Assembly: GCA_029953675.1 (NCBI GenBank)
Contig: JAMWBK010000001.1
Location: 2,356,001-2,420,000, forward strand
Source of the DNA: Rhodosorus marinus CCMP1338
Taxonomy: Eukaryota; Plantae; Rhodophyta
Direction: 5' to 3'
Length of the DNA: 64,000 nucleotides
A program made the translations under genes and the position numbers. Each line of letters starts with the position of its first letter. The first letter of the stretch is position 1. Below, piece after piece: positions 1-64,000 of the stretch. The notes below the pieces were generated by a model. The model was given only the letters and a program-made list of their open reading frames with translations. It was not told the origin of the DNA and ran no database searches.

Positions 1-564
1 AAATTCTCCTGGTTTTTATTATGTTATGAGAAGGTCTAGTATGTTTTGAGTTTATTTTTGATCGTAGGGGCTCCCGTTCTGATTGAACTTAGTGCAGCCC
101 AAACCACTTGGCTGTTGATGGCATTTTTCTTGCGTCAGTGGACTTCTGCTGTGAAGGCTCTCTACTGTCTGATTCTCAGCATCTGAAGACAAGTATTGTA
201 CTCCTTGACTGGAGGATGCATACGAATGGCGAACAACCAGCAAAACATCACAGCAATACCAAAGTTGGAATCTTTCCTTCGCAGAACAGTCCCGATGCGG
301 GTTTGGCGGGGGGAGCCCAACTTCCATGAGCATACATTGAACAGCTCTAGCGGAGGCCGCTTTATGATTGCGTTAAGGGTGGGCAATATTTTCAGCGCAA
401 TTGTGGTGATTAAAAAAAGAAACAAATCAGAACTTAGTCTCCGAAGTCAGTCCAGTCTACTCGCTTTCGGGCGGAGCCCAATCTGACGAGCCGTTTAGCA
501 GTTGTCATGGACACTGCGGCATGCAGATCCCAACGACCACTGACTACCTGACTGCCCAAAAGGG

Positions 565-572
565 TATTTAAA
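565..572 (+). promoter_or_regulatory. TATA-like box (TATTTAAA) upstream of INWD protein gene 1
   Basis: About 80 bp upstream of ATG 648; similar placement is seen for other genes in the window. Confidence 0.4.
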
Positions 573-647
573 GTGGCTTAGTGGAAATGTGTGCGGTTCG
601 GGTCGGGAAGGAAACGACAGCTTTAGGTATTGGTACAGCTGGGAAAG

Positions 648-1478
648 ATGAGGGTTTGTGGAATTGTTTCAGCGGCAATTGTCGCAGTGATTATTGCAAG
701 TGTTACTGCAGATCACCACGGCAACTGCACGTTTTTGGATGATGTTCACTTCAAGTCGATCACCCATGGCCGTGGGAAGAGTGCTGGGGATTTAATCTAC
801 TCGCTGGAGTTCTTTAGGAGTCTCCTTGGATCTCCAAACAACGGGAGTAGGAAGGGTCCAAAGTCAAAGGGCCACCGGTGGATCAACTGGGACGCTGAAG
901 AGGTGCCGTTCAAGCTTCCGTACGACTACTTTAACTCCATCAGCCGACGGGGCCTAATTCTTGAGAGCAGGAAGAACAAGTTCCGAGTCAGCAGCCCCCC
1001 AGCGGTGCCTGGTGGAACAAAGGACAAGAGGTTCTCATCGATCAACCAGAAGGAATCAAAGAACTTCAAGACCTTCACGCGGAAGAGACTGTTCACTCCT
1101 GTCAAGGATAATGAGTTTGAGATAAAATTCAACATCCCCGGACGGAGCCAGCGCGCCGTTGTGCAGGGCTTTGGAGCCGTTTTCGTTGGTGTCGACGTAC
1201 CCGGGGTCACAAGGATGGTCGCGTACGACCGAGGGGGATGTATCTTGGCCGATAAATACGTTGAAACGTACCCGAATGGACTCTCCTTCCTCGGTTTTTA
1301 CTTTGACTCACCGATCATATGGAGCGTGAAGATTAGACTTGGAAACAAGGCAATTGATAAGTCCAAGTGCGGCCTCTCGTGCGGTGAAGACGTTGTAGTG
1401 ATGGACGACTTTCTATACGCCGAACCTATGGACCGCAGATATGGAGTACCAGGAGTTCGGGACAGGGACAGCGTGTAG
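648..1478 (+). CDS. Secreted protein of bacterial-like 'INWD...RLFT...GFGAVF...GLSFLG...VVVMDDF.Y.EP' family, paralogue 1 (276 aa)
   Basis: Intronless ORF. ATG 648 starts a hydrophobic signal peptide (the track start at 630 is a TTG). It aligns end to end with ORFs at 54668 and 57621. The motif order resembles a domain I recall from bacterial PEP-CTERM proteins. Confidence 0.9.
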   Translation: MRVCGIVSAAIVAVIIASVTADHHGNCTFLDDVHFKSITHGRGKSAGDLIYSLEFFRSLLGSPNNGSRKGPKSKGHRWINWDAEEVPFKLPYDYFNSISRRGLILESRKNKFRVSSPPAVPGGTKDKRFSSINQKESKNFKTFTRKRLFTPVKDNEFEIKFNIPGRSQRAVVQGFGAVFVGVDVPGVTRMVAYDRGGCILADKYVETYPNGLSFLGFYFDSPIIWSVKIRLGNKAIDKSKCGLSCGEDVVVMDDFLYAEPMDRRYGVPGVRDRDSV

Positions 1479-2699
1479 AAAACTAGCACAGGGAGAAATA
1501 GTAGTAAAGGAACTTTCATACGGAAAACTTCGTCTTAATTGAGTCTTGGTCGGGTCCTGCACCGTTCCAAGCATCGCATCTTCGATTGATTTCCACGATC
1601 TGTGAACAAAGGCCTAGTCAGGCGGCCTTGGAAAAGGGAGAGCGTCGATTTTCCTTGGAATGGAGATCGTGATTCGCTTGAACCCATTCCTGGGAGAGCC
1701 CGCCCCTGGGAGAATTGCCATTTGTTCGATATCGTCGGAAGGAAGCGAGGAGAAAGCCTCCGAGGGGAGAAAGCAGAGGACGTCCACAATTGACAGGCAG
1801 GGAGTGAAATCGTATTCCAGAGATGTCAAAGATTCAGCGATGGAGATGGAGCTGTGGAAAGACAGGAGATATGTCAAAGTGGTTCTAGTTTCTGGAGCGC
1901 TTGGTGTACAAGCGGAACCTCTCAACTATTGTCGATTGAATTAGCATATTCAATCTAGGGTATTTATTTTCATTCCACCTAGGAATTCAGTCGAACGGTC
2001 CTGCTCTACGCCCGGTTCAATCTTGGGGGTTCGTATCCGAAGCTCTTTCAGATTCAGGACCACCGATTGACAAGAATTCAATGAACGCCTTTGCAGAGCA
2101 GAACACATAAAGGAGAAACTATGGGGCCTTGATTTCATTGAAAACAGATTCATGAGGACAGCGAACATTTGTTCAGGGAGATCGATCAATCTTCATATAT
2201 GATCTCTTCCTGAGATGATCTGGAAAAGTCTACGTCAGCATTGCTGTCACTGGGCCCTCATTCTTAACGATCAAGCCGTGCACAAAACTGCACCTTAGCG
2301 TTGACCATATCGAGCTCTTGGCACCACTGAAAGAGGAAAGCGGCCTTACTGATGCCATCGATGCATCTTACATCGGAGACGAAGTCCCATCACAATAGAC
2401 CATGTTGCTTTGGTCCGCGTACCCGTCACCTCTGTTACCTCCTGCAAAGACATTGCGAAGTCGCATTCCTGGTAGTCCCTCAAGGTAGGCAACGTGCCCA
2501 CACCTGGTGGTAAAAAAGCCCTCCACGCACAACTCGTGAAGTCTTGCTTTTAGCGAACACCCCCCAACTCTGAATCCTCTGCAAAAACATCGAAGATCCT
2601 GACGCCGCGTACGGATTCTGTGTCCTGTTGGATATTCGTGATACGCCTTTAGATTTCTCGCAGGGGTGGTCTTAAACCCGTCTCTTTTATTAAGTATTA

Positions 2700-3040
2700 C
2701 GACTCTCCACTCACACCTCCCGCGACCGCGACTCGTCTACGCGGGGTGGGAGGTCGTCTATCTCACCTGTGATTAACCACTCTAACGTCGTCACTGGGCC
2801 AACTTATGGACGCCTTCCAGTTCCGGACTGCCGCCAGGATCTACCTGGGTTTGCACAGGCCCCTTGGCACTCTAATCGCCCTTCCTTCTCCCAAGGCTGA
2901 GGGAGTCGTATTGACGGTTGTGATTACCAATTTCTGGGCTCGTGTGGACTATTGACAGGTATCGTACGAAACGACGCACCTGTGAAGCACATCCAGAGCG
3001 AATATTTGAACAGGGTTGGCCACGCGGTTGAGGTTCAATA
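2700..3040 (+). mobile_element. Degenerate internal fragment of a family-B-like retrotransposon
   Basis: Diverged match to 43160-43500 (SPLTPPATATRLRG...AFQFRTAARIYLG...VEV). Confidence 0.75.
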
Positions 3041-3523
3041 GGAACTGCCCCGATCAGCCTCGGCCACCTGGAAACGCTTTTTTTATATCCTCGCCACCTG
3101 CGAAGTATTTTAATCCTTCGAAGACGAGAGTGCCTCCTCCATCCGCGTCGGCAACTGTTGCTGAAGATCAGTTGAACACGGCATATGCGCTCTTCTGCTG
3201 GAGAAACCTTTTGGAGGGGGGGGGGGGTGCGTGGGTGCTAAGTAGACAGATTGGGCATGTGAAGGCTCTAAAATACACAGCAGTCCCACCCAAAGGACAA
3301 GAGCTACCTTTTCCCTACTTGTATGAAGATATCTTGTGTCATCAATCCCCGCGCCGAACTTCGTCGGCCCTCCATTTCAAACATCTCTCGGTGGCTCAGG
3401 ACCAAAACCACCAATTCCTTCACACACACACAGAATTGGGAGAAACATCTACCTCCCTCAGAATCTATCCATTCCTTCTCCTGCCGCCCCTCGGGGATTC
3501 CCCCCCCCCAGACCTTGAATACG

Positions 3524-3836
3524 GCATGAGACGCCGCAAAGAGATCAAATACGCGGGGGCTTTGTCTTCCCCTGGTGTTCGTGCTTCGGCACTAGCACAT
3601 CGCTTGGTACCCCTGATCATTGAGTGCTTTGGGTTCATGGACTCTGTTGGTTCTCGCTGGCTTCGGGAGTTGTTCCGCGAACGCCCTGACCGTCTTCAAT
3701 CGTTGTTTACCCGCTTAAGTTTCCTGCTGTGGCGCATGAATGCCGCTTTGATGTTGGAGGCGCGAGTACTTCGCCGCGCTTAGTCTTTTTTTCCCCTCGG
3801 GGTTTTTTTTCAGCCTCCGATTAAACCATTCGTTCG
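3524..3836 (+). mobile_element. Family A 5'-truncated copy (RLE C-terminus, 3'UTR, TTCG tail)
   Basis: Nearly identical to 19028-19340. Track ORF 3016-3783 is a chimera ending in this fragment. Confidence 0.95.
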
Positions 3837-3952
3837 AATATGGACCCGGGTCTCCAAAATTGATTGATTATCTCAGTTGCCGACATTAGTTTCACAAGAA
3901 AAAACTGAAAGTGACTGCACCTTCATGACATGCAAGTTGAGCCTCAACTTTT

Positions 3953-4284
3953 GTGAGGGCCGACATTTCTGTTCGTCATCATCGTACCGGTAAGCAGCAT
4001 GTTCTTGATGTCAAGGTAGAGTCCCCGTTAAGAGCCCATCTAGTCGCTGGTGGCGCCTGTCAAACTGGATATGCTCTAGCCAACGTTTGCCACCACAGAA
4101 ACGAGCTAAATATCGTGATGTCATCCGTGATCAAAATGACTTTCAATTTGTATTTTTCGCGGTCGAAGGGTTTGGACGACTTGGTCAAGCCGCAAAAGAT
4201 TTCCTCAAAGAAGCTACGGAACCTCTCGAACTCGAAGCGGCCGCGCAAGTGCTCGTGCAAGTGGATCTCAATCGAGAACTCTGA
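3953..4284 (+). mobile_element. Frameshifted RLE-domain fragment of a third CRE-like family
   Basis: RADISV...VLDVKV...KRAKY...FVFFAVEGFGRLG over two frames; same motif order as the A/B endonuclease but a different sequence. Confidence 0.65.
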
Positions 4285-4419
4285 CCATGGTACGGCTCGC
4301 TTGGCGATCCATTCCATGCGTAAAGATGATAACGTTCGGACGCTGTTTCCTGTCCCCCCCCGTAACCACCAGTTCAGTCGATAAAAAGACCTTGATGGTT
4401 GCTAGCCTTTTCGATTGAC

Positions 4420-4660
4420 CCGTGGATGTCCCAGATCTGGAATTATACCAGACCCCTCTGAATACGGAAGGCATTTTTGCGCGGAGCTTCAGGGGAGCAT
4501 TCGATAGGTGCATATGTGCAGCGATGAGCTAGAGCGGAAGCACGAATGGCTGGGGGAGAGAAAGCCCCCGCCATATTTCAACTCTTTGAGTCTCATACTG
4601 GCAGCGGCAAGTCCACGGCGCTCTCCGGCAGCCGGCAAAAAACGACTGGCGTGCACTACG
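4420..4660 (-). mobile_element. Degenerate family-A-like RLE fragment
   Basis: ASRFLPAAGERRGLAAASMRLKELKYGG matches A residues ASRYLPAAGERRGSAAASMRRRKEIKYAG. Confidence 0.8.
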
Positions 4661-4825
4661 GCAGGATTCAACTACCGTTTATTACCGGCACAAACACCGC
4701 TGTTTTATATATATATATATGTTATAGAAGAACAGAACTTAAGATTTATTCTCATTATATAGGCAATAACAACACTTGAATTAGCTTTCCATACTGTGAA
4801 TATGCAGATCGACATGATCATGAGA

Positions 4826-6298
4826 TCATCTGGACAATGCTACGATCTGTTTAATATCACCCCACAGACCCAAGGGAAGGGCAATGCATCCAACCACTAT
4901 CAGCAACACGCTTATGGCGGATAACAGGTGCTCCTTGCCCTCTCGCTTCTTCAGGAAGACTTTAAGGTCCAGTATTCCCGGCCAAATGAAGCAGGTCTGC
5001 GACGCGAGGATGGACGAAACGAACCCGAGGTACGTCTGGAAAGACGGAATCGCCACGTTGACCAGGACAACGAAGGACATTGTAGTCGAAGTCCACAACA
5101 ACCACCATAGCATTGCTGCGGGCTTCAGCACAGTCAGGGGCGCCACTTTGTAAGGAGCGTTCTTCTTGCCGAAGATGAGCCTCTTGAAACTGGGCTCAAT
5201 AGCTCGCTGTGCAGCATACGTGAAAATATTTCCCGAAAGAAGGATTCCAATGGACGCATGGATGATGATGCAAACCATGCTCACCGTCTTCGCCGTACCA
5301 GGTTGAAGCGAGTCGATGTAGGGCGATTGCAACCAGCTCGCATCTCCTGCCATGCCGTACACTACCGAACCCACTAGCGCGTATAGCACGCAGCATGTCG
5401 ACTGCGACAGGACAAGAGAGTACTTGAATCGCTCCACATACTTCATCGAGCTCATAATCTCGAGGAACATCACAATTCCCGAATACGCGTACACAATGTC
5501 CATCGCTGCAACCATACAGTCGCTCAGCTTGTACTCTGAGAAAAGCACGTGGTTTCCGATTGGGTACAGATCCGGATTCCTCACCATGTTTCCAATCACG
5601 ACGAACGAAATGAAAATCGGTATTATGATGGTCAATATAGCTACGACCGACGTCAACGCCATAGCCTTGAAGCTCCTCGCCTGTAGAACCAGCAGCGAAA
5701 CCGCGCCAGCGACCACCATCCATTCCTGAAGGCTCAAACTTGACCCGGCAAAAAGCGAGTTCCATGCCGACGACTGCGTGTAGTTGAATGCAGAAGTCAG
5801 GAGGAACATAAGCGGGTAGGTATTGCACCTTGCAAAAACTAGTCCTTTCTTCCCGAAAACTCCCAAAAACAGCTGTGGGTAACTCGTCGCGGAAGCTACG
5901 TACTTGGTTCGTAGCCGGTGCAAAACTAGACCCGCACAAATTGTAAGCACCGCGCAGAGCACGTTGATCAGATGCGCAGGGATCCATCCCAGCGTCGCGA
6001 AAGAATTGGGAAACGATAGGACCCCGTTTCCCACCATGTCCACTACGAGCAGGAAAAACGCAAGGAGAATGGTTAAGTTCTCTGCGTGTCCGCCTTCCCT
6101 GTCCTCCGCATCCCCTTTCTTCTCATCTGCTTCTATGTCAGAATGCCCACTCATGTCTGAACTGATAATTGCGCTGTCATCCACGTTCGAGTCCGACTCT
6201 GCGACGCATTTCTTCGGCTCCTCATTGCCTTCAGTTGAGGCCTGGACGACAGCAGCCTCCCCCATAGTTGATGTTTCTACCACACACGAATCCGCCAT
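4826..6298 (-). CDS. Amino-acid transporter, AAAP/Aa_trans-like (490 aa)
   Basis: Intronless ORF with about 11 hydrophobic segments, an acidic N-tail and the motif VDMVGNGVLSFPNSFATLGW; first ATG at 6298. Confidence 0.9.
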   Translation of the reverse strand: MADSCVVETSTMGEAAVVQASTEGNEEPKKCVAESDSNVDDSAIISSDMSGHSDIEADEKKGDAEDREGGHAENLTILLAFFLLVVDMVGNGVLSFPNSFATLGWIPAHLINVLCAVLTICAGLVLHRLRTKYVASATSYPQLFLGVFGKKGLVFARCNTYPLMFLLTSAFNYTQSSAWNSLFAGSSLSLQEWMVVAGAVSLLVLQARSFKAMALTSVVAILTIIIPIFISFVVIGNMVRNPDLYPIGNHVLFSEYKLSDCMVAAMDIVYAYSGIVMFLEIMSSMKYVERFKYSLVLSQSTCCVLYALVGSVVYGMAGDASWLQSPYIDSLQPGTAKTVSMVCIIIHASIGILLSGNIFTYAAQRAIEPSFKRLIFGKKNAPYKVAPLTVLKPAAMLWWLLWTSTTMSFVVLVNVAIPSFQTYLGFVSSILASQTCFIWPGILDLKVFLKKREGKEHLLSAISVLLIVVGCIALPLGLWGDIKQIVALSR

Positions 6299-6423
6299 AC
6301 TTGCAAATCTCTCCAACAACGAACTCCGTCAATCTTCTGTTTAAAGTACTTCAGAAATGAATACTGCACTAGGTATTGTTAATACTTCTGCCTTCCCAAC
6401 TGTCAAATGTCCGACGTGGATCC

Positions 6424-6431
6424 TTTTTATA
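6424..6431 (-). promoter_or_regulatory. TATA box (TATAAAAA) of the transporter gene
   Basis: About 126 bp upstream of ATG 6298. Confidence 0.45.
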
Positions 6432-7879
6432 TTGTCCACATCTTCACAAGCACACAAAGTCCACTTACAAGAGCAAAGTGAACACACCATTCAAATGATC
6501 ACAACGGCTGACAGCGTCTAGCAGTGACCAGCGCACACCGCATTAATAGAAAACAGCCGTTGACCGCTCCTCATCTCAGATGATCTAAGCAGGAATCCCA
6601 AACCTTTTTGTCTACCATCACAAAAGTCCGCTCTCGCTGGATAATCTCCCCCTCCATCCTCCAATAGACGCTTGCAGGATGTGAATAGAGAAGAAAAATC
6701 AACTACAACAAGGGGCAAAGTGTCAGATCGCCGCACGGCGGAAATGGACCCATCCCCAACCCCTAGAACTGACTCCGCCAATGTTCACGTCACTTCGTCC
6801 GTGAATAGATCGACGGGCATCCTGTGAAAATATGACCCCATTAATCGGTCAGTTGACACAGAACTAGCGCACACATGTCCGGAACTCCCGACACAAGTGA
6901 AGGACATTTTCATCCATAAATAGATAGCCTCTAAAACATAACTCGATTAGAGCGGTTCTTAGAACAAGCAAGAATCTAGCATGCCATCTCCTGAACTCCT
7001 GTGCCCCAAGAACGAGACAATTTCCTCTATAAATAGATTGTGCAAGAGTGTCCAGGAACCCCCCCCCAAAGTTTTAACTATAACATAATCAGGTTGTTGA
7101 TTAGTAGTAGTGAGATTGCACCAAAGAAAAGGGGACCTTTTTTTTGGAAATCGCTCTTCCCACGGCTTTTTTTGCGGTTGGGTTGGCAAAGTAATCAAAA
7201 AATATTTGCGATAGACGATTTCCATGGGTTTCGGCTTAAGACCTAAAATAATCAGAGCTCTCGACAACGTTTCCGATGTCAAGGCAATGTCAGGGCCAAC
7301 TAACTCGATTCGAGGTCGTCATCCGGTTTTACCGATATGATCAGAAAATCACCATGTTGACCATAATTAATGAGTAATATTGAAAACATATACACCAATA
7401 ATAGTGATTTAATTCTTTAGGGGATCATGAATGGTAGCTCTCGAAAATAATCATCTTCTATTGGCCATATATATGTATTTATTTTTTGTGCGCGTTCTCG
7501 AAGAACATGCTATGGTATATCTAGTAGGGTTATACCGATAGAAAGAGAAACTACACACCCGCCATCCGTCAATTACCGGAAATAAACCAGGAAATATACT
7601 CCCAGCGGGCAAACGTGGAATCGCGCTGGTAAAGCAAAAAAAAACCCCAGACAAAACCCCAATTCAGAAAATTGAATTGCGTTTATAAAAAAGAATTGTT
7701 TTCCCTCGACCACCAAATTCATTCAATAAACAGTATTTGAAAGCTGCCGTTGGAGAAATTGCAAAAGGAAAAATCAGTCAATATCGCAGCAATCAGCTAT
7801 AATCAATCAATATTCCAAACGTTTTCTGTCGTTGTTTGGGCCATCGGAGTGTTGCTTTGGCTGGAACCACAAAATCTTC

Positions 7880-8090
7880 CAAACTTCCGAAGAAAAAAGG
7901 TGGACATTCGCTACCATTGGAAGCTTGGAAAGCTCGAAGAAAAAAGGGTGGACTTTCGCTGCTGTAAATCAAGTTGATTTTTGGAAGCATAAAAAAGGTG
8001 GACACTCAGTACCATTGGAAGCCTTGAAACTTCGGAGGAAAAAAGGTGGACTTTCGGTGCTGTACATGGAGTTGATTTTCGGTACCATTG
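7880..8090. repeat. Degenerate 2 x ~105 bp direct repeat containing four AAAAAAGG(G)TGGAC motifs
   Basis: aaaaaaggtggacattcgctaccattggaagc versus aaaaaaggtggacactcagtaccattggaagc. Confidence 0.7.
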
Positions 8091-8096
8091 AAGGAA

Positions 8097-8265
8097 TTTG
8101 TTTAATCGGAGGCTGAAGAAGACCCAGAGAGGAACAAAGAAGACTAGCGCGGCGAAAATCCCGCGCCTCCAACCTCAGAGCAGCATTCATACGCCACAGC
8201 AAGAACCTTAAACGGGTAAACAACGAGGACAGACGGGTTAGGGCGCTCGCGGAGCACTTCCCGAA
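8097..8265 (-). mobile_element. Family-A-like 3' fragment
   Basis: FTRLRFLLWRMNAALRLEARDFRRA followed by ...cagcctccgattaaac. Confidence 0.85.
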
Positions 8266-8499
8266 AGGTACTATTACGGTGGTCGGTAATTGGCAGTAAT
8301 TCTCTGTGTTTATAGTTTTCTGGCCGGTGTTCAGTTTGCACGGTTTTTTGAGTCCTTGGTGATAAAACTGGATGTTCGTTCACGGGCTTCTTACCCCAAT
8401 ACATTCACACACTGCAAATCCATTTCCAATCATCTCTCCATTAGGCGGCCCTCGACGATTAACTTTTGAGGCGGTGAGACTGTCCTTGGCATTAGCTAT

Positions 8500-8676
8500 C
8501 CCCGAAGACCATATAGCAGCATGCTTGCCGAGGCGCGGCATCGGCGCTTCGGTTTGCATGTTTCTATCCCGACTTCCTAGTTCCAGTCCACGCCTTTCAT
8601 AGCGCTTCAGGCTCTGCTAGTAAAAGCCAGCGAATCGTAGCGCTTCAGGCTATGCTAATAAAGCCAGTAAAAGCCA
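8500..8676 (+). mobile_element. B-like 3' fragment with a 36-nt second 3' end nested in its tail
   Basis: SMLAEARHRRFGLH plus 3'UTR; AGTAAAAGCCA at 8619-8629 and 8666-8676 flanks a second gtagcgcttcaggctatgctaataaagcc. Confidence 0.85.
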
Positions 8677-8829
8677 ATTGGATCTGGAAGTCTTCCACTT
8701 GGACGTGAGAGCAGCGTATCTTCGTGGTGAACTGCAGGCAGAGAACATGAACCAAGGACATAGTACTTGGACAAGAAGTGAGAGTTTTGTAACCGTCTCG
8801 ATGTCGATGACTTGCAACGACAGATTGTG

Positions 8830-9035
8830 AGCGCTATTGTAGCGTTGCAAAACAGCTTGGCTTGGGCTTGCACCTTGTTGCCTATGGCCAACTTCTGGCG
8901 CAAATGGTCTCCTTTCGGAGTGACTGCGCTCGCTTGCAGAGTTTGGGAGGCTGCCACAGCTCTCGATGGCTCACCAACGTTTCTAAAGTGTCCGCCCCTC
9001 ACGCGCACGGATTTTGAAGTGAGCTCGGAAGTTCA
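8830..9035 (+). mobile_element. Degenerate family-A-like internal fragment
   Basis: Diverged match to 18440-18630 (ALQN.L.W.LH..AYG.LLAQMVS...RL.SLGG...PPLT..DFEV). Confidence 0.7.
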
Positions 9036-9135
9036 TGAAATTGCACCTTAAGGATATTTCCCGAAAAGGAAATGAAAACGGAGCATATGTCTTGACGCCA
9101 GCACAAGTCCAAGTCGGAACTCAGAGGGTTCACTC

Positions 9136-10285
9136 AACCCAAGTGCAGGGGTAGCAAACAACTCAAGTGCCCGATCGCCTCCAAGTGCCTTCGCAAGATC
9201 CATGGGACTAGAGGACCGACGAGATCATATGGACCAATGCTGATGAGATCATTTATGCTGGGACCCGTGATGCGTTGTTCACGGCTGGGTCAGATGGGTA
9301 CGCTGTGATAAACAGAGAGGAAGGTGAAGACGAGCTCAACGCAGGAAATGGTCGGGATTTTCTCTCTGGGGGATCAGGCGATGACCTATCATCGGGGGAA
9401 GGGTAGTGATGGAATGGAAGGCAACGAGGGAAACGACGTACTTTGCGGACTTAGCGGGAACGATGCAATGAACGGGAACGAAGGAGCCGACAACATATCG
9501 GTTGGAGACGGAAATGACAGAATCAAAACAGGCAAGGGCAAGGATGTTGTTCGTAGTGGTCAGGGCAAGGATGTTGTTCGTAGTGGTCAAGGCAAGGACA
9601 GGATGAAGACAACAACATTAGCAAGATCCGAGGGAATATTATTCGGGTTGCTACAGATTTTCGTGCCGGGAAGCTCAACGATCATTGCGGGAGAGGGCAA
9701 TGACAAGAAGGAAGTGTTCGGGGGTGACATAACCGTTAAGGGTGGCGATGGGGATCCCTTTTTTTCAGTGGTGGAGGAAACAAATATGGAAGTCCGTATC
9801 AATTCCATCGTCATCAATTTGCTCACGGTAGCGTTGTTATGGAAGATGGAGACGACCGTGTAGATACGGAGTATACTAGGGACCTCAGAGTGGTCACAGG
9901 TGACGGAGACGACAAACTACTACGCTTACGACTCTCAGCGGCGTACCTGGGGAATAGGATTGATGAAGCTGCGTTCATGGATATTCCAAATGCTTATTCC
10001 CTGGACAGCAAAATTGGGCGCTTGTTCCTCGGAAATGGAGATGATTATGCTAAAGTGCGCAAGACTCTGAAGGCGTGTGGCTATGGCGAGATGTTTTCTG
10101 GAGCAGGGGATGACAATTTGAAACCGATTCCAACGGGGACCTCGACGGTGAGCCTGGCGTGATAACTTTTATACCCTCCCCGATTGGAAAGACTTTTGAG
10201 TATGAGCGCAAATTTCCCGATAACCTTCTTGGAGAGCCAGGGGATGATTACCTCTACTTTGATTTCCAGTGCGATGAACAACCTT
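9136..10285 (+). pseudogene. RTX/hemolysin-type Ca-binding repeat protein, 5'-truncated pseudogene
   Basis: GGxGxDxL-type nonapeptides (GGSGDDL, GNEGNDVL, GDGNDRI, GQGKDVV) broken by frameshifts; paralogous to 19640-20775. Confidence 0.8.
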
Positions 10286-10652
10286 GTTGAAAGGGTATCT
10301 GTCAAACCAACATCAACATCGGCCTGGTATTGCTGTGATATTAGTTGATTTTCTCCGCAATCCTTGCAGTTCTTGCAGACTCGGCCCCTCGGGTTTGTAC
10401 CCTCAATTCCAGCCCGAATCGCATAATTGGTAATGGATTGAGACTCCCTCGCGCCGTGCCAAAACCGAGGTATTTCTCTGGTCAGACCCTCGATTCCGTT
10501 TGATTTAGAACACCTGGTTTTTTTTCATTATGGAGAGACCCTCGGTTCCGCTTACAGTAGGGAGAATTCAATTGCTTTTTTTTACCTCCTCAAACACCGC
10601 TTTTGTTTTATATAAAACAATCATTTTTCCGAATCGGTGTTTGTTTTGCTAC

Positions 10653-10874
10653 ATATCCTCGATTCCAGCTCGCATTCGCCGTATTTATTTTCAGGTTTAT
10701 TACTCGGTAATTGTAATTTTTACCGGCACTGTAGTACCTTCTTCGGGACAACCCTAAAAATAAATATCCTCGATTCCAGCTCGTATTCGGGGTATTTATT
10801 TTCAGGTTTACTACAAGGTAATTGTTATTTTTACCAGCACAGTAGCTCTTTCTTCGGGACAACCCTACAAATAA
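10653..10874. repeat. 2 x 111 bp tandem duplication
   Basis: atatcctcgattccagctcg at 10653 and 10764; related CCTCGATTCC motifs near 10400, 10488 and 10540. Confidence 0.85.
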
Positions 10875-11059
10875 ATTAGTTTCAAATTGTCATCCCCCGC
10901 TCCAGAAAACATTTCGACGTAGCCACACGCCTTCAGAGTGTTGCGCACATCTTATTTGTGTTCTCTGGCGCAATCTCAATGTCCAGCGGTAGAATTGCGT
11001 TGCTTTATTTTTTAACAGCTACTGGAGATCCTTTCGCCTCGCCAGTCTGGATCTACGAT

Positions 11060-11148
11060 ACTGCTCTATCCTCATCAGCCATCGACTATTATTGCTAGTT
11101 TCCTTTTACGTCTTGCGTAGCGCATCAGGCTACGTTTTAGTAAAACCA
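11060..11148 (+). mobile_element. Old B-like 3' end (tail AGTAAAACC), tail-to-tail with the next copy
   Basis: cttttacgtcttgcgtagcgcatcaggctacgttttagtaaaacc. Confidence 0.75.
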
Positions 11149-11165
11149 CAATTATGGACTTTACT

Positions 11166-12376
11166 GGACTTTACTAGCATAGCCTGAAGCGCTACGCAAG
11201 GCGTGAAGATGAACTAATAACTAGGGAGGGAAGCATGCAACCCCAGGCGCCGATGGCGCGCCTCGGAAAGCATGTCGCTGGAATATCGCCAAAGGGAGAC
11301 ACTTAAACGCCTCAAGAGCGCCAAATAGTCAGTAGGACGCTCAGCAAACATTTCCGCAACCACTCTAAACCCGACTTATCCACGTGACCAAAGCTTTCCA
11401 CAATGAATGGCTGGAACCGGTGAGAGCGACCCTCAGCGCAAGGCAGACTGGCCATGCTCTCAGCATACCGTCGTTCCTTAACTCTTCGAAGGGCTGAAGC
11501 CGCGGCGCCCCGGCGGCGGGCGGCTGCGGTGAGGTGGGCGCTGGCCACGGGGCAGGTAATCGCAAGGTCCACATATGTTGAGCGTCTGGCAGCAGCGTCG
11601 GAGACGAGGAGATCGGCTATACAACGGGGCGGTGCAGAGTCCGAGATTGATTTGGGCAGTTCCGACTCAACCTCAACCGTATGCCCTATCCGAGTCAATA
11701 ACTCGCTGAGGATGTACTTGAGGCGAGTGTGACGCCTCGTACGGAGACCTCTCAACAGTCCGCAGGAACCCAGGAAGTGGTAGCCACGAGCGTCAATCCG
11801 GCTCTCACATCCCTGACAGAAAGACGGCCGATTAGAGTGCCACGGAGCCTGTGGGAAACCGAGATAGATCCGTGCGGAACGGAACTGGAAAGCATCGAGA
11901 CGATGACTCAATGACGACGGTAGAGTGGTTAACCACAAGTGCGAGAGGTGGCCTCCCATGCCGCGGAGACGAGCGGCAGTGGTAGGCGGCGTGAGAGGAG
12001 AATTGAGCATGACTGTGTGAGGGGCACTGTGTTGGCCCCAGGTGATGCTATGTTGAATCACATCAGTGCGGGAGCTCCACAATCGGCTCAAACCCGGGTA
12101 GTCTGCAACAGGTTACCCGGGGCTAGCCTCTCCGTCATCGGCAAGAACGCGGTCGAGGGGAGAATTCTCAATCGCTTTAGCTCGTCCCCATAACAGCTCC
12201 CTCCAGGAACGAAAGCGGGACCTATTTGAGTCCGGCACGGCGTTGCACCTCCTGAACGCGTGTTGAAGACCATCATAAATTGTCAAAAGCGGGGGCGGCA
12301 GGGTCACTGGATCCTCGTTGGTCAAAGCTCGAGCCAAGAGGCAGGCACTTCGCATCTGGAAGGTCACCAACGTTCG
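11166..12376 (-). mobile_element. Family B 5'-truncated copy (~1.2 kb) inserted in the tail of a tiny older copy
   Basis: Near-identical to 42787-44002; 7-bp TSD AGTAAAG (plus strand CTTTACT 11159-11165 and 12377-12383); the host 3' end lies at 12377-12415. Confidence 0.95.
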
Positions 12377-12619
12377 CTTTACTAGCATATCCTGAAGCGC
12401 TACGCAAGGCGTAATTATTGCTCGAGTGATAATGTATTGCTACAGTGACCTTCGAAGAATGAAGAGGAACTGTTCCTTCATCTGGAACAGAGACTCCTTT
12501 CTTTGCAGATACGGTCCCCTTGACCCCTTGCACGAGCTTCTTTAGCAAAATCATCTCCATTTCCGAGGAGCAATATCCTTACGAAAATCAACAGTTGCTT
12601 GCAAGGAAAGAAGAAGAAG

Positions 12620-12742
12620 AGTTTCTAGCAACATTATGCGCAGAGGCGCGCCGCCGTTGCCTGGGCTTACATGCTCTTCTCCTTAGCCCCTAGTTCCCTT
12701 TTACGTCTTGCGTAGCGCATCAGGCTATGTTAGTAAAACCAC
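12620..12742 (+). mobile_element. Old B-like 3' fragment (tail AGTAAAACC)
   Basis: AEARRRCLGLHA plus 3'UTR stem variant gtcttgcgtagcgcatcaggc. Confidence 0.8.
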
Positions 12743-12870
12743 TTTGGCGATATTCCAGCGACATGCTTTCCGAGGCGCGCCATCGGCGCCTGGGGTTGCA
12801 TACTTCCCTCCCTAGTTATTAGTTCATCTTCACGCCTTGCGTAGCGCTTCAGGCTATGCTAGTAAAGTCC
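12743..12870 (+). mobile_element. Family B 128-bp 3' fragment inserted in the preceding tail
   Basis: 11-bp TSD AGTAAAACCAC at 12732-12742 and 12871-12881. Confidence 0.95.
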
Positions 12871-13249
12871 AGTAAAACCACCATCACCACCACCAGCTAT
12901 TGATATGCCACATTGAAGACATACCAATACTGAATGAATGTTCACGTCAATAACGGTGATCTTGATTTGAGAGTACACCCCGCCATCTTCATTTCTTCCT
13001 CATCGACACGCCAGTGGCATTTGCCATGTAGCATTGTCGTATCTGTTCCCCAGGAACTGTCACGGAGTGGCTGCTCTGGTTGAGCGGGAAATTCGTGAGA
13101 GTTGTTAGAAGAAGATATTCCGGGGGCGATGATGTTTATTCGGCGCATGCCTGGTAATTGCGCTCGTCTGGGGATACGAAAAGAACTAGCAGGCGTCAGG
13201 TTGTATAGAAAATGCGTGACATTGTATCTAGATAGATGATTGTGTCTGC

Positions 13250-13372
13250 TTACCCGTTAAACTTTCTTGCTGTGGCGTATGAACGCCGGTTTGATGGTGG
13301 AGTCGCGCGATCTTCGCGGCTCATAGGCTTTTTTTTTACCTCGGGGGTTTTTCTTTCAGTCTCCTATTAATC
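13250..13372 (+). mobile_element. Degenerate family-A-like 3' fragment
   Basis: ttacccgttaaactttcttgctgtggcgtatgaacgcc...cctcgggggttttctttcagtctcctattaa. Confidence 0.75.
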
Positions 13373-13634
13373 ACAAGAAAAGCTCAGAAACCACTGTCCA
13401 GTGTTCTTTCAAGAAAGCCTTCCAAGCCGTGAAGCAGAGCTCGATCCTTCTTACAAAAAGATGAAAGTTTCTGTTCTATAGAGCATTGAGAGCTGAGTAG
13501 GGACAAAGTACAAGAAGTTCCTGCGCTTTTGAAAACCCCTGAATATCTTATCTGCATCTGAACAAGCTTTTGGAGTGTTATGGATAAGGTCTATACGTAA
13601 TGGATAATTCTAGGGTCAGTCGACCTCTGGTGAC

Positions 13635-13719
13635 GAACGAATGGTTTAATCGGAGGCTGAAAAAAAAAACCCCGAGGGGAAAAAAGACTAAGCGCGGCGA
13701 AGTACTCGCGCCTCCAACA
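13635..13719 (-). mobile_element. Family A 85-bp 3' fragment
   Basis: TSD TCTGGTGAC at 13626-13634 and 13720-13728. Confidence 0.92.
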
Positions 13720-14272
13720 TCTGGTGACAGTGTAAAAAAGGTGCTAAGAAGTATAAAAGTCCCAAGAGGGTACCGCATAAAATTGGAGTCCCCCCGATGA
13801 AGACATTATTGGCAGACACTGAGGGCACTGCCAAGAAGAAACGAGAGCCGGACACAGCCGTACTATCAATGACCAGAAAAGACGTTGCAGGTGGGCTGGA
13901 GAATCGAAAATCACTGGACAAAAGATCGAAACGATATTGGCAGAAGCTGCGGGCACCGTCTCCCAAAGAAGTAACAAAATAGCCGGACATACCGGTGCTG
14001 TCAACTACCTGAAAGGACGTTGCGGGCCCTTTTTCCGCGTTCTGTCTCTAATGCAGATCTGAGACAGCTACACCTTCCGGTGGAGCTCCCACGGGCTACG
14101 TCAACTGCGGTCGCGCCTGCTCGATGTATGTGGTTTGTCGTTTACCGGAGTAGACTATTTAAGCGCTCCAACTCTGTCTTAGGCTTACGGAGTAGGCGTG
14201 TGGGGGGACTTGGGGTTCGAAAGTCCGGGTTTCGATTGAAAATGAAGAGGAGGTGGAAGAGACTTAGGGACT

Positions 14273-14611
14273 ATGAAGACCTGGTTGGTTGTTTTTCTTT
14301 TGTATGCGCATGTCGCTCATGTCGCAGCGAGCGTATTGGTACACACGGGTAAAGGATCCGACAGCAAGACCGGCCGGGGAATTGTGCAGAGAGCACGGAA
14401 GACCGGCGTGTGCCCCATTTTTCGCCTTTTTAAGGAAGCTGGGAGACTATTGACGGACTGTATACTGCGGGAGAACTGAAGCTGGGAGACTATTGACGGA
14501 CTGTATAATGCGGGAGAACTGAAGCTGTGAGACTATTGACGGACTGTATACTGCGGGAGAACTGAACACGAAGACCGTCCTCGTGGATGGAAACCGATGC
14601 CTCAGTGTCAG
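14273..14611 (+). pseudogene. 5' part of a secreted Cys-rich/RTX-repeat gene (exon 1 14273-14348, intron 14349-14434, exon 2 from 14435)
   Basis: Signal peptide MKTWLVVFLLYAHVAHVAA. A GTAAAG...TTTAAG intron joins in frame (G+GA, then SWETIDGLYTAGEL). The frame VDGNRCLSV continues across the family A TSD into RVTARSPFQIVDG at 19349. TATTTAA lies ~115 bp upstream. Confidence 0.7.
14435..14563 (+). repeat. 3 x 43 bp tandem repeat
   Basis: gaagctg(g/t)gagactattgacggactgtata(c/a)tgcgggagaact at 14435, 14478 and 14521. Confidence 0.97.
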
Positions 14612-14856
14612 TTTTCGGTTTCGTGAGGGTGTATGGTGCTGGCTTTTGGTGGTTTTGAGCCGCAATTGTGTTCTTCGGTGGGAGGCGCTTCTTTCTGCAG
14701 CCTTTCCCCCGCATCTTCTAGTGGTGTGGTGCGTGCTGGGGGTTGCTAGCGCCCCTTGGAGGTCGTGGTGGTTTTTCTTTGGTTGCAAACGTTGGGAACA
14801 AGTTCTCTTTTTGGGGGTTTCGTGGGGGAATCGGTTTTTCACACCTTCCAATCGTT

Positions 14857-16068
14857 ATGGTTGGGGTTTCCCCACCCATTCCGGCGGACGGAGCCGTTCT
14901 CTCAGCGCGTGTGGAGCTCAGCGTGGGCGGGTTTAGTACCGCGGCCACCCTCACGGACTGCGCTGACGAGTTGGCCCATGGGATCTGCTCGAAACTGACG
15001 AGTCTTCTTGTGACTGCTTCCCAGGAACACCGCCTGCCCCTGCTGATCGCCTATTTGGAGCGCTTCTCCGCCTCCGCGCCTGCCCCATACCCCCCGGTGC
15101 CCGTCCCCGCGGATCCGCACGGTACAGCGGGGCCTGCCTCCACCCGACCCGAGCGCTCCGCTCCGGTCATTCCTGATTCCGACTGGCCTACCCCTATTCA
15201 AGGACAGACGCCTCCTGGGCCCGCGTCGGGCCCGAATCCTGCTCCCTCCAGTGCCCCACGTGCGACCTATTCGCAGGTCCTGCGCAGGGGCTCTTCTGAA
15301 CAACGCACGACGGCAATGGTGCGTATGATGCCACAACACATCCCTATTGACTCTTCTCGCCAACTATCTCCGTTCCACTTTGTTTGGATGACGAACGTGC
15401 GTCCCCAGACCCCCTCTCGTGGTCGGGGCCGCGCGCCCGTCCACTACCGCGATTTTCGCGACACCATGGCTTCCTCCCTTGGGGTCGCCCCATCTGAATT
15501 CCTATATGTGGACTTCACGGGCCCTCATGCCTGTTTTCTTGTTACTGACTCGGCTTACCAGTTCCTTCAATCGCTTGTAACCACCCCCGCGCCCCAGCGC
15601 TCTGCTCTGGCCAACATGATACTGACTCGTCCTCATGTCTCTTTGTTTGTCGAGTTCGATCGTTTTGACGCCGGCTGGGTTCCTCCGTCGGCCTTGCAAA
15701 ACCTGGATGCCTCGCAGGCTTCGGTTGTCGCGCTACACACTCATGCGGCGCGGCTCTCGCGCATACAGGCCAGCCTCTTCGCGCGTTTTCCTCCTCGCGG
15801 GGTCCTCCGCACCGCGCTAGAGGCCTTCCTCTCCACTGAGGCCACCCTGCTGGAAGCCCACCCTGCGTTTGACTTTCTGCCGCCGACTCTTGAGCACCCT
15901 TCCTCCCCTCGCCCTGTCTCCGAGGCTCGTGACACCGACATGGCAGGAGCACCATCGGCCTCTCCGAATCCGCTGGCTCTGGACACCCTCAGTCAAGACT
16001 CCGCTGCTGAAAACCCTGTGTCTACTTTCTTCAGGTCTTTTAGTTCCTTCGTGCGCCCCCCCACGTAA
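14857..16068 (+). CDS. Family A ORF1 (403 aa as sequenced; about 432 aa ending at 16156 if the C7 run at 16056-16062 has one extra C)
   Basis: N-terminus MVGVSPP matches B MVGISPH and D MAGVPPR; shared core SYxxVLRxG...F(V/L)WxxNVRPQT...RDFRDT(M/F)AxSLG. Confidence 0.8.
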   Translation: MVGVSPPIPADGAVLSARVELSVGGFSTAATLTDCADELAHGICSKLTSLLVTASQEHRLPLLIAYLERFSASAPAPYPPVPVPADPHGTAGPASTRPERSAPVIPDSDWPTPIQGQTPPGPASGPNPAPSSAPRATYSQVLRRGSSEQRTTAMVRMMPQHIPIDSSRQLSPFHFVWMTNVRPQTPSRGRGRAPVHYRDFRDTMASSLGVAPSEFLYVDFTGPHACFLVTDSAYQFLQSLVTTPAPQRSALANMILTRPHVSLFVEFDRFDAGWVPPSALQNLDASQASVVALHTHAARLSRIQASLFARFPPRGVLRTALEAFLSTEATLLEAHPAFDFLPPTLEHPSSPRPVSEARDTDMAGAPSASPNPLALDTLSQDSAAENPVSTFFRSFSSFVRPPT

Positions 16069-16148
16069 GCGTCGTGCGGCTCCTGAGCCTCCCTCCGAGG
16101 CACCTCCTCCGGATATTCGATCTCCCTTCCCGACTGAGGGGAGGCCCG

Positions 16149-19100
16149 ATGTCTGAGTCTTCCTCCTCCGCGTGCGTGTCGTCCCGGTTACCCCTGTTTA
16201 CCAGTGACCGCTCAGCCTGGCATGAGCGTGTTCTCTCGTGGTTTTCGCACCTTGTCGCCTCCTACCCGGACGGTTCCCTTCCCCTTTGTCGTCAGAGCAC
16301 GGCCGTACGGCTCCCTCGTCGACTTCATAAGCCCCTAGGATTGGTGTTGGATTTTCTCTGGCAGCAGGTCGCCGCGAACCCTCACTGCTCTCTTCGCTGG
16401 GAACTCTTGTTCTTTTTTCCCCGCCTCGTGCTCACCTCCTCTACCGTCCCCCTCAACCCACATCCTCGCCGGGTCCACCCTCGCCGAAAACTGCAAATGT
16501 TCCTTTCCGGCGACTTTGAGGACCTCGAACGTCTTTATTTCGCTTCTCTCTCTTCCTTTTCTCCTAGTGCTCCCTCAGCTTTTAGGTCTTCTCGACAGAA
16601 TCGGGCGCGTCACGCGGTGGCAGGCGGTGATCTGCGGCGGGCAGCCGGGATCCTCCAGCAGCGGCAACCTGTGGTTCCATACTCCGATGATCTTTCTTCA
16701 CCGCTCCGTTTGCTCTTTCCCTAGGAAGGCTCCCCTTGGGACTCCTCGTTTGAATCAGTGTTGGAAGAGTACCGCGCCGCGCCACATCCCAGTGCGCGGT
16801 TAGTGGTAAATCTGGAGGCGGTGCGTGAGTTGGTTCATGATGCTCCGAAGGGCCGTTCCCCAGGGCCCTCGGGGCTGCGGGTGGAATATCTCCGTTTCTT
16901 AAGTGATGTAGGTTTGAAGGCGTTGGCGTGGGTGGTCGAAGCGCTTGTGAATGGTGATCCCCTGTGAGTGTGCGTGGTTCTTGGTCGGGCGTTCGCAGTT
17001 GTGTCTGCTTTCGAAGCCCGGCCACACGGCCTCGAGCCCTGCTATTCGCCCTATGGGCCTGGTTGAGGTGGTCCGCAAATTGGCGGCGCGATGGTTAGTG
17101 AAAATCCTGGTTCCCGAATCCCGCCGTTTCTTTGGGCACGTGCAGTTAGGCGTGGGCTATCGTGGTGGCTGTGAGTTGTTGTCTGTTTTACTCCGTTCGG
17201 AAATGGCGTACTCCCCAGATTCTGGGCTCCTCTCTGTCGATTTTACCAATGCGTTCAACCGCGTCTCTCGTCCGGCTCTCATGCACGTGGTGCGCGAAGT
17301 CTTCCCTGTAGGCTTTCCCTTTGTTAGTAGACTTTATTCTCCGCTTGGTCGTGGGGCTACCTATGACACCCTTGGCGCTTCCTCACACACGTTTGCGGCG
17401 CGCACAGGCGTACAACAGGGTGATCCCTTGTCCCCTTTCCTACATGCCTGTGGACTACAACTCGTCTTGCTTTGTCTTCGCTCCGAATTCCCGCAGGTTC
17501 GTACGGTTGCATACCACGACGACGTGTGCCTCCTGGGGCCCCCTGATACTCTAGCACTCGCTTATGATCGTCTCCGCTCCTTGGCTTCGCGGGTTGACCT
17601 GGAGGTTAATCATCACAAATCGTTCTACTGGGGAGGTGTAGCTGCACAAGAGCAGCAGGTACCTGCGTCGTTCCAGGATATTTGGAGACCGGATGGTTTT
17701 GTCCACTTAGGCATCCCCTACGGGTCGCCGTCCTTCGTTGAAGGCGAGTTGCTGCAGCTCCTCGGTAAGCACAGACAGCTGGTTGCAGAGCTTCGACGGC
17801 TACCTCCGGGCTTTCTCCAGTGCTCGTTGTTGCTGTTTCGGTATTGTTGCAGTCAGCGGTTAACCTATTGGCTTCGCTCACTTCCAACTCATTGGGGCCG
17901 GTGGTTGGCCACTCGTGCGGATGCTGAAAGTTTCCGTGACCTGGGGTATTTTCTCGATGAAGAGCTGAGCGTTCTGCCGCGACCCACCTGTGATGTTGTG
18001 CGCGCCCAGGTAGGCCTCCCATTGCGATTGGGGGGACTGGGCCTCTGCAATCGTGTTGTGGTCCAACCTGCAGCCGCAGTAGGGGCCTGGGGAACCGCAC
18101 TTCCCACTTTGAGCAGCTTGGGTATCTCGAAGTTCCGCAATTTGATGGCGAGCCTCTCGCGGGGTGTCTTGCTTCCCAGCGTACCGGAAAGCGCCCAAGA
18201 CTTGTTTCTGGAGCTCCAAACCCCCTGAATTCCTGTACTAGTCTCCCGAAACCGTTCAACCCCGTATTCCTGACTGGCGAGCTGTATTTGACCGCTCTCG
18301 AGGCTCCGCCCCGGGGATTCGTCCTGCGCCTGAACCTGTTCTAGGGGAGATTGACCCAGTGGTTGCCGCAGAAGAAGAAGTTCCAGTTGATCCTCCTGAT
18401 GATTCCCAGCGCGCTGGGAGCCGAGCTCAAGCACGCACGGATGCGCTGCAAAATATCCTTTCTTGGGACTTGCACCGTGCTGCATATGGCCGACTCCTCG
18501 CGCAGATGGTCTCATCTTCTCGCGCTCGCGCCCGCCTACGTAGTCTTGGAGGGGTTATTAGCTCTCAGTGGCTCATGACCGTACCAGCCTTTCCGCCACT
18601 CACACTGTCGGATTTCGAAGTGCGTACTTCACTGCGCTTATACCTCGGCTTACATCAGCCCCCTTGGCCGTACGAGATGGGTTCGTCGTGCCCTCTCTGC
18701 TCTCAGACTGAAGACAACGCAGATTTTGGCGCCCACCTGCTCGCTAGTTGCCCGGCGGTGAAAGGTGCTCGAACCCGCCGCCATACACGGATCTTGAACC
18801 TGTTATACCGGGAACTTCGGCCTATAGTCCGGCAAGCCGGTCTGGAAATCGAACGTGAGAAACCTTTACCCGTCGCGGACTTTCAAAATGATGAACGCCG
18901 TGTAGCCGACCTGGTGATCACCTGTGACGACAGCCGCCGTACCACATACGTTGATCTTGCTGTTCCTAACCCTCAAGCTAGTCGTTATCTCCCGGCTGCG
19001 GGGGAGCGCCGTGGATCTGCCGCCGCCAGCATGAGACGCCGCAAAGAGATCAAATACGCGGGGGCTTTGTCTTCCCCTGGTGTTCGTGCTTCGGCACTAG

Positions 19101-19288
19101 CACATCGCTTGGTACCCCTGATCATTGAGTGCTTTGGGTTCATGGACTCTGTTGGTTCTCGCTGGCTTCGGGAGTTGTTCCGCGAACGCCCTGACCGTCT
19201 TCAATCGTTGTTTACCCGCTTAAGTTTCCTGCTGTGGCGCATGAATGCCGCTTTGATGTTGGAGGCGCGAGTACTTCGCCGCGCTTAG
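16149..19288 (+). pseudogene. Family A ORF2: reverse transcriptase + CCHC + restriction-like endonuclease (disrupted)
   Basis: GRSPGPSG, IRPMG, VDFTNAFN, GVQQGDPLSP, AYHDDV, LPLRLGGLG, CPLC..H....C, RTRRH, RVADL..YVDLA..KEIKY; in-frame TAG at 16722-16724 and frameshifts near 16960 and 18220-18245. Confidence 0.92.
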
Positions 19289-19348
19289 TCTTTTTTTCCC
19301 CTCGGGTTTTTTTTTCAGCCTCCGATTAAACCATTCATTCAGTGTCAG

Positions 19349-20775
19349 GGTTACAGCCCGTAGTCCTTTCCAGATCGTGGACGGAGAAGTCAGGTTCGGT
19401 TTCTATCGGGATTGTGCTGACCTGCCTTTTGGAAACGCAAAGTTTATCACAGTGGTGACGGGCAGAGGGACTGCGGAAGCTCTTTTCTGTGCGGATGAGG
19501 TCGTCCAGTAGCGACAATTGCTGCGATAAGGATCTGTGTCTTGTCGTGAAAGCGTCAATTGAGTACAATACTCGCAATCGCGTATTCTCTTTCCAGAGGA
19601 TGAATCAGGAGACCGGGTTCGCTCAATCCAAGTTTCACAGTAAAACCCAAGTGCCGGGGTAGCAAACAACTCAAGTGCCCGATAACTTTCAAATGTCTTC
19701 GCAAGATCGATGGGACTAGTGGGGACTACGAGTTCATAGGGACAAATGCTGATGAACTCATTTACACGGGGGCCGGTGAAGACATTGTTCACGCCTGAGG
19801 TGGGTACGATGTCATATACGGTGGGGAAGGTGAAGACGAGCTAAGGGGAGGAAATGGTCCGGATTTTCTCTCTGGGGGATCAGGCGATGACCTGCTCATC
19901 GGGGTAAGGGTAGTGATGGAATGGAAGGCAACGAGGGAAACGAACGTGCTTCGTGGAAGTAGCGGGAACGACACAATGAACGGGAACGAAGGAAACGACA
20001 ATATATCGGGTTGAGACGGAAATGACAGAATCAACGCAGGCATGGGCAACGATGTTACTAATGCTGGTCTAGGTAACGACACGATTGTAGACAACAACAT
20101 TGCCACAACCCCATGGGAACATTATCCGGGTTTCTACCGCTTTCTCCTGCAGGGCAACTCAACCATCGATGAGGGAGAGGGCAATCGAAGCGTTCGCGAG
20201 GGACATAAACGTTAAGGGTGGTGATGGGGATAACTCTTTCAGTGGACGAGGAAACGATTATACCACTCCATGTCCAGTTATTTTTACAATTTTGCTGACG
20301 GTAGCATTCATATGGGAGATGGGGCCCCCCTCACTGGGGGCCTGAGACTGGTCGTAGGTGAAGGAGACGACTACTACCACGCTTACGACATTTCAACATT
20401 TCATTGGGTAGTGCGTACATGGGGAATGGCAACGATGAAGCTGTTTTCACGGATGTTCCGAGTTTTTCCTGCGGTAAAACCAAAATTAGGCGCTTGCATC
20501 TCGGAACGCTTGCATCTCGGAAATGGAGATGATCATGCTAAAGTACAGCAACTTTGGGTACGCGGGGCCACTGGCGAGATATCAGCTGGAACAGGGGATG
20601 ACACACTTGAACCTGATCTTCATGGGGAACGTCGACGGTGGTCCTGGCGATTTTACATTCCCCCCGATAACCCAGCCAGCCAAAAGGAGGGTTTGAGGTC
20701 AAATTTCCTACGAACCTTCTTGGAGGACCAGGCGATGATTACCTCTACTTTGCTTTCCAGTGAGATGAACGGTTT
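19349..20775 (+). pseudogene. 3' part of the Cys-rich/RTX-repeat gene
   Basis: FCADEV...NCCDKDLCLVV, then GGEGEDELRGGNGPDFLSGGSGDDLLIG, GNEGND, GMGNDV, GLGNDT; several stops and frameshifts. Confidence 0.8.
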
Positions 20776-21074
20776 GACTTCGTCGATCTTGGTCCGGGAA
20801 ACGACGTGGGAAAAGGTTAAAGGTGAAAATTCACTCTAGTGTTGCATATTGCCAGATCCCTGTTTTGGCTGCCGCAGTTGTCCGCACCGGGCGGAGGTAG
20901 CTTCTCCCACCTTTTTTTTCGGACTCAGGGGGAGCGGGGGGGGAGGGGAGGGAAGGAATCCGGCTGAAGGTCCTCCGCTTGCCGCACCCCGGTGGGAAGG
21001 TAGCTGCCCCCACCTTTTTTTTTTGTCAGACTCGACCAACACTTTCATTCGTTGGGGATCGTATCAATCAAATA

Positions 21075-21120
21075 GCGCTTTAGGCTATGCTAATAAAGCC
21101 AAGTCCAGTCCAATAAAGCC
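21075..21120 (+). mobile_element. 46-nt B-type tail-only insertion
   Basis: gcgctttaggctatgctaataaagccaagtccagtccaataaagcc flanked by AATCAAATA at 21066-21074 and 21121-21129. Confidence 0.85.
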
Positions 21121-21239
21121 AATCAAATATCCATAAATTTACGCATTTATAGAATATTCTATTAACGATAAGAGTTCTCGCACAGTTTCTGAAGGCTGAT
21201 TAGAATTATCAGCTGGCGTTAAAAATAGAACTCAAAAAA

Positions 21240-21565
21240 ATAGAACTCTTTGTTGGTGGTCGCCTGCTGAATGAATTTGTTTAATCCGATTAAACAACTT
21301 CATTCAGCGAACGAACGAATTCAGCAAGGCGACCACCAACCGAACGAATGGTTTACCAACCAGAGTTCTATTTTTCTATTTTTCTATTTTTCTTAATCCG
21401 ATTAAACAAATTCATTCAGTAGGCGACCACCAAACAGAGTTCTACGCGGCGAAGATCGCCCGCCTCCAACATCAAGTTAATGAAAATGAACGAATTTGCT
21501 AGAGTTGGTGGTCGCCGGGTGAATGAACTTGTTTAATCGGAGTAAACAAATTCATTCAGCAACGC
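21240..21565. repeat. Cluster of A-subfamily tail modules in both orientations (inverted repeats)
   Basis: Module gattaaacaa(a/c)ttcattcagYaggcgaccaccaa at ~21243-21287 (-), 21288-21308 (+, partial), 21399-21443 (+) and 21502-21541 (-); an A ORF-end fragment at 21444-21474 (-). Confidence 0.8.
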
Positions 21566-22069
21566 GGCCATCAACGATAGTAAAATCAGCATTTGTTTAA
21601 TTGGAGACATTTAAATAGCGTTCATACGCGAGAGTGTAAATCTTCATCAGAAACCCCCTGAACACGGTATTCGACCTAGAGCGGGATACAGCCACTCTAA
21701 AAGGTCTCCAATGAGACATATCGCGGGGATGAAACCCACTGACTCTATGTCAAAGGTAGTCCAAATCAGACGCAGCGATGAAACCCGACTATCTTAACCC
21801 AAACCCATAGAAACTCTGTTCTTCTATTCTATTCCCTTTTTTCGTCTCTCCGTTTTCTACCGCTACCCAGTGAACTCTAAGCCCTTCAGTTATCTAATAT
21901 CCTTGATACCTTCTGTGGGGAAGGTCTGCTTCTAGCGTCTGGGCAGATCTATTGTACCGTCCATGGTGATTGATAATATAGTGATTGATTCCATAGGGAT
22001 TGATAATATCGACGTTACTATCGGTACTATTGTCGTAGCGTGTTCTCGTGGATCTTCACACCGAGAAGG

Positions 22070-22150
22070 AAACTTAGACTGGTAAACGCGATCAGGGCGT
22101 TCGCGGAACAACACTCCCAAAGCCAACAAGAACCAACAAAATCCATAAGC
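22070..22150 (-). mobile_element. Degenerate family-A-like fragment
   Basis: FCWFLLALGVLFRERPDRVY matches A GSRWLRELFRERPDRL region. Confidence 0.65.
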
Positions 22151-22218
22151 AGTGCTGGTTTTACAAGCGTGGCCTGACGGTAGGTCACCTACTCGACGAA
22201 TGGTTAAGGTCACCTACT

Positions 22219-22465
22219 GAATGAATGGTTTAATCGGAGGCTGAAAAAAAAAAAAACCCCGAGGGGAAAAAAAGACTAAGCGCGGCGAAGTACTCGCGCC
22301 TCCAACATCAAAGCGGCATTCATGCGCCACAGCAGGAAACTTAAGCGGGTAAACAACGATTGAAGACGGTCAGGGCGTTCGCGGAACAACTCCCGAAGCC
22401 AGCGAGAACCAACAGAGTCCATGAACCCAAAGCACTCAATGATCAGGGGTACCAAGCGATGTGCT
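22219..22465 (-). mobile_element. Family A 247-bp 3' fragment
   Basis: TSD GGTCACCTACT at 22208-22218 and 22466-22476; a third copy at 22183-22193 flanks a 14-nt tail-only insert. Confidence 0.95.
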
Positions 22466-23336
22466 GGTCACCTACTAGGGCGCCGAAAAGGGAAATCCTC
22501 AGTAGTTATGCTTTTTTGACAAAAACCGTTTCGACCGTACTACCGATTTGCACGGTGTACTGTTGACACAACGCTTAACCGAAAAATTCTCGCCAAAAAA
22601 GTTCCCCGGTTCTAATTGTGGCAGGCCACGGACGGCCTCTTGGCGGCTGACGTAAAGAGGCTGATAAGGGATAGAGCTCAGGCGTTGAAACCTCATGCGG
22701 GCCCGTTTGCTTCCGAAGTTTGCTTACATAGCTTTGCTTTTGCTCTGTGCCTGTTGCTGTGCCACATCTTGGGGATAGCCGAAGATCCTCAGACCTGGTT
22801 CTGCGTCTGTCACATGTTTGAATAGCTAAAGATCCGCACGACTCGCTCTGTGTCTGTACTTTGCCACTCGTTCTAATAGCTACAGATCCGATTGTTGGTT
22901 AGGCTTTTTATAGAAACAATCCTCCCGAGCCCCTATCTTCTGACACAAATGTACTGTCGGACCACCTGTGTGGGAAACAACTCGAACCAAAACAGACTTC
23001 CCGGGTTCTAAAAGCGGGAGCTCAGGGACGGCTCGGGAGGGGGGCCGGTTGTGCTTATGAGACAGATGGAATACAGAATGGGGACGGCATCACCACCCTA
23101 AAAGCGCATAGAAGGTGTAATCCGTAGCAAAACCATCACCACCTCCAACAAGCCCTTTGTGACTCCGTCTTGAGGTGATGGTTTGAGCGACAGTGTTACA
23201 GAAAGCAGCTGCAAGGGGAGGTCTCGCAGATCGACTGCATGGCAAAGTTTTCTTAAAGCACGATATATGGGCCTCCGTGAATGAAGTGGGGGGTTCGCAG
23301 AGAGAGAAGAGTGTTCGTATGAGAGTTAGAGAAACC

Positions 23337-26300
23337 ATGTCAGTTGGACGAAGTTTGGTGGTATTGGTGTTGCCCTTGGTGGCATCTGCTGTTCTTGCTC
23401 AGTTGGAGCTCAATCTATCTTCTAGGGTGAAGGCGGAGACGTGTTCTGAGTACTTGTCTTCCATAGCAGAGGCGAGTTTGGGGGGCAATGGCGAAGTTTG
23501 CAGGACGCTTGTACGATTCAAGAAGTATACGGGATATGATCTCACCAACGTCCCTATGGAGTTCGGAACAGTATGCCTGAGACTGGAAGAAGCGACGAAC
23601 GTACTAGTGATGAAGTTCGATATTGGGGACTTGGGGGACGACTACGGTTTCAAGGAAGTCTCTTACGGAGTTTATAGCTCACCAGATGCGGTTCCATTGG
23701 AAACTTCCAAAGCCTACACGAGGAAACGGTTTGGAACCCTACAGACGACATATACAGTCAATTTGAGTCTGGATGGCGTAGCCGGCGACTGTTGTATGAA
23801 TGGAGTCACGGTCGTCTACAGAGCCTGGGTTCGCACCCATCTGAATATTCCGTTCCCATATAAGATGTCCGTTTACCCTCGCCCCATATCCTTCCCGGGC
23901 GGGGAATGCCAGAAGCTGGAAAAAGCATCCCCTGGAAGCGGATCGGTACGAGCATGTGACATGGACATCTATTGTCCGGAAAGTTGCTTACGAACAGAAT
24001 GTCCAGACGCCACAGACTTGGTGGGACCTATAACGTGCAGTCTCGTCAACGAGGTGGTCAACACCACTTGCTATACCTTCGGGGACATGGGGGTACGCGC
24101 TCCGGCAAAGTCGAACCATTGAACTAGAGCTTGCTCTCGCTTACTGCGCTTCGTGCCGCCCAGAACTTTTCTGACCAGTACTAGCCTTGTATATTTCGTA
24201 GACCTTCCAAAAGGGTGAGAGAATGACTTCTGAGTGTGTTTGCACACCGAACGAAACGCCTTCCCTATGCGTTTTCGATGAATGTGGATTTGAAGTTGAT
24301 CAACCGCGCTGCAATCGCGATTATTATCCTGGAGATGAATGCGGCGATCAGGGAACGGTTAAGCGCGTAATCGGAACAAGCACCGATGCATGCGTTTGTG
24401 AAAGGAAAACTGAAATCAAGTGTGACACCGATCAGCAATCCCTAGTGGCTGGAGCGGAGTGCACTAGTCGTTCTGGAGCCCCTGGGGTACGTCCTCACCT
24501 CGACGGAGGCGGTAGCATCATCATAGCCAGTGGAAGCTGATCACCAGCGAGTACCCTGCTCATCTGATAATCTTGATTCTTCTTCCTGTTCCTCGCGACA
24601 CAGATTGCAGTGCAACTGCCTGGTGGTGGCTACTATAGTACTATAGTCGTACGTGCACATGGCACAGCCAACACCGGATCTCCTATACGAAAGAACCGAC
24701 CCACGCAACAAAATTAACGATGCGCTTGTTTTTGCGGGCCTGGAACAGTGCGCATGTACGGCTCCGTGTGAATACAACGATGACATTCTCAACGATCCAT
24801 TCAACATAAAGCAAGGATATGCCGGTCAGAAATGCAACGCCCAAGTCGTGGGCCTTGACGCTAGCATTGCAGGGGTAAGCTTAACACCTCTCAAGTTCAT
24901 TGCCCTACAATGGGCTGGGCTGTGCCCTACAATTGGTGGTGGTTTTACTCAAGAAGAGTACGAAGCGTACTTCACCCTGCGCGTTCCATGCAATATTGGA
25001 CAATCGCTCGAGATGGCACCGCCATATGGTTTGGAGCTACCACACCGCTTGTTATCAGTCTATAGCGTGCTCTCATCCTCAATTGCAATCCTCAGGTGCT
25101 CATGGAGGACGGCTACGGCGCCTGCTATTGCGAACCGCTGATAAGAATCAATCGGAAGTGTACGTATGATAGTACCTCGACGTCGACCATGGTACCTTAT
25201 GACACGTTTTCAAGCACTAGTGGCACTGGAGTATGTTCCCAAACCCTGACAAACCACCAAGCACTCAAATCGGTTGGCAGCCGTGGTGTCTAGACCGCCA
25301 GCCTCTCTTTCCAGCAGCCGGTGGAGCTTACTCGCGTGAATTCTTTCGTCGACGAATGTTTTCAGATTGCTGTACCAGTCACAGAGGAAACATGCGAAAG
25401 ACAGTTAATATACTCTTGTCAGTGTCCCAAAGGAGCTACTTGCAGCTACGAGGGGGCTATGCCGGGCGACTCGTGCGGGAATGGCACTGGAGTGAGCACA
25501 GCACACGTTTGGAGAGCTTCCGCTTCTCTTTTAGGAGCGTAAAGCCACTGAACTCCTACGATAATTTACTCTGTCAACCCTCAACCGGTAGGTCGTACTT
25601 CAAGTTCCTGACTCGTTGGGATGCTATTGTTCCGTAACTGGTCCCGGACCTGGGAACTGCGCAGCCTCTGAGTGTAACCACCCCGACGCAGGTTGTACTC
25701 CACTGGGTGCGGAGTGCCTCAATCCAGATGACTATGGCGAAACCACAGTAAGATTTTGGTCCTCTAGTTAAGCAATATTCGCTTTGTGTATCTATCTAAC
25801 TCGATCTTCGAATTACCACAGTTGCTAAGACTACCTTCCAGTGGCGGGGGCGGTTGTGCCTGCTCAAATTCGGGCTTCACAGTCGTTACAAGCGGAGATG
25901 TGAGTTGCGGCTCTACTTCGTATGTGCCTGGATCATGCTATCAAGGGGTGGCGGATGGGGTGAGTCGGAATCCTTCACTGGTCAAGAAGGAAGTGCAACA
26001 ATTTGATGGATGAACTTTATAAGAAGAATTTTGCTTAAAGCGTCGTCATGTCAAAATTTCTTCGTGCACCGCAAAAGACTGTGCTCCCTGTTCGACCCTT
26101 CTCGTTGCGATATACTTGTCAGTTTGACGTCTGCACTCGCTCGAGCTGTGAGGGAGACACTTGCGAGCAATTCAAGGGCGTACAGGAAGAGTCCTGCGAT
26201 AATGGAAGCGGAGTAAGTCGGTACCGAACGTGAAAAGGCTTTCAAAATTTACTCAAAGATGGATTTTTCTCCACGTAGATGATTGGCGTCGACTCGAAAG

Positions 26301-26670
26301 GGAACTGCAGATGCTTCCAGGAATGCTCGAATTGGGACTGTTCCCAGGGACACTGTACTCCTACTACCGGGACAGTTGCTAGGATTGGAGACAAGTGCAC
26401 CGGGACTGACACGATTGGTGTACGCATGCCTCTGTCACTACTGGAGCTGAGCAAGTGCATCTCCCGCTAAGCCACCCACCTTTTGTCTTTACTCAATTTG
26501 CATAGGTTCTCCAGCCCGTCACCAGTGGTGATTCTTTCAACGGAGAATGTAAATGCGTCACGAAAGAATGCAACTACTCGTACTCGGAGAAACTTCCTTC
26601 AAATTCAGGTTTCAAGAGGAACACCAACGCCAACTACGGCGACGTCTGCCACGATAAGGCACAGTACGGC
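23337..26670 (+). CDS. Large multi-exon secreted Cys-rich protein (3' end unresolved, may extend to ~27000; may be partly degenerate)
   Basis: ATG 23337 starts a signal peptide (MSVGRSLVVLVLPLVASAVLA). In-frame phase-0 introns 24093-24201 and 25231-25314 were checked by eye. Further GTRNGY donors occur at 24487, 24875, 25492, ~25749, ~25961, ~26213, ~26420 and 26671. Exons carry repeated G(D/A)xC...G...CxC modules. Confidence 0.75.
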
Positions 26671-27129
26671 GTAAGCGAATCTCACACCCACACATTTGTC
26701 TTTTCTAGCGCTTGTACCACGCCGTTTTCGTCAAACAGGCTCTTAAGACCTCTAATTTCGCTACAATCAGGTTGTCGTCGCGAGGGAAGGGAGTCCCACA
26801 GCGTGCTTTTGTGAGCCTCCTACTGAGGAAAAATGCGTCGAGATACGACAATGCCGTAGCCCAGGCTTGTGCACCACATATTCTTCGAAAACTCTTGGAC
26901 AGAAATGTTCTGTATTCGGTGTTCTAGGAGTAAGTTCTTTGCCTTCAATCACGGCAGTAAACTCATGAGCCGCCGTATTTGATGTACTCACAAAAACTGG
27001 GTCCTTTTTCCACAGGTCTGGTCCTTATTGGAAGGCAGCAACGCATTCTGTTCTTGTAGTGCAAAATCCTGAGATTTCGGCCTCTAGGAGACGCAGCTAT
27101 AGACCACCTTAACTAAGGGCTCCCTGTAG

Positions 27130-27270
27130 ATCCAACTTCGTCGCACCGTGTGTGTGATCTTGCTGTTCCCACCTCTCGGGCTGGCGTCGTCTGTCGTCGG
27201 CGGAGGAGGACCGCCGAGCTGCTGCTGCTGGCACCATGCGCCGTCACAGAGCTGTGAAATACGCAGTAGG
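27130..27270 (+). mobile_element. Degenerate family-A-like RLE fragment
   Basis: DLAVPTSRA...RRAAAAGTMRRHRAVKYA matches A DLAVPNPQAS...AAASMRRRKEIKYA. Confidence 0.6.
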
Positions 27271-27368
27271 TTTTCTATAGCCCGCGAATTCGTGTTTCGG
27301 CTTTAGATCATCGCCTGGTGCCTTTGGTCATTTGATTGTTTCGGACTTTACTCTCCTTAGTAAAACTT

Positions 27369-28288
27369 GCTCCCTCACTGATGTGATTCAACATAGCCTC
27401 ACCTGGGGCCAACACAGTGCCGCTCACACAGTCATGCTCAATTCTCCTCTCACGCCGCCTACCACTGCCGCTCGTCTCCGCGGCATGGGAGGCCACCTCT
27501 CGCACTTGTGGTTAACCACTCTACCGTCGTCATTGAGTCATCGTCTCGATGCTTTCCAGTTCCGTTCTGCCGCACGGATCTATCTCGGTTTCCGTGGCAC
27601 TCTAATCGGCCGTCTTTCTGTCAGGGATGTGAGAGCCGGATTGACGCTTGTGGCTACCACTTCCTGGGTTCCTGCGGACTGTTGAGAGGTCTCCATACGA
27701 GGCGTCACACTCGCCTCAAGTACATCCTCAGCGAATTTTTGACTCGGATAGGGCATACGGTTGAGGTTGAGTCGGAACTGAGGTTGAGTCGGAACTGCCC
27801 AGTTCAATCTCGGACTCTGCACCGCCCCGTTGTATAGCCGATCTCCTTGTCTCCGACGCTGCTGCCAGACGCTCAACATATGTGGACCTTGCGATTACCT
27901 GCCCCGTGGCCAGCGCCCACCTCACCGCAGCCGCCCGCCGCCGGGGGGCCGCGGCTTCAGCCCTTCGAAGAGTTAAGGAACGACGGTATGCTGAGAGCAT
28001 GTCCAGTCTGCCTTGCGCTGAGGGTCGCTCTCACCGGTTCCAGCCATTCATTGTGGAAAGCTTTGGTCACGTGGATAAGTCGGGTTTAGAGTGGTAGCGG
28101 AAATGTTTTCTGAGCATCCTACTGACTATTTGGCGCTCTTGAGGCGTTTAAGTGTCTCCCTTTGGCGATATTCCATCCACATGCTTTCCGAGGCGCGCCA
28201 TCGGCGCCTGGGGTTGCATGCTTCCCTCCCTAGTTATTAGTTGTTCTTCATGCCTTGCGTAGCGCTTCAGGCTATGCTAGTAAAGTCC
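27369..28288 (+). mobile_element. Family B 5'-truncated copy with a 10-bp deletion and a 17-bp internal duplication
   Basis: Matches 43087-44002; gaggttgagtcggaact occurs twice at ~27763-27797; premature stop near 28095. Confidence 0.95.
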
Positions 28289-28554
28289 ATTTCAGTAGAG
28301 TTCATACTCTGGTGGTGGTCCCGCTTGCTTTGGTGAACCTTTACTTTGGTAGGGGAACCAGCTTGGTCTCCGGATATCGATGGTAAGTACCGGGGGCAGG
28401 CACATCGGCGCTGTATCCTTGGGTCTTTACTGGCATATGATACTATCAAATTATTTGGTCACTTCAGAGTAAATCTGGTTTTATTGGATTACAGGGTCAT
28501 AGTCCTGTACTATTCATCTTGGAGTGTTGCAAACGCGAAAGCCCCTATTTGCGC

Positions 28555-28854
28555 CTAACAAATGATTGGGTGGGCAAAAGCATTCTCACAGCACTTGAAG
28601 CACTTCATTGGGCACTTAAGTTCGACATCAGGATTTCCACAAGCGGCTGGGGGGAGTCCAGCACAGTCAGCCGACAGATCCCTGCATGGACAGTGATTGC
28701 AGTACGCATTACACCTCCTCGAGAACCACTCAAACTGATCGCAATACCATAGAGGTCGTTTAGCGCACCAGCGCACTTTATCCTTGCATACTGCGGCGTC
28801 AGAAACAGCTATAGCAGCAACCATCACAACTACAATCGCGCAAATAACCTTCAT
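28555..28854 (-). CDS. Small secreted protein with two ShKT-like domains (99 aa)
   Basis: Signal peptide MKVICAIVVVMVAAIAVSDA, then two 6-Cys units CKD....C.....C........C...C..C and CRD....C.......C.......C...C..C. Confidence 0.85.
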   Translation of the reverse strand: MKVICAIVVVMVAAIAVSDAAVCKDKVRWCAKRPLWYCDQFEWFSRRCNAYCNHCPCRDLSADCAGLPPAACGNPDVELKCPMKCFKCCENAFAHPIIC

Positions 28855-28967
28855 GTTTTGATCTTGTTTGTCAAACTTCCCACAACTCGCCAATTCTTAT
28901 TCTGTTCCACTATCCTTGGTGAACATGGGAAACCATTGTCCTGCACAGAGCTCAGGCGTGCATGTGT

Positions 28968-28974
28968 ATTTATA
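28968..28974 (-). promoter_or_regulatory. TATA box (TATAAAT) of the ShKT gene
   Basis: About 114 bp upstream of ATG 28854. Confidence 0.45.
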
Positions 28975-29959
28975 GCCATGAGAACTCTGTCAAGAGTCCC
29001 ATCAAACCGACACCACATGGGCGAGCATTTCAATAATGATGATGTTTAGAGTACGACCCTGGCTGACGTCCCGCCACACTACTCAACCCGGTGAGGGTCC
29101 CGAATCCACCTCCGGCATATGAATGTAGCCACTTTGACGTAAATACCTCAACTCTGGACGTCCTCAAGAAGTAACCCAAGCAGATCCAAAAGCGGCAAAC
29201 ACAATGCAAAGCAAACACGAATTCGTCTTTCGTTTTGCTCACTACGAACAAGAGCAGCCTCAACGCCATTCGCATCGAATCCACGCTCATATGACCTGAT
29301 GCAGCGCTCTCCGGTCAACCTATGCTCTCGCAATGGCTATCCGTTCACCCAACCCTCTCATCTAGGCGAACCGATTCCGGGCTTCGCCAAGTTGCGCATA
29401 CCTCAAACAATAGCAACTCCATGCTATCCTAAATCATTTACCTGATACTCTTACATCCCCAGGCAAGCCAGAACCGAGTTCCCCCAGCTCGGTTCTGCCT
29501 TGCCTATCTCCATCGCCGTCCATAATCAACGGGACGCTCACCTCCTCTAAAACCTAAAACCAACACCCACCAACCACCATCTGCATTACTCAATCCAATT
29601 CAGTCAATTAAACATTCAACAATGAATTTTAATACCAAAACCAACACTATCATTTATAAAGCATATAATAAATCATAAACAGTATAATATCATAATTCTT
29701 TCTAATATATTACTCGGAAGAGCATAATAATGATCGATTCTAATCTTTAAAAATGTTTTATATTATTTGCTTGAATACGTATTTTATATGGAAATATATA
29801 TATTGATAAAGTATAAGGAAATAAATCTGAATATTTTGATTTCTTATTAAATAGGATATCCTAGAATCTGATATTTTTGTAGAGTTTTAGTACTTTATGG
29901 GGGGGAAGTTCGTTTGCTTTAAAAATTAGTAAATTATGGTTCCAATGGGCTACCGGTTT

Positions 29960-30120
29960 GAGCTATGGCTTTACTGATGGTTTTACTGGTTTGTGCTTTT
30001 ACTGGCTTGGTTTTACTGGGCTTTACTAAGCATAGGCTGAAGCGCTACGCAGGGCGTAAAATTTAACTAGGAACTAGGGAGAAGATCATGCAATTCCAGG
30101 CAGCAATAGGGAACCTCAGC
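29960..30120 (-). mobile_element. Old B-like 3' end with a long degenerate tail array
   Basis: Minus strand: cgccctgcgtagcgcttcagcctatgctt followed by AGTAAAGCCC/AGTAAAACC/AGTAAAAGC variants. Confidence 0.8.
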
Positions 30121-30149
30121 TAGAATCCGGAGTTCTTTGTTACAGTCCA

Positions 30150-30617
30150 CGCATTGCGGAGCGCTTCTGGATCTGCTAGTAAAAACCGCGGCTCCCGACA
30201 GGGACTTAATTCGTGCCCAGCTCGCTCTACCGTTGCGCTTAGGGGGATTTGGTGTCGCAGATCGGGGGCTCATCTGCTCGCCTGCGGCGGTCGTCTCCTG
30301 CGCAACCGCGCTCCGTACCTTGGTGACTTTCCGGATACAAAGTGCCTGCCTTTTGGCTCGAGCACTGACTAGCGAGGACCCAGTGACCCTTTCGCCCCAG
30401 CTTTTGACGATCTATGATGGTCTACACCAGGCGTTCCGGAAGTGCAACGCCGTGCCGGACGAGAATCGATCCCGTTTTCGCTCCTGGCGGGAACTGCTAT
30501 GGGGACGAACTGAGGCGATTCATGACTCACCCATTGACAGAGTTCTTGCCGATGAGAGAGAAGCTAGCCCTGGGTCACCTGTTGCAGATTACCCAGGTCT
30601 GAGCCGATTGTGGAGTG
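30150..30617 (+). mobile_element. B-like internal fragment, inverted relative to the adjacent 3' end
   Basis: Diverged match to 42650-43090 (APDRDLIRAQLALPLRLGGFG...YPGLSRLWS). Confidence 0.85.
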
Positions 30618-31079
30618 TTCGATTCATTTAGGTGGATACGTAAATTTAGGAATTATTACTCTATATTTGATATTCTTGTCTTAATGATATTCGGAAATTT
30701 TCATTTATAGGATAGTACACCTGAAATATTTCTATTTTATGAGATGCTCTATAATGTAGAAGGTTTTTTTAGCCCTGTTTGATGTTTTTGTTCTCAACTG
30801 AAAAATGAACTTTAGCTCTCGGTGCGCTTGCGAATTAGATGTTGTTTAGGGGAGTCGCGCATGGTTAAGGATATGTCACATCGATTATTTCGGATGATTT
30901 ATCTGTCAAGGGATATTGCAGTTGAATGGATCTGTACCTCGATTAGCTGCATGGTTTCTTCTGGAAACTGAGAGTTGGTTTATCGATTCGGCAGAGCAGC
31001 TATCACCGAACCCATACCTGGTTTTTTTGTTGGCACGAAAAGCCTCGATTTCTGGCTCGTAAACCATTGATAGCGGCCT

Positions 31080-31250
31080 GCTCAACAAGTTGTGAGCCGT
31101 TGGTTTGATTTCTCAGCTTTTCAGAGTGTCCAAGAACTTGAAAAACAGACTTCATCCCCTTTCGCACTCACAGAAGTGCTGTTCCCCTGAAGGTATCGTG
31201 GATGGAGACAAATCACTTTCGCGTTCTGACGTTATTATCTGAGGTCAGCT
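31080..31250. repeat. Diverged dispersed duplicate of 33378-33545
   Basis: Shared tgtgagccgttg...ttctcag...caagaacttg...gacaaatcac..tcgcgttctgacgttat; both read MKxxxQVLxxSxKLRNQxNGSQLVE on the minus strand. Confidence 0.7.
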
Positions 31251-32194
31251 TGCGCTCTAGCCTCAAACCTGTCTGAGGCCGTTGCCTAAGTTGTGAAATA
31301 GATTTTTCTTTTTTCATGTTTCTATCGCCGGACAAGGAAGAGCTTTTCCTTCCCTATATGTCCTGCCCGTAAAGTTCCAATATACGAGTCATCACCGCTG
31401 CTTATCAAACTCGAAAGAGGAAAGTTTTGCGCCTCATAACCGCTGTTCTCGGTTCGTCTGCGCGCACGGAACCTTCGATGTCTTACGTCCGGGATCAGTA
31501 AGTCCCCCGATAGCTTCTACATGAGCCCTATTAGTCCTCACCAACCAATCGTCGACACAGATCGGCGGCCTGGATCAGAACCTCACATCATTTTTGGTGC
31601 AGGCCAGATTCAGATCCTTCCATCCTTTTTCTTCGGGATCAAACTCCTTACCGACAGGTATCCCGGAAGAAAAGTTTGAAAATTTAATAGTACATCTCTT
31701 TGCCTTAGTGAAGATCATAACCAAATCCACATACCATATCAACAGGTTGATGTACAAGCTAATCCGAAACCTTCCTCAAATCACCACGAATCCTCAGGAT
31801 TTCGAGAGGCACGAGGTCCCCTTCCTATATCTAATCTTCGAGATTTGAGCACAATCGGATTCCATTTGTAGCCATCGAGCGCTCCATTACGAACCTCACG
31901 GCCATCTGTACTCCCGAAGAAGTATGTGGTTCAGCACACATTCGAGGTTTTGAAACCAACCTCTGTGGTTCGACCCGCCCCAATACAGACTTTTGCGTTG
32001 TCCTTCGTTAGCTTGGCGCTGCGCCCTTTAGAGCCACATCCCCCTGGAAGTCCAAAATGAAGTGCGCGGCAAACAACATCTAGTGATGAGATCTTCAAGT
32101 CGCGAGAAATGCAGGGTCCCTGGCGAAGTAGCCAGGTTTCCCTCTCGATCTGCAACTGTCGGCATTTTCTGCTACCTTGATACTACTATAGCGT

Positions 32195-32887
32195 TTGCCA
32201 CAGGCTCCGTGGCACTCTAATCGGCCGTCTTTCTGTCAGGGATGTGAGAGCCGGATTGACGCTTGTGGCTACCACTTCCTGGGTTCCTGTGGACTGTTGC
32301 GAGGTCTCCGTACGAGGCGTCACACTCGCCTCAAGTACATCCTCAGCGAATTTTTGACTCGGATAGGGCATACGGTTGAGGTTGAGTCGGAACTGCCCAG
32401 ATCCATCTCGGACTCTGCACCGCCCCGTTGTATAGCCGATCTCCTCGTCTCCGACGCTGCTGCCAGACGCTCAACATATGTGGACCTTGCGATTACCTGC
32501 CCCGTGGCCAGCGCCCACCTCACCGCAGCCGCCCGCCGCCGGGGGGCCGCGGCTTCAGCCCTTCGAAGAGTTAAGGAACGACGGTATGCTGAGAGCATGG
32601 CCAGTCTGCCCTGCGCTGAGGGTCGCTCTCACCGGTTCCAGCCATTCATTGTGGAAAGTTTTGGTCACGTGGATAAGTCGGGTTTAGAGTGGTTGCGGAA
32701 ATGTTTTGCTGAGCATCCTACTGAATATTTGGCGCTCTTGAGGCGTTTAAGTGTCTCCCTTTGGCGATATTCCAGCGACATGCTTTCCGAGGCGCGCCAT
32801 CGGCGCCTGGGGTTGCATGCTTCCCTCCCTAGTTATTAGTTCATCTTCACGCCTTGCGTAGCGCTTCAGGCTATGCTAGTAAAGTCC
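32195..32887 (+). mobile_element. Family B 5'-truncated copy (693 bp)
   Basis: Matches 43310-44002; TSD ACTATAGCGT 32185-32194 versus ACTGTAGCGT 32888-32897 (1 mismatch). Confidence 0.95.
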
Positions 32888-33589
32888 ACTGTAGCGTAGT
32901 CCTCACCTAAACGCGTAAGTGCTCACCCGAGATAGGGTCCTTAGGCCAGTGTGTCTCATGACGAACAAAGGTGGCGAGTTGAATATCGACAGGTAGATTT
33001 CTTGGTGAAATATTTTGCACTAGTAGGAACTTATCGGCTAGCGTGATTGATAGTGAACCAATGCGTCGATGAAAACGAACTAACTCTATATTGGCACTTG
33101 AATCTGCGCTTCCCTCACAGACCGATCATTCATACGAACCGGGCGGAAAATGTCGCGGAATAAGCCCGGAATAAGTAGAGGCTTTTGACCAATTCTTTTT
33201 TCCTTTCCGATTTTGCAAGGCGACGCAAAAGCTCAAGTAAAACCTGGAGCAATTTGGTCAACTGTTTTTGACGGGACTTAGCCCATTTCCGACCGCATCA
33301 GTGGCCACGAACAAATCAGGACCGCCTCTTCCCTGAAAAAGTCCTTGGTTTCCGTCTGGGTAATCAATCAAGACGCCTGGCTCAACCAACTGTGAGCCGT
33401 TGCTTTGGTTTCTCAGTTTCTTAGACTGTGCAAGAACTTGCCCCAAATGTTTCATCCCCAGGCCTCACTCACACAAGTGTCGTTCGTTGAAGATATTGTG
33501 GATGCAGACAAATCACGTTCGCGTTCTGACGTTATGTTAAGTCATCGCGACTACTGTGAGGTCATCGCACGAAGAGACACACGCGCCTG

Positions 33590-34210
33590 AAATACATCCT
33601 GAGCGAATACTTGACAAGGTATTCGCTCAGGCGTAGTGTTGCGCTGCAGTAGGCAGCTGCCCAGTAAAGCTTACGGTTACTCGGTCGAGGTGGAATCGGC
33701 ACTGCCTACACCCAAGTCCAATAAAGCCCTAATAAACCACTACCCAGATCGGTCAATGCTCGTGGATCAGGCAATGTTAGTTCCGGCAGGTGAGATGGAT
33801 TTTGGAACGACGGTATGCTGAGAGCATGGCCAATCTGCCCTACGCCGAGGGTCGCTCCCACCGGTTCCAGCCTTTCATTGTGGAAAGCTTTGGTCATGTG
33901 GATAAGTCGGGTTTAGAGTGGTTGCGGAAATGTTTCGCTGAGCATCCTATTGAGTACTTGGCGCTTTTACGGCGTTTGAGTGCCGCCCTGTGGCGATATT
34001 CTAGCAGCATGCTTGCCGAGGCGCGCCATCGGCGCCTGCGTTTGCACGCTTCCCTCCCTAGTTCTTAGTTCCTTTTCACGCCTTGCGTAGCGCTTCAGGC
34101 TATGCTAATAAGCCCAGTAAAGGCCAACACAGTGCCGCTCACGCAATCTTGCTCAACTCTCCCTCACACCGCCTACCACCGCCGCTCGGCTTCGCGGCAT
34201 GGGAGGCCAG
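33590..34210 (+). mobile_element. D-subfamily 3' fragment with an internal tail-like insert (~33707-33737), followed head-to-tail by a second internal fragment (34117-34210)
   Basis: AEGRSHRFQPFIVESFG...LHASLPSS plus tail; after AGTAAAGGCC the sequence resumes aacacagtgccgctcacgcaatcttgctcaac. Confidence 0.85.
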
Positions 34211-35165
34211 GGGTTGCATCGCGCGCCTCCAATCATCAAAGCACGCTTTGTTCGTCGCAACAGGAAAAGAGTGGCAAAAGTCAAGCCGGTTTGAAAAGCA
34301 AGGAGAACCATTCGGGGTGCTCACGGAACAATGGGAGCCAAGTGAGTCTATAAACTGGATCTCTCAGGAGCGCAAAGTTGACGACAAGTTCTCCTGCGAG
34401 CCGATACAATCGACAGCTATGCCGAACTGCAGCTCGCTTTAGGATGCATGCCATGTTCAAGGATGTTAATGTCCGGAAACGATTTCCTCTATACTTTACT
34501 CGGGGAAGTTTGCTTTGCGCTATACTCGGTAACTGCGGTAAAGCATACACCAAATGTACCAACCGATGGGCCAAAGCCTGGCAAATCCATCTTGAAATCT
34601 CTAGGTAGTTCGCAGCGGCTAGTTTATCCCAACCCCAGGCATAGAGAGATCCGCCCTTCAAATCCTCTCGCCGATGGGGAAAAGGGTAGGGAATTTTGTC
34701 AGTCGCTGAGAGATAATGGGAACCCCCCCCCGGGGCTCCTCAGCCGAGCCCGGTCACGCAGAGATGAGACGACCTGCGCAAAAACTAGGCGGTAGGCAGC
34801 ACGGTGGAAGTTCGGAGACTGTGTTTTGCAACTCATCCGAACGTGAGTGGACACGACTGCCAGTGACCTGAAAACTTAACCAAATGAGTGGGGTTCTACT
34901 CTTCCATTGTCACAATGGGATTGATCCGGTACAAAACTTGAGTCGGTAAGACCTCGGTTTCAGAGTTGCGGGCTCCGCGAAAGACAGACCGAGCCAATCA
35001 GGAAGAAATGGGACAGTGTATATCCGTTGAATGAATATGTTTACTTGGAGACAAAGAAAACAACCATAGAGGAAGAAAAGAAAGAGCACTGAAAGTATTG
35101 AAGCCGCAAGTAGCCGGGGTAGCATGGGTTAGCAATGCGGTCCCTCGGCAAGCATAAGTGGTTGT

Positions 35166-35594
35166 TCAAGCAGCAGGCCCCGGGTTATAATACGCCAACG
35201 GTGCTTGAGCGTAGGCTGGAACGTAGGTTAGCAGTGCTGGACCGTAGGGTGCTGGACCGTAGGGTGCTGGACCGTAGGGTGCTGGACCGTAGGGTGCTGG
35301 ACCGCTGGGTGCTGGACCGTAGAATGCTGGGCCGCTGGGTGCTGGACCGCTGGGTACTCCACCGTAGGGTACTCCACCGTAGGGCTTGGGTACTGCGCCG
35401 TACGCACCGTAGGATGCTGCAGGTTGGGGTATAAATTGCCGTTGAGCCGCGTTCAGTGCTGCTTCCCGTTCAGCTGGATCGATTCCTGCTGCCTTCCGTT
35501 CAACCGGCTCCGCTTCTGGCACCATTACCGCCTCTCCCATTAGCATTCCAAAGGACAGCGCCAAAAGGGCCAATGCTGCAACCGTCATCTTCAT
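35166..35594 (-). CDS. Secreted Tyr/Gly/Pro/Ala-rich repeat protein, (YGPAP)n (142 aa)
   Basis: Signal peptide MKMTVAALALLALSFG; 15-bp coding tandem repeat at ~35230-35385; Kozak-like AAACATG; TATATAAA ~150 bp upstream (35744-35751). Confidence 0.85.
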   Translation of the reverse strand: MKMTVAALALLALSFGMLMGEAVMVPEAEPVERKAAGIDPAEREAALNAAQRQFIPQPAASYGAYGAVPKPYGGVPYGGVPSGPAPSGPAFYGPAPSGPAPYGPAPYGPAPYGPAPYGPALLTYVPAYAQAPLAYYNPGPAA

Positions 35595-36537
35595 GTTTAC
35601 TTCTTAACTGGTGGTGGCTTGACTACTTCCTTCCTGTTCAGCTTCCTTCCGATTCCTTATCGCTACACTTCTCGCTGAGAAACAAGTGATAGTCGATGCC
35701 TGCTACTCGACCACCATTTGCACTGACTTAGCTCTTCCAACACTTTATATACTCTTTCACGTAGTCTTCGAGTCTGAAGCCAGCAGCTGGAAAAGCCAAG
35801 ATTGCTCGTGTATAGCCCATTCTTTGGGGGCGCTAGTGGAACAACGAAGTTTCATCAGCAATCACGGAAAATATTCGAAAGTGAGCTATTAGATACTTTG
35901 GCTACATTTCCTGTGACTTTGGATCGCAAAAAACGTCGATTCGAGCCGCCCCTGGCACAGCACTCATCCAACTGACCCCCATCGTACTGACCAGGTCTGT
36001 TCCCGTTGAAACCTCTCCTCTGGGGGGGCTGTGGAACACACAAAGTTCATCAGTAATCGAGAAAAGAATTGCGAGTTAGCTCTTGTACGCTCTGGATACA
36101 TAAATTGTAACTTTGGGATTGAAATAGAAGCCCGAGCCAATGATCGCTCGTACAACAATCGTTGAAGCGCGACTCTCACCGGGTAACAACAGCTAGGATC
36201 GTTTGTTGGATGCACTGTACAACCGACAGCGTTGCGGACCAAATAATAATCTATCGATCGTTTCAAGTTCATCGATCTAATTACCTGGCTAGAGCGAAAG
36301 AATGTCGGGAAAAATTGAGTGCGGAACTGTCAGGAAATTGTGGAACAGAGAAGTTACATAATTAATTGCAATAGAGACTCCGAATTTGTCCGTTAGATAC
36401 CGCAAGTTGGATCTCTTGCAACCTGGGTTTGGCATAAAAGTGGTATAAAATCCCCGAATTCACAACATTTACTGAATATACTGCTAGCGGTGTGTCGACG
36501 GGTCCGACGTTTAAGGGCAGAAAAGAGCTTAAAACTG

Positions 36538-36584
36538 GACTTTACTGGACTTTAGCCTGAAGTTTTTTTTTTTTTTTTTTTTTC
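36538..36584 (-). mobile_element. B-type tail micro-insertion preceded by A21
   Basis: Minus strand G-A21-cttcaggctaaagtccagtaaagtc; TSD AGAGC(T/A)TAAAACTG at 36524-36537 and 36585-36598. Confidence 0.8.
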
Positions 36585-36938
36585 AGAGCATAAAACTGAC
36601 GGGCTCGAGAGAAAGACAGACTGACAGTTGCGAGTTTCATCGTTCCAGTCAGGAAGCTACTCCCTGAGTGGCTCCCTGTGACACTCACACTCCAAAAATA
36701 GCTCACTGGTCACAAAACTCATCTTGAAATTCGTATCAAACTAATCTCTATCTCACCTCACCACATCCGATGACCGCATCAGCCATCTCTCGGCTACCCC
36801 AACGGTCTTCGGATTTCCACCCATCCGCCGCGACTCGGTAAGCGACTCGGGTGGTGACTCAACGTGGCACCATAACTCACCCGTAAAAGAAAATTGGACA
36901 CTACGTAATTTTCTGGAATATAAGATTAACTTATACAA

Positions 36939-37404
36939 CGAGCGAATGGTTTAATCGGAGGCTGAAAAAAAAAACCCCGAGGAGAAAAAAAGACTAAGCG
37001 CGGCGAAGTACTCGCGCCTCCAACATCGAACGAATGGTTTAATCGGAGGCTGAAAAAAAAACCCCGAGGGGAAAAAAAGACTAAGCGCGGCGAAGTACTC
37101 GCGCCTCCAACATCAAAGCGGCATTCATGCGCCACAGCAGGAAACTTAAGCGGGTAAACAACGATTGAAGACGGTCAGGGCGTTCGCGGAACAACTCCCG
37201 AAGCCAGCGAGAACCAACAGAGTCCATGAACAAAGCGGCATTCATGCGCCACAGCAGGAAACTTAAGCGGGTAAACAACGATTGAAGACGGTTAGGGCGT
37301 TCGCGGAACAACTCCCGAAGCCAGCGAGAACCAACAGAGTCCATGAACCCAAAGCACTCAATGATCAGGGGTACCAAGCGATGTGCTAGTGCCGAAGCAC
37401 GAAT
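36939..37404 (-). mobile_element. Family A 3' fragment containing a second nested family A 3' fragment (37027-37230)
   Basis: Outer TSD ACTTATACAA at 36929-36938 and 37405-37414; removing 37027-37230 restores contiguous gccgctttg|atgttggagg. Confidence 0.92.
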
Positions 37405-37744
37405 ACTTATACAAGGGGTTCTTCTCCAATGTACTTCCTAAATACATTCATTCGATCGCACAGGTTCCGGATCACATCCAAATCGAACCAATCAGTGGTG
37501 ATGGTGGGGTGGTTACGTTGTGGCCGCTGCAGTAGGTAGCTCTCGGATAAAAACTACGGGGTTACGTTAGGCTGCGGTGAGATTAGCTGCGCAGTGGTAG
37601 GTAGCTGCCAAAGAAGGGCTACCGGGTTGTGAACCAGTCAGTATCTCAGCTCTCCTCGCTGATCACCCGTTTGAAGTCCTGATATGACGTATCGCGAAAC
37701 ACACATTCCAAAATTGAGCCCTCATATGCTCCGTTGGTACTACT

Positions 37745-38264
37745 GGACTTTACTAGCATAGCCTGAAGCGCTACGCAAGGCGTGAAGATGAACTAATAAC
37801 TAGGGAGGGAAGCATGCAACCCCAGGCGCCGATGGCGCGCCTCGGAAAGCATGTCGCTGGAATATCGCCAAAGGGAGACACTTAAACGCCTCAAGAGCGC
37901 CAAATATTCAGTAGGATGCTCAGCAAAACATTTCCGCAACCACTCTAAACCCGACTTATCGACGTGACCAAAGCTTTCCACAATGAATGGCTGGAACCGG
38001 TGAGAGCGACCCTCAGCGCAAGGCAGACTGGCCATGCTCTCAGCATACCGTCGTTCCTTAACTCTTCGAAGGGCTGAAGCCGCGGCCCCCCGGCGGCGGG
38101 CGGCTGCGGTGAGGTGGGCGCTGGCCACGGGGCAGGTAATCGCAAGGTCCACATATGTTGAGCGCCTGGCAGCAGCGTCGGAGACGAGGAGATCGGCTAT
38201 ACAACGGGGCGGTGCAGAGTCCGAGATGGATCTGGGCAGTTCCGACTCAACCTCAACCGTATGC
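37745..38264 (-). mobile_element. Family B 5'-truncated copy (520 bp)
   Basis: Matches 43483-44002; no convincing TSD. Confidence 0.95.
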
Positions 38265-38886
38265 TACCATAGCACTAAGCGGCTGGGGGCGCGTTGCGCA
38301 CTAGTTGCTATGAAAAAGAAGCGTACAATCCAAGGGGCGCTAGTATGCTGCTGGAGCGCAATAAGCCGAAACTGAACCGATGAGTAGGAGTACTCAGCAG
38401 AGTGGTCAGCAAATATTTTGCGCAGGCACCCCAAGCTTGACTTTTGAAGATTTTAAAAGCTTTTCCAAAGTGAAACGCTATATTTGCACCGGGCCATATG
38501 TTGACTATGTTTCTTTTCAAGTCACCTTTGGTTGAAATAAAAGTCAGATCGAATTGCCGCATCTGCAACATTATTGTTGAATATTATTAAGGGCCATCTA
38601 AACTGATCCGACGTTGAAAAAGCAAAACCGACAACCTCAATAGCCATCTATCGGTACCCGAGAGACGTTGGGGTTCCATCAAAGGGTGAGCAGCGACCGG
38701 CTCGGTTTGAGTACCCTCTTTGACGCCACACCCCAACCGCTATCTTAACGAGCACGACCAATTTCTCATCAAGTTCACATCAACACAGTCAGTATCTCAG
38801 ACCACTACATTGGTCGGAATGACCAGCCATCTATTGGTGTCAACTATCGTGCACCCATAAGGAGTGTCTACCGTCCAACCGGCTTA

Positions 38887-38946
38887 CGGGTTGTACCCGG
38901 AAGCCGTGGTACCCCGAACCCGTTGTACCCCGAACCCGTTGTACCC
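38887..38946 (+). repeat. 16-bp minisatellite (left part), unit ~GCCGTTGTACCCCGAA
   Basis: Four degenerate units; same unit as 44013-44198. Confidence 0.8.
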
Positions 38947-39078
38947 TTTGATCTTTGCGCACGGGCAATGTCTCTCAAGTGAGGTTCTACCGATGAGCGA
39001 CTATTGCTGGTTGAAAACTATTCCAACCGCGCCCGTTCACTACATGTGACCGTGGCAATTTTTGGCTACAACTCTCCC

Positions 39079-39199
39079 CCAGCGACATGCTTTCCGAGGC
39101 GCGCCATCGGCGCCTGGGGTTGCATGCTTCCCTCCCTAGTTATTAGTTCATCTTCACGCCTTGCGTAGCGCTTCAGGCTATGCTAGTAAAGTCCAGTTG
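39079..39199 (+). mobile_element. Family B 3' fragment that hosts the full-length copy
   Basis: Matches 43886-44002; its tail supplies the left TSD. Confidence 0.95.
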
Positions 39200-39442
39200 A
39201 GTTGTCGAGGATTGGGGTTTTGTTTCTTTTTCGGTCGCGAGCGTGTTCGTTTACGGGAAACGCTTCCTCTGGTACGCCTTCCCCTCGATTTTCCGCGGGG
39301 CGTCGTTTGCATTTGCAACTACTTCTGTCTTCCGGGTGGGTGAGTTGCGGGGCCTTTCCTATTTGGGTTGGGTTTGGTCGATTATTCTCTCGGTGCGGTT
39401 TCATATTAGTGGTGCAACGTTTCCTTGGCGGATTCCCTCAGG

Positions 39443-40852
39443 ATGGTAGGGATATCTCCGCACTCGACGGAGCCTCCTCCCAAGGAGGCACTGCCAGGTG
39501 GGGGACTCCGTGTTCGCCTCAGCTGCGGCACGTTTTCTTCCGAGGTTGACTTGGAAGGCGCTTCTGGCACCCAGGCGCGTTCACTTATCTCCGCTGTCAC
39601 CAGCCTGATCACGGCTGCGAGTGATCGTGGAGTGCTCCCTCAGCTCACCCAGAAGCTAGGTGGGCTGGAATCGGGATTGCTGGCCAGGTCAAATTCAAAT
39701 TCGGACGAGAATTTGAATTGCCCCAGAGTGGCAGCGTTGGCTGAAGGCAGTCAACATCCGGTCAATCAACATGAACCTGTCCCGGGACAGGCGAGGGCTG
39801 TTGCTTCTGCGCGGGACAGTACGACGTTGGGGAGCGGCAGGCCGGGCCAAAACGCGCTTCAGCGCTCGGGGACTCGAGGCAATGGTGGTGGTGACTGTGC
39901 GGCAACCGGTGTGGAGGAGACTGCAGCTGTGGACTTCCCTCTCTTGGACCAGCCCTCAGGTGGTCACCAGCTCCCGGCTACTTCGGGGGCACGTGGTGGC
40001 CGCAACGGGGGCGCTTCGTACGCATCAGTCTTGCGGAAGGGCACCACTGCCACACGTACGGCGGCTATGCTCCGTTTCATACCATCTCGCGAGCCTCAGG
40101 ATGGACCTGTGGAGACCACTCTCCAATTTCTGTGGGTGCGAAATGTCCGGCCCCAGACTACACGAGGACAGGTTCCGTCTATGCGAGACTTCCGGGACAC
40201 TTTTGCGGAATCGTTAGGGTGCAGCAGGGGTGATTTCTTCTTCGCAAACTATGAGGGCCGCGATGTGCTGTTTTTGGTCTCCGCAACCGCCGCCAAGTAC
40301 CTGGAGGCCTTGCTGGCGAAGCCTACCGAGCAGTGGCCTGAGAGCGCCCGGTGGCTGCGCTGCAACCCGCAGGTGGTTTTGCACTTCGATTTTGACCGTT
40401 TCTCGGGCAATTTCCTGTCTCCGGGAGAAACGGCAGGGCTCTCTGAGCATGAGAGCAGCGTGAAGGCGGCAGCGATCCATTGGCTACGGATTCAGCGCCT
40501 TGAGAGGATCTTGTTGGCGCGGTTCCGGTCGGGCCCTCGTCACCTGCGCATGGCGGTTTCCAGTTTCTTCGATCTGGAGAGGCGACTTGTGCTGACTTCG
40601 CGCTACAAGACAGAGCTGCAGCGGGTGGGGATTTTGGAGGGCTCTGCTTCCAGCACTACTTCCAGCGAGAGTGGTGAGGCAGGGGAGCAGACTGAGGGCA
40701 TGGCGGTGGAGGACGCCCAGGTTACTTTGCTGAAGCCCGCGGGATCCGTTCCGCGAGCCTCGCGGAGTGGGAGGCTCACGACTTTGGTGCGGATAGGAGG
40801 TAAGAGAGCGAGGACCGACTCCCCCGGGTCTAAGGGGGAGAAGCACGATTAG
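39443..40852 (+). CDS. Family B ORF1 (469 aa), intact
   Basis: ATG 39443 (MVGISPH); homologous to A and D ORF1; basic C-terminal GGKRART. Confidence 0.88.
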   Translation: MVGISPHSTEPPPKEALPGGGLRVRLSCGTFSSEVDLEGASGTQARSLISAVTSLITAASDRGVLPQLTQKLGGLESGLLARSNSNSDENLNCPRVAALAEGSQHPVNQHEPVPGQARAVASARDSTTLGSGRPGQNALQRSGTRGNGGGDCAATGVEETAAVDFPLLDQPSGGHQLPATSGARGGRNGGASYASVLRKGTTATRTAAMLRFIPSREPQDGPVETTLQFLWVRNVRPQTTRGQVPSMRDFRDTFAESLGCSRGDFFFANYEGRDVLFLVSATAAKYLEALLAKPTEQWPESARWLRCNPQVVLHFDFDRFSGNFLSPGETAGLSEHESSVKAAAIHWLRIQRLERILLARFRSGPRHLRMAVSSFFDLERRLVLTSRYKTELQRVGILEGSASSTTSSESGEAGEQTEGMAVEDAQVTLLKPAGSVPRASRSGRLTTLVRIGGKRARTDSPGSKGEKHD

Positions 40853-40883
40853 CGCTCCAGGCACGGCTGCGAGGTCGCAGCCT

Positions 40884-43800
40884 ATGGATCTACAGTCTTA
40901 TGTCCTGAAGGAGGGCGGAGACTGGGGCATTTGGCGTACGCGTTTTCGGAGTTGGCTCCGGCGGTGGATTTCTTTGGAAGGAGGCTCGCTTCCCCTCCGT
41001 GGGGGCATTCCCCCAGTCGTCCTTCCTCGTGGAGACCTTCTGGTAGCTGGAACCATTCTCGATTTCATCTTCACGAGCCTGGCTCGCAACATTCGGGACA
41101 CAGTCATTTGGGTTTTTCTGGGGTCATGCCGCGCATGATTCTGGCCCCCATTCACACATCGGAGCGCAGATGGCGAGTACGAGACCGACTGGCCCTGTTC
41201 TTGAAGGGAGACTTCGAAGTACTACAGCGCAGCTATTTGGCGTCGTCAGCACCATCCGCCCGTCGGACTCGGCATGGCACAGTGTCGCCCGTGCCAGCTC
41301 GAGTACAGAAATTGGTAGCAGTGGGCGATTTAAGTCGAGCGGCGCGGGTTTTGGAGGGCCAGGCGCCTGTCCTCCCCTACGATGATAGTCTCGCCCAGAC
41401 GGTGTCGTCTTTGTTCCCTGAGTCCGACGTGGATTTGTCCCCTGAATTCGAGGTATTCTTGGACCGTCCGGAGTTGGCCAGGTTTCGCATCGATCTGACG
41501 CTCAGTGAGTCTGACCTGGAGGATTTGCTTCGTACCTCGCGTCGGGGACGCTGTCCTGGACCCTCCGGACTAAGAACAGAGCTATTGCAGGCCCTGAGCC
41601 AGCCTGGCCAGAGCGCGCTTCTGAGGATCCTTAACAAGTTGTTCCAGGGCGTATCGGGTGCGTCCGCGCCATGGGAACATCTCCGGCAGGCACAGCTTTG
41701 CTTGCTCACGAAACCTGACCACCAGCCGGCCCACCCGCGTCTCCGGCCGATCGGGATGGTGGAGAGCCTACGGAAGTTAGCCGGGAGGTGGCTATGCCAG
41801 CGCCTTCGCCAGCGCGTCACAGCTTTTATGGCGCCCTTGCAAGTAGGGGTGGGATTTTCTGGGGGTTGCGAACTGATCACCCATGGGATCGAGCTAGAAC
41901 GCGCCAGTAGGCCGGAGTGGGGAGTCTTGGTGGTTGATTTCCGGAACGCATTCAACAGCGTGTCGCGGACGCATGCGCTAGAGGTGCTCCGACGTGTGTT
42001 TCCGGAGGCGTGGCCGTTTCTATCGGGTATTTACGGAGGGGAGAGCCTCCCCTACTTGACAACGGAGGGCACTGTTTTTCAAGCATATACTGGCGTCCAA
42101 CAAGGCGACCCTTGCGGACCTCTTCTTCATGCCTGTGCCCTACAGCTCGTACTTTTACGTCTTTCGACTGAGGTCTCGGATCTTCGAATCTGCGCGTACC
42201 ACGATGACGTAACATTGCTGGGCACCCCTGACACCCTGGCTAGGGGACTGACCGCGATCGAAGCGATTGCACGTCGCGTCGGTTTGACTGTGGAAACAGA
42301 AAAATGTCGCTTTCTCCCCCCCGAGGGACGTGTCGCTGAACTCTCTGCCACCCACTCTGCGACTAATCAGCGAACGTGAAGGGTTCGAACACCACGGCGT
42401 CGGATTGGGGACTGACAACTTTGTCCAAGCATCCTGCGAGCGAGTTTTGGCACGGCACAAGCAACTCACCGACGCCATTGAGCACCTACCCGACAGCATG
42501 CTGCAATCGGCGTGCTTGCTTTCCCGCTTTTGTGCCGGTCCCAGACTCAACTACTGGTTGCGCAGCCTGCCTCCAGCTTGGGGCGAGTGGATCGCGGCTA
42601 AAGCCGACGAAATGACCCTGCAACACTGGGGAACGCTCTTGGATGAGCCCCTCGATCTTGAAGCTGCTCCCGACAGGGACTTTATTCGTGCACAGATCGC
42701 TCTACCGTTGCGATTAGGGGATTCGGCGTCGCAGACCGTGGGCTGGTATGCTCGCCAGCGGCGGTTGCCTCCTGGGCTACCGCGCTGCGAACGTTGGTGA
42801 CCTTCCGGATGCGAAGTGCCTGCCTCTTGGCTCGAGCTTTGACCAACGAGGATCCAGTGACCCTGCCGCCCCCGCTTTTGACAATTTATGATGGTCTTCA
42901 ACACGCGTTCAGGAGGTGCAACGCCGTGCCGGACGCAAATCGGTCCCGCTTTCGTTCCTGGAGGGAGCTGTTATGGGGACGAGCTGAAGCGATTGAGGAT
43001 TGTCCCCTCGACCGAGTTCTTGCCGATGACGGAGAGGCTAGCCCCGGGTCCCCTGTTGCAGACTACCCGGGTTTGAGCCGATTGTGGAGCTCCCGCACTG
43101 ATGTGATTCAACATAGCCTCACCTGGGGCCAACACAGTGCCGCTCACACAGTCATGCTCAATTCTCCTCTCACGCCACCTACCACTGCCGCTCGTCTCCG
43201 CGGCATGGGAGGCCACCTCTCGCACTTGTGGTTAACCACTCTACCGTCGTCATTGAGTCATCGTCTCGATGCTTTCCAGTTCCGTTCTGCCGCACGCATC
43301 TATCTCGGTTTGCCACAGGCTCCGTGGCACTCTAATCGGCCGTCTTTCTGTCAGGGATGTGAGAGCCGGATTGACGCTTGTGGCTACCACTTCCTGGGTT
43401 CCTGCGGACTGTTGCGAGGTCTCCGTACGAGGCGTCACACTCGCCTCAAGTACATCCTCAGCGAATTTTTGACTCGGATAGGGCATACGGTTGAGGTTGA
43501 GTCGGAACTGCCCAGATCCATCTCGGACTCTGCACCGCCCCGTTGTATAGCCGATCTCCTCGTCTCCGACGCTGCTGCCAGACGCTCAACATATGTGGAC
43601 CTTGCGATTACCTGCCCCGTGGCCAGCGCCCACCTCACCGCAGCCGCCCGCCGCCGGGGGGCCGCGGCTTCAGCCCTTCGAAGAGTTAAGGAACGACGGT
43701 ATGCTGAGAGCATGGCCAGTCTGCCTTGCGCTGAGGGTCGCTCTCACCGGTTCCAGCCATTCATTGTGGAAAGCTTTGGTCACGTCGATAAGTCGGGTTT

Positions 43801-43954
43801 AGAGTGGTTGCGGAAATGTTTTGCTGAGCATCCTACTGAATATTTGGCGCTCTTGAGGCGTTTAAGTGTCTCCCTTTGGCGATATTCCAGCGACATGCTT
43901 TCCGAGGCGCGCCATCGGCGCCTGGGGTTGCATGCTTCCCTCCCTAGTTATTAG
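40884..43954 (+). pseudogene. Family B ORF2: RT + CCHC + RLE, with single-base frameshifts at ~41120, ~42315 and ~42720 (all in homopolymer runs)
   Basis: MDLQSY... N-terminus homologous to A ORF2; GRCPGPSG, LRPIG, VDFRNAFN, GVQQGDPCGP, AYHDDV, CQGC..H....C, RTRRH, CIADL..YVDLA..KERRY, FQPFIVESFG. Confidence 0.92.
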
Positions 43955-44012
43955 TTCATCTTCACGCCTTGCGTAGCGCTTCAGGCTATGCTAGTAAAGT
44001 CCAGTAAAGTCC

Positions 44013-44198
44013 AGTTGTACCCCGAACCCGTTGTACCTCGAAGCCATTGTACCCCCGAAGCCGTTATGCCCCGAAGTCGTTGTACCTCGAAGCCAGTGTA
44101 CCCCCGAAGCCGTTGTGCCCCGAAGTCGTTGTACCCCCGACGCCATTGTACCCCCGACGCCATTGTACCCCCGACGCCATTGTACCCCCGACAGCCGT
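44013..44198 (+). repeat. 16-17 bp minisatellite (~11 units, GCCRTTGTACCCC(C)GAM)
   Basis: Directly visible tandem units, homogenised toward gccattgtacccccgac at the right end. Confidence 0.93.
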
Positions 44199-44357
44199 TG
44201 GAGACTCCAAAGGCGGTTTCGGATATTAAATTACATTATATTTAAACTGTCCAACAACAAGCAGTACAATATATTAAAAAACCTAGAAATGGTTTGAAAT
44301 TTTTTTGCGGAACAAGAGTGACAGGAAAAGTGGGACACCCCCTCACTGCTGTAGTTA

Positions 44358-44385
44358 AAACGAACGAACGAATGGTTTAATCGGA
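44358..44385 (-). mobile_element. Family A tail-only remnant (ccgattaaaccattcgttcgttcgtt)
   Basis: Exact A terminus with a (TTCG)3 tail; no clear TSD. Confidence 0.7.
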
Positions 44386-44475
44386 CACGTCCCAAGAAGT
44401 CACAGTTATTTTTTCATTAACTTCTGTTTGGTAGATTGACCATTTCTATTTGATTAGGCTTTACTGGGCTTTACT

Positions 44476-47450
44476 GGACTGGACTTTACTGGACTTTACT
44501 GGACTTTACTAGCATAGCCTGAAGCGCTACGCAAGGCGGGAAGATGAACTAATAACTAGGGAGGGAAGCATGCAACCCCAGGCGCCGATGGCGCGCCTCG
44601 GAAAGCATGTCGCTGGAATATCGCCAAAGGGAGACATTTAAACGCCTCAAGAGCGCCAAATATTCAGTAGGATGCTCAGCAAAACATTTCCGCAACCACT
44701 CTAAACCCGACTTATCGACGTGACCAAAGCTTTCCACAATGAATGGCTGGAACCGGTGAGAGCGACCCTCAGCGCAAGGCAGACTGGCCATGCTCTCAGC
44801 ATACCGTCGTTCCTTAACTCTTCGAAGGGCTGAAGCCGCGGCCCCCCGGCGGCGGGCGGCTGCGGTGAGGTGGGCGCTGGCCACGGGGCAGATAATCGCA
44901 AGGTCCACATATGTTGAGCGTCTGGCAGCAGCGTCGGAGACAAGGAGATCGGCTATACAACGGGGCGGTGCAGAGTCCGAGATTGATCTGGGCAGTTCCG
45001 ACTCAACCTCAACCGTATGCCCTATCCGAGTCAAAAATTCGCTGAGGATGTACTTGAGGCGAGTGTGACGCCTCGTATGGAGACCTCTCAACAGTCCGCA
45101 GGAACCCAGGAAGTGGTAGCCACAAACGTCAATCCGGCTCTCACATCCCTGACAGAAAGACGGCCGATTAGAGTGCCACGGAGCCTGTGGCAAACCGAGA
45201 TAGATCCGTGCGGCAGAACGGAACTGGAAAGCATCGAGACGATGACTCAATGACGACGGTAGAGTGGTTAACCACAAGTGCGAGAGGTGGCCTCCCATGC
45301 CGCGGAGACGAGCGGGAGTGGTAGGCGGCGTGAGAGGAGAATTGAGCATGACTGTGTGAGTGGCACTGTGTTGGCCCCAGGTGAGGCTATGTTGAATCAC
45401 ATCAGTGCGGGAGCTACACAATCGGCTCAAACCCGGGTAGTCTGCAATAGGTAACCCGGGGCTAGCCTCTCCGTCATCGGCAAGAACTCGGTCGAGGGGA
45501 GAATCCTCAAACGCTTCAGCTCGTCCCCATAACAGCTCCCTCCAGGAACGAAAGCCGGACCGATTTGCGTCCGGCACGGCGTTGCACCTTCTGAACGCGT
45601 GTTGAAGACCATTATAAATTGTCAAAAGCGGGGGCGGCAGGGTCACTGGATCCTCGTTGGTCAAAGCTCGAGCCAAGAGGCAGGCACTTCGCATCTGGAA
45701 GGTCACCAACGTTCGCAGCGCGGTAACCCAGGAGGCAACCGCCGCTGGCGAGCATACCAGCCCACGGTCTGCGACGCCGAACCCCCCTAATAGCAACGGT
45801 AGAGCGATCTGTGCACGAATCAAGTCCCTGTCGGGAGCAGCTTCAAGATCGAGGGGCTCATCCAAGAGCGTTCCCCAGTGTTGCAGGGTCATCTCGTCGG
45901 CTTTAGCCGCGATCCACGAGCCCCGAGCTGGAGGCAGGCTGCGCAACCAGTAGTTGAGTCTGGAACCGGCACAAAAGCGGGAAAGCAAGCACGCCGATTG
46001 CAGCATGCTGTCGGGTAGGTGCTCAATGGCGTCGGTGAGTTGCTTGTGCCGTGCCAAAACTCGCTCGCAGGATGCTTGGACAAAGTTGTCAGTCCCCAAT
46101 CCGACGCCGTGGTGTTCGAACCCTTCACGTTCGCTGATTAGTCGCAGAGTGGGTGGCAGAGAGGCCAGCGACACGTCCCTCGGGGGGAGAAAGCGACATT
46201 TTTCTGTTTCCACAGTTAAACCGACGCGACGTGCAATCGCTTCGATCTCGGTCAGCCCCCTAGCCAGGGTGGCTGGGGTGCCCAGCAATGTTACGTCATC
46301 GTGGTACGCGCAGATTCGAAGATCCGAGACCTCAGTCGAAAGACGTAAAAGTACGAGCTGTAGGGCACAGGCATGAGGAAGAGGTCCGCAAGGGTCGCCT
46401 TGTTGGACGCCAGTATGTGCTTGAAAAACAGTGCCCTCCGTTGTCAAGTAGGGGAGGCTCTCCCCTCCGTAAATACCCGATAGAAACGGCCACGCCTCCG
46501 GAAACACACGTCAGAGCACCTCTAGCGCATGCGTCCGCGACACGCTGTTGAATGCGTTCCGGAAATCAACCACCAAGACTCCCCACTCCGGCCTACTGGC
46601 GCGTTCTAGCTCGATCCCATGGGTGATCAGTTCGCAACCCCCAGAAAATCCCACCCCTACTTTCAAGGGCGCCATAAAAGCTGTGATTCGCTGGCGAAGG
46701 CGCTGGCATAGCCACCTCCCGGCTAACTTCCGTAGGCTCTCCACCATCCCGATCGGCCGGAGACGGGGTGGGTCGGCTGGTGGTCAGGTTTTGTGGGCAA
46801 GCAAAGCTGGGCCTGCCGGAGATGTTCCCATGGCGCAGACGCACCCGATACGCCCTGGAACAACTTGTTAAGGATCCTCAGAAGCGCGCTCTGGCCAGGC
46901 TGGCTCAGGGCCTGCAATAGCTCTGTTCTTAGTCCGGAGGGTCCGGGACAGCGTCCCCGACGCGAGGTACGAAGCAAATCCTCCAGGTCAGACTCACTGA
47001 GCGTCAGATCGATGCGAAACCTGGCCAACTCCGGACGGTCCAAGAATACCTCGAATTCAGGGGACAAGTCCACGTCGGACTCAGGGAACAAAGACGACAC
47101 CGTCTGGGCGAGACTATCATCGTAGGGGAGGACAGGCGCCTGGCCCTCCAAAACCCGGGCCGCTCGACTTAAATCGCCCACTGCTGCCAATTTCTGTACT
47201 CGAGCCGGCACGGGCGACACTGTGCCATGCCGAGTCCGACGGGCGGATGGTGCTGACGACGCCAAATAGCTGCGCTGTAGTACTTCGAAGTCTCCCTTCA
47301 AGAACAGGGCCAGTGGGTCTCGTACTCGCCATCTGCGCTCCGATGTGTGAATGGGGACCAGAATCAGGTGCGGCATGACCCCAAGAAAAACCCAAATGAC
47401 TGTGTCCCGAATGTTACGAGCCCGGCTCGTGAAGATGAAATCGAGAATGG
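44476..47450 (-). mobile_element. Family B 5'-truncated copy 'C' (~3 kb, most of ORF2)
   Basis: Near-identical to 41054-44002; frameshift at ~46765; CGA>TGA at ~46511; tail (AGTAAAGTCC)3 AGTCC followed by D-type AGTAAAGCCC units at 44457-44475. Confidence 0.96.
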
Positions 47451-50400
47451 CCTAAAGCGCTACGCAAGCCGTGAAAAGAAACTAAGAACTGGACTTTACT
47501 AGCCAAGAACTAGGTAGGGAAGCGTGCAAACCCAGGCGCCGATGGCGCGCCTCGGCAAGTATACTGCTCGAATATCGCCAGAGAGAGACACTTAAACGCC
47601 GCAAAAGTTCCAAGTGTTCAACAGGATGCTCAGTGAAACATTTCCGCAACCACTCCAAACCCGCCTTCTCCAGGTGACCAAAGCTTTCCACAATGAAAGG
47701 CTGGAACCGGTGGGAGCGACCCTCAGCGCGAGGCAGACTGGCCATACTCTCAGCATACCGTCGTTCCTTCACGCGGCGAAGCCCCGAAGCAGCTGCTCCC
47801 CGCCGGCGGGCGGCAGCCGTCAGATGGGCGCTTGCCACAGGGCATGTAATCGCGAGGTCAACATATGCTGAGCGTCTGGCGGCAGCATCGGAGACGAGGA
47901 GATCTGCGATACAGCGGGGCGGTGCCCTATCCGAGATCGATCTGGGTAGTTCCGATTCCACCTCAACCGTATGCCCTACCCGAGTCAAACATTCGCTGAG
48001 AATGTACTTGAAGCGAGTGTGACGCCTCGTACGAATAACCCAACAGTCCGCATGAACCTAAGAAGTGGTAACCACAAGCATCGATCCGACTCTCACATCC
48101 CTGACAGAAAGACGGCCGATTAGACTGCCACGGAACTTGTGGCAAGCCCAGGTAACGTGCGGCAGAGCGAAACTGGAAGGCATCGAGACGGTGACCCAGT
48201 GATGACGGCGGGGTCGATAACCACAAATGTGATAGATGGCCTCCCATGCCGCGGAGGCGAGCGGCGGTGGTAGGCGGTGTGAGGGTAGACTTGAGCAAGA
48301 TTGCGTGAGCGTCACTGTGTTGGCCCCAGGTGAGGCTCTTTTGAATCACGTCAGTGCGCGAGCTCCACAATCGGTTCAGACCCGGGTAATCGGCAACCGG
48401 TGACGCGGGGCTAGCTTCCCCCTCGTCAGCGAGTACTCTGTCGATGGGAGAGTCCTCGATCGCCTCGGTACGTCCCCATAACAGCCCTCTCCAGGAGCGG
48501 AACTTGGATCGATTCTCGTCCGGCACGGCGTTTCACTTACTGAACGCCTGTTGCAGAGCATCATAGATACTCAAAAGCGGTGGCGGAAGGGTCACGAGGT
48601 CTTCGATAGTCAGTGCTCTAGCCAAAGGCAAGCACTTCGCATCCGAGAACTCACCAAGATGCGAAGCGCGCTAGCCCAGGAGGCGACCGCCGCAGCCGAG
48701 CATACGAGTCCACGGTCGGCCACTCCAAATCCGCCTAATCGTAAAGGTAGGGCAATCTGGCCACGAATTAGGTCCCTGTCAGGAGCCTATTCCACATCCA
48801 GGGGTTCATCCATGCTCATGGTGTGCTAAAACTCGTTCGCAAGAGTCTTGGACAAAGTTGTCACTCCCCAAAGCGACGCCATGGTGAGCCCCGCAAGTTC
48901 ACCAAAGGCTCGGAGACTAGGTGGCAGGGAGCCCCTCGAAACTACACGCGGGCCGAGAAAACGGCATTTTTCGGGTTCCAATTTTAGACCTACTCCACGT
49001 GCTATCGCTTCCATCTGGGTCAATCCCCGAGCCCAGTGCTCAGGGGTGCCCAGCAACGTCACGTCGTCATGGTAAGCACAGATGCGAAGCTCCGGCACCT
49101 CAGCCGCCAGTCGCTGGAGCACGAGCTGCAAGGCACAGGCGTGAAGTACAGGCCCACAAGGATCACCCTGTTGAACGCCAGTACGTGCTGCAAAAACAGA
49201 GCCCTGCGTTGTCAAGTAAGGGAGGCTCCCCCTCCGTAAATACCGGATAGGAACAGCCACGCCTCCGGGAATACCCTTCGAATCACCTCCAAAGCATGCG
49301 TCCGCGAGACGATGTTGAACGCGTTGCGGAAGTCAACCACCAAAACGCCCCAATCCGGCCTACTGGCTCGCTCGAGCTCGATCGCATTAGTCACCAGTTC
49401 GCAGCCCCCGGAAAATCCCACCCCTACCTGCCAAGGCGCCATAAAAGCGGTGACTCGCTGGCGAAGGCGCTGGCATAGCCACCGCCCGGCGAGCTTCCGT
49501 AGACTCTCGACCATGCCGATCGGCCGGAGACGCGGGTGTGCCGGATCGTGGTCGGGTTTCGTTAGCAAGCGAAGCTGTGCCCGTCGCAGATGGTCCCAAG
49601 GGGCAGACGCACCCCCTGCACCCTGGAACAGCGTATTCAGAATCTTCACCAGTGCGCTGGCCAGACCGAAGAGCCCGGTGGCGAGGCTTGCTCAAGGCCT
49701 ACAGTAATTCCGTTCGTAGCCCAGAGGGTCCAGGGCAGCGTCCGCACCGGAAAGTCCGGAGCAAATCCTCCAGATCAGACTCACGGAGCGTCAGGTCGAT
49801 GCGGAACCTGGCCAACTCTGGACGGTCTAAAAATGCCTCGAATTCGGGGAGCAAGTCCACGTCAGACGAGGGGAACAACGCCGACACGGTCTGGTCGAGG
49901 CTATCGTTGTAGGGGGAGTACAGGTACCTGACCTCCAAGACCCGTGCCGCGCGGCTCAGGTCGCCAACCGCCACCAATTTCTGCCCTCGAGTCGTCCTAG
50001 GCGAGGCTGTCCCAGCACGAGTCCTCCGGCCGGATGCCTCGGATGACGCCAAGTAGCTCTGCTGCAACACCTCAAATTCCCCCTTCAGGAACATGGCCAG
50101 TCGTTCTCGGACGCCGCATCTGCGCTCCGATGTGTGAGTGGGTGCCAGAATCAGGCGCGGCATGACCCCAAAAATTCCGACATAGCGACGTCCAGTTGAT
50201 TACGCGCCAGACTCTGTAAAATAAAATCCAGGATTGTCCCAGCCATGGAGAGCTCTCCTCGAGGGAGGACAAGAGGCGGAATCCTTCCCCAGAGGGGTAG
50301 AGAGCCTCCTTCCAAATAAATCCATCGCCAGAGCCAACTCCGCAGGCGCGTGCGCCAGATGCCCCAGTCTCCGCCCTCCTTGAGGACATAAGCCTGCAGG

Positions 50401-52065
50401 TCCATTGGCTGCGACCTCGCAGCCGTGGCCGGGGAGCTAATCGTGCTTCTCCCCCTAAGACCCGGGGGAGTCGGTCCTCGCGCGCTTGCCTCCTAACCTT
50501 ACCAAACTGGTCAACCGGCCACTCCGCGGGGCCCGCGGGATGGCTCCCCCGGGATTCAACAAAGTAATAGGGGCGTTCTCGACCGAAATGCCCTCCGGCT
50601 CCCCTTCCTCGCCACTCGCACCGGAAGTGGTGCTTGAAGCGAATACTCCCAAACGCCGTAGCTCTTCCTTGTGACTTGAGGTCAGCACAAGGTGCCTCTC
50701 CCGGTCAAAAAAGGTAGAGGCGGCTGCGCGCAGATGGCGTGGACCCGACGCAAAACGCTCCAAAAGTATCCGCTCCATGCGATGAATGCGAAGCCAGTGG
50801 ACAGCTGCAGCTTTCACACTAGTGTCGTGCTCAGATAGCCCTGCTGTTTCTCCGGGAGAGAGGAAAGTGCCCGAAAAACGGTCGAACCCGAAATGCAATA
50901 CGACCTGGGGTTGAGAACGCAACCAGCAGGCGCTCTCAGGCCACTGCTCGGTAGGCTTCTCCAGCAGGGCCTGCAGGTACGTGGCCGCGGTCGACGTGAC
51001 CACAAAGAGGACATCGCGACCCTCATAGTTTGCGAAAAAAATGAAGTCTTCGCGGCTCACCCCAAAGACTCCGCAAAAATATCCCGAAAATCTCGCATGG
51101 ACGGGACCTGGCCCCGTGTAGTCTGTGGCCGGACGTTGCGCACCCAGAGGAATTGCAAAGTAGTCGCCGTAGGTCTGCCCTGCTGCTCGCGAGAGGGCAA
51201 AAATCTTAGCATAGCCGCCGTCCGTGCGGCTGCGGTACCCTTCCCCAAAACTGAGACGCAAGACGGGGCCCCCTTGGGACCACCTCGTGCCCCCGCCTTG
51301 GCCTGGAGCTGTCGCCCACCTGAGGGCTGGCCCATGACTGGAAAGTCCGCTTCAGCTGTGGGAACATTCGAAGGATTAGGCAGCTCTGCGCACCTCTCCG
51401 AAGAGGCCCCAGCCGCGGAACCACCTTTGTCACCTTCAGGTCCCGGAGCTGCCCTAGCCTGTCCCGGGACAGGTTGTTGATTGACCTGGGGAAATTTACT
51501 GTCTTCCGCCAGCTTGGCCACATGGCTGGAATTCAAATTCTCACCCGAATTTGAATTTTCCCTCGCCAGGAGACCCGATCCCAGCCCCCCTAGCTTCTGG
51601 GTGAGCTGAGGAATGACACCTCGATCGTCCGCGGCCGTAATCAGGCTTGTTATAGCAGAGAGCAGGGCACGCATTTGCGGACCAGAGGCGCCCTATAACT
51701 CCACCTGCGTGGAGAAAGGGCCCGCGCGAAGGGACACTCTGTGTCCGCCCTCAGTAGACACCTCCGCCCGCGGGATCTCCGGACCCTCAGGAGTGGAGCG
51801 CGGAGGGACCCCGGCCATCACGGAAGAGTGTGTTGAACCGGAGTGTCACGAAGGAACCCGACCAAAAAATCCCGCGCAAACCAGCGCCTCAGACCGAAAA
51901 CTCCGGATCGAACACCCAAGAGGGGGAGAATCCCCGATAACCAACCACGAAACCCGAAAAAGCGTGGGATAAGACAGCGAGAGGATGCGCCTGCAACGAG
52001 GAACACTCTCGGACCCGAACACGACTCCAATCGCAACCGAAAACCAACTCCAACCCTCCCCCTAA
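47451..52065 (-). mobile_element. Full-length diverged B-subfamily copy 'D' (decayed)
   Basis: ORF1 from ATG 51818 (MAGVPPR) and ORF2 from 50405 (MDLQAY), colinear with B; many frameshifts, stops and an internal deletion near 48815; 5' end approximate. Confidence 0.93.
47491..47504 (-). mobile_element. 14-nt B tail micro-insertion inside copy D's 3' end
   Basis: GGCTAGTAAAGTCC flanked by a 7-bp TSD (plus strand AAGAACT 47484-47490 and 47505-47511); absent from the equivalent 3' end at 34055-34080. Confidence 0.8.
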
Positions 52066-54548
52066 GCTTGAGTCATACATTGGTTTGAAAGTACGAGAGA
52101 ACTGATAGGGATCTGGATCGATGAGTAAGCGTCGCGGGCTCAACCCCCGTCCGCGAAAGCCAACTCATCAACTACAGTGACCAGTAGTTTCCCGTCTCAT
52201 GAAATGAGCGTCTTTTATGGAGAAGCCTCTCGTTTTAGGCCACTAAGTGCAAGAAAATCGTTTTTGAAGAAGTGCATGGGTTGTCTCGAGGAAACGACAA
52301 GTCGCTCTCCTCGATGTCGCTTTTCGCGCTAAGCGGTAAACGATCACTCCATGAGCTGCTTTAGAGTTCATACACATTTTTGGTAGTGACATTGAGTTTT
52401 CTCCCTGTCTGTTCGAATCTAGCCACTACTGTACTTCCAATCGACTAACAGAACCGATAAACAGCCCTACTGGACTGAAGCGCGTAGAGGCCTTTTTAGT
52501 GAGTTCCACTACCCTGAAGCTGAAGGTTATTTTCTGATAGAGAGACGCAAATCCGGTTAGGGACGTTTCTAATTGACGTGGTGGCCCGGAGCTCTTTCGC
52601 TTGGGAGCGTCCCTGTCGCCCAAACTTCTGAGCTTCTCTCAACCCGGTTGCTCCATATGGTGGTTTTACTACATGTCGTTGCTCCCAAGACTACATGCTT
52701 CTCCAAGTGGGAGCACAAGAGCCCATTGGAATCAGATGGCTCATTCAGATCCTGATACGATTTGAAAATTGTCAGCCGGGAGAACCTGGCTCCTCGCGTG
52801 ACTCGCCCCTTAACAACAAGATAAAGGAGCCTGCTGAGAGTGGGGGTGATTGTCGGAAATGGCGTTATCTATCAATAATCCAGAAAATTCTTGATTTCTA
52901 ATCCAGAGAGCTACTTTCTTTCTCTTGTTAGGTACTCGTATTGAGCTACTAGGCCTCCGCCATCGCCCTCCAGGGCTGTCACTGAAGTCAGTGAACGCCC
53001 AGAGAGGCAGCCCTGGCAATTTCCCTGTGCTCATTGAGCTAAATTAAAAAAAAAAGGACGTACTGATTACACTAAAATCGATATGGACGAAATAATTTGA
53101 AAGATATATTTGCTCCCTTTTTCCACTGCCCTAATTCAAAGTCTCCTGTTTTTCCCAATAGTTCTCTAAAAGTTCAATTATTAAGTATACAGCGAACGGC
53201 AACATACAATTAACCCATTGTCATCAAAGTATGTCGTGCTCCAATTAAAATTCTTTTAATGTATATATATAAATAATTTTTCTCCTACGGTCCAGAATGC
53301 TTTTGAATACATGGAAGAGTATCTAGAGCTTGCCCTCCATAAAATGAAAAATTTATGCTCTAAATATGGACCAAAACTTAACTTTATTCAAGTTGTTTCT
53401 ATCTAAGACAATGCTGTCCTTTTAACAACTGTCAACTAGTCGCATGCTCTATTTTGAGAACAATTCCGCCCTCTAAATATTGGATACAAACTTAATCATT
53501 CAGTCAATCAAAATCTACGAAATACTTGTCCAGATGTGTCCTATATTTTTCGGGATAGCCCCAAAGGGCGGTAGGGGCTCAATACTATGTTTTTTGTTGA
53601 ATTTGGAGCGAACGTGCCCTGTAGGAGTTAACCGTCTATTCTGGTGGGAGAAGCAATCCAAACTGCTTCGTCATGGAGTTCGCATGATGATGCGTGTATG
53701 CCTCGGCAAGGATAGAGGAGGACGCGAGAGTAAGCTTTGGAGAGCTGATAGTGCTTCCACTGAACGTTTCAGTAGGGTCTCCTATTCTGCTCTGAAAGCG
53801 CTTCCCTTCGTTAACAAACTTGAGGACTAGAATTCAATGCTTTTCCGTTAGTCAAAAGAGGTGACGTCGCGTTTACGACTTGATGCTGACTGATTCGGTT
53901 TTCGCGTGGCGAGTTGGCATTTGGAGGTTCCCCTAGTCAGTTGAGTGTCAGGTGGTAGAGAAGTAGCGCGTTATGAGGATGCGGCCATTCAAGAACCTGT
54001 TTCAAGCAGTAGTTATTTCCTTGTCGTCTTTTGCTGCGTTCGAAATTAAAACTTGCGCTTTATAAACGAATGCCGAATAAGACAGGGCAAGCTATGCTTT
54101 TTCGATGTCCTTTTTCAGTTCCGATCTCATTTTAATTCGAAGGTGGCTACAAAGGGATAGCCTCTCGTGCACCTGCTCATCTACCTGAATGTTGCGTTCT
54201 TCATTGTAACCAATGTTTTTAAAACATGCTTCCAAGACCCAACAGGTCCCTCTCCGTATCTCTCCATTGTAAGCATGGCGAACCCTAGGGCTGCCTGCTA
54301 CTCGGGCAATCCAAAGCAGTCTCATGTACGCATACAGCTGTATTCAACCTGATACTGTTTGCAGAAGGGGTATACTCTGTGTGTGCGAAAACCGATCCAT
54401 TGGTATCTATCTCAAATTTCAGTGCGATTTCATCCCTCCTTGATCTGGACGACCGCCATGACAAGAGGGCGCAAGTAAAGTTTAACTTGTTTCCTCCAAG
54501 CCTGCTCCGCTACCTTGTTGACGTGCACCAGATAGAGATTGAGAACAC

Positions 54549-54556
54549 TATATAAG
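54549..54556 (+). promoter_or_regulatory. TATA box (TATATAAG) of INWD paralogue 2
   Basis: About 112 bp upstream of ATG 54668. Confidence 0.5.
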
Positions 54557-54667
54557 CACTGTTCATTGAGTTCCCCTTGTTGAGTGCGGAGGAGTTTTAG
54601 CAGGAAGATTAAGAGACGTGAAGGGAAGGTAAAGTTTGCAGAAAGTAAGAAGAAAGAAACCTGAAAA

Positions 54668-55462
54668 ATGAAAGTGTCTGCGATTGTTATGGCTGCCTTT
54701 CTAGTAGCCCTTCTAGGCGTTGCCAGCGCACATCACAATGAACCCAAGCCCAGACCCCAGAGGTGCATGATTCCTTACTTTTGGAATATCTGCCAAGGGA
54801 GAGCGGACCGCGCCGGTAATCTGATCTACGCCGTGGAGTACTTCAAGCACCTTCTCGGAGGACGTGATAACGGACACAAGAGGGGTCCCATCAAGAGCGG
54901 ATTCAGGTGGATTAACTGGGACGACCGTGATATTCCATTCGAGATGAGGAGGGATTGGTTCAACCATAGCCACGGTATGACCCTTGATTCGAAACATGAT
55001 GAATTCCGGTGCAGCAACCCGTACTTCGGAAGGAACACCCACGACAAGCGATTCTCGTCGATAAACCACAGCGAGTCGAAGAACTTCATCACCTACACAA
55101 GGAAGCGTCTGTTTACCCCTGTTCACCAGAACAAATTTACCATCCGCTGGGTCATTCCCGGTAAGAGATCCAAGGCTCTTGTCCAAGGATTTGGAGCCGT
55201 CTTCGTCGATGTTTGGAAGGAGCACACCACCAAGATGATTGCTTATGATATCCATGGATGCGTGATAGCCGAACAGTACGTCCATCCTCAGGAACATGGA
55301 CTCTCCTTCCTTGGATTCCACTTCGAGCACCCGATCATCGCCAAGATTGAGATCGTTCTTGGCAACACCCCCATCGATCGGAGGTCCTGTGGGAGGAGGT
55401 GCGGAGATGACGTCGTGGTGATGGACGATTTCTACTTCTCTGAGCCGCAGTATGCCTTCTAG
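54668..55462 (+). CDS. Secreted INWD-family protein, paralogue 2 (264 aa)
   Basis: Signal peptide MKVSAIVMAAFLVALLGVASA; WINWDD, KRLFTP, GFGAVF, GLSFLG, DVVVMDDFYFSEP. Confidence 0.92.
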   Translation: MKVSAIVMAAFLVALLGVASAHHNEPKPRPQRCMIPYFWNICQGRADRAGNLIYAVEYFKHLLGGRDNGHKRGPIKSGFRWINWDDRDIPFEMRRDWFNHSHGMTLDSKHDEFRCSNPYFGRNTHDKRFSSINHSESKNFITYTRKRLFTPVHQNKFTIRWVIPGKRSKALVQGFGAVFVDVWKEHTTKMIAYDIHGCVIAEQYVHPQEHGLSFLGFHFEHPIIAKIEIVLGNTPIDRRSCGRRCGDDVVVMDDFYFSEPQYAF

Positions 55463-57491
55463 ACTTATCCATTCGATCGCTAGCGGTAGCAGATCTCGCA
55501 GGTCCCAACGGAATTGTGGACAGGGTGTGGGCCGGGGAACCAACTGTTTTCGCTCGTTCTCTCGAGGGCGAAGTATAGAATGTAAAAAGCTTTAGCCACC
55601 GCGACTGTTTTTTCAAGTAAAGGATAACGCGCTTTTCACACACTCAGTAGCCAATATATGACAGTGCTGAACACGAGGTTTGGATCCTCCAGCCCTGGGT
55701 AGGAAAGACCCTGCGCTCGGAGTGGCTGAGATCAGCTCAGGTCAGCTTTGATAGTGTGGTTCGGCAACTTGCGGCATCAAATCCAAGCCTTGGTTGGATC
55801 TTTATAGCCTGTAATCAAGTATGAGAACACTACCTGCAGCAAAGAGTATCGAGTATCTCGAGTCCTCTGGCCTTTATTTCTTCGTTTCTTGGCTCCACTT
55901 CGACTTTGGCACGCAGACTGTTCGACTGGAATCGTACTCGGGTGCAGCTGGGTAAGAAATTTGCTAAAAATTTGGAACCAATACCTCCAATCGTAAATTT
56001 TTTACCAAAGTTTCCTGCCATACGAGACATCGGATGTCGGCGGTTGCGCTCAGACGTTCTACGGCACAAAAACATGGCGTCCTGGAGCTTCCAGGATCGC
56101 GCGAAGTGGTCCTCGGGGTGCCGGTAGGGCTGTCCAAGAACGAATAATATCGCGAGTCGTATCCGCGCCACGTCGCCATCCCCTCGATCAACTCGGACGA
56201 CTACTCTCCAAACCACCACTCTCCATTTCAAAAGCAAAGATCACCTGTGAGGAACCATTCCCTTGCAGCCACTACGATACCCTGACGTGGAACTTTTAAG
56301 AAAACTGTACGTATATAAAGTTAAAACTCGGAAACCCACTGAAACATCTTAACACCTCCCATGATCGGAGTTCCCATTGGGACCCATTGAACCTTCACCA
56401 AGCCGCGGACTCTAAACCCTAGCATCCAGTGGACCATCATTCCACCTAAACCTTCCACAGCAAATTGGAGTCAATCAAAATAATCCCCACATTAAGGAAC
56501 TTTTGTGAACAGAAGATGATAATGTAGGTCCAAATAAAGAAAGGTAAAATTATTTTAATCAATATAGGCATAGATTATGACTATAGATCTAGATATAGAT
56601 TTATGCTGTATGAGTCCTCATCTAACAATAAAATATTCAGTATTTTTAGAATCGGCAATAATATTTCTTCTATACAATGTATTGAGTCCGAACGTATCAT
56701 ATATTTTGGAAGGAAAAGACCTTTTGATGAAACGCTATTATTTATTCTTTTATTCATACTTCTGACACCAATTTTCTATCGTTTTCAGAAGAAAGAAGGA
56801 ATAGGTTTAATTTAATGCATTTCAATTTTCCTTTGTTTTAGGACTACAGCTGATTTGGTATAGGATCTGCTGGAGCTGAAGTCTCGTGGGATTGACGGTT
56901 AGAGCGCTCAGACTGAGGAGAGGTAGTTAGGCAGACGTTTCTGGTGGAACGTGATTTGATGTATTGACAACGATCCAATGTGTTTCGCCGTATTGTACGT
57001 TGGCTGAACCGAAGATCTTTAGAATACTGCCCGGCGATGATCTTGAATGCGTGTGTGCACTTTCTTGAGTGGAATATTGCGTTCATTTTTGGTGGGCTTC
57101 CATTCCAGGCGTTCACGTGGTGATAGGTACTAAATTGAATTCTGTGCATAATCTCAAGGACGAGCGCTTCGGATGGAGAGTTCGCGATCAATGAACTACA
57201 ACGAGCTTCGGTTGGAGGGACTGGCTTCCGGAGTTCGCGAGTTCGGTAGCTGTTGAGCCACTGAATTCTTCCCAAAAAAACCTTTCAAATTGAAATTACA
57301 TTCACCCCTTCATGCATCTCATCCAAGTGGAGCCCTGGTGTGATTTGTTGCCCCGCAAAGTTCGTATTCGTAGACCCCGATGGTTGCCTCCTCGGCGAGG
57401 GAACATTGCGCAGCCGTCATCTTGTGAATTTATGGCGTTCCGAGTGTTGTTCTCCGAGTTCTCAAAGTTGATCTTGGCATCCCAAGGAGAC

Positions 57492-57498
57492 TATAAAT
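57492..57498 (+). promoter_or_regulatory. TATA box (TATAAAT) of INWD paralogue 3
   Basis: About 123 bp upstream of ATG 57621. Confidence 0.5.
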
Positions 57499-57620
57499 GG
57501 GCCCGTAACGACATCGTCGAGTAAGGAATTTGGCAGCAATGATATCATCGAAGCTAAGGAGAACTGGAGAGATAAAATTTGAAGCAGACGAGAAAACGAG
57601 ACACCGATACCTTAAAAACA

Positions 57621-58445
57621 ATGAAGACGACTATGTTTTCCGTGGTCGCGATGCTCGTGGCCATTATCAGTGTTGCTAGTGCCCATCACTACCCTTCACC
57701 TACCCCGGTGCCGACTCCATACAAACCGCCGCAACCCAAATGTTCGCTTCCCTACTTCTGGGAAACGGTCAACGGCAGAGCCAATCGTGCAGGCAACCTG
57801 GTATACTCTGTTGAATACTTCAAGCGGATTCTCGGAGGTCACGACAACCGCAACCACAAGGGTCCGATCAACGGTGGATACAGATGGATCAACTGGGATG
57901 ATCGAGACATTCCCTTCGAGTTTCCCAGGAATTACTACAACCACTACAAGGGTGTGACGTTTTCGTCCGATCATAGGGAGTTCCGTGTCAGCAACCCGTA
58001 CTACGGACGGTACACTCACGACAGGAGGTTCTCGACGATCAACCGATCCGAGTCGAAAAATTTCATCACCTACACGAGGAAACGCCTGTTTACTCCCATT
58101 GACGACAATGAGTTCACTATCCGGTGGGTGATCCCTGGAAACAGAGCGAAGGCGCTGGTTCGTGGATTCGGAGCCGTGTTTGTCGGAGTCGAAAAGCCAC
58201 ACGCGACGAAGGTGATTGCGTACGATATCCAGGGATGTAAGATCGCTGAGGAGTACGTCGCGCCTTTCGAGGATGGGCTCTCGTTCCTGGGAATCCAGTT
58301 TGAGCGGGCCATCATCGCGAAGATCGAAATCGTGCTCGGAAATCGACCAATCAATTATCACGCTTACTGCGGGAAGAGGTGCGGTGAGGATATCGTGGTG
58401 GTGGACGATATCTACTTCTCTGAACCGGTACGCGCCTACAAGTAG
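57621..58445 (+). CDS. Secreted INWD-family protein, paralogue 3 (274 aa)
   Basis: ATG 57621 in an AAAACAATG context gives a signal peptide; Pro-rich linker PSPTPVPTP; same motifs as paralogue 2. Confidence 0.92.
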   Translation: MKTTMFSVVAMLVAIISVASAHHYPSPTPVPTPYKPPQPKCSLPYFWETVNGRANRAGNLVYSVEYFKRILGGHDNRNHKGPINGGYRWINWDDRDIPFEFPRNYYNHYKGVTFSSDHREFRVSNPYYGRYTHDRRFSTINRSESKNFITYTRKRLFTPIDDNEFTIRWVIPGNRAKALVRGFGAVFVGVEKPHATKVIAYDIQGCKIAEEYVAPFEDGLSFLGIQFERAIIAKIEIVLGNRPINYHAYCGKRCGEDIVVVDDIYFSEPVRAYK

Positions 58446-58919
58446 ATGCTTCTACAGGCGACAACTCTGTACTCGACTAGTCGCGTGTTTAGTGCTCGTG
58501 AGAAATGTCGTACTCCAGTACGATCCCGAAAGTAAACATCTCTCAACAATCAAAAGCTTCCGTCAACAAGAGCAACACTCCGGTGAACGGAGGTTCAACA
58601 TGGTATCGTGGTATATCAAACTCAGAGTCTAGAAGGACACGCGATCTATGCTTGCCACCCTCTTATTCGCGTCTCCGATCTGAGAGATGAGGACAGAGAA
58701 CATCAGCATTCAAATTTTCTATCCAACCGTCAGATCCGTCCCCCACTTCCCCATTCTCCAGTGTCATTAACAGATATCATCCTCCCCAAAATGACAGTTC
58801 AGAATAAAGTTGGGTGGGGAAATGAATCCCAAATGAACTCCCGGTGGGCGGAGAACTGCAAGGGGGGTCCAGAGAAACTAGGAGGGGGGACGGTTGAGAC
58901 GCAAGTGGAGTCTCAGCCG

Positions 58920-59200
58920 GATCCCCGGAAGGGCCAGGTAAGGGCCCAGATCCGAGTGGAGTTGACTAATGGTGCGAAAGTGTACGAAACAATCGATACA
59001 GGTGCGAGCTCCGTCTGGGTAGACAATGCAGTGTGCCTCTCTCCCGGAATAAACTACCAAGCTAGAGTGGTGGCCGCTGAAGGTTGGTTGCGATGGCCCC
59101 CTCATCGATATTATTGGGCATGGCTTCATGACATTGGCCATTGAAGGAATTTCCGAGTGGAAATCAATAGCGAGCAACAAACTCACCATGTTTGATCCGC
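58920..59200 (+). mobile_element. Retropepsin-like aspartic protease remnant (probable LTR retrotransposon relic)
   Basis: IRVELTNGAKVYETIDTGASSVWVD contains the D-T-G-A motif; no RT, integrase or LTR nearby. Confidence 0.5.
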
Positions 59201-59490
59201 TTTGCGAAAAATCACCCAAAGTCGGCTGAACGTGGACTCCAGGGGAAGGTATTCGGGATCCAAGGCAGCCTGAAAATAAGTTTGATATAAGTTCATTAGA
59301 CGAATCATGTCCTTCCTGCACCCAATTTACCCAATTTCTATCTGTATCAGAGGTTGTTCCCTACTACAATCCAAATTATTTATCAATTCAAAATATATGT
59401 TGAATTTTCTGATGACTTTCAAAACTTGTAGCTAAACTAATCTCCAAATGAAAACTGATAACAGAATTGATTTTACCCTATTCTGCAGTT

Positions 59491-59505
59491 TAAACCATTC
59501 GTTCG
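59491..59505 (+). mobile_element. 15-nt family A tail-only insertion
   Basis: TAAACCATTCGTTCG flanked by a perfect TTCTGCAGTT at 59481-59490 and 59506-59515. Confidence 0.88.
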
Positions 59506-59739
59506 TTCTGCAGTTGTTGACATCCGGATGTTTTCCTTTCACCTCCAACTAAACAAATTCATTCATTCCCCTATAAAAGAATGGTTGGTTTTTCTATACT
59601 AAATAATAGCAACTGTTGGGATGGGGAAAATTGTTGTTGACATTCCTTTGCAATCGTCGATTAGCTACGAGCGGACTCTGTATAATATTCAAGACTGAGT
59701 AGCAAGGAGTAGAGATAGAATGAATTGCTTACTCGAAGA

Positions 59740-60250
59740 CTGAAAGAAAGAAAAAACCGAAGGGGAAAAAAAGACTAAGCGCAGCGAAAATCGCGCGGCT
59801 CCAACATCAAAGCGGCGTTCATACGCCACAGCAAGAATAAGTTTCTTGCGGAACGGGTAAACGACGACAGACGGTCATGGCGTTTGCGGAACAATTCCCA
59901 AAGGCAACGAGAACCAACGGAATCCATGAATTCAAAGTACTCAACGACAAGAGGTACCAGGCGATGATCTAGAGCCGAAGTATGGATGCCAGGGGGACAC
60001 AAGACCCCCGCGTATTTCAACTCTTTGGGACGTCTCATATTGGCATCTGCAAATCCACGGCGCTCTCCCGCAGCCGGCAAATAAACGACTAGCCTGAGGA
60101 TTAGGAAGAGCAAGATCAACTTACGTCGTACGGCGGCTATCGTCACAAGTGACCACGAAGTCAGCTACGCGGCGTTCATCATTCTGGTAATCTGCGACAG
60201 GCAGGGGCTTCGCACGTTCAATTTCAAGACCGGCTTGCCGTACGCTAGGT
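59740..60250 (-). mobile_element. Diverged family-A-like 3' fragment (RLE domain)
   Basis: GLEIERAKPLPVADYQNDERRVADFVVTCDDSRRTT...YLPAAGERRG...WRMNAALMLE. Confidence 0.9.
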
Positions 60251-60496
60251 CGAAGTTCGCAATATAACAGGTTCAAGATCCGCAAGATAGAAGTGTAAAA
60301 AGGAAGAGAGATATTCGTAAAAAGGCAAGAGTTGAAACTCTTGTTGGAAGGGTGAGTTCCTAAGTGAATAGTGAATATTGAGCGCCGATTAAGGGGTCGC
60401 CCTTTGGCGATGTTCTACCATCATTCTACAAAGCATGCGAGCACGGGCCGAGGTACGCCACCGCCGCCTGATTGAGTTTTTGCTTGGGCTGCGGTA

Positions 60497-60710
60497 GGTA
60501 GCTGCCGTACAAGCTTACTTTTGTCCATAGTACCTAGTGGTTCAGGGGTAGCTGCCGTACAAAGCTTACTTTTGTCCATAGTACCTAGTGGTTCACTTCC
60601 GGGGTTGCGTAATCCTTAAGGCTATGTTAGCTAACCACCATACATATCGGTACCAGTGGTTCACTTTCCGGGCGTAATCCGTAAGGCAATGGTAGTTAAC
60701 CACCATACTT
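60497..60710. repeat. Two overlapping tandem duplications (~50 bp x2 and ~64 bp x2)
   Basis: ggtagctgccgtacaa(a)gcttacttttgtccatagtacctagtggttca x2; agtggttcactt(t)ccggg...cgtaatcc.taaggc.atg.tag.taaccaccatac x2. Confidence 0.85.
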
Positions 60711-61637
60711 ATTGATGTGAGCTTCACCATCGTAATCACATAGAGAGCGATTAGCGGGAAGAAGTGTCATGAAAGCGGAATTATTCGTGTCGAATCTTCC
60801 TTCTTCCTTCTTCGCCGGATTTTTAATCTAAGCAGTTTCATGTCTGGAACATAATTTGGATTAGTTGGAGACGGAGAAAACTGATAGCAGAAGCGTGCAC
60901 GACGCATTGGTATCGAAGAGCATATATCATTGGTCCTCCTTGACAAATACGGAAATAAAATTGTCTCGCACGATCTATACAATAGACAGACCCCTTTAGA
61001 TGCTTTTTCGAAGGGGATGCCAAGGAAATTGGTTTTTTCAACAATACGCACTTTAGTTTACTTCTTTCAACAAATATTGAACAACTCAATGATATTTTGC
61101 CCTCGTTAGAATTGAGCAGGTTTGAAATCCGTGAAATCTCATTTAATCTAATAAAGTACGTTTGCCAACTTGGCAAATGAGAATCCAGAATCCGATTGTT
61201 TTTTAGTTTTGCGTACTGACTCATCCAACCGATTTAAGGATTTGCCTGGTAGGGTTTGTAAGCAACTAGATCTCTATACTTTGATAGTAAATAAAATCTA
61301 TAATTTTTTGGATCTAGTATAGATTAGCAAAGTTCGAGAACTTTGAGGTTGGGGTGGAGTCATAAAATGCGGTGAAAGCACACCAAGCCAGGAATACTGT
61401 ACCCCTCTTGCATGAATGATATCTTCCTAGGATTTTGCATTATGAGACAAAACAAGTCTCTCAAAATCTCGCTGCGTTAGACATAACCCCTTTGCGCATT
61501 TTGAATGTTATCATTTGCTTCCTACTGAGGGCTACCAGAATCTGAACCGAAACGGGACATGCAGTCACCATCCGCCACGGTCGTCCTTTTTTTTTTGTTT
61601 TCAAAGAATATCACGATTCCGGTTGTCACCCGTTTAG

Positions 61638-61757
61638 GGTTATGCCAAGTGGGTCAGGGTTTTTCACTGCATTCCCCTCTAAACCTGCCTGTTTTCGCGG
61701 GTTTAGCCACTTCCGGGTCGCTAAACAACGAAAAACCCGACCCCACTTGGCACAACC
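61638..61757. repeat. 28-bp imperfect inverted repeat with a 64-bp spacer
   Basis: ggttatgccaagtgggtcagggtttttc versus the reverse complement of gaaaaacccgaccccacttggcacaacc. Confidence 0.8.
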
Positions 61758-62092
61758 TTAGTTTCCAAAACAATCAGCTTTTGAACAAGAATATAATTTT
61801 CCACGTCGAGATCGAGTGTAAGCGGTGGTTTTACTGACAGTCGGGTCAGGTTTTGGTGGCATAATGATTTCCAGGCTTGTCCACTTTGTCTTGGCATTCT
61901 TTGAAGAAAATGAATTTTTATTTATAGCGACCATGATCCGGGTCCGGGAGGGCGCGCTCTGCGTTGCAAAACAGCTATAGGGTTTTCTTCGTTCTTGAAA
62001 CACCGCGGGAACCAAGGTTCCTGACAGAATCGAGGCTAGACCTTGCTATTTGAGATTGCCGGGAGATAAAGGAGTTGGGGCAAGATTTGGGG

Positions 62093-62460
62093 GCAGCAGG
62101 ATTATCAATCCCAATATTGCTCCTGACCAGATGGCATTTGTGTGGGTGACTATGGACTTTGGTGTTCGGTTCATCCTCGATGGTATTGACGCAATGAGAG
62201 AGAGTCAGCTTGAAAACCGTGCTTGGACTTTCCCAAAAAAATTGAACTAGTTCTCAACTGACTGCTCTAAGACTAGCAGCAGGATGATCAATCCCAATAT
62301 TGCTCCTGACCAGATGGCATTTGTGTGGGTGACTATGGATTATGGTGTTCGGTTCATCCTCGATGGTAATGACGCAATGAGAGAGAGCAAGCTTGAAAAC
62401 TGTGCTTGGACTTTCACAAAAAAATTGAACTAGTTTTCAACTGACTGCTCGAAGACTAGC
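62093..62460. repeat. 2 x 183 bp tandem duplication
   Basis: gcagcaggat(t/g)atcaatcccaatattgc starts at 62093 and 62276. Confidence 0.95.
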
Positions 62461-62469
62461 TACCGTCCC

Positions 62470-62762
62470 CGCTATGCGAGGGTTTTGTCTTCCCCAGGCA
62501 TTCTTGCTTCGGCTCACGGTCATCGCCAGGTCATTGAGTGCTTTGGGTTTATGGATTGCGTTGGTTCTCGTTGGCTTCGGGAGTTGTTCCGGGAACGCCC
62601 TGACCGTCTCTCGTCGTTTACCCGTTTCGGTATCTTGCTGTGGCGCATGAACAACTGCTTTGATGTTGGAGGCGCGCGATCTTCGCCGCGCATAGGTTTT
62701 TGGTTTTTATTTCCTCTCGTGGATTTTCTTTCTTTCAGTCTCCGATTAAGCAAATTCATTCA
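62470..62762 (+). mobile_element. Diverged family-A-like 3' fragment
   Basis: IECFGFMDCVGSRWLRELFRERPDRL...ctccgattaagcaaattcattca. Confidence 0.88.
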
Positions 62763-64000
62763 GACTATCCCATCTAGAGCTGTTAGTTTCAAGCCATTCC
62801 GACTCCCGCTCTCCTAACCTTTTCCAGGGTCGCATAGTCCAAAAATGCTCCGCTATCAAACAAAAAACTCCACCTCGAATGTCCTTACAATTTCGTTTGC
62901 TCAGAGACCCAATTCCAAAACACCTCCAAAACAAAAGAGGAAAACTCAAAACTACCACAAAGTCCCAAATCCGAAAAAAAGGTAATATGGGCCATGGTTC
63001 CGAACTAGAAACCTATTTTGCAAAACAAATTTCCTGCCTTAGAAATCCAATTTTAAGGTTTTTTTTTGTTCCTGTTCTCTCTCTCGAACGAATGGTCTCT
63101 CTCTCAGCGCACGACAATTCTCATTTGCTCGCTGAGGGCAAGTACGTACAAATTTTCGACCCTCAATTTGTTCGTTAAAAAATTTGATGTTCGGCATTGT
63201 CTGACATGCAACGGAGTAGAGCAAGAGGGAAATCTTGTTGGTAGAGGTCTCTCTGAACAGATTCATTCATTCTGGACCCCACCAGGAAAGAGTTGGCTTG
63301 TCTAGCCAGTAGAGTATGCGGAGCTACACGACAAAAACAGTGCCCTGATTTTTGCCAGGGCAATCTCCAATTTATTGAAGTAGGTGAGACAATGTTAAAA
63401 AGTGACTAGTTGAATACAAAGACAGACATGAACACATTCCAATAGATCGCATTGAACGAATCAGAGATTTCTTGGAATAGGATGTCCGAGCTTTTTTAGC
63501 GAAATCAAGCAGTTGCTCTCTCTGTTACATAGAACAAGTCTATCTTGGCGGTGGATGATGATGATAGGGTTTGGAGAAGAGGGACGATGAGGAAGCGTGT
63601 GAGGGTCTTTGGGAAGGGGGCCAAGAGACAACCCTGCCTTGAGGAGCGAGGTTATAGTCCTTGGAACCCTTTTGGTAAAGGAGGATTTTTGGTGATTTGA
63701 TATTGGATCCGATAGAGGTCCGTCTGAGGGTGTTATTTGTTGGCTGCTGGAGGGCTTTTGGGAGGATATTTGAACGATGAGGTTTGTGTTTAGTGCTTTG
63801 ACGTTGACGGTGGTGGTCGTCACCTTGGTTGCTGGAGTGGTTATTGATCGTGAGAATATAGTCCACGAGCTCGTTGTCGAGGGAAGGTTCCAATCTCCTC
63901 TAGATTTCGATTGGATTCCTGGAGATGTAGAAAGAATTCTTATCTGCGAAAAGCGCGGAATTATTCACCTTGTAATAGATGGACAGGTCCAGTCTAAACC

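Follow-up and report, generated by a model that had tools for sequence, protein, structure and literature searches.

Does the red alga Rhodosorus marinus carry a non-LTR retrotransposon of the restriction-like endonuclease (RLE) type that encodes two separate proteins, or is the apparent upstream ORF the product of decay in a single-ORF element? The question is raised by a locus within a 64,000-nt stretch of genomic DNA (hereafter the window), for which an initial sequence-only reading had described a separate ORF1 ahead of an ORF2 encoding a reverse transcriptase (RT), a CCHC motif and an RLE. In the searchable literature, the non-LTR elements of red algae have hardly been described at all, and a literature search on transposable elements (TEs) of Rhodosorus found nothing. 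Our analysis makes it highly probable that positions 14612-19338 represent a full-length, inactivated copy of an autonomous two-protein CRE-group non-LTR retrotransposon of a Rhodosorus-like red alga. The parts of this copy, element A, are as follows.

14602-14611 (no strand): 5' target-site duplication (TSD) TCAGTGTCAG; the same 10-mer recurs at 19339-19348
14612-19338 (+): element A, 4,727 bp, with exact ends between identical 10-mers
14612-14856 (+): 5' UTR, 245 nt, from the TSD up to the conserved start of ORF1
14857-16068 (+): ORF1, 403 amino acids plus TAA, by homology to B ORF1 and dN/dS
16069-16148 (+): ORF1-ORF2 spacer, 80 nt; the ORF2 ATG at 16149 is in a different frame
16149-16721 (+): ORF2 N-terminal region, 191 amino acids, homologous to the ORF2 N termini of B, C and public contig L001 and to database relatives
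16725-18228 (+): ORF2 RT and thumb, in two frames, by Pfam RVT_1 and profile alignment to R2 RTs
18242-19288 (+): ORF2 linker, CCHC and RLE, in a third frame, by homology to the B' C terminus and alignment to R2 structures
19289-19338 (+): short 3' UTR and non-poly(A) tail, ...CCATTCAT(TCA), the 3' end common to truncated A fragments
19339-19348 (no strand): 3' TSD TCAGTGTCAG, matching 14602-14611

Element A has the general features of an RLE-type non-LTR element. It lacks terminal repeats, is flanked by TSDs and shares its 3' end with eight 5'-truncated A-type fragments in the window; this end reads ...CCATTC(A/G)TTC(A/G) in every A copy. A 9-bp stem is predicted there, and it shows no covariation indicative of a conserved RNA structure. 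We found no poly(A) at the 3' ends of A and B, which carry short repeat tails instead. The TSDs around four A copies (TCAGTGTCAG, GTCACCA, AGGTGACC and TTGTATAAGT) are 7-11 bp long and unrelated in sequence, so that the A copies do not show site-specific insertion of the kind directed at a spliced-leader gene or a telomeric repeat. The sequence-only reading had anticipated the missing poly(A), the lack of a conserved target and TSDs of variable length; its range of 7-15 bp becomes 7-11 bp as measured at these four copies.

Further copies in the window belong to or resemble a second family, B.

39200-44014 (+): full-length family B, with ORF1 at 39443-40852 (TAG), ORF2 from the ATG at 40884 in the +1 frame, and tail (TAAAGTCCAG)n
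44488-47450 (-): B', a 5'-truncated family B copy with a 653-aa open RT-to-RLE frame at 46510-44552
47455-52170 (-): C, a diverged B-like copy, about 80% identical to B, with the ORF1/ORF2 layout of B; both ends are approximate

Between C and B, blastn shows identity over 47505-51661; the 5' boundary of C was set by eye where a motif similar to the 5' end of B occurs. The full-length B copy has a 1-nt deficit near 41120 and is broken at 42377-42661. B tails consist of (TAAAGTCCAG)1-3, and B copies are often placed after the tails of other B copies. The window also holds tandem 3' fragments and a compound insertion of U4, a B fragment and B inside one satellite. We considered U4 as an insertion target (compare Utopia and U2); a template-switch chimera is favoured, since one and the same satellite borders the U4+B compound on both sides.

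The ORF2 product (ORF2p, about 1,030 amino acids) consists of an N-terminal extension, RT fingers/palm, thumb, linker, CCHC and a PD-(D/E)xK-type RLE, which is the R2/CRE order. In element A, Pfam recognizes RVT_1 (E 7e-11), and RT and thumb motifs are present as RPMGLVE (17047-17067), FTNAFN (17236-17259), GVQQGDP (17407-17427), YHDD (17509-17526) and GGLGL (18031-18045). Further downstream, a CCHC of the pattern C-x2-C-x11-H-x4-C (18689-18751) and the RLE motifs RRH (18776-18790), AD (18902-18916), VDLAV (18947-18964) and K..KY (19034-19057) align to R2 proteins and structures, and the C-terminal part is 38% identical to the C terminus of B' (E 4e-49). An ORF2 profile matches the R2 cryo-EM proteins end to end, from RT to RLE (E 6e-30), whereas its match to L1 ORF2p is confined to the RT (1e-14). 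Neither Exo_endo_phos, sought as an N-terminal APE, nor any other Pfam domain was found upstream of the RT. The zinc-finger or Myb DNA-binding module that relatives carry at the N terminus is also missing from ORF2p. A regex scan of the A ORF2 N terminus found no C2H2-like motif, and inspection of the B ORF2 N-terminal translation revealed no evident zinc finger, whereas a C2H2-like motif is present in 32 of 46 database relatives with long N termini. As it stands, the ORF2 of the element A copy is dead and not translatable, with an in-frame TAG (16722-16724), a frameshift in a CCCC run near 16957 and at least two more lesions between 18225 and 18241; the domains of the sequence-only reading are present and an intact ORF is not. 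Assembly errors may account for several of the frameshifts, which fall within homopolymer runs. The intactness of family A we infer from family B, B' and L001 only.

The sequence-only reading had left the element between CRE and R2 and had proposed an RT phylogeny, which resolved its affinity: the RTs group with CRE, and not with R2, R4, HERO or NeSL. By blastp, the best reference for the A/B RTs was Cre-1_BM (CRE-II), followed by SLACS, CRE2 and CZAR. Group HMM scores for A/B were 93/103 bits for CRE-II, 78/85 for trypanosomatid CRE, 44/62 for NeSL and 36/58 for R2, and the R4 and HERO models gave no match to A or B. A distance (NJ) tree of 408 columns and 22 published references (without Ambal, Odin, Cnl1, EhLINE and Dualen; CRE-II sequences drawn from supplementary file 10 of Mahbub et al. 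2017, PMC5678591, an alignment of RLE-type LINEs) separated A, B, 24 database relatives, CRE-II and SLACS/CZAR/CRE1/CRE2 from R2, R4, HERO and NeSL/Utopia in 200/200 bootstraps. A and B formed a branch of their own (200/200), and a grouping of A/B with CRE-II that excluded trypanosomatid CRE was unsupported (33/200). On these sequence comparisons, the A and B RTs belong to the CRE group and are closest to CRE-II. Membership of R2 is at odds with their place across the 200/200 split, with the two ORFs and with a window in which no rRNA was found, and membership of R4/Dong or HERO with the missing HMM match and the separate position in the tree, EhLINE lying outside the reference set. The classical CRE features of site-specific insertion, N-terminal zinc finger and poly(A) tail are likewise absent from A/B.

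In element A, the ORF1 frame is open from 14722 to 16065 (ATG at 14857, TAA at 16066-16068) and encodes a proline/low-complexity N-terminal half and a conserved core of about 200 amino acids (15265-15861). The start, MVG(V/I/A)SP, is conserved in A, B and L001, and A and B ORF1 share 30% identity (E 7e-36), which indicates homology beyond chance. Judged from dN/dS between families (0.16-0.18 for ORF1, 0.15-0.17 for ORF2), ORF1 is under purifying selection as strong as that on ORF2. A Pfam search of ORF1 recovered no domain (the faintest signal was xRRM, E 0.24, in one member), and RRM, CCHC-knuckle, esterase and Transposase_22 were sought there with none recognizable. Two AlphaFold runs gave low-confidence models of the protein, ORF1p (pLDDT 43 and 55), with a beta-alpha-beta-beta-alpha topology and a helical hairpin, for which the top Foldseek matches were RRM-like domains at non-significant E values of about 0.1-0.2; the core may be RRM-like, as modelled. 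The separate searches of ORF1 and ORF2 suggested by the sequence-only reading had opposite outcomes: the ORF2 protein type is abundant in public data (more than 5,000 clusters at E<1e-30), and only four close relatives of ORF1 were found. Among these, P0004 on public contig L002 is a homologue 73% identical to ORF1, and the contigs carrying P0001, P0002, P0004 and P0005 are too short for neighbouring genes to show. An ORF1 profile matched none of 167 ORF2-type database proteins searched for ORF1-RT fusions, and exact-protein look-ups of A ORF1 and A RT, seeking further genomic copies, found no record. ORF1p (about 400 amino acids) is a lineage-restricted protein with no recognizable domain.

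Whether ORF1 and ORF2 encode separate proteins is best judged at their junction. In A, B and C, and again in the independent contig L001, the ORF1 stop is followed by a short spacer and, after a change of frame, by the ORF2 ATG; in L001, ORF2 is open for 510 amino acids up to the contig end. B (40853-40883) and L001 (1609-1639) have a spacer of 31 nt, and the shift from ORF1 to ORF2 runs in opposite directions in A and B. Because the junction recurs in all four and ORF1 is selected like ORF2, this comparative evidence shows the two-ORF layout to be genuine, with two separate proteins predicted. A separate ORF1 ahead of ORF2, as originally described for families A and B/D, was thereby confirmed for A, B and C, the last of which is probably the earlier "D."

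It is very unlikely that these are single-ORF CRE/R2-like elements in which "ORF1" is the N terminus of a polyprotein and the break a disabling mutation in decayed copies. Copy B at first favours that reading, as its ORF1 frame stays open for 508 codons beyond the TAG at 40850 and resembles a frame with a single nonsense mutation; all window copies carry other disabling lesions, and trypanosomatid CRE elements once called two-ORF are mostly single-ORF according to a 2025 survey (PMC12278014). Yet the open continuation in B results from the 1-nt deficit near 41120, which is absent from B' and L001, and in B, C and L001 the homologous ORF2 N terminus (MDLQSYVLKEGG.., which aligns with A ORF2) is found in the +1 frame instead of that of ORF1. 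Moreover, stop, 31-nt spacer and ATG are laid out identically in B and the independent L001, whereas A has its own stop, its 80-nt spacer and the opposite shift. A single B frame split by a lone TAG was ruled out by three-frame comparison with C, L001 and A, and an alternative genetic code or stop-codon readthrough became superfluous once the ORF2 frame was found.

Ahead of the ORF1 stop, the frame of ORF2 is free of stop codons over 22-53 nt (from 16044 in A, 40797 in B and 1568 in L001), so a short overlap exists in which programmed ribosomal frameshifting could yield an ORF1-ORF2 fusion protein, like gag-pol of LTR elements. The step needed would be -1 in A as against +1 in B, C and L001; no slippery heptamer was seen at the junctions (by eye, not by systematic scan), and in every family the homologous ORF2 sequence begins with a conserved ATG that follows the stop. 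We regard a fusion as very unlikely. That ORF1 is instead foreign, a captured host gene fragment or second element forming a composite with the RT element, would suit its lack of similarity to any known TE protein family, its mere four database relatives and a window crowded with nested and tandem insertions. This origin is extremely improbable, given that ORF1 keeps its position after a 5' UTR of about 245 nt and before ORF2 in three families only 30-38% identical in protein, that one TSD pair encloses both ORFs, and that ORF1 and ORF2 are equal in divergence and dN/dS between families.

Among known systems, CRE-II elements (Cre-1_BM of Bombyx mori and Cre-1_HM of Hydra) come closest in the RT, with blastp scores of 95-106 bits and group HMM scores of 93-103 bits, and share with A/B the RT motifs RPIAVGE-like, DFxNAFN, QQGDPLGP and YLDD/YHDD and a CCHC of the type C..C..H...C, but identity is only about 25%. 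SLACS was historically described with two ORFs, and the sequence-only reading had named SLACS/CZAR as the two-ORF exceptions among RLE-type elements. The trypanosomatid CRE clade (SLACS, CZAR, CRE1 and CRE2) resembles A/B in RT group and in having an RT followed by a C-terminal RLE; its members occupy one specific spliced-leader gene site, have zinc-finger motifs and a poly(A) end, and are mostly single-ORF (PMC12278014, PMC5814959). The algal elements differ in their unrelated sites, lack of zinc fingers and repeat-unit tails. EhLINEs are placed in the R4/Dong group and, because this group gives A/B no HMM match, the two-ORF layout that A/B have in common with EhLINE1 is probably convergent. 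Like A/B, EhLINE1 of Entamoeba combines ORF1 with an ORF2 encoding an RT and a restriction-enzyme-like endonuclease and inserts non-specifically with TSDs (PMC3118788, PMC1635306); it is a two-ORF case beyond SLACS/CZAR. HERO includes many non-specific families (PMC4640811). Two-ORF and non-specific RLE elements are therefore already known, and the layout of A/B is unusual, not unprecedented. Since the ORF2 type is so abundant in public data, only the combination of ORF1 with a zinc-finger-less ORF2 is unusual. R2 elements, in which both target-primed reverse transcription and template jumping have been documented, have N-terminal zinc-finger/Myb domains; they differ from A/B in their single ORF, 28S rDNA target and place across the 200/200 split, and share the order RT, linker, CCHC, RLE (structures 9nl3, 9dou and 8gh6). 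APE-type LINEs (L1 and others) likewise have a separate upstream ORF under purifying selection. The A/B ORF1 matches none of the Pfam ORF1 families in sequence, and its predicted helical region follows the putative RRM-like core, unlike that of APE-type ORF1p, which precedes it.

These features suggest a life cycle in which transcription would start from a promoter internal to the 5' UTR and one bicistronic RNA would yield ORF1p and ORF2p, the latter probably by reinitiation or leaky scanning past the 31-80-nt spacer. ORF1p would probably act as an RNA-binding or chaperone partner, by analogy with APE-type LINE ORF1p, which is the least supported step. By target-primed reverse transcription, ORF2p would nick chromosomal DNA with little sequence specificity and copy its own RNA at that site; the short repeat tails, made up of ATTC/GTTC in family A and of TAAAGTCCAG units in B, probably take part in priming. 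The 7-11-bp TSDs would arise from staggered cutting of the second strand, the many 5'-truncated copies from frequent premature termination, and the head-to-tail fragments and the U4 snRNA chimera from template jumping.

The usual picture of RLE-type ("early-branching") LINEs is of site-specific elements with a single protein, the two-protein dispersed style being tied to the later APE-type LINEs. A/B cut across that picture as a CRE-group family with a selected, lineage-specific ORF1, no zinc finger and dispersed insertion and, with EhLINE1, offer a second or third independent example of the move from the one style to the other. The U4 snRNA chimera and head-to-tail fragments would represent natural template switching by a CRE-type RT. 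There is modest practical value in better TE annotation of stylonematophycean genomes, and a compact RLE-type RT with no built-in DNA-targeting domain is on offer. One possible but tentative scenario is that A/B are a red-algal CRE branch that lost the ancestral N-terminal zinc-finger module, gained a new, unrelated ORF1 (possibly RRM-like) and turned from a site-specific into a dispersed, L1-like two-protein element. If true, the "ORF1p + ORF2p" life style would have arisen here independently and by convergence, outside APE-type LINEs.

The features of the window on which the analysis bears, one per line, are as follows.

4826-6319, minus strand: intronless ORF of 497 aa for an Aa_trans amino-acid transporter, 82% identical to Rhodosorus marinus proteins, which marks the host as a related stylonematophycean red alga
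14612-19338: element A, with ORF1 and ORF2
35204-35428: 15-bp satellite, GTGCTGGACCGTAGG-like
38890-38947 and 44014-44200: ~16-bp satellite, CCGAAGCCGTTGTACC-like, hosting the insertion of the next three lines
38951-39076: complete U4 snRNA (Rfam RF00015, 93.5 bits)
39079-39197: 119-bp 3' fragment of family B
39200-44014, plus strand: full-length element B
44488-47450, minus strand: B', a 5'-truncated B copy
about 47455-52170, minus strand: C, a diverged copy ~80% identical to B
54668-55543 and 57579-58445: two copies of one repeat family, ~70% identical, each with long ORFs (264-288 aa) that overlap one another on the two strands and had no Pfam match

The sequence-only reading had proposed a two-ORF element encoding reverse transcriptase (RT), a CCHC motif and a restriction-like endonuclease (RLE) at 14612-19338; the architecture withstood analysis, but copy A is not intact. 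Its ORF1 frame is open over 14722-16065, with an ATG at 14857 (MVGVSP...) and a TAA at 16066-16068, and ORF2 begins in a different frame, 80 nt past ORF1, at ATG 16149 (MSESSS...). ORF2 contains an in-frame TAG (16722-16724), a frameshift at about 16957 within a CCCC run and, between 18225 and 18241, two or more further lesions. As a result, a second frame (16951-18225) carries the RT and a third (18242-19285) the CCHC-nuclease part. Together, the defects render ORF2 of copy A untranslatable. Owing to its homopolymer position, the shift at 16957 could be an assembly error, a kind of error that can explain neither the TAG nor the 18.2-kb lesions.

At first appearance, B is a single frame broken by one TAG (40850-40852), a reading overturned by three-frame comparison. 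The counterpart of the A ORF2 N-terminus (W..R..SW...GSLPL...LPR...LDF) sits in the +1 frame of B, where ORF2 begins at ATG 40884 (MDLQSYVLKEGG...), 31 nt beyond the ORF1 stop. The ORF2 N-terminus of C is likewise in the +1 frame. In a related element on an independent public contig (L001; Logan assembly SRR22824305), the ORF1 stop (1606-1608) is followed by an ORF2 ATG at 1640, and ORF2 is unbroken for 510 aa up to the contig end. The ORF1 proteins of A and B share 30% identity (E 7e-36), and their ORF2 C-termini 38% (4e-49). Nei-Gojobori dN/dS values for B vs L001 and B vs C were 0.16 and 0.18, respectively, in ORF1 and 0.15 and 0.17 in ORF2. The recurrent stop/spacer/ATG layout, the homology of ORF1 between A and B and the dN/dS values mark ORF1 as an integral gene of A/B-type elements, under selection, and bear out the separate ORF1 first proposed. 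The shift from ORF1 to ORF2 runs in opposite directions in A and B, evidence against programmed frameshifting as a conserved mechanism. B and C also have in common a 1-nt deficit (about 41115-41125 and 50150-50160, respectively) in a T5CT/G4 homopolymer; B' and L001 lack this deficit (about 41120 in B), and both read through. The homopolymer frameshifts in A, B and C could represent long-read consensus errors or recurrent slippage.

A word-indexed profile search with ORF1, which possibly missed distant relatives, matched only four proteins, every one on short Logan or JGI contigs, and no Pfam family matched the ORF1 protein. AlphaFold models were of low confidence (pLDDT 43 and 55) and repeatedly placed a helical hairpin after a beta-alpha-beta-beta-alpha unit. 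The best Foldseek matches were RRM-like RNA-binding domains (YxiN, DbpA, and Mex67), all non-significant (E 0.1-0.2). By likeness to LINE ORF1 proteins, an RNA-binding or chaperone role may be supposed.

ORF2 belongs to a very widespread type: an exhaustive profile search matched 5,211 representative clusters at E<1e-30. More than 150 clusters among the matches listed were at E<1e-100, nearly all of them spanning the profile from RT to RLE, and the sole named match was a Closterium gene model. Among 146 relatives analysed, 46 carried at least 300 aa N-terminal to the RT (with C2H2-like motifs in 32 of these), and none had an ORF1-like region. Pfam identified RVT_1 in ORF2 and no APE domain upstream of the RT, where no zinc finger was found either. 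A profile built from pieces of the A and B ORF2s and two database relatives aligned with cryo-EM R2 proteins (9nl3 and 9dou; E about 6e-30) without a break from the RT fingers to the RLE, taking in thumb, linker, and CCHC, whereas human L1 ORF2p matched in the RT region only (1e-14). The interval 18689-19057 holds the CCHC (C-x2-C-x11-H-x4-C), RRH, AD, VDLAV, and K..KY motifs.

For clade placement, we used 22 published references from the RLE-LINE alignment of Mahbub et al. 2017 (PMC5678591, supplementary file 10), covering R2/R8/R9, R4/Dong, SLACS/CZAR/CRE1/CRE2, CRE-II (Cre-1_BM and Cre-1_HM), HERO, and NeSL/Utopia. With blastp, A (95 bits) and B (106 bits) each matched Cre-1_BM best, followed by SLACS, CRE2, Cre-1_HM, and CZAR. 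Group HMMs scored highest for CRE-II (93/103 bits for A/B), followed by trypanosomatid CRE (78/85), NeSL (44/62), and R2 (36/58); those for R4 and HERO matched neither element. A neighbor-joining tree (408 columns, 200 bootstraps) separated A, B, 24 database relatives, CRE-II and trypanosomatid CRE from R2, R4, HERO, and NeSL/Utopia in 200/200 replicates, and A and B were monophyletic in 200/200. The initial CRE-type call is thus upheld, and RT sequence supports a position for A and B on the CRE side as a whole, without a finer placement inside it.

The limits first proposed for A proved exact: a perfect 10-bp direct repeat, TCAGTGTCAG, bounds the insertion at 14602-14611 and 19339-19348. G+C content is 0.55-0.58 across 14001-20000, vs about 0.47-0.50 in adjoining 2-kb intervals, with a strong T-over-A skew. 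A blastn comparison of 14401-19500 with the whole window recovered one full-length copy and eight shorter fragments with a common 3' endpoint, the signature of 5'-truncated LINE copies. The 3' terminus is ...GCCTCCGATTAAACCATTC(A/G)TTC(A/G) in every copy, and no A copy in the window ends in poly(A). Three further A-type copies are flanked by repeats resembling target-site duplications (TSDs) of unrelated sequence: GTCACCA(GA), (AGT)AGGTGACC, and TTGTATAAGT. GTCA occurs within three of four A-family TSDs (14602-14611, 13722-13730, and 22205-22215), extended in two of these to GTCAC or, as the complement, GTGAC, which hints at a weak nicking preference, four sites being too few to judge. A candidate 9-bp long-range stem at the 3' end (19258-19266 GUUGGAGGC / 19318-19326 GCCUCCGAU) encloses a U-rich loop together with the stop codon of ORF2 and is kept in 8/8 copies, with no compensatory changes. 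Three 43-bp tandem units lie directly 5' of A (14435-14566). The interval 2630-3835 ends in 312 bp that share 99% identity with the A 3' end, and 2704-3055, just upstream, resembles family B at only 75%; this may be one more family that has diverged, or a 3' fragment produced by recombination.

These copies show an RT-CCHC-RLE protein, TSDs, 5' truncation and tails of repeat units. Insertion would proceed by R2-like target-primed reverse transcription, with target specificity probably weak or absent, since the zinc-finger module is missing, and with priming that may be aided by microhomology between tail and target; in A, tail and TSD overlap by the last 3 nt of the tail. Template jumping may also occur. 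Evidence for this is the compound at 38951-44014, in which the U4 snRNA is fused head-to-tail to the B 3' fragment and this in turn to full-length B. A single ~16-bp satellite surrounds the entire compound, which has GTTGTACCCCGAACCCGTTGTACC at both flanks. The arrangement suggests a chimera formed by template switching, comparable to mammalian U6/L1 chimeras. Head-to-tail joints within families, namely three A fragments in succession (36944-37403, minus strand), an old and a young B 3' end (12643-12876, plus strand) and the C 3' end adjoining B' (47440-47510, minus strand), suggest RNA-to-RNA template jumping or preferred insertion at existing tails.

Classical CRE elements insert at specific sites, have zinc fingers and poly(A) and, according to a 2025 survey (PMC12278014), mostly contain a single ORF, whereas A and B show dispersed insertion, repeat tails and a separate ORF1, and lack the zinc finger. 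EhLINE1, an RLE element, shares both the ORF1 and ORF2 layout and non-specific insertion (PMC3118788, PMC1635306), and HERO includes many non-specific families (PMC4640811). Published descriptions thus already cover two-ORF RLE elements and non-specific insertion. No description of Rhodosorus transposable elements turned up in the literature searched. What may be new is the combination of a CRE-group RT with a selected lineage-specific ORF1, tails of repeat units and dispersed insertion, in elements without a zinc finger.

Follow-up and report, generated by a model that had tools for sequence, protein, structure and literature searches.

Seven of the approximately 21 copies of the family B element in a 64-kb stretch of Rhodosorus marinus CCMP1338 DNA (the window) begin directly behind another B copy's tail, and each has the orientation of that copy. 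The question raised by this arrangement, with the full-length copy M as the starting point, is whether the element inserts into the 3' tails of its own earlier copies, as proposed in a first-pass annotation, or whether the chains are formed in some other way.

Coding content and 3' tails of family B

Copy M is about 4.8 kb long and contains two ORFs (Table 1). ORF1 showed no match in Pfam, and RVT_1 (E=1.8e-16) was the sole Pfam match of ORF2, without any APE endonuclease in that scan, in agreement with a reverse transcriptase of the non-LTR type. The best solved-structure matches of ORF2 were R2 proteins (4e-11), followed by L1 ORF2p. The motif C-X2-C-X9-H-X4-C-X9-RHT...E...IAD-X14-D (with CQGC as C-X2-C) is present in ORF2 of both M and N and agrees with the REL pattern given in PMC12857005, with a C-terminal CCHC motif and a PD-(D/E)XK restriction-like endonuclease (RLE), although two positions deviate (RHT instead of RHD/N, and IAD instead of (R/K)PD). 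The ORF2 of M is broken into four frame pieces (40884-41138, 40931-42379, 42330-42800 and 42794-43954), and single-base homopolymer indels relative to copy N are located at 41118, 42316 and 42716; such frame breaks are typical of long-read error and indicate an imperfect assembly. The B copies in the window lack LTRs, and about 20 of them, mostly 5'-truncated and with variable TSDs, fit what is expected of RLE-bearing non-LTR elements. Family B is assigned to the non-LTR retrotransposons of the red alga Rhodosorus, with two ORFs and a predicted RLE. Homologue searches gave unnamed proteins only, and the placement in the CRE clade that the first-pass annotation took as given is an assumption. 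The strict targeting of spliced-leader genes or telomere repeats that characterizes the CRE clade was not found, the verified B targets being its own tails, unique DNA and a 16-bp satellite.

Table 1. Positions of the family B copies, chimeras and repeats discussed in the text, counted from the first letter of the window.
Feature	Position	Strand	Remarks
36-bp B copy	8619..8676	+	tail AATAAAGCC; nested in AGTAAAAGCC tail of older copy B1; 11-bp TSD AGTAAAAGCCA at 8619-8629 and 8666-8676
Copies C0 + C	11150..12418	-	C about 12377-11155, right behind AGTAAA of 29-bp C0 (12412-12384); outer ATAATT duplication at 12418-12413 and 11155-11150
Young copy D2, 128 bp	12732..12881	+	99% identical to M; tail AGTAAAGTCC; within tail of old copy D1; 11-bp TSD AGTAAAACCAC at 12732-12742 and 12871-12881
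H0 3' end and copy H	30163..30615	+	H0 tail AGTAAAAACC, then directly 5'-truncated H; junction 30187/30188
Copy J1 and fragment J2	33804..34209	+	J1 tail AATAAGCCC AGTAAAGGCC, then directly J2; junction 34125/34126
Poly(A)-RNA/B chimera	36530..36598	-	TGCTCTG, A21, CTTCAGGCT AAAGTCC AGTAAAGTCC; flanked by CAGTTTTA
Outer 9-bp duplication GTTGTACCC, left	38938..38946	+	last satellite unit before inserted block
U4 snRNA retrocopy, full-length	38951..39076	+	Rfam RF00015, 93.5 bits, E=1e-19, model positions 1-138 of 138
Copy L	39079..39184	+	5'-truncated, last ~106 nt of B 3' UTR; 100% identical to M 3' end
15-bp repeat AGTAAAGTCCAGTTG, left	39185..39199	+	L tail unit AGTAAAGTCC, then A, then GTTG
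Copy M, full-length body	39200..43992	+	5' terminus uncertain by 4-5 nt (39196-39200)
ORF1 of M	39425..40852	+	475 aa
ORF2 of M	40884..43954	+	RT, CCHC motif, restriction-like endonuclease
M templated tail unit	43993..44002	+	AGTAAAGTCC
15-bp repeat AGTAAAGTCCAGTTG, right	44003..44017	+
Outer duplication GTTGTACCC, right	44014..44022	+	overlaps right 15-bp repeat
16-17-bp satellite (GTTGTACCCCGAAGCC)n	44014..44200	+	original target of U4/B chimera; upstream part 38890-38946
Tail of old copy O	44457..44475	-	AGTAAAGCCC AGTAAAGCC; displaced 3' of N
Copy N	44476..47450	-	5'-truncated at element position ~1854; own tail (AGTAAAGTCC)3 AGTCC
Old full-length copy O/P	47444..52060	-	76-84% identical to M; 5' end near 52060
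14-bp micro-insertion	47484..47511	-	GGCT+AGTAAAGTCC in O 3' UTR; TSD AGTTCTT

Young copies carry the AGTAAAGTCC tail in 10 of 10 cases, copies of the D1/X type end in AGTAAAACCAC and those of the B1/H0 type in AGTAAAA(G/A)CC. The first tail unit co-varies with the 3' UTR subfamily and is therefore inherited together with the element. On this pattern, B tails are templated by the element RNA and not by target DNA, and each subfamily would have its own 9-10-nt unit (for example AGUAAAGUCC) at the RNA 3' end. The opposite view would be that a host repeat (for instance a telomere-like or minisatellite (AGTAAAGTCC)n) is the specific target of family B and that the "tails" are target DNA. Tails and targets do look alike, and the majority of RLE elements have a particular repeat as their target, for example rDNA, snRNA genes, microsatellites or telomeres (PMC4640811). 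However, no free-standing arrays of the unit are present in the 64 kb, where every tandem run is located at a B 3' end; the co-variation with the subfamily, and the verified TSDs, which lie in unique sequence unrelated to the unit or in another satellite, also argue against a host-repeat target, which is considered very improbable.

Copy M and template switching

The earlier copy upstream of M turned out to be a 119-bp B fragment (copy L) joined to the 3' end of a complete U4 snRNA retrocopy, which is preceded by four extra bases (TTTG, 38947-38950). The segment 38951-39199 has the features of snRNA/LINE chimeras, with a complete U4 and a 5'-truncated B 3' end in the same orientation and within one duplication. 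Joining 38946 to 44023 reconstructs an empty site with the satellite back in phase, and the U4 retrocopy has no promoter context because it lies inside this satellite. Copy M, inserted behind the U4/L chimera, is enclosed in the same GTTGTACCC duplication. The 15-bp repeat described as the TSD of M is present at both ends and does consist of one tail unit of the earlier copy plus 5 nt, but the true TSD may be 11 bp, because the element 5' end may begin GTTGAGTTG, given the start GGTTGGAGTTGG of the old copy at about 52060. As L is fused to the U4 retrocopy, the L-M junction is equally explicable as a template jump, and M is ambiguous between tail insertion and template jump.

The A21/B chimera is a second case of RNA fusion, and junctions without TSD were found between a B tail and family A in an independent R. 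marinus genome contig (L007) and between two B sequences in a transcript contig (L008). The U4/B, poly(A)/B and B/family-A chimeras show that the B reverse transcriptase switches templates, and the earlier account, based on tail insertion only, was incomplete, since switching demonstrably makes some of the junctions (U4/B and A21/B). All head-to-tail junctions could then be attributed to single events in which the reverse transcriptase jumps between B RNAs, with no genomic tail preference. Besides the switching directly visible in both chimeras, this explanation fits the B/A and B/B junctions lacking a TSD and the position of the L-M junction, which adjoins the U4 fusion and is compatible with a double jump, with parallels in a tripartite chimera of Magnaporthe (PMC2104539) and in U6/L1 chimeras (PMC4476161).

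Insertions at pre-existing tails

The geometry annotated at 8619-8676, 11159-12383 and 12732-12881 was recovered as duplications or junctions, and the case suspected at 44457-47450 was established by finding N between the body of O and its displaced tail, with the N 5' junction within the last 7 nt of O (CCATTCT, common to both). Two further tail-to-copy junctions precede H and J2 (Table 1). Of the seven window junctions, the four of C, H, J2 and M say nothing about mechanism, two being homotypic and two lacking the 3' end.

Four heterotypic cases were decisive, in which a unit belonging to another, older subfamily comes after the younger copy's own tail (namely AGTAAAAGCCA, AGTAAAACCAC, the tail of O in its displaced position, and CTAGTAAAAACCA in the L007 contig). 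In three of them the older unit is duplicated before the 5' end of the copy (8619/8666, 12732/12871 and L007 2959/3524, the last with the same geometry at 2959-2971 and 3524-3536), whereas in the fourth (44457-44475) the old tail is displaced without a duplicate. In all four, the first nick would lie exactly at the body/tail boundary or 2 nt before it. Judged from the sequence, these cases cannot be explained otherwise than by targeting of a tail. Jumps between RNAs can account for an upstream-subfamily unit 3' of the downstream copy's own tail (four cases, in three of which it exactly duplicates the unit at the 5' junction) only with priming at a pre-existing tail; even when read as template jumps, the heterotypic cases still imply that TPRT started there. 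In addition, the tail of O is absent from the N/O junction, and the youngest subfamily never lies upstream of an older partner, the older type being upstream in both pairs that include it (n=2; identity to M of 78% versus 99%, and 84% versus 98%). Template jumps as the only source of the chains are thus regarded as unlikely.

Short tandem tails could also mispair, and the homopolymer differences of M show that the assembly is imperfect, so that the chains might be assembly artefacts, or might have formed secondarily when tails recombined unequally or underwent gene conversion. Nevertheless, exact 11-13-bp duplications bracketing complete 5'-truncated copies of another subfamily are the signature of insertion and not of crossover. 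Tail-to-copy junctions also appear in transcript contigs (L001 and L008/L009) from two transcriptome assemblies, and the recurrence of the same junction types in these and in the independent genome contig makes an artefact unlikely. Both origins are hardly credible.

Tail-like units cover about 4e-4 of the strand positions, and on this basis 7 of 21 insertions at tails (P = 3e-19), or three clear-cut ones among 19 readable (P = 7e-8), exceed chance. Head-to-tail self-nesting is confirmed by this enrichment together with the duplications and the heterotypic cases, new copies being found preferentially in older copies of the same family and in the same orientation. The sample comprises about 21 events from one 64-kb window and one 27-kb locus. 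A preference for tails over other AGTAAA hexamers was seen with all the cases (7/20 versus 1/29, P = 0.005) but not with the three clear-cut cases alone, for which the difference was not significant (P = 0.29).

Outside tails, six TSDs could be verified: AGTTCTT, (C)AGTTTTA, ACTrTAGC, ATAATT, CAATCAAATA and GTTGTACCC. Five of the six are A-initial (P = 0.004, two with an optional leading C being counted from the A), but only the first three begin with AGT or ACT, a start that had been ascribed to most of them. Their length (6-10 bp) indicates that the nick stagger is not fixed. Tail-like targets away from tails include AGTTCTT, CAGTTTTA, ACTrTAGC and CAATCAAATA, whereas GTTGTACCC and ATAATT bear hardly any resemblance to the tail. 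All four AATCAAAT octamers of the window adjoin B tails. The suggested cutting or annealing at AGTAAA-like sites is in part supported, as starts are preferred at tails and A-R-T-M-A-A sites, but some targets are barely tail-like. Mosaic tails combining units from different subfamilies (30029-29967, 21092-21120 and 44510-44457) agree with the idea that each insertion leaves a new tail and that tails lengthen.

The preferred reading, with a probability of roughly 0.7 as a whole explanation, is that tail-targeted TPRT plus template switching would build the B chains. A nick would be made in the bottom strand, immediately 5' of an A-R-T-(M-A-A)-like site as read on the top strand, and the freed 3' end (...ACT-3') would pair with the start of the tail unit in the RNA, priming cDNA synthesis; the top strand would be cut 6-15 bp downstream, or 11-13 bp where the target is a tail. 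Tails of earlier copies would match the RNA tail best, and would so be the most used targets. The new copy would lie behind the old body and one tail unit, with the old unit duplicated after the new tail, so that chains would keep one orientation and tails would become longer and mosaic. The same reverse transcriptase would jump to the 3' end of other RNAs (U4 snRNA, polyadenylated RNA or the RNA of another element), producing further head-to-tail junctions within one insertion event. Heterotypic tails and chimeras taken together indicate that chains stem from both tail-primed insertion and template jumps. From the observed geometry, duplications, subfamily-specific tails and chimeras we infer the nick order and a choice of site by endonuclease specificity or by base pairing. 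More tentatively, and with the odds against it, the ORF2 protein may have a true specific site in the DNA form of the element's own 3' UTR-end/tail junction, so that the element would be self-specific and prepare landing pads for itself. Read-through transcripts across junctions (L001, L008) might supply the next round.

Family B among self-nesting and repeat-targeting elements

Contrary to the initial impression that no self-targeting case had been described, nesting has been reported for Cnl1 and Zepp, with additional precedents in Alu-into-Alu hotspots and in elements that target microsatellites. The endonuclease class of Zepp, an L1-like LINE of Chlorella and Coccomyxa, differs from that of family B. 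Zepp also forms clusters of its own nested copies (PMC3446292), but it is poly(A)-tailed and has one cluster per chromosome. Cnl1 of Cryptococcus, a CRE-type element that shares the RLE and self-nesting with family B, has a reported preference for self-insertion and tandem nested arrays (PMC9942834, PMC7175516, PMC12857005). Its arrays are subtelomeric with TSDs like the telomere repeat, whereas family B also occupies dispersed sites, and neither a telomere link nor a telomere-like repeat was seen in the window. The sequence specificity of Cnl1 is stated as undefined (PMC12810828), while in the red algal family B the target can be placed, to the nucleotide, at the element's own 9-10-nt tail unit.

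RLE elements commonly pick repeats, transposons included (PMC4640811). In Dong, Togen, some HERO families and Waldo/Mino (microsatellite-specific elements of the RLE and R1 clades) the target resembles the 3' end and is regenerated by insertion, but these targets are host microsatellites independent of the element, and the B repeat was found only as the tails of earlier copies, all tandem runs in the window being at B 3' ends. UnaL2 is an APE-type LINE of the L2 clade. In this and other 'stringent' LINEs a short tandem repeat at the RNA 3' end, comparable to that of family B, starts reverse transcription and slippage alters the unit number (PMC1636434), although own-tail targeting is outside the description of UnaL2. 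Alu inserts in sense orientation into the A-rich linker of older Alus (PMC2836564), and in L1/Alu, as proposed for family B, targets that resemble the tail have the advantage of supplying a primer that can pair with the RNA tail; L1/Alu, however, relies on an APE endonuclease and has a homopolymer tail, and family B an RLE and a complex 10-nt unit with distinguishable old and new units. U6/L1 and other snRNA-LINE chimeras consist of a full-length snRNA and a 5'-truncated LINE 3' end within one TSD, formed by template switching (PMC4476161, PMC11838501, PMC2104539), and the B chimera differs in the snRNA (U4), the RLE-type origin of the reverse transcriptase and the red algal host.

Self-nesting elements have thus already been described, and the present work adds detail to established ideas and not a new principle. 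Family B is a clean, nucleotide-resolved example of how a retrotransposon may make its own preferred target. Its 9-10-nt tail differs between subfamilies, so that old and new tails can be distinguished, as they cannot be where tails are poly(A) or microsatellites. If the ORF2 protein were self-specific, it would provide a nucleotide-level specificity for self-nesting, still undefined in Cnl1. The U4/B locus represents an RLE-type reverse transcriptase making an snRNA chimera in vivo, so that the phenomenon known from U6/L1 now includes red algae and a further endonuclease class, and the B chains help to explain the growth of nested arrays such as those of Cnl1 and Zepp and the clustering of repeats away from genes.

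Coding capacity and 3' tails of family B

The repeat map of the window contains about 20 copies of the retrotransposon family B, among them the full-length copy M (Table). A structure-database comparison has revealed that the solved structures most similar to the M ORF2 product are R2 proteins, followed by L1 ORF2p. The ORF2 C-terminus, alike in M and in the 5'-truncated copy N, reads CQGC-X9-H-X4-C-X9-RHT...E...IAD-X14-D, compatible with the CCHC plus restriction-like endonuclease (RLE) pattern quoted for SLACS/CRE/MoTeR (PMC12857005). The reverse transcriptase domain and this motif identify family B, as judged from sequence, as a non-LTR retrotransposon with a predicted RLE. Single-base homopolymer length differences from N split the M ORF2 at 41118, 42316 and 42716, and these frame breaks may be sequencing errors instead of true defects. 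In the protein search, a C-terminal ORF piece matched two Rhodosorus proteins, one from MMETSP and one from NCBI (R. marinus), and the 652-aa ORF of N used as protein query gave no matches. A scan of metagenome contigs with the 19-mer TAGCGCTTCAGGCTATGCT yielded 3 chance matches and zero additional copies, and a distant relative (L002, 35% identity) was set aside as uninformative.

The B 3' UTR terminates in ...GCTTCAGGCTATGCT followed by a 9-10-nt unit, and the identity of the first tail unit tracks the subfamily of the 3' UTR. Within the 64-kb window the tail unit forms no free-standing array, which speaks against a host repeat being the true target. The 12-mer AGTAAAACCACC, also present in the tail of copy D1 and the young copy D2 nested in it, occurs alone at three unrelated sites (24938-24949, 52659-52670 and 61824-61835, all on the minus strand); these lone 12-mers probably represent insertions of the tail alone by one B subfamily. 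Immediately 5' of copy F, at 27343-27368 (+), an inverted young-type unit GGACTTTACT and a forward TAGTAAAAC were found without element body. Twin priming was rejected as the origin of this inverted unit because the inverted piece is tail and not upstream element sequence.

R. marinus contig JAMWBK010000013.1 carries copies that are 97.8-99.5% identical to the related family A. At 36935-37406 (-), the family A 3' end is built from repeats of 117 bp and 87 bp in P-Q-Q-R-R order, with TTGTATAAG as flanking sequence, produced either by nested insertion or by two duplications; the same extra R unit, which starts at A position 4852, is also present at 26198-26298 of L007, an independent R. marinus genome contig.

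Table. Positions of family B copies, junctions, tail units and other features (window coordinates unless a contig is named).
Feature	Position	Strand	Description
Copy M, full-length B body	39200-43992	+	Repeat map of window
M ORF1	39425-40852		No Pfam match
M ORF2	about 40884-43954		RVT_1 domain, Pfam E=1.8e-16
Tail unit, young copies			AGTAAAGTCC, 10/10 young copies
Tail unit, D1/X type			AGTAAAACCAC
Tail unit, B1/H0 type			AGTAAAA(G/A)CC
Tail unit, other B copies			AATAA(A)GCC
36-bp B copy	8619-8676		AGTAAAAGCCA at either side
128-bp young B copy	12732-12881		AGTAAAACCAC at either side
Copy C (B)	12377-11155	-	Directly after AGTAAA of a 29-bp copy
Copy N (B)	47450-44476	-	Inserted between body and tail of older copy O; O tail now 44475-44457
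Heterotypic tail unit	8666		AGTAAAAGCCA
Heterotypic tail unit	12871		AGTAAAACCAC
Heterotypic tail unit	44475-44457		AGTAAAGCCC AGTAAAGCC
Heterotypic tail unit	L007 3524		CTAGTAAAAACCA, duplicate of 2959-2971
Complete U4 snRNA	38951-39076	+	Joined directly to B fragment; Rfam RF00015, 93.5 bits, E=1e-19, model positions 1-138 of 138
16-17-bp satellite	38890-38946 and 44014-44200		(GTTGTACCCCGAAGCC)n, split by U4/B/M block
A21/B chimera	36598-36530	-	TGCTCTG-A21 fused to 9-nt B end + tail, flanked by CAGTTTTA
B/family A chimera	L007 5329-5077	-	B tail (AATAAAGCC AG), then 5'-truncated family A copy, without duplication
B/B junction	Transcript contigs L008/L009		B tail, then truncated B copy, without duplication
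Family A	14400-19344	+	RT + RLE-like, related to B; ATTC(G/A)TTC-type tail
Family A 3' fragments	3524-3835, 8086-8265, 13635-13721, 22216-22468, 36944-37406, 59718-60282, 62473-62763		
Amino-acid transporter host gene, intronless	4826-6319	-	Pfam Aa_trans, E=3e-42

U4 snRNA chimera and template switching

The B copy upstream of M (copy L) comprises the final 106 nt of the 3' UTR and one tail unit, no more, and is fused to a U4 snRNA. The block of U4, fragment and M is bracketed by the 9-bp duplication GTTGTACCC (38938-38946 and 44014-44022), and joining its flanks brings the satellite back in phase. A genuine U4 gene was rejected, as U4 lies inside the satellite, 4 nt from a duplication whose joining restores the array. 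The same structure is found in U6/L1 chimeric retrocopies, which have been explained by reverse transcriptase template switching (PMC4476161, PMC11838501, PMC2104539), and this likeness indicates, at the level of sequence, that the family B reverse transcriptase switches templates in vivo. In the A21/B chimera, the piece ending in A21 (36530-36598) probably derives from the 3' terminus of a polyadenylated RNA. An Rfam scan for 5' ribozymes and other small RNAs detected U4 alone in the window and none in related loci; a MIR827 match at 21243-21349 was under threshold and was ignored.

Insertion of B copies into older B tails

The first-pass annotation described self-nesting chains in which B targets its own 3' tail; the observation is real and was mostly well read, its mechanism being incomplete and its novelty overstated. 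The 15-bp repeat AGTAAAGTCCAGTTG is present at both sides of M (39185-39199 and 44003-44017), the other four sites that had been named are all present (Table), and two further tail-to-copy junctions were found at 30187/30188 and 34125/34126. About 7/21 B copies in the window start behind a B tail, every one in the same orientation, and tail-like units cover about 4e-4 of strand positions, the enrichment ranging from P = 7e-8 (3 clear-cut cases) to P = 3e-19 (all 7). Insertions fell into tails more frequently than into AGTAAA hexamers elsewhere (7/20 vs 1/29, P = 0.005), an advantage with P = 0.29 when restricted to the 3 clear-cut cases. Mosaic tails are located, for example, at 30029-29967, 21092-21120 and 44510-44457. 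Transcriptome contigs span B tail-to-copy junctions (L001, 1-40; L008, 3596-3640), and therefore chained copies are transcribed together or by read-through. The 5' junction of N shares CCATTCT with the end of O, which reflects microhomology or else the deletion of 6 nt of target. The end of copy H (30615) and the start of copy F (27369) correspond to the same element position (3890 +/-1); F is located 2.8 kb upstream of H and the divergence of the two differs.

Template switching, evident at the U4/B, A21/B, B/family A and B/B junctions, might be thought to account for every junction. However, in four heterotypic cases (Table) the tail belonging to the downstream copy itself is followed on its 3' side by a tail unit of the upstream, different subfamily, which a jump is unable to put there; reverse transcription was therefore primed at a pre-existing tail, and template switching does not explain all junctions. 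Two pairs contain a copy of the youngest subfamily, and each has the older type as its upstream member (78% vs 99% and 84% vs 98% identity to M), the order that sequential insertion predicts.

The case of M itself is ambiguous. Since the L and M tails are identical, the L-M junction could be a jump within the U4 fusion event. The old full-length copy starts with GGTTGGAGTTGG, M has AGTTGAGTTG there, and when aligned both start with a doubled (A/G)GTTG; GTTG may thus belong to the element, the true duplication being the 11-bp AGTAAAGTCCA. The element start is either GTTGAGTTG (TSD of 11 bp) or AGTTGTCG (TSD of 15 bp). The other two tail duplications of the window are 11 bp each, and that of L007 is 11-13 bp.

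Target preference, proposed mechanism and precedents

Six non-tail duplications were verified (AGTTCTT, CAGTTTTA, ACT(A/G)TAGC, CAATCAAATA, ATAATT and GTTGTACCC), and five of them have an initial A (P = 0.004) once the optional C in front of two of them is disregarded. The earlier statement that most other TSDs start with AGT or ACT holds for three of these six and fails for the other three. A TSD was looked for in copy K and not found. The octamer AATCAAAT occurs four times in the window, each time directly 3' of a B tail, at 21066, 21121, 27337 (-) and 44455 (-), two of these being the duplication of one 19-bp copy; this octamer is a possible second preferred target.

From the starts of the non-tail TSDs, the preferred site looks like the start of the tail unit, A-R-T-M-A-A. 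In the proposed mechanism, the bottom strand would be nicked immediately before such a site, the freed ...ACT-3' end would anneal to the tail-unit start in the RNA and prime cDNA synthesis, and the top strand would be cut 6-15 bp downstream. Old tails would offer the best match, leading to growth of chains and mosaic tails. We infer that site choice may be set by the endonuclease or by base pairing.

The claim that no self-targeting case had been described is incorrect in view of several precedents: the CRE-type element Cnl1, which reportedly favours insertion into its own copies, giving tandem nested arrays, and whose precise insertion specificity is still termed undefined (PMC9942834, PMC7175516, PMC12810828); Zepp, which builds nested clusters (PMC3446292); RLE elements, which often target repeats, microsatellites and transposons included (PMC4640811); Alu, which enters older Alus at their A-rich linker in sense orientation (PMC2836564); and UnaL2, which has a short tandem repeat at its 3' end where reverse transcription begins (PMC1636434). 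A literature search on Rhodosorus transposable elements yielded no relevant report. Rhodosorus marinus is a unicellular red alga. What is added here is a complex, subfamily-specific tail unit that allows target and product to be told apart, together with a red alga as host and an snRNA chimera that an RLE-type element formed.
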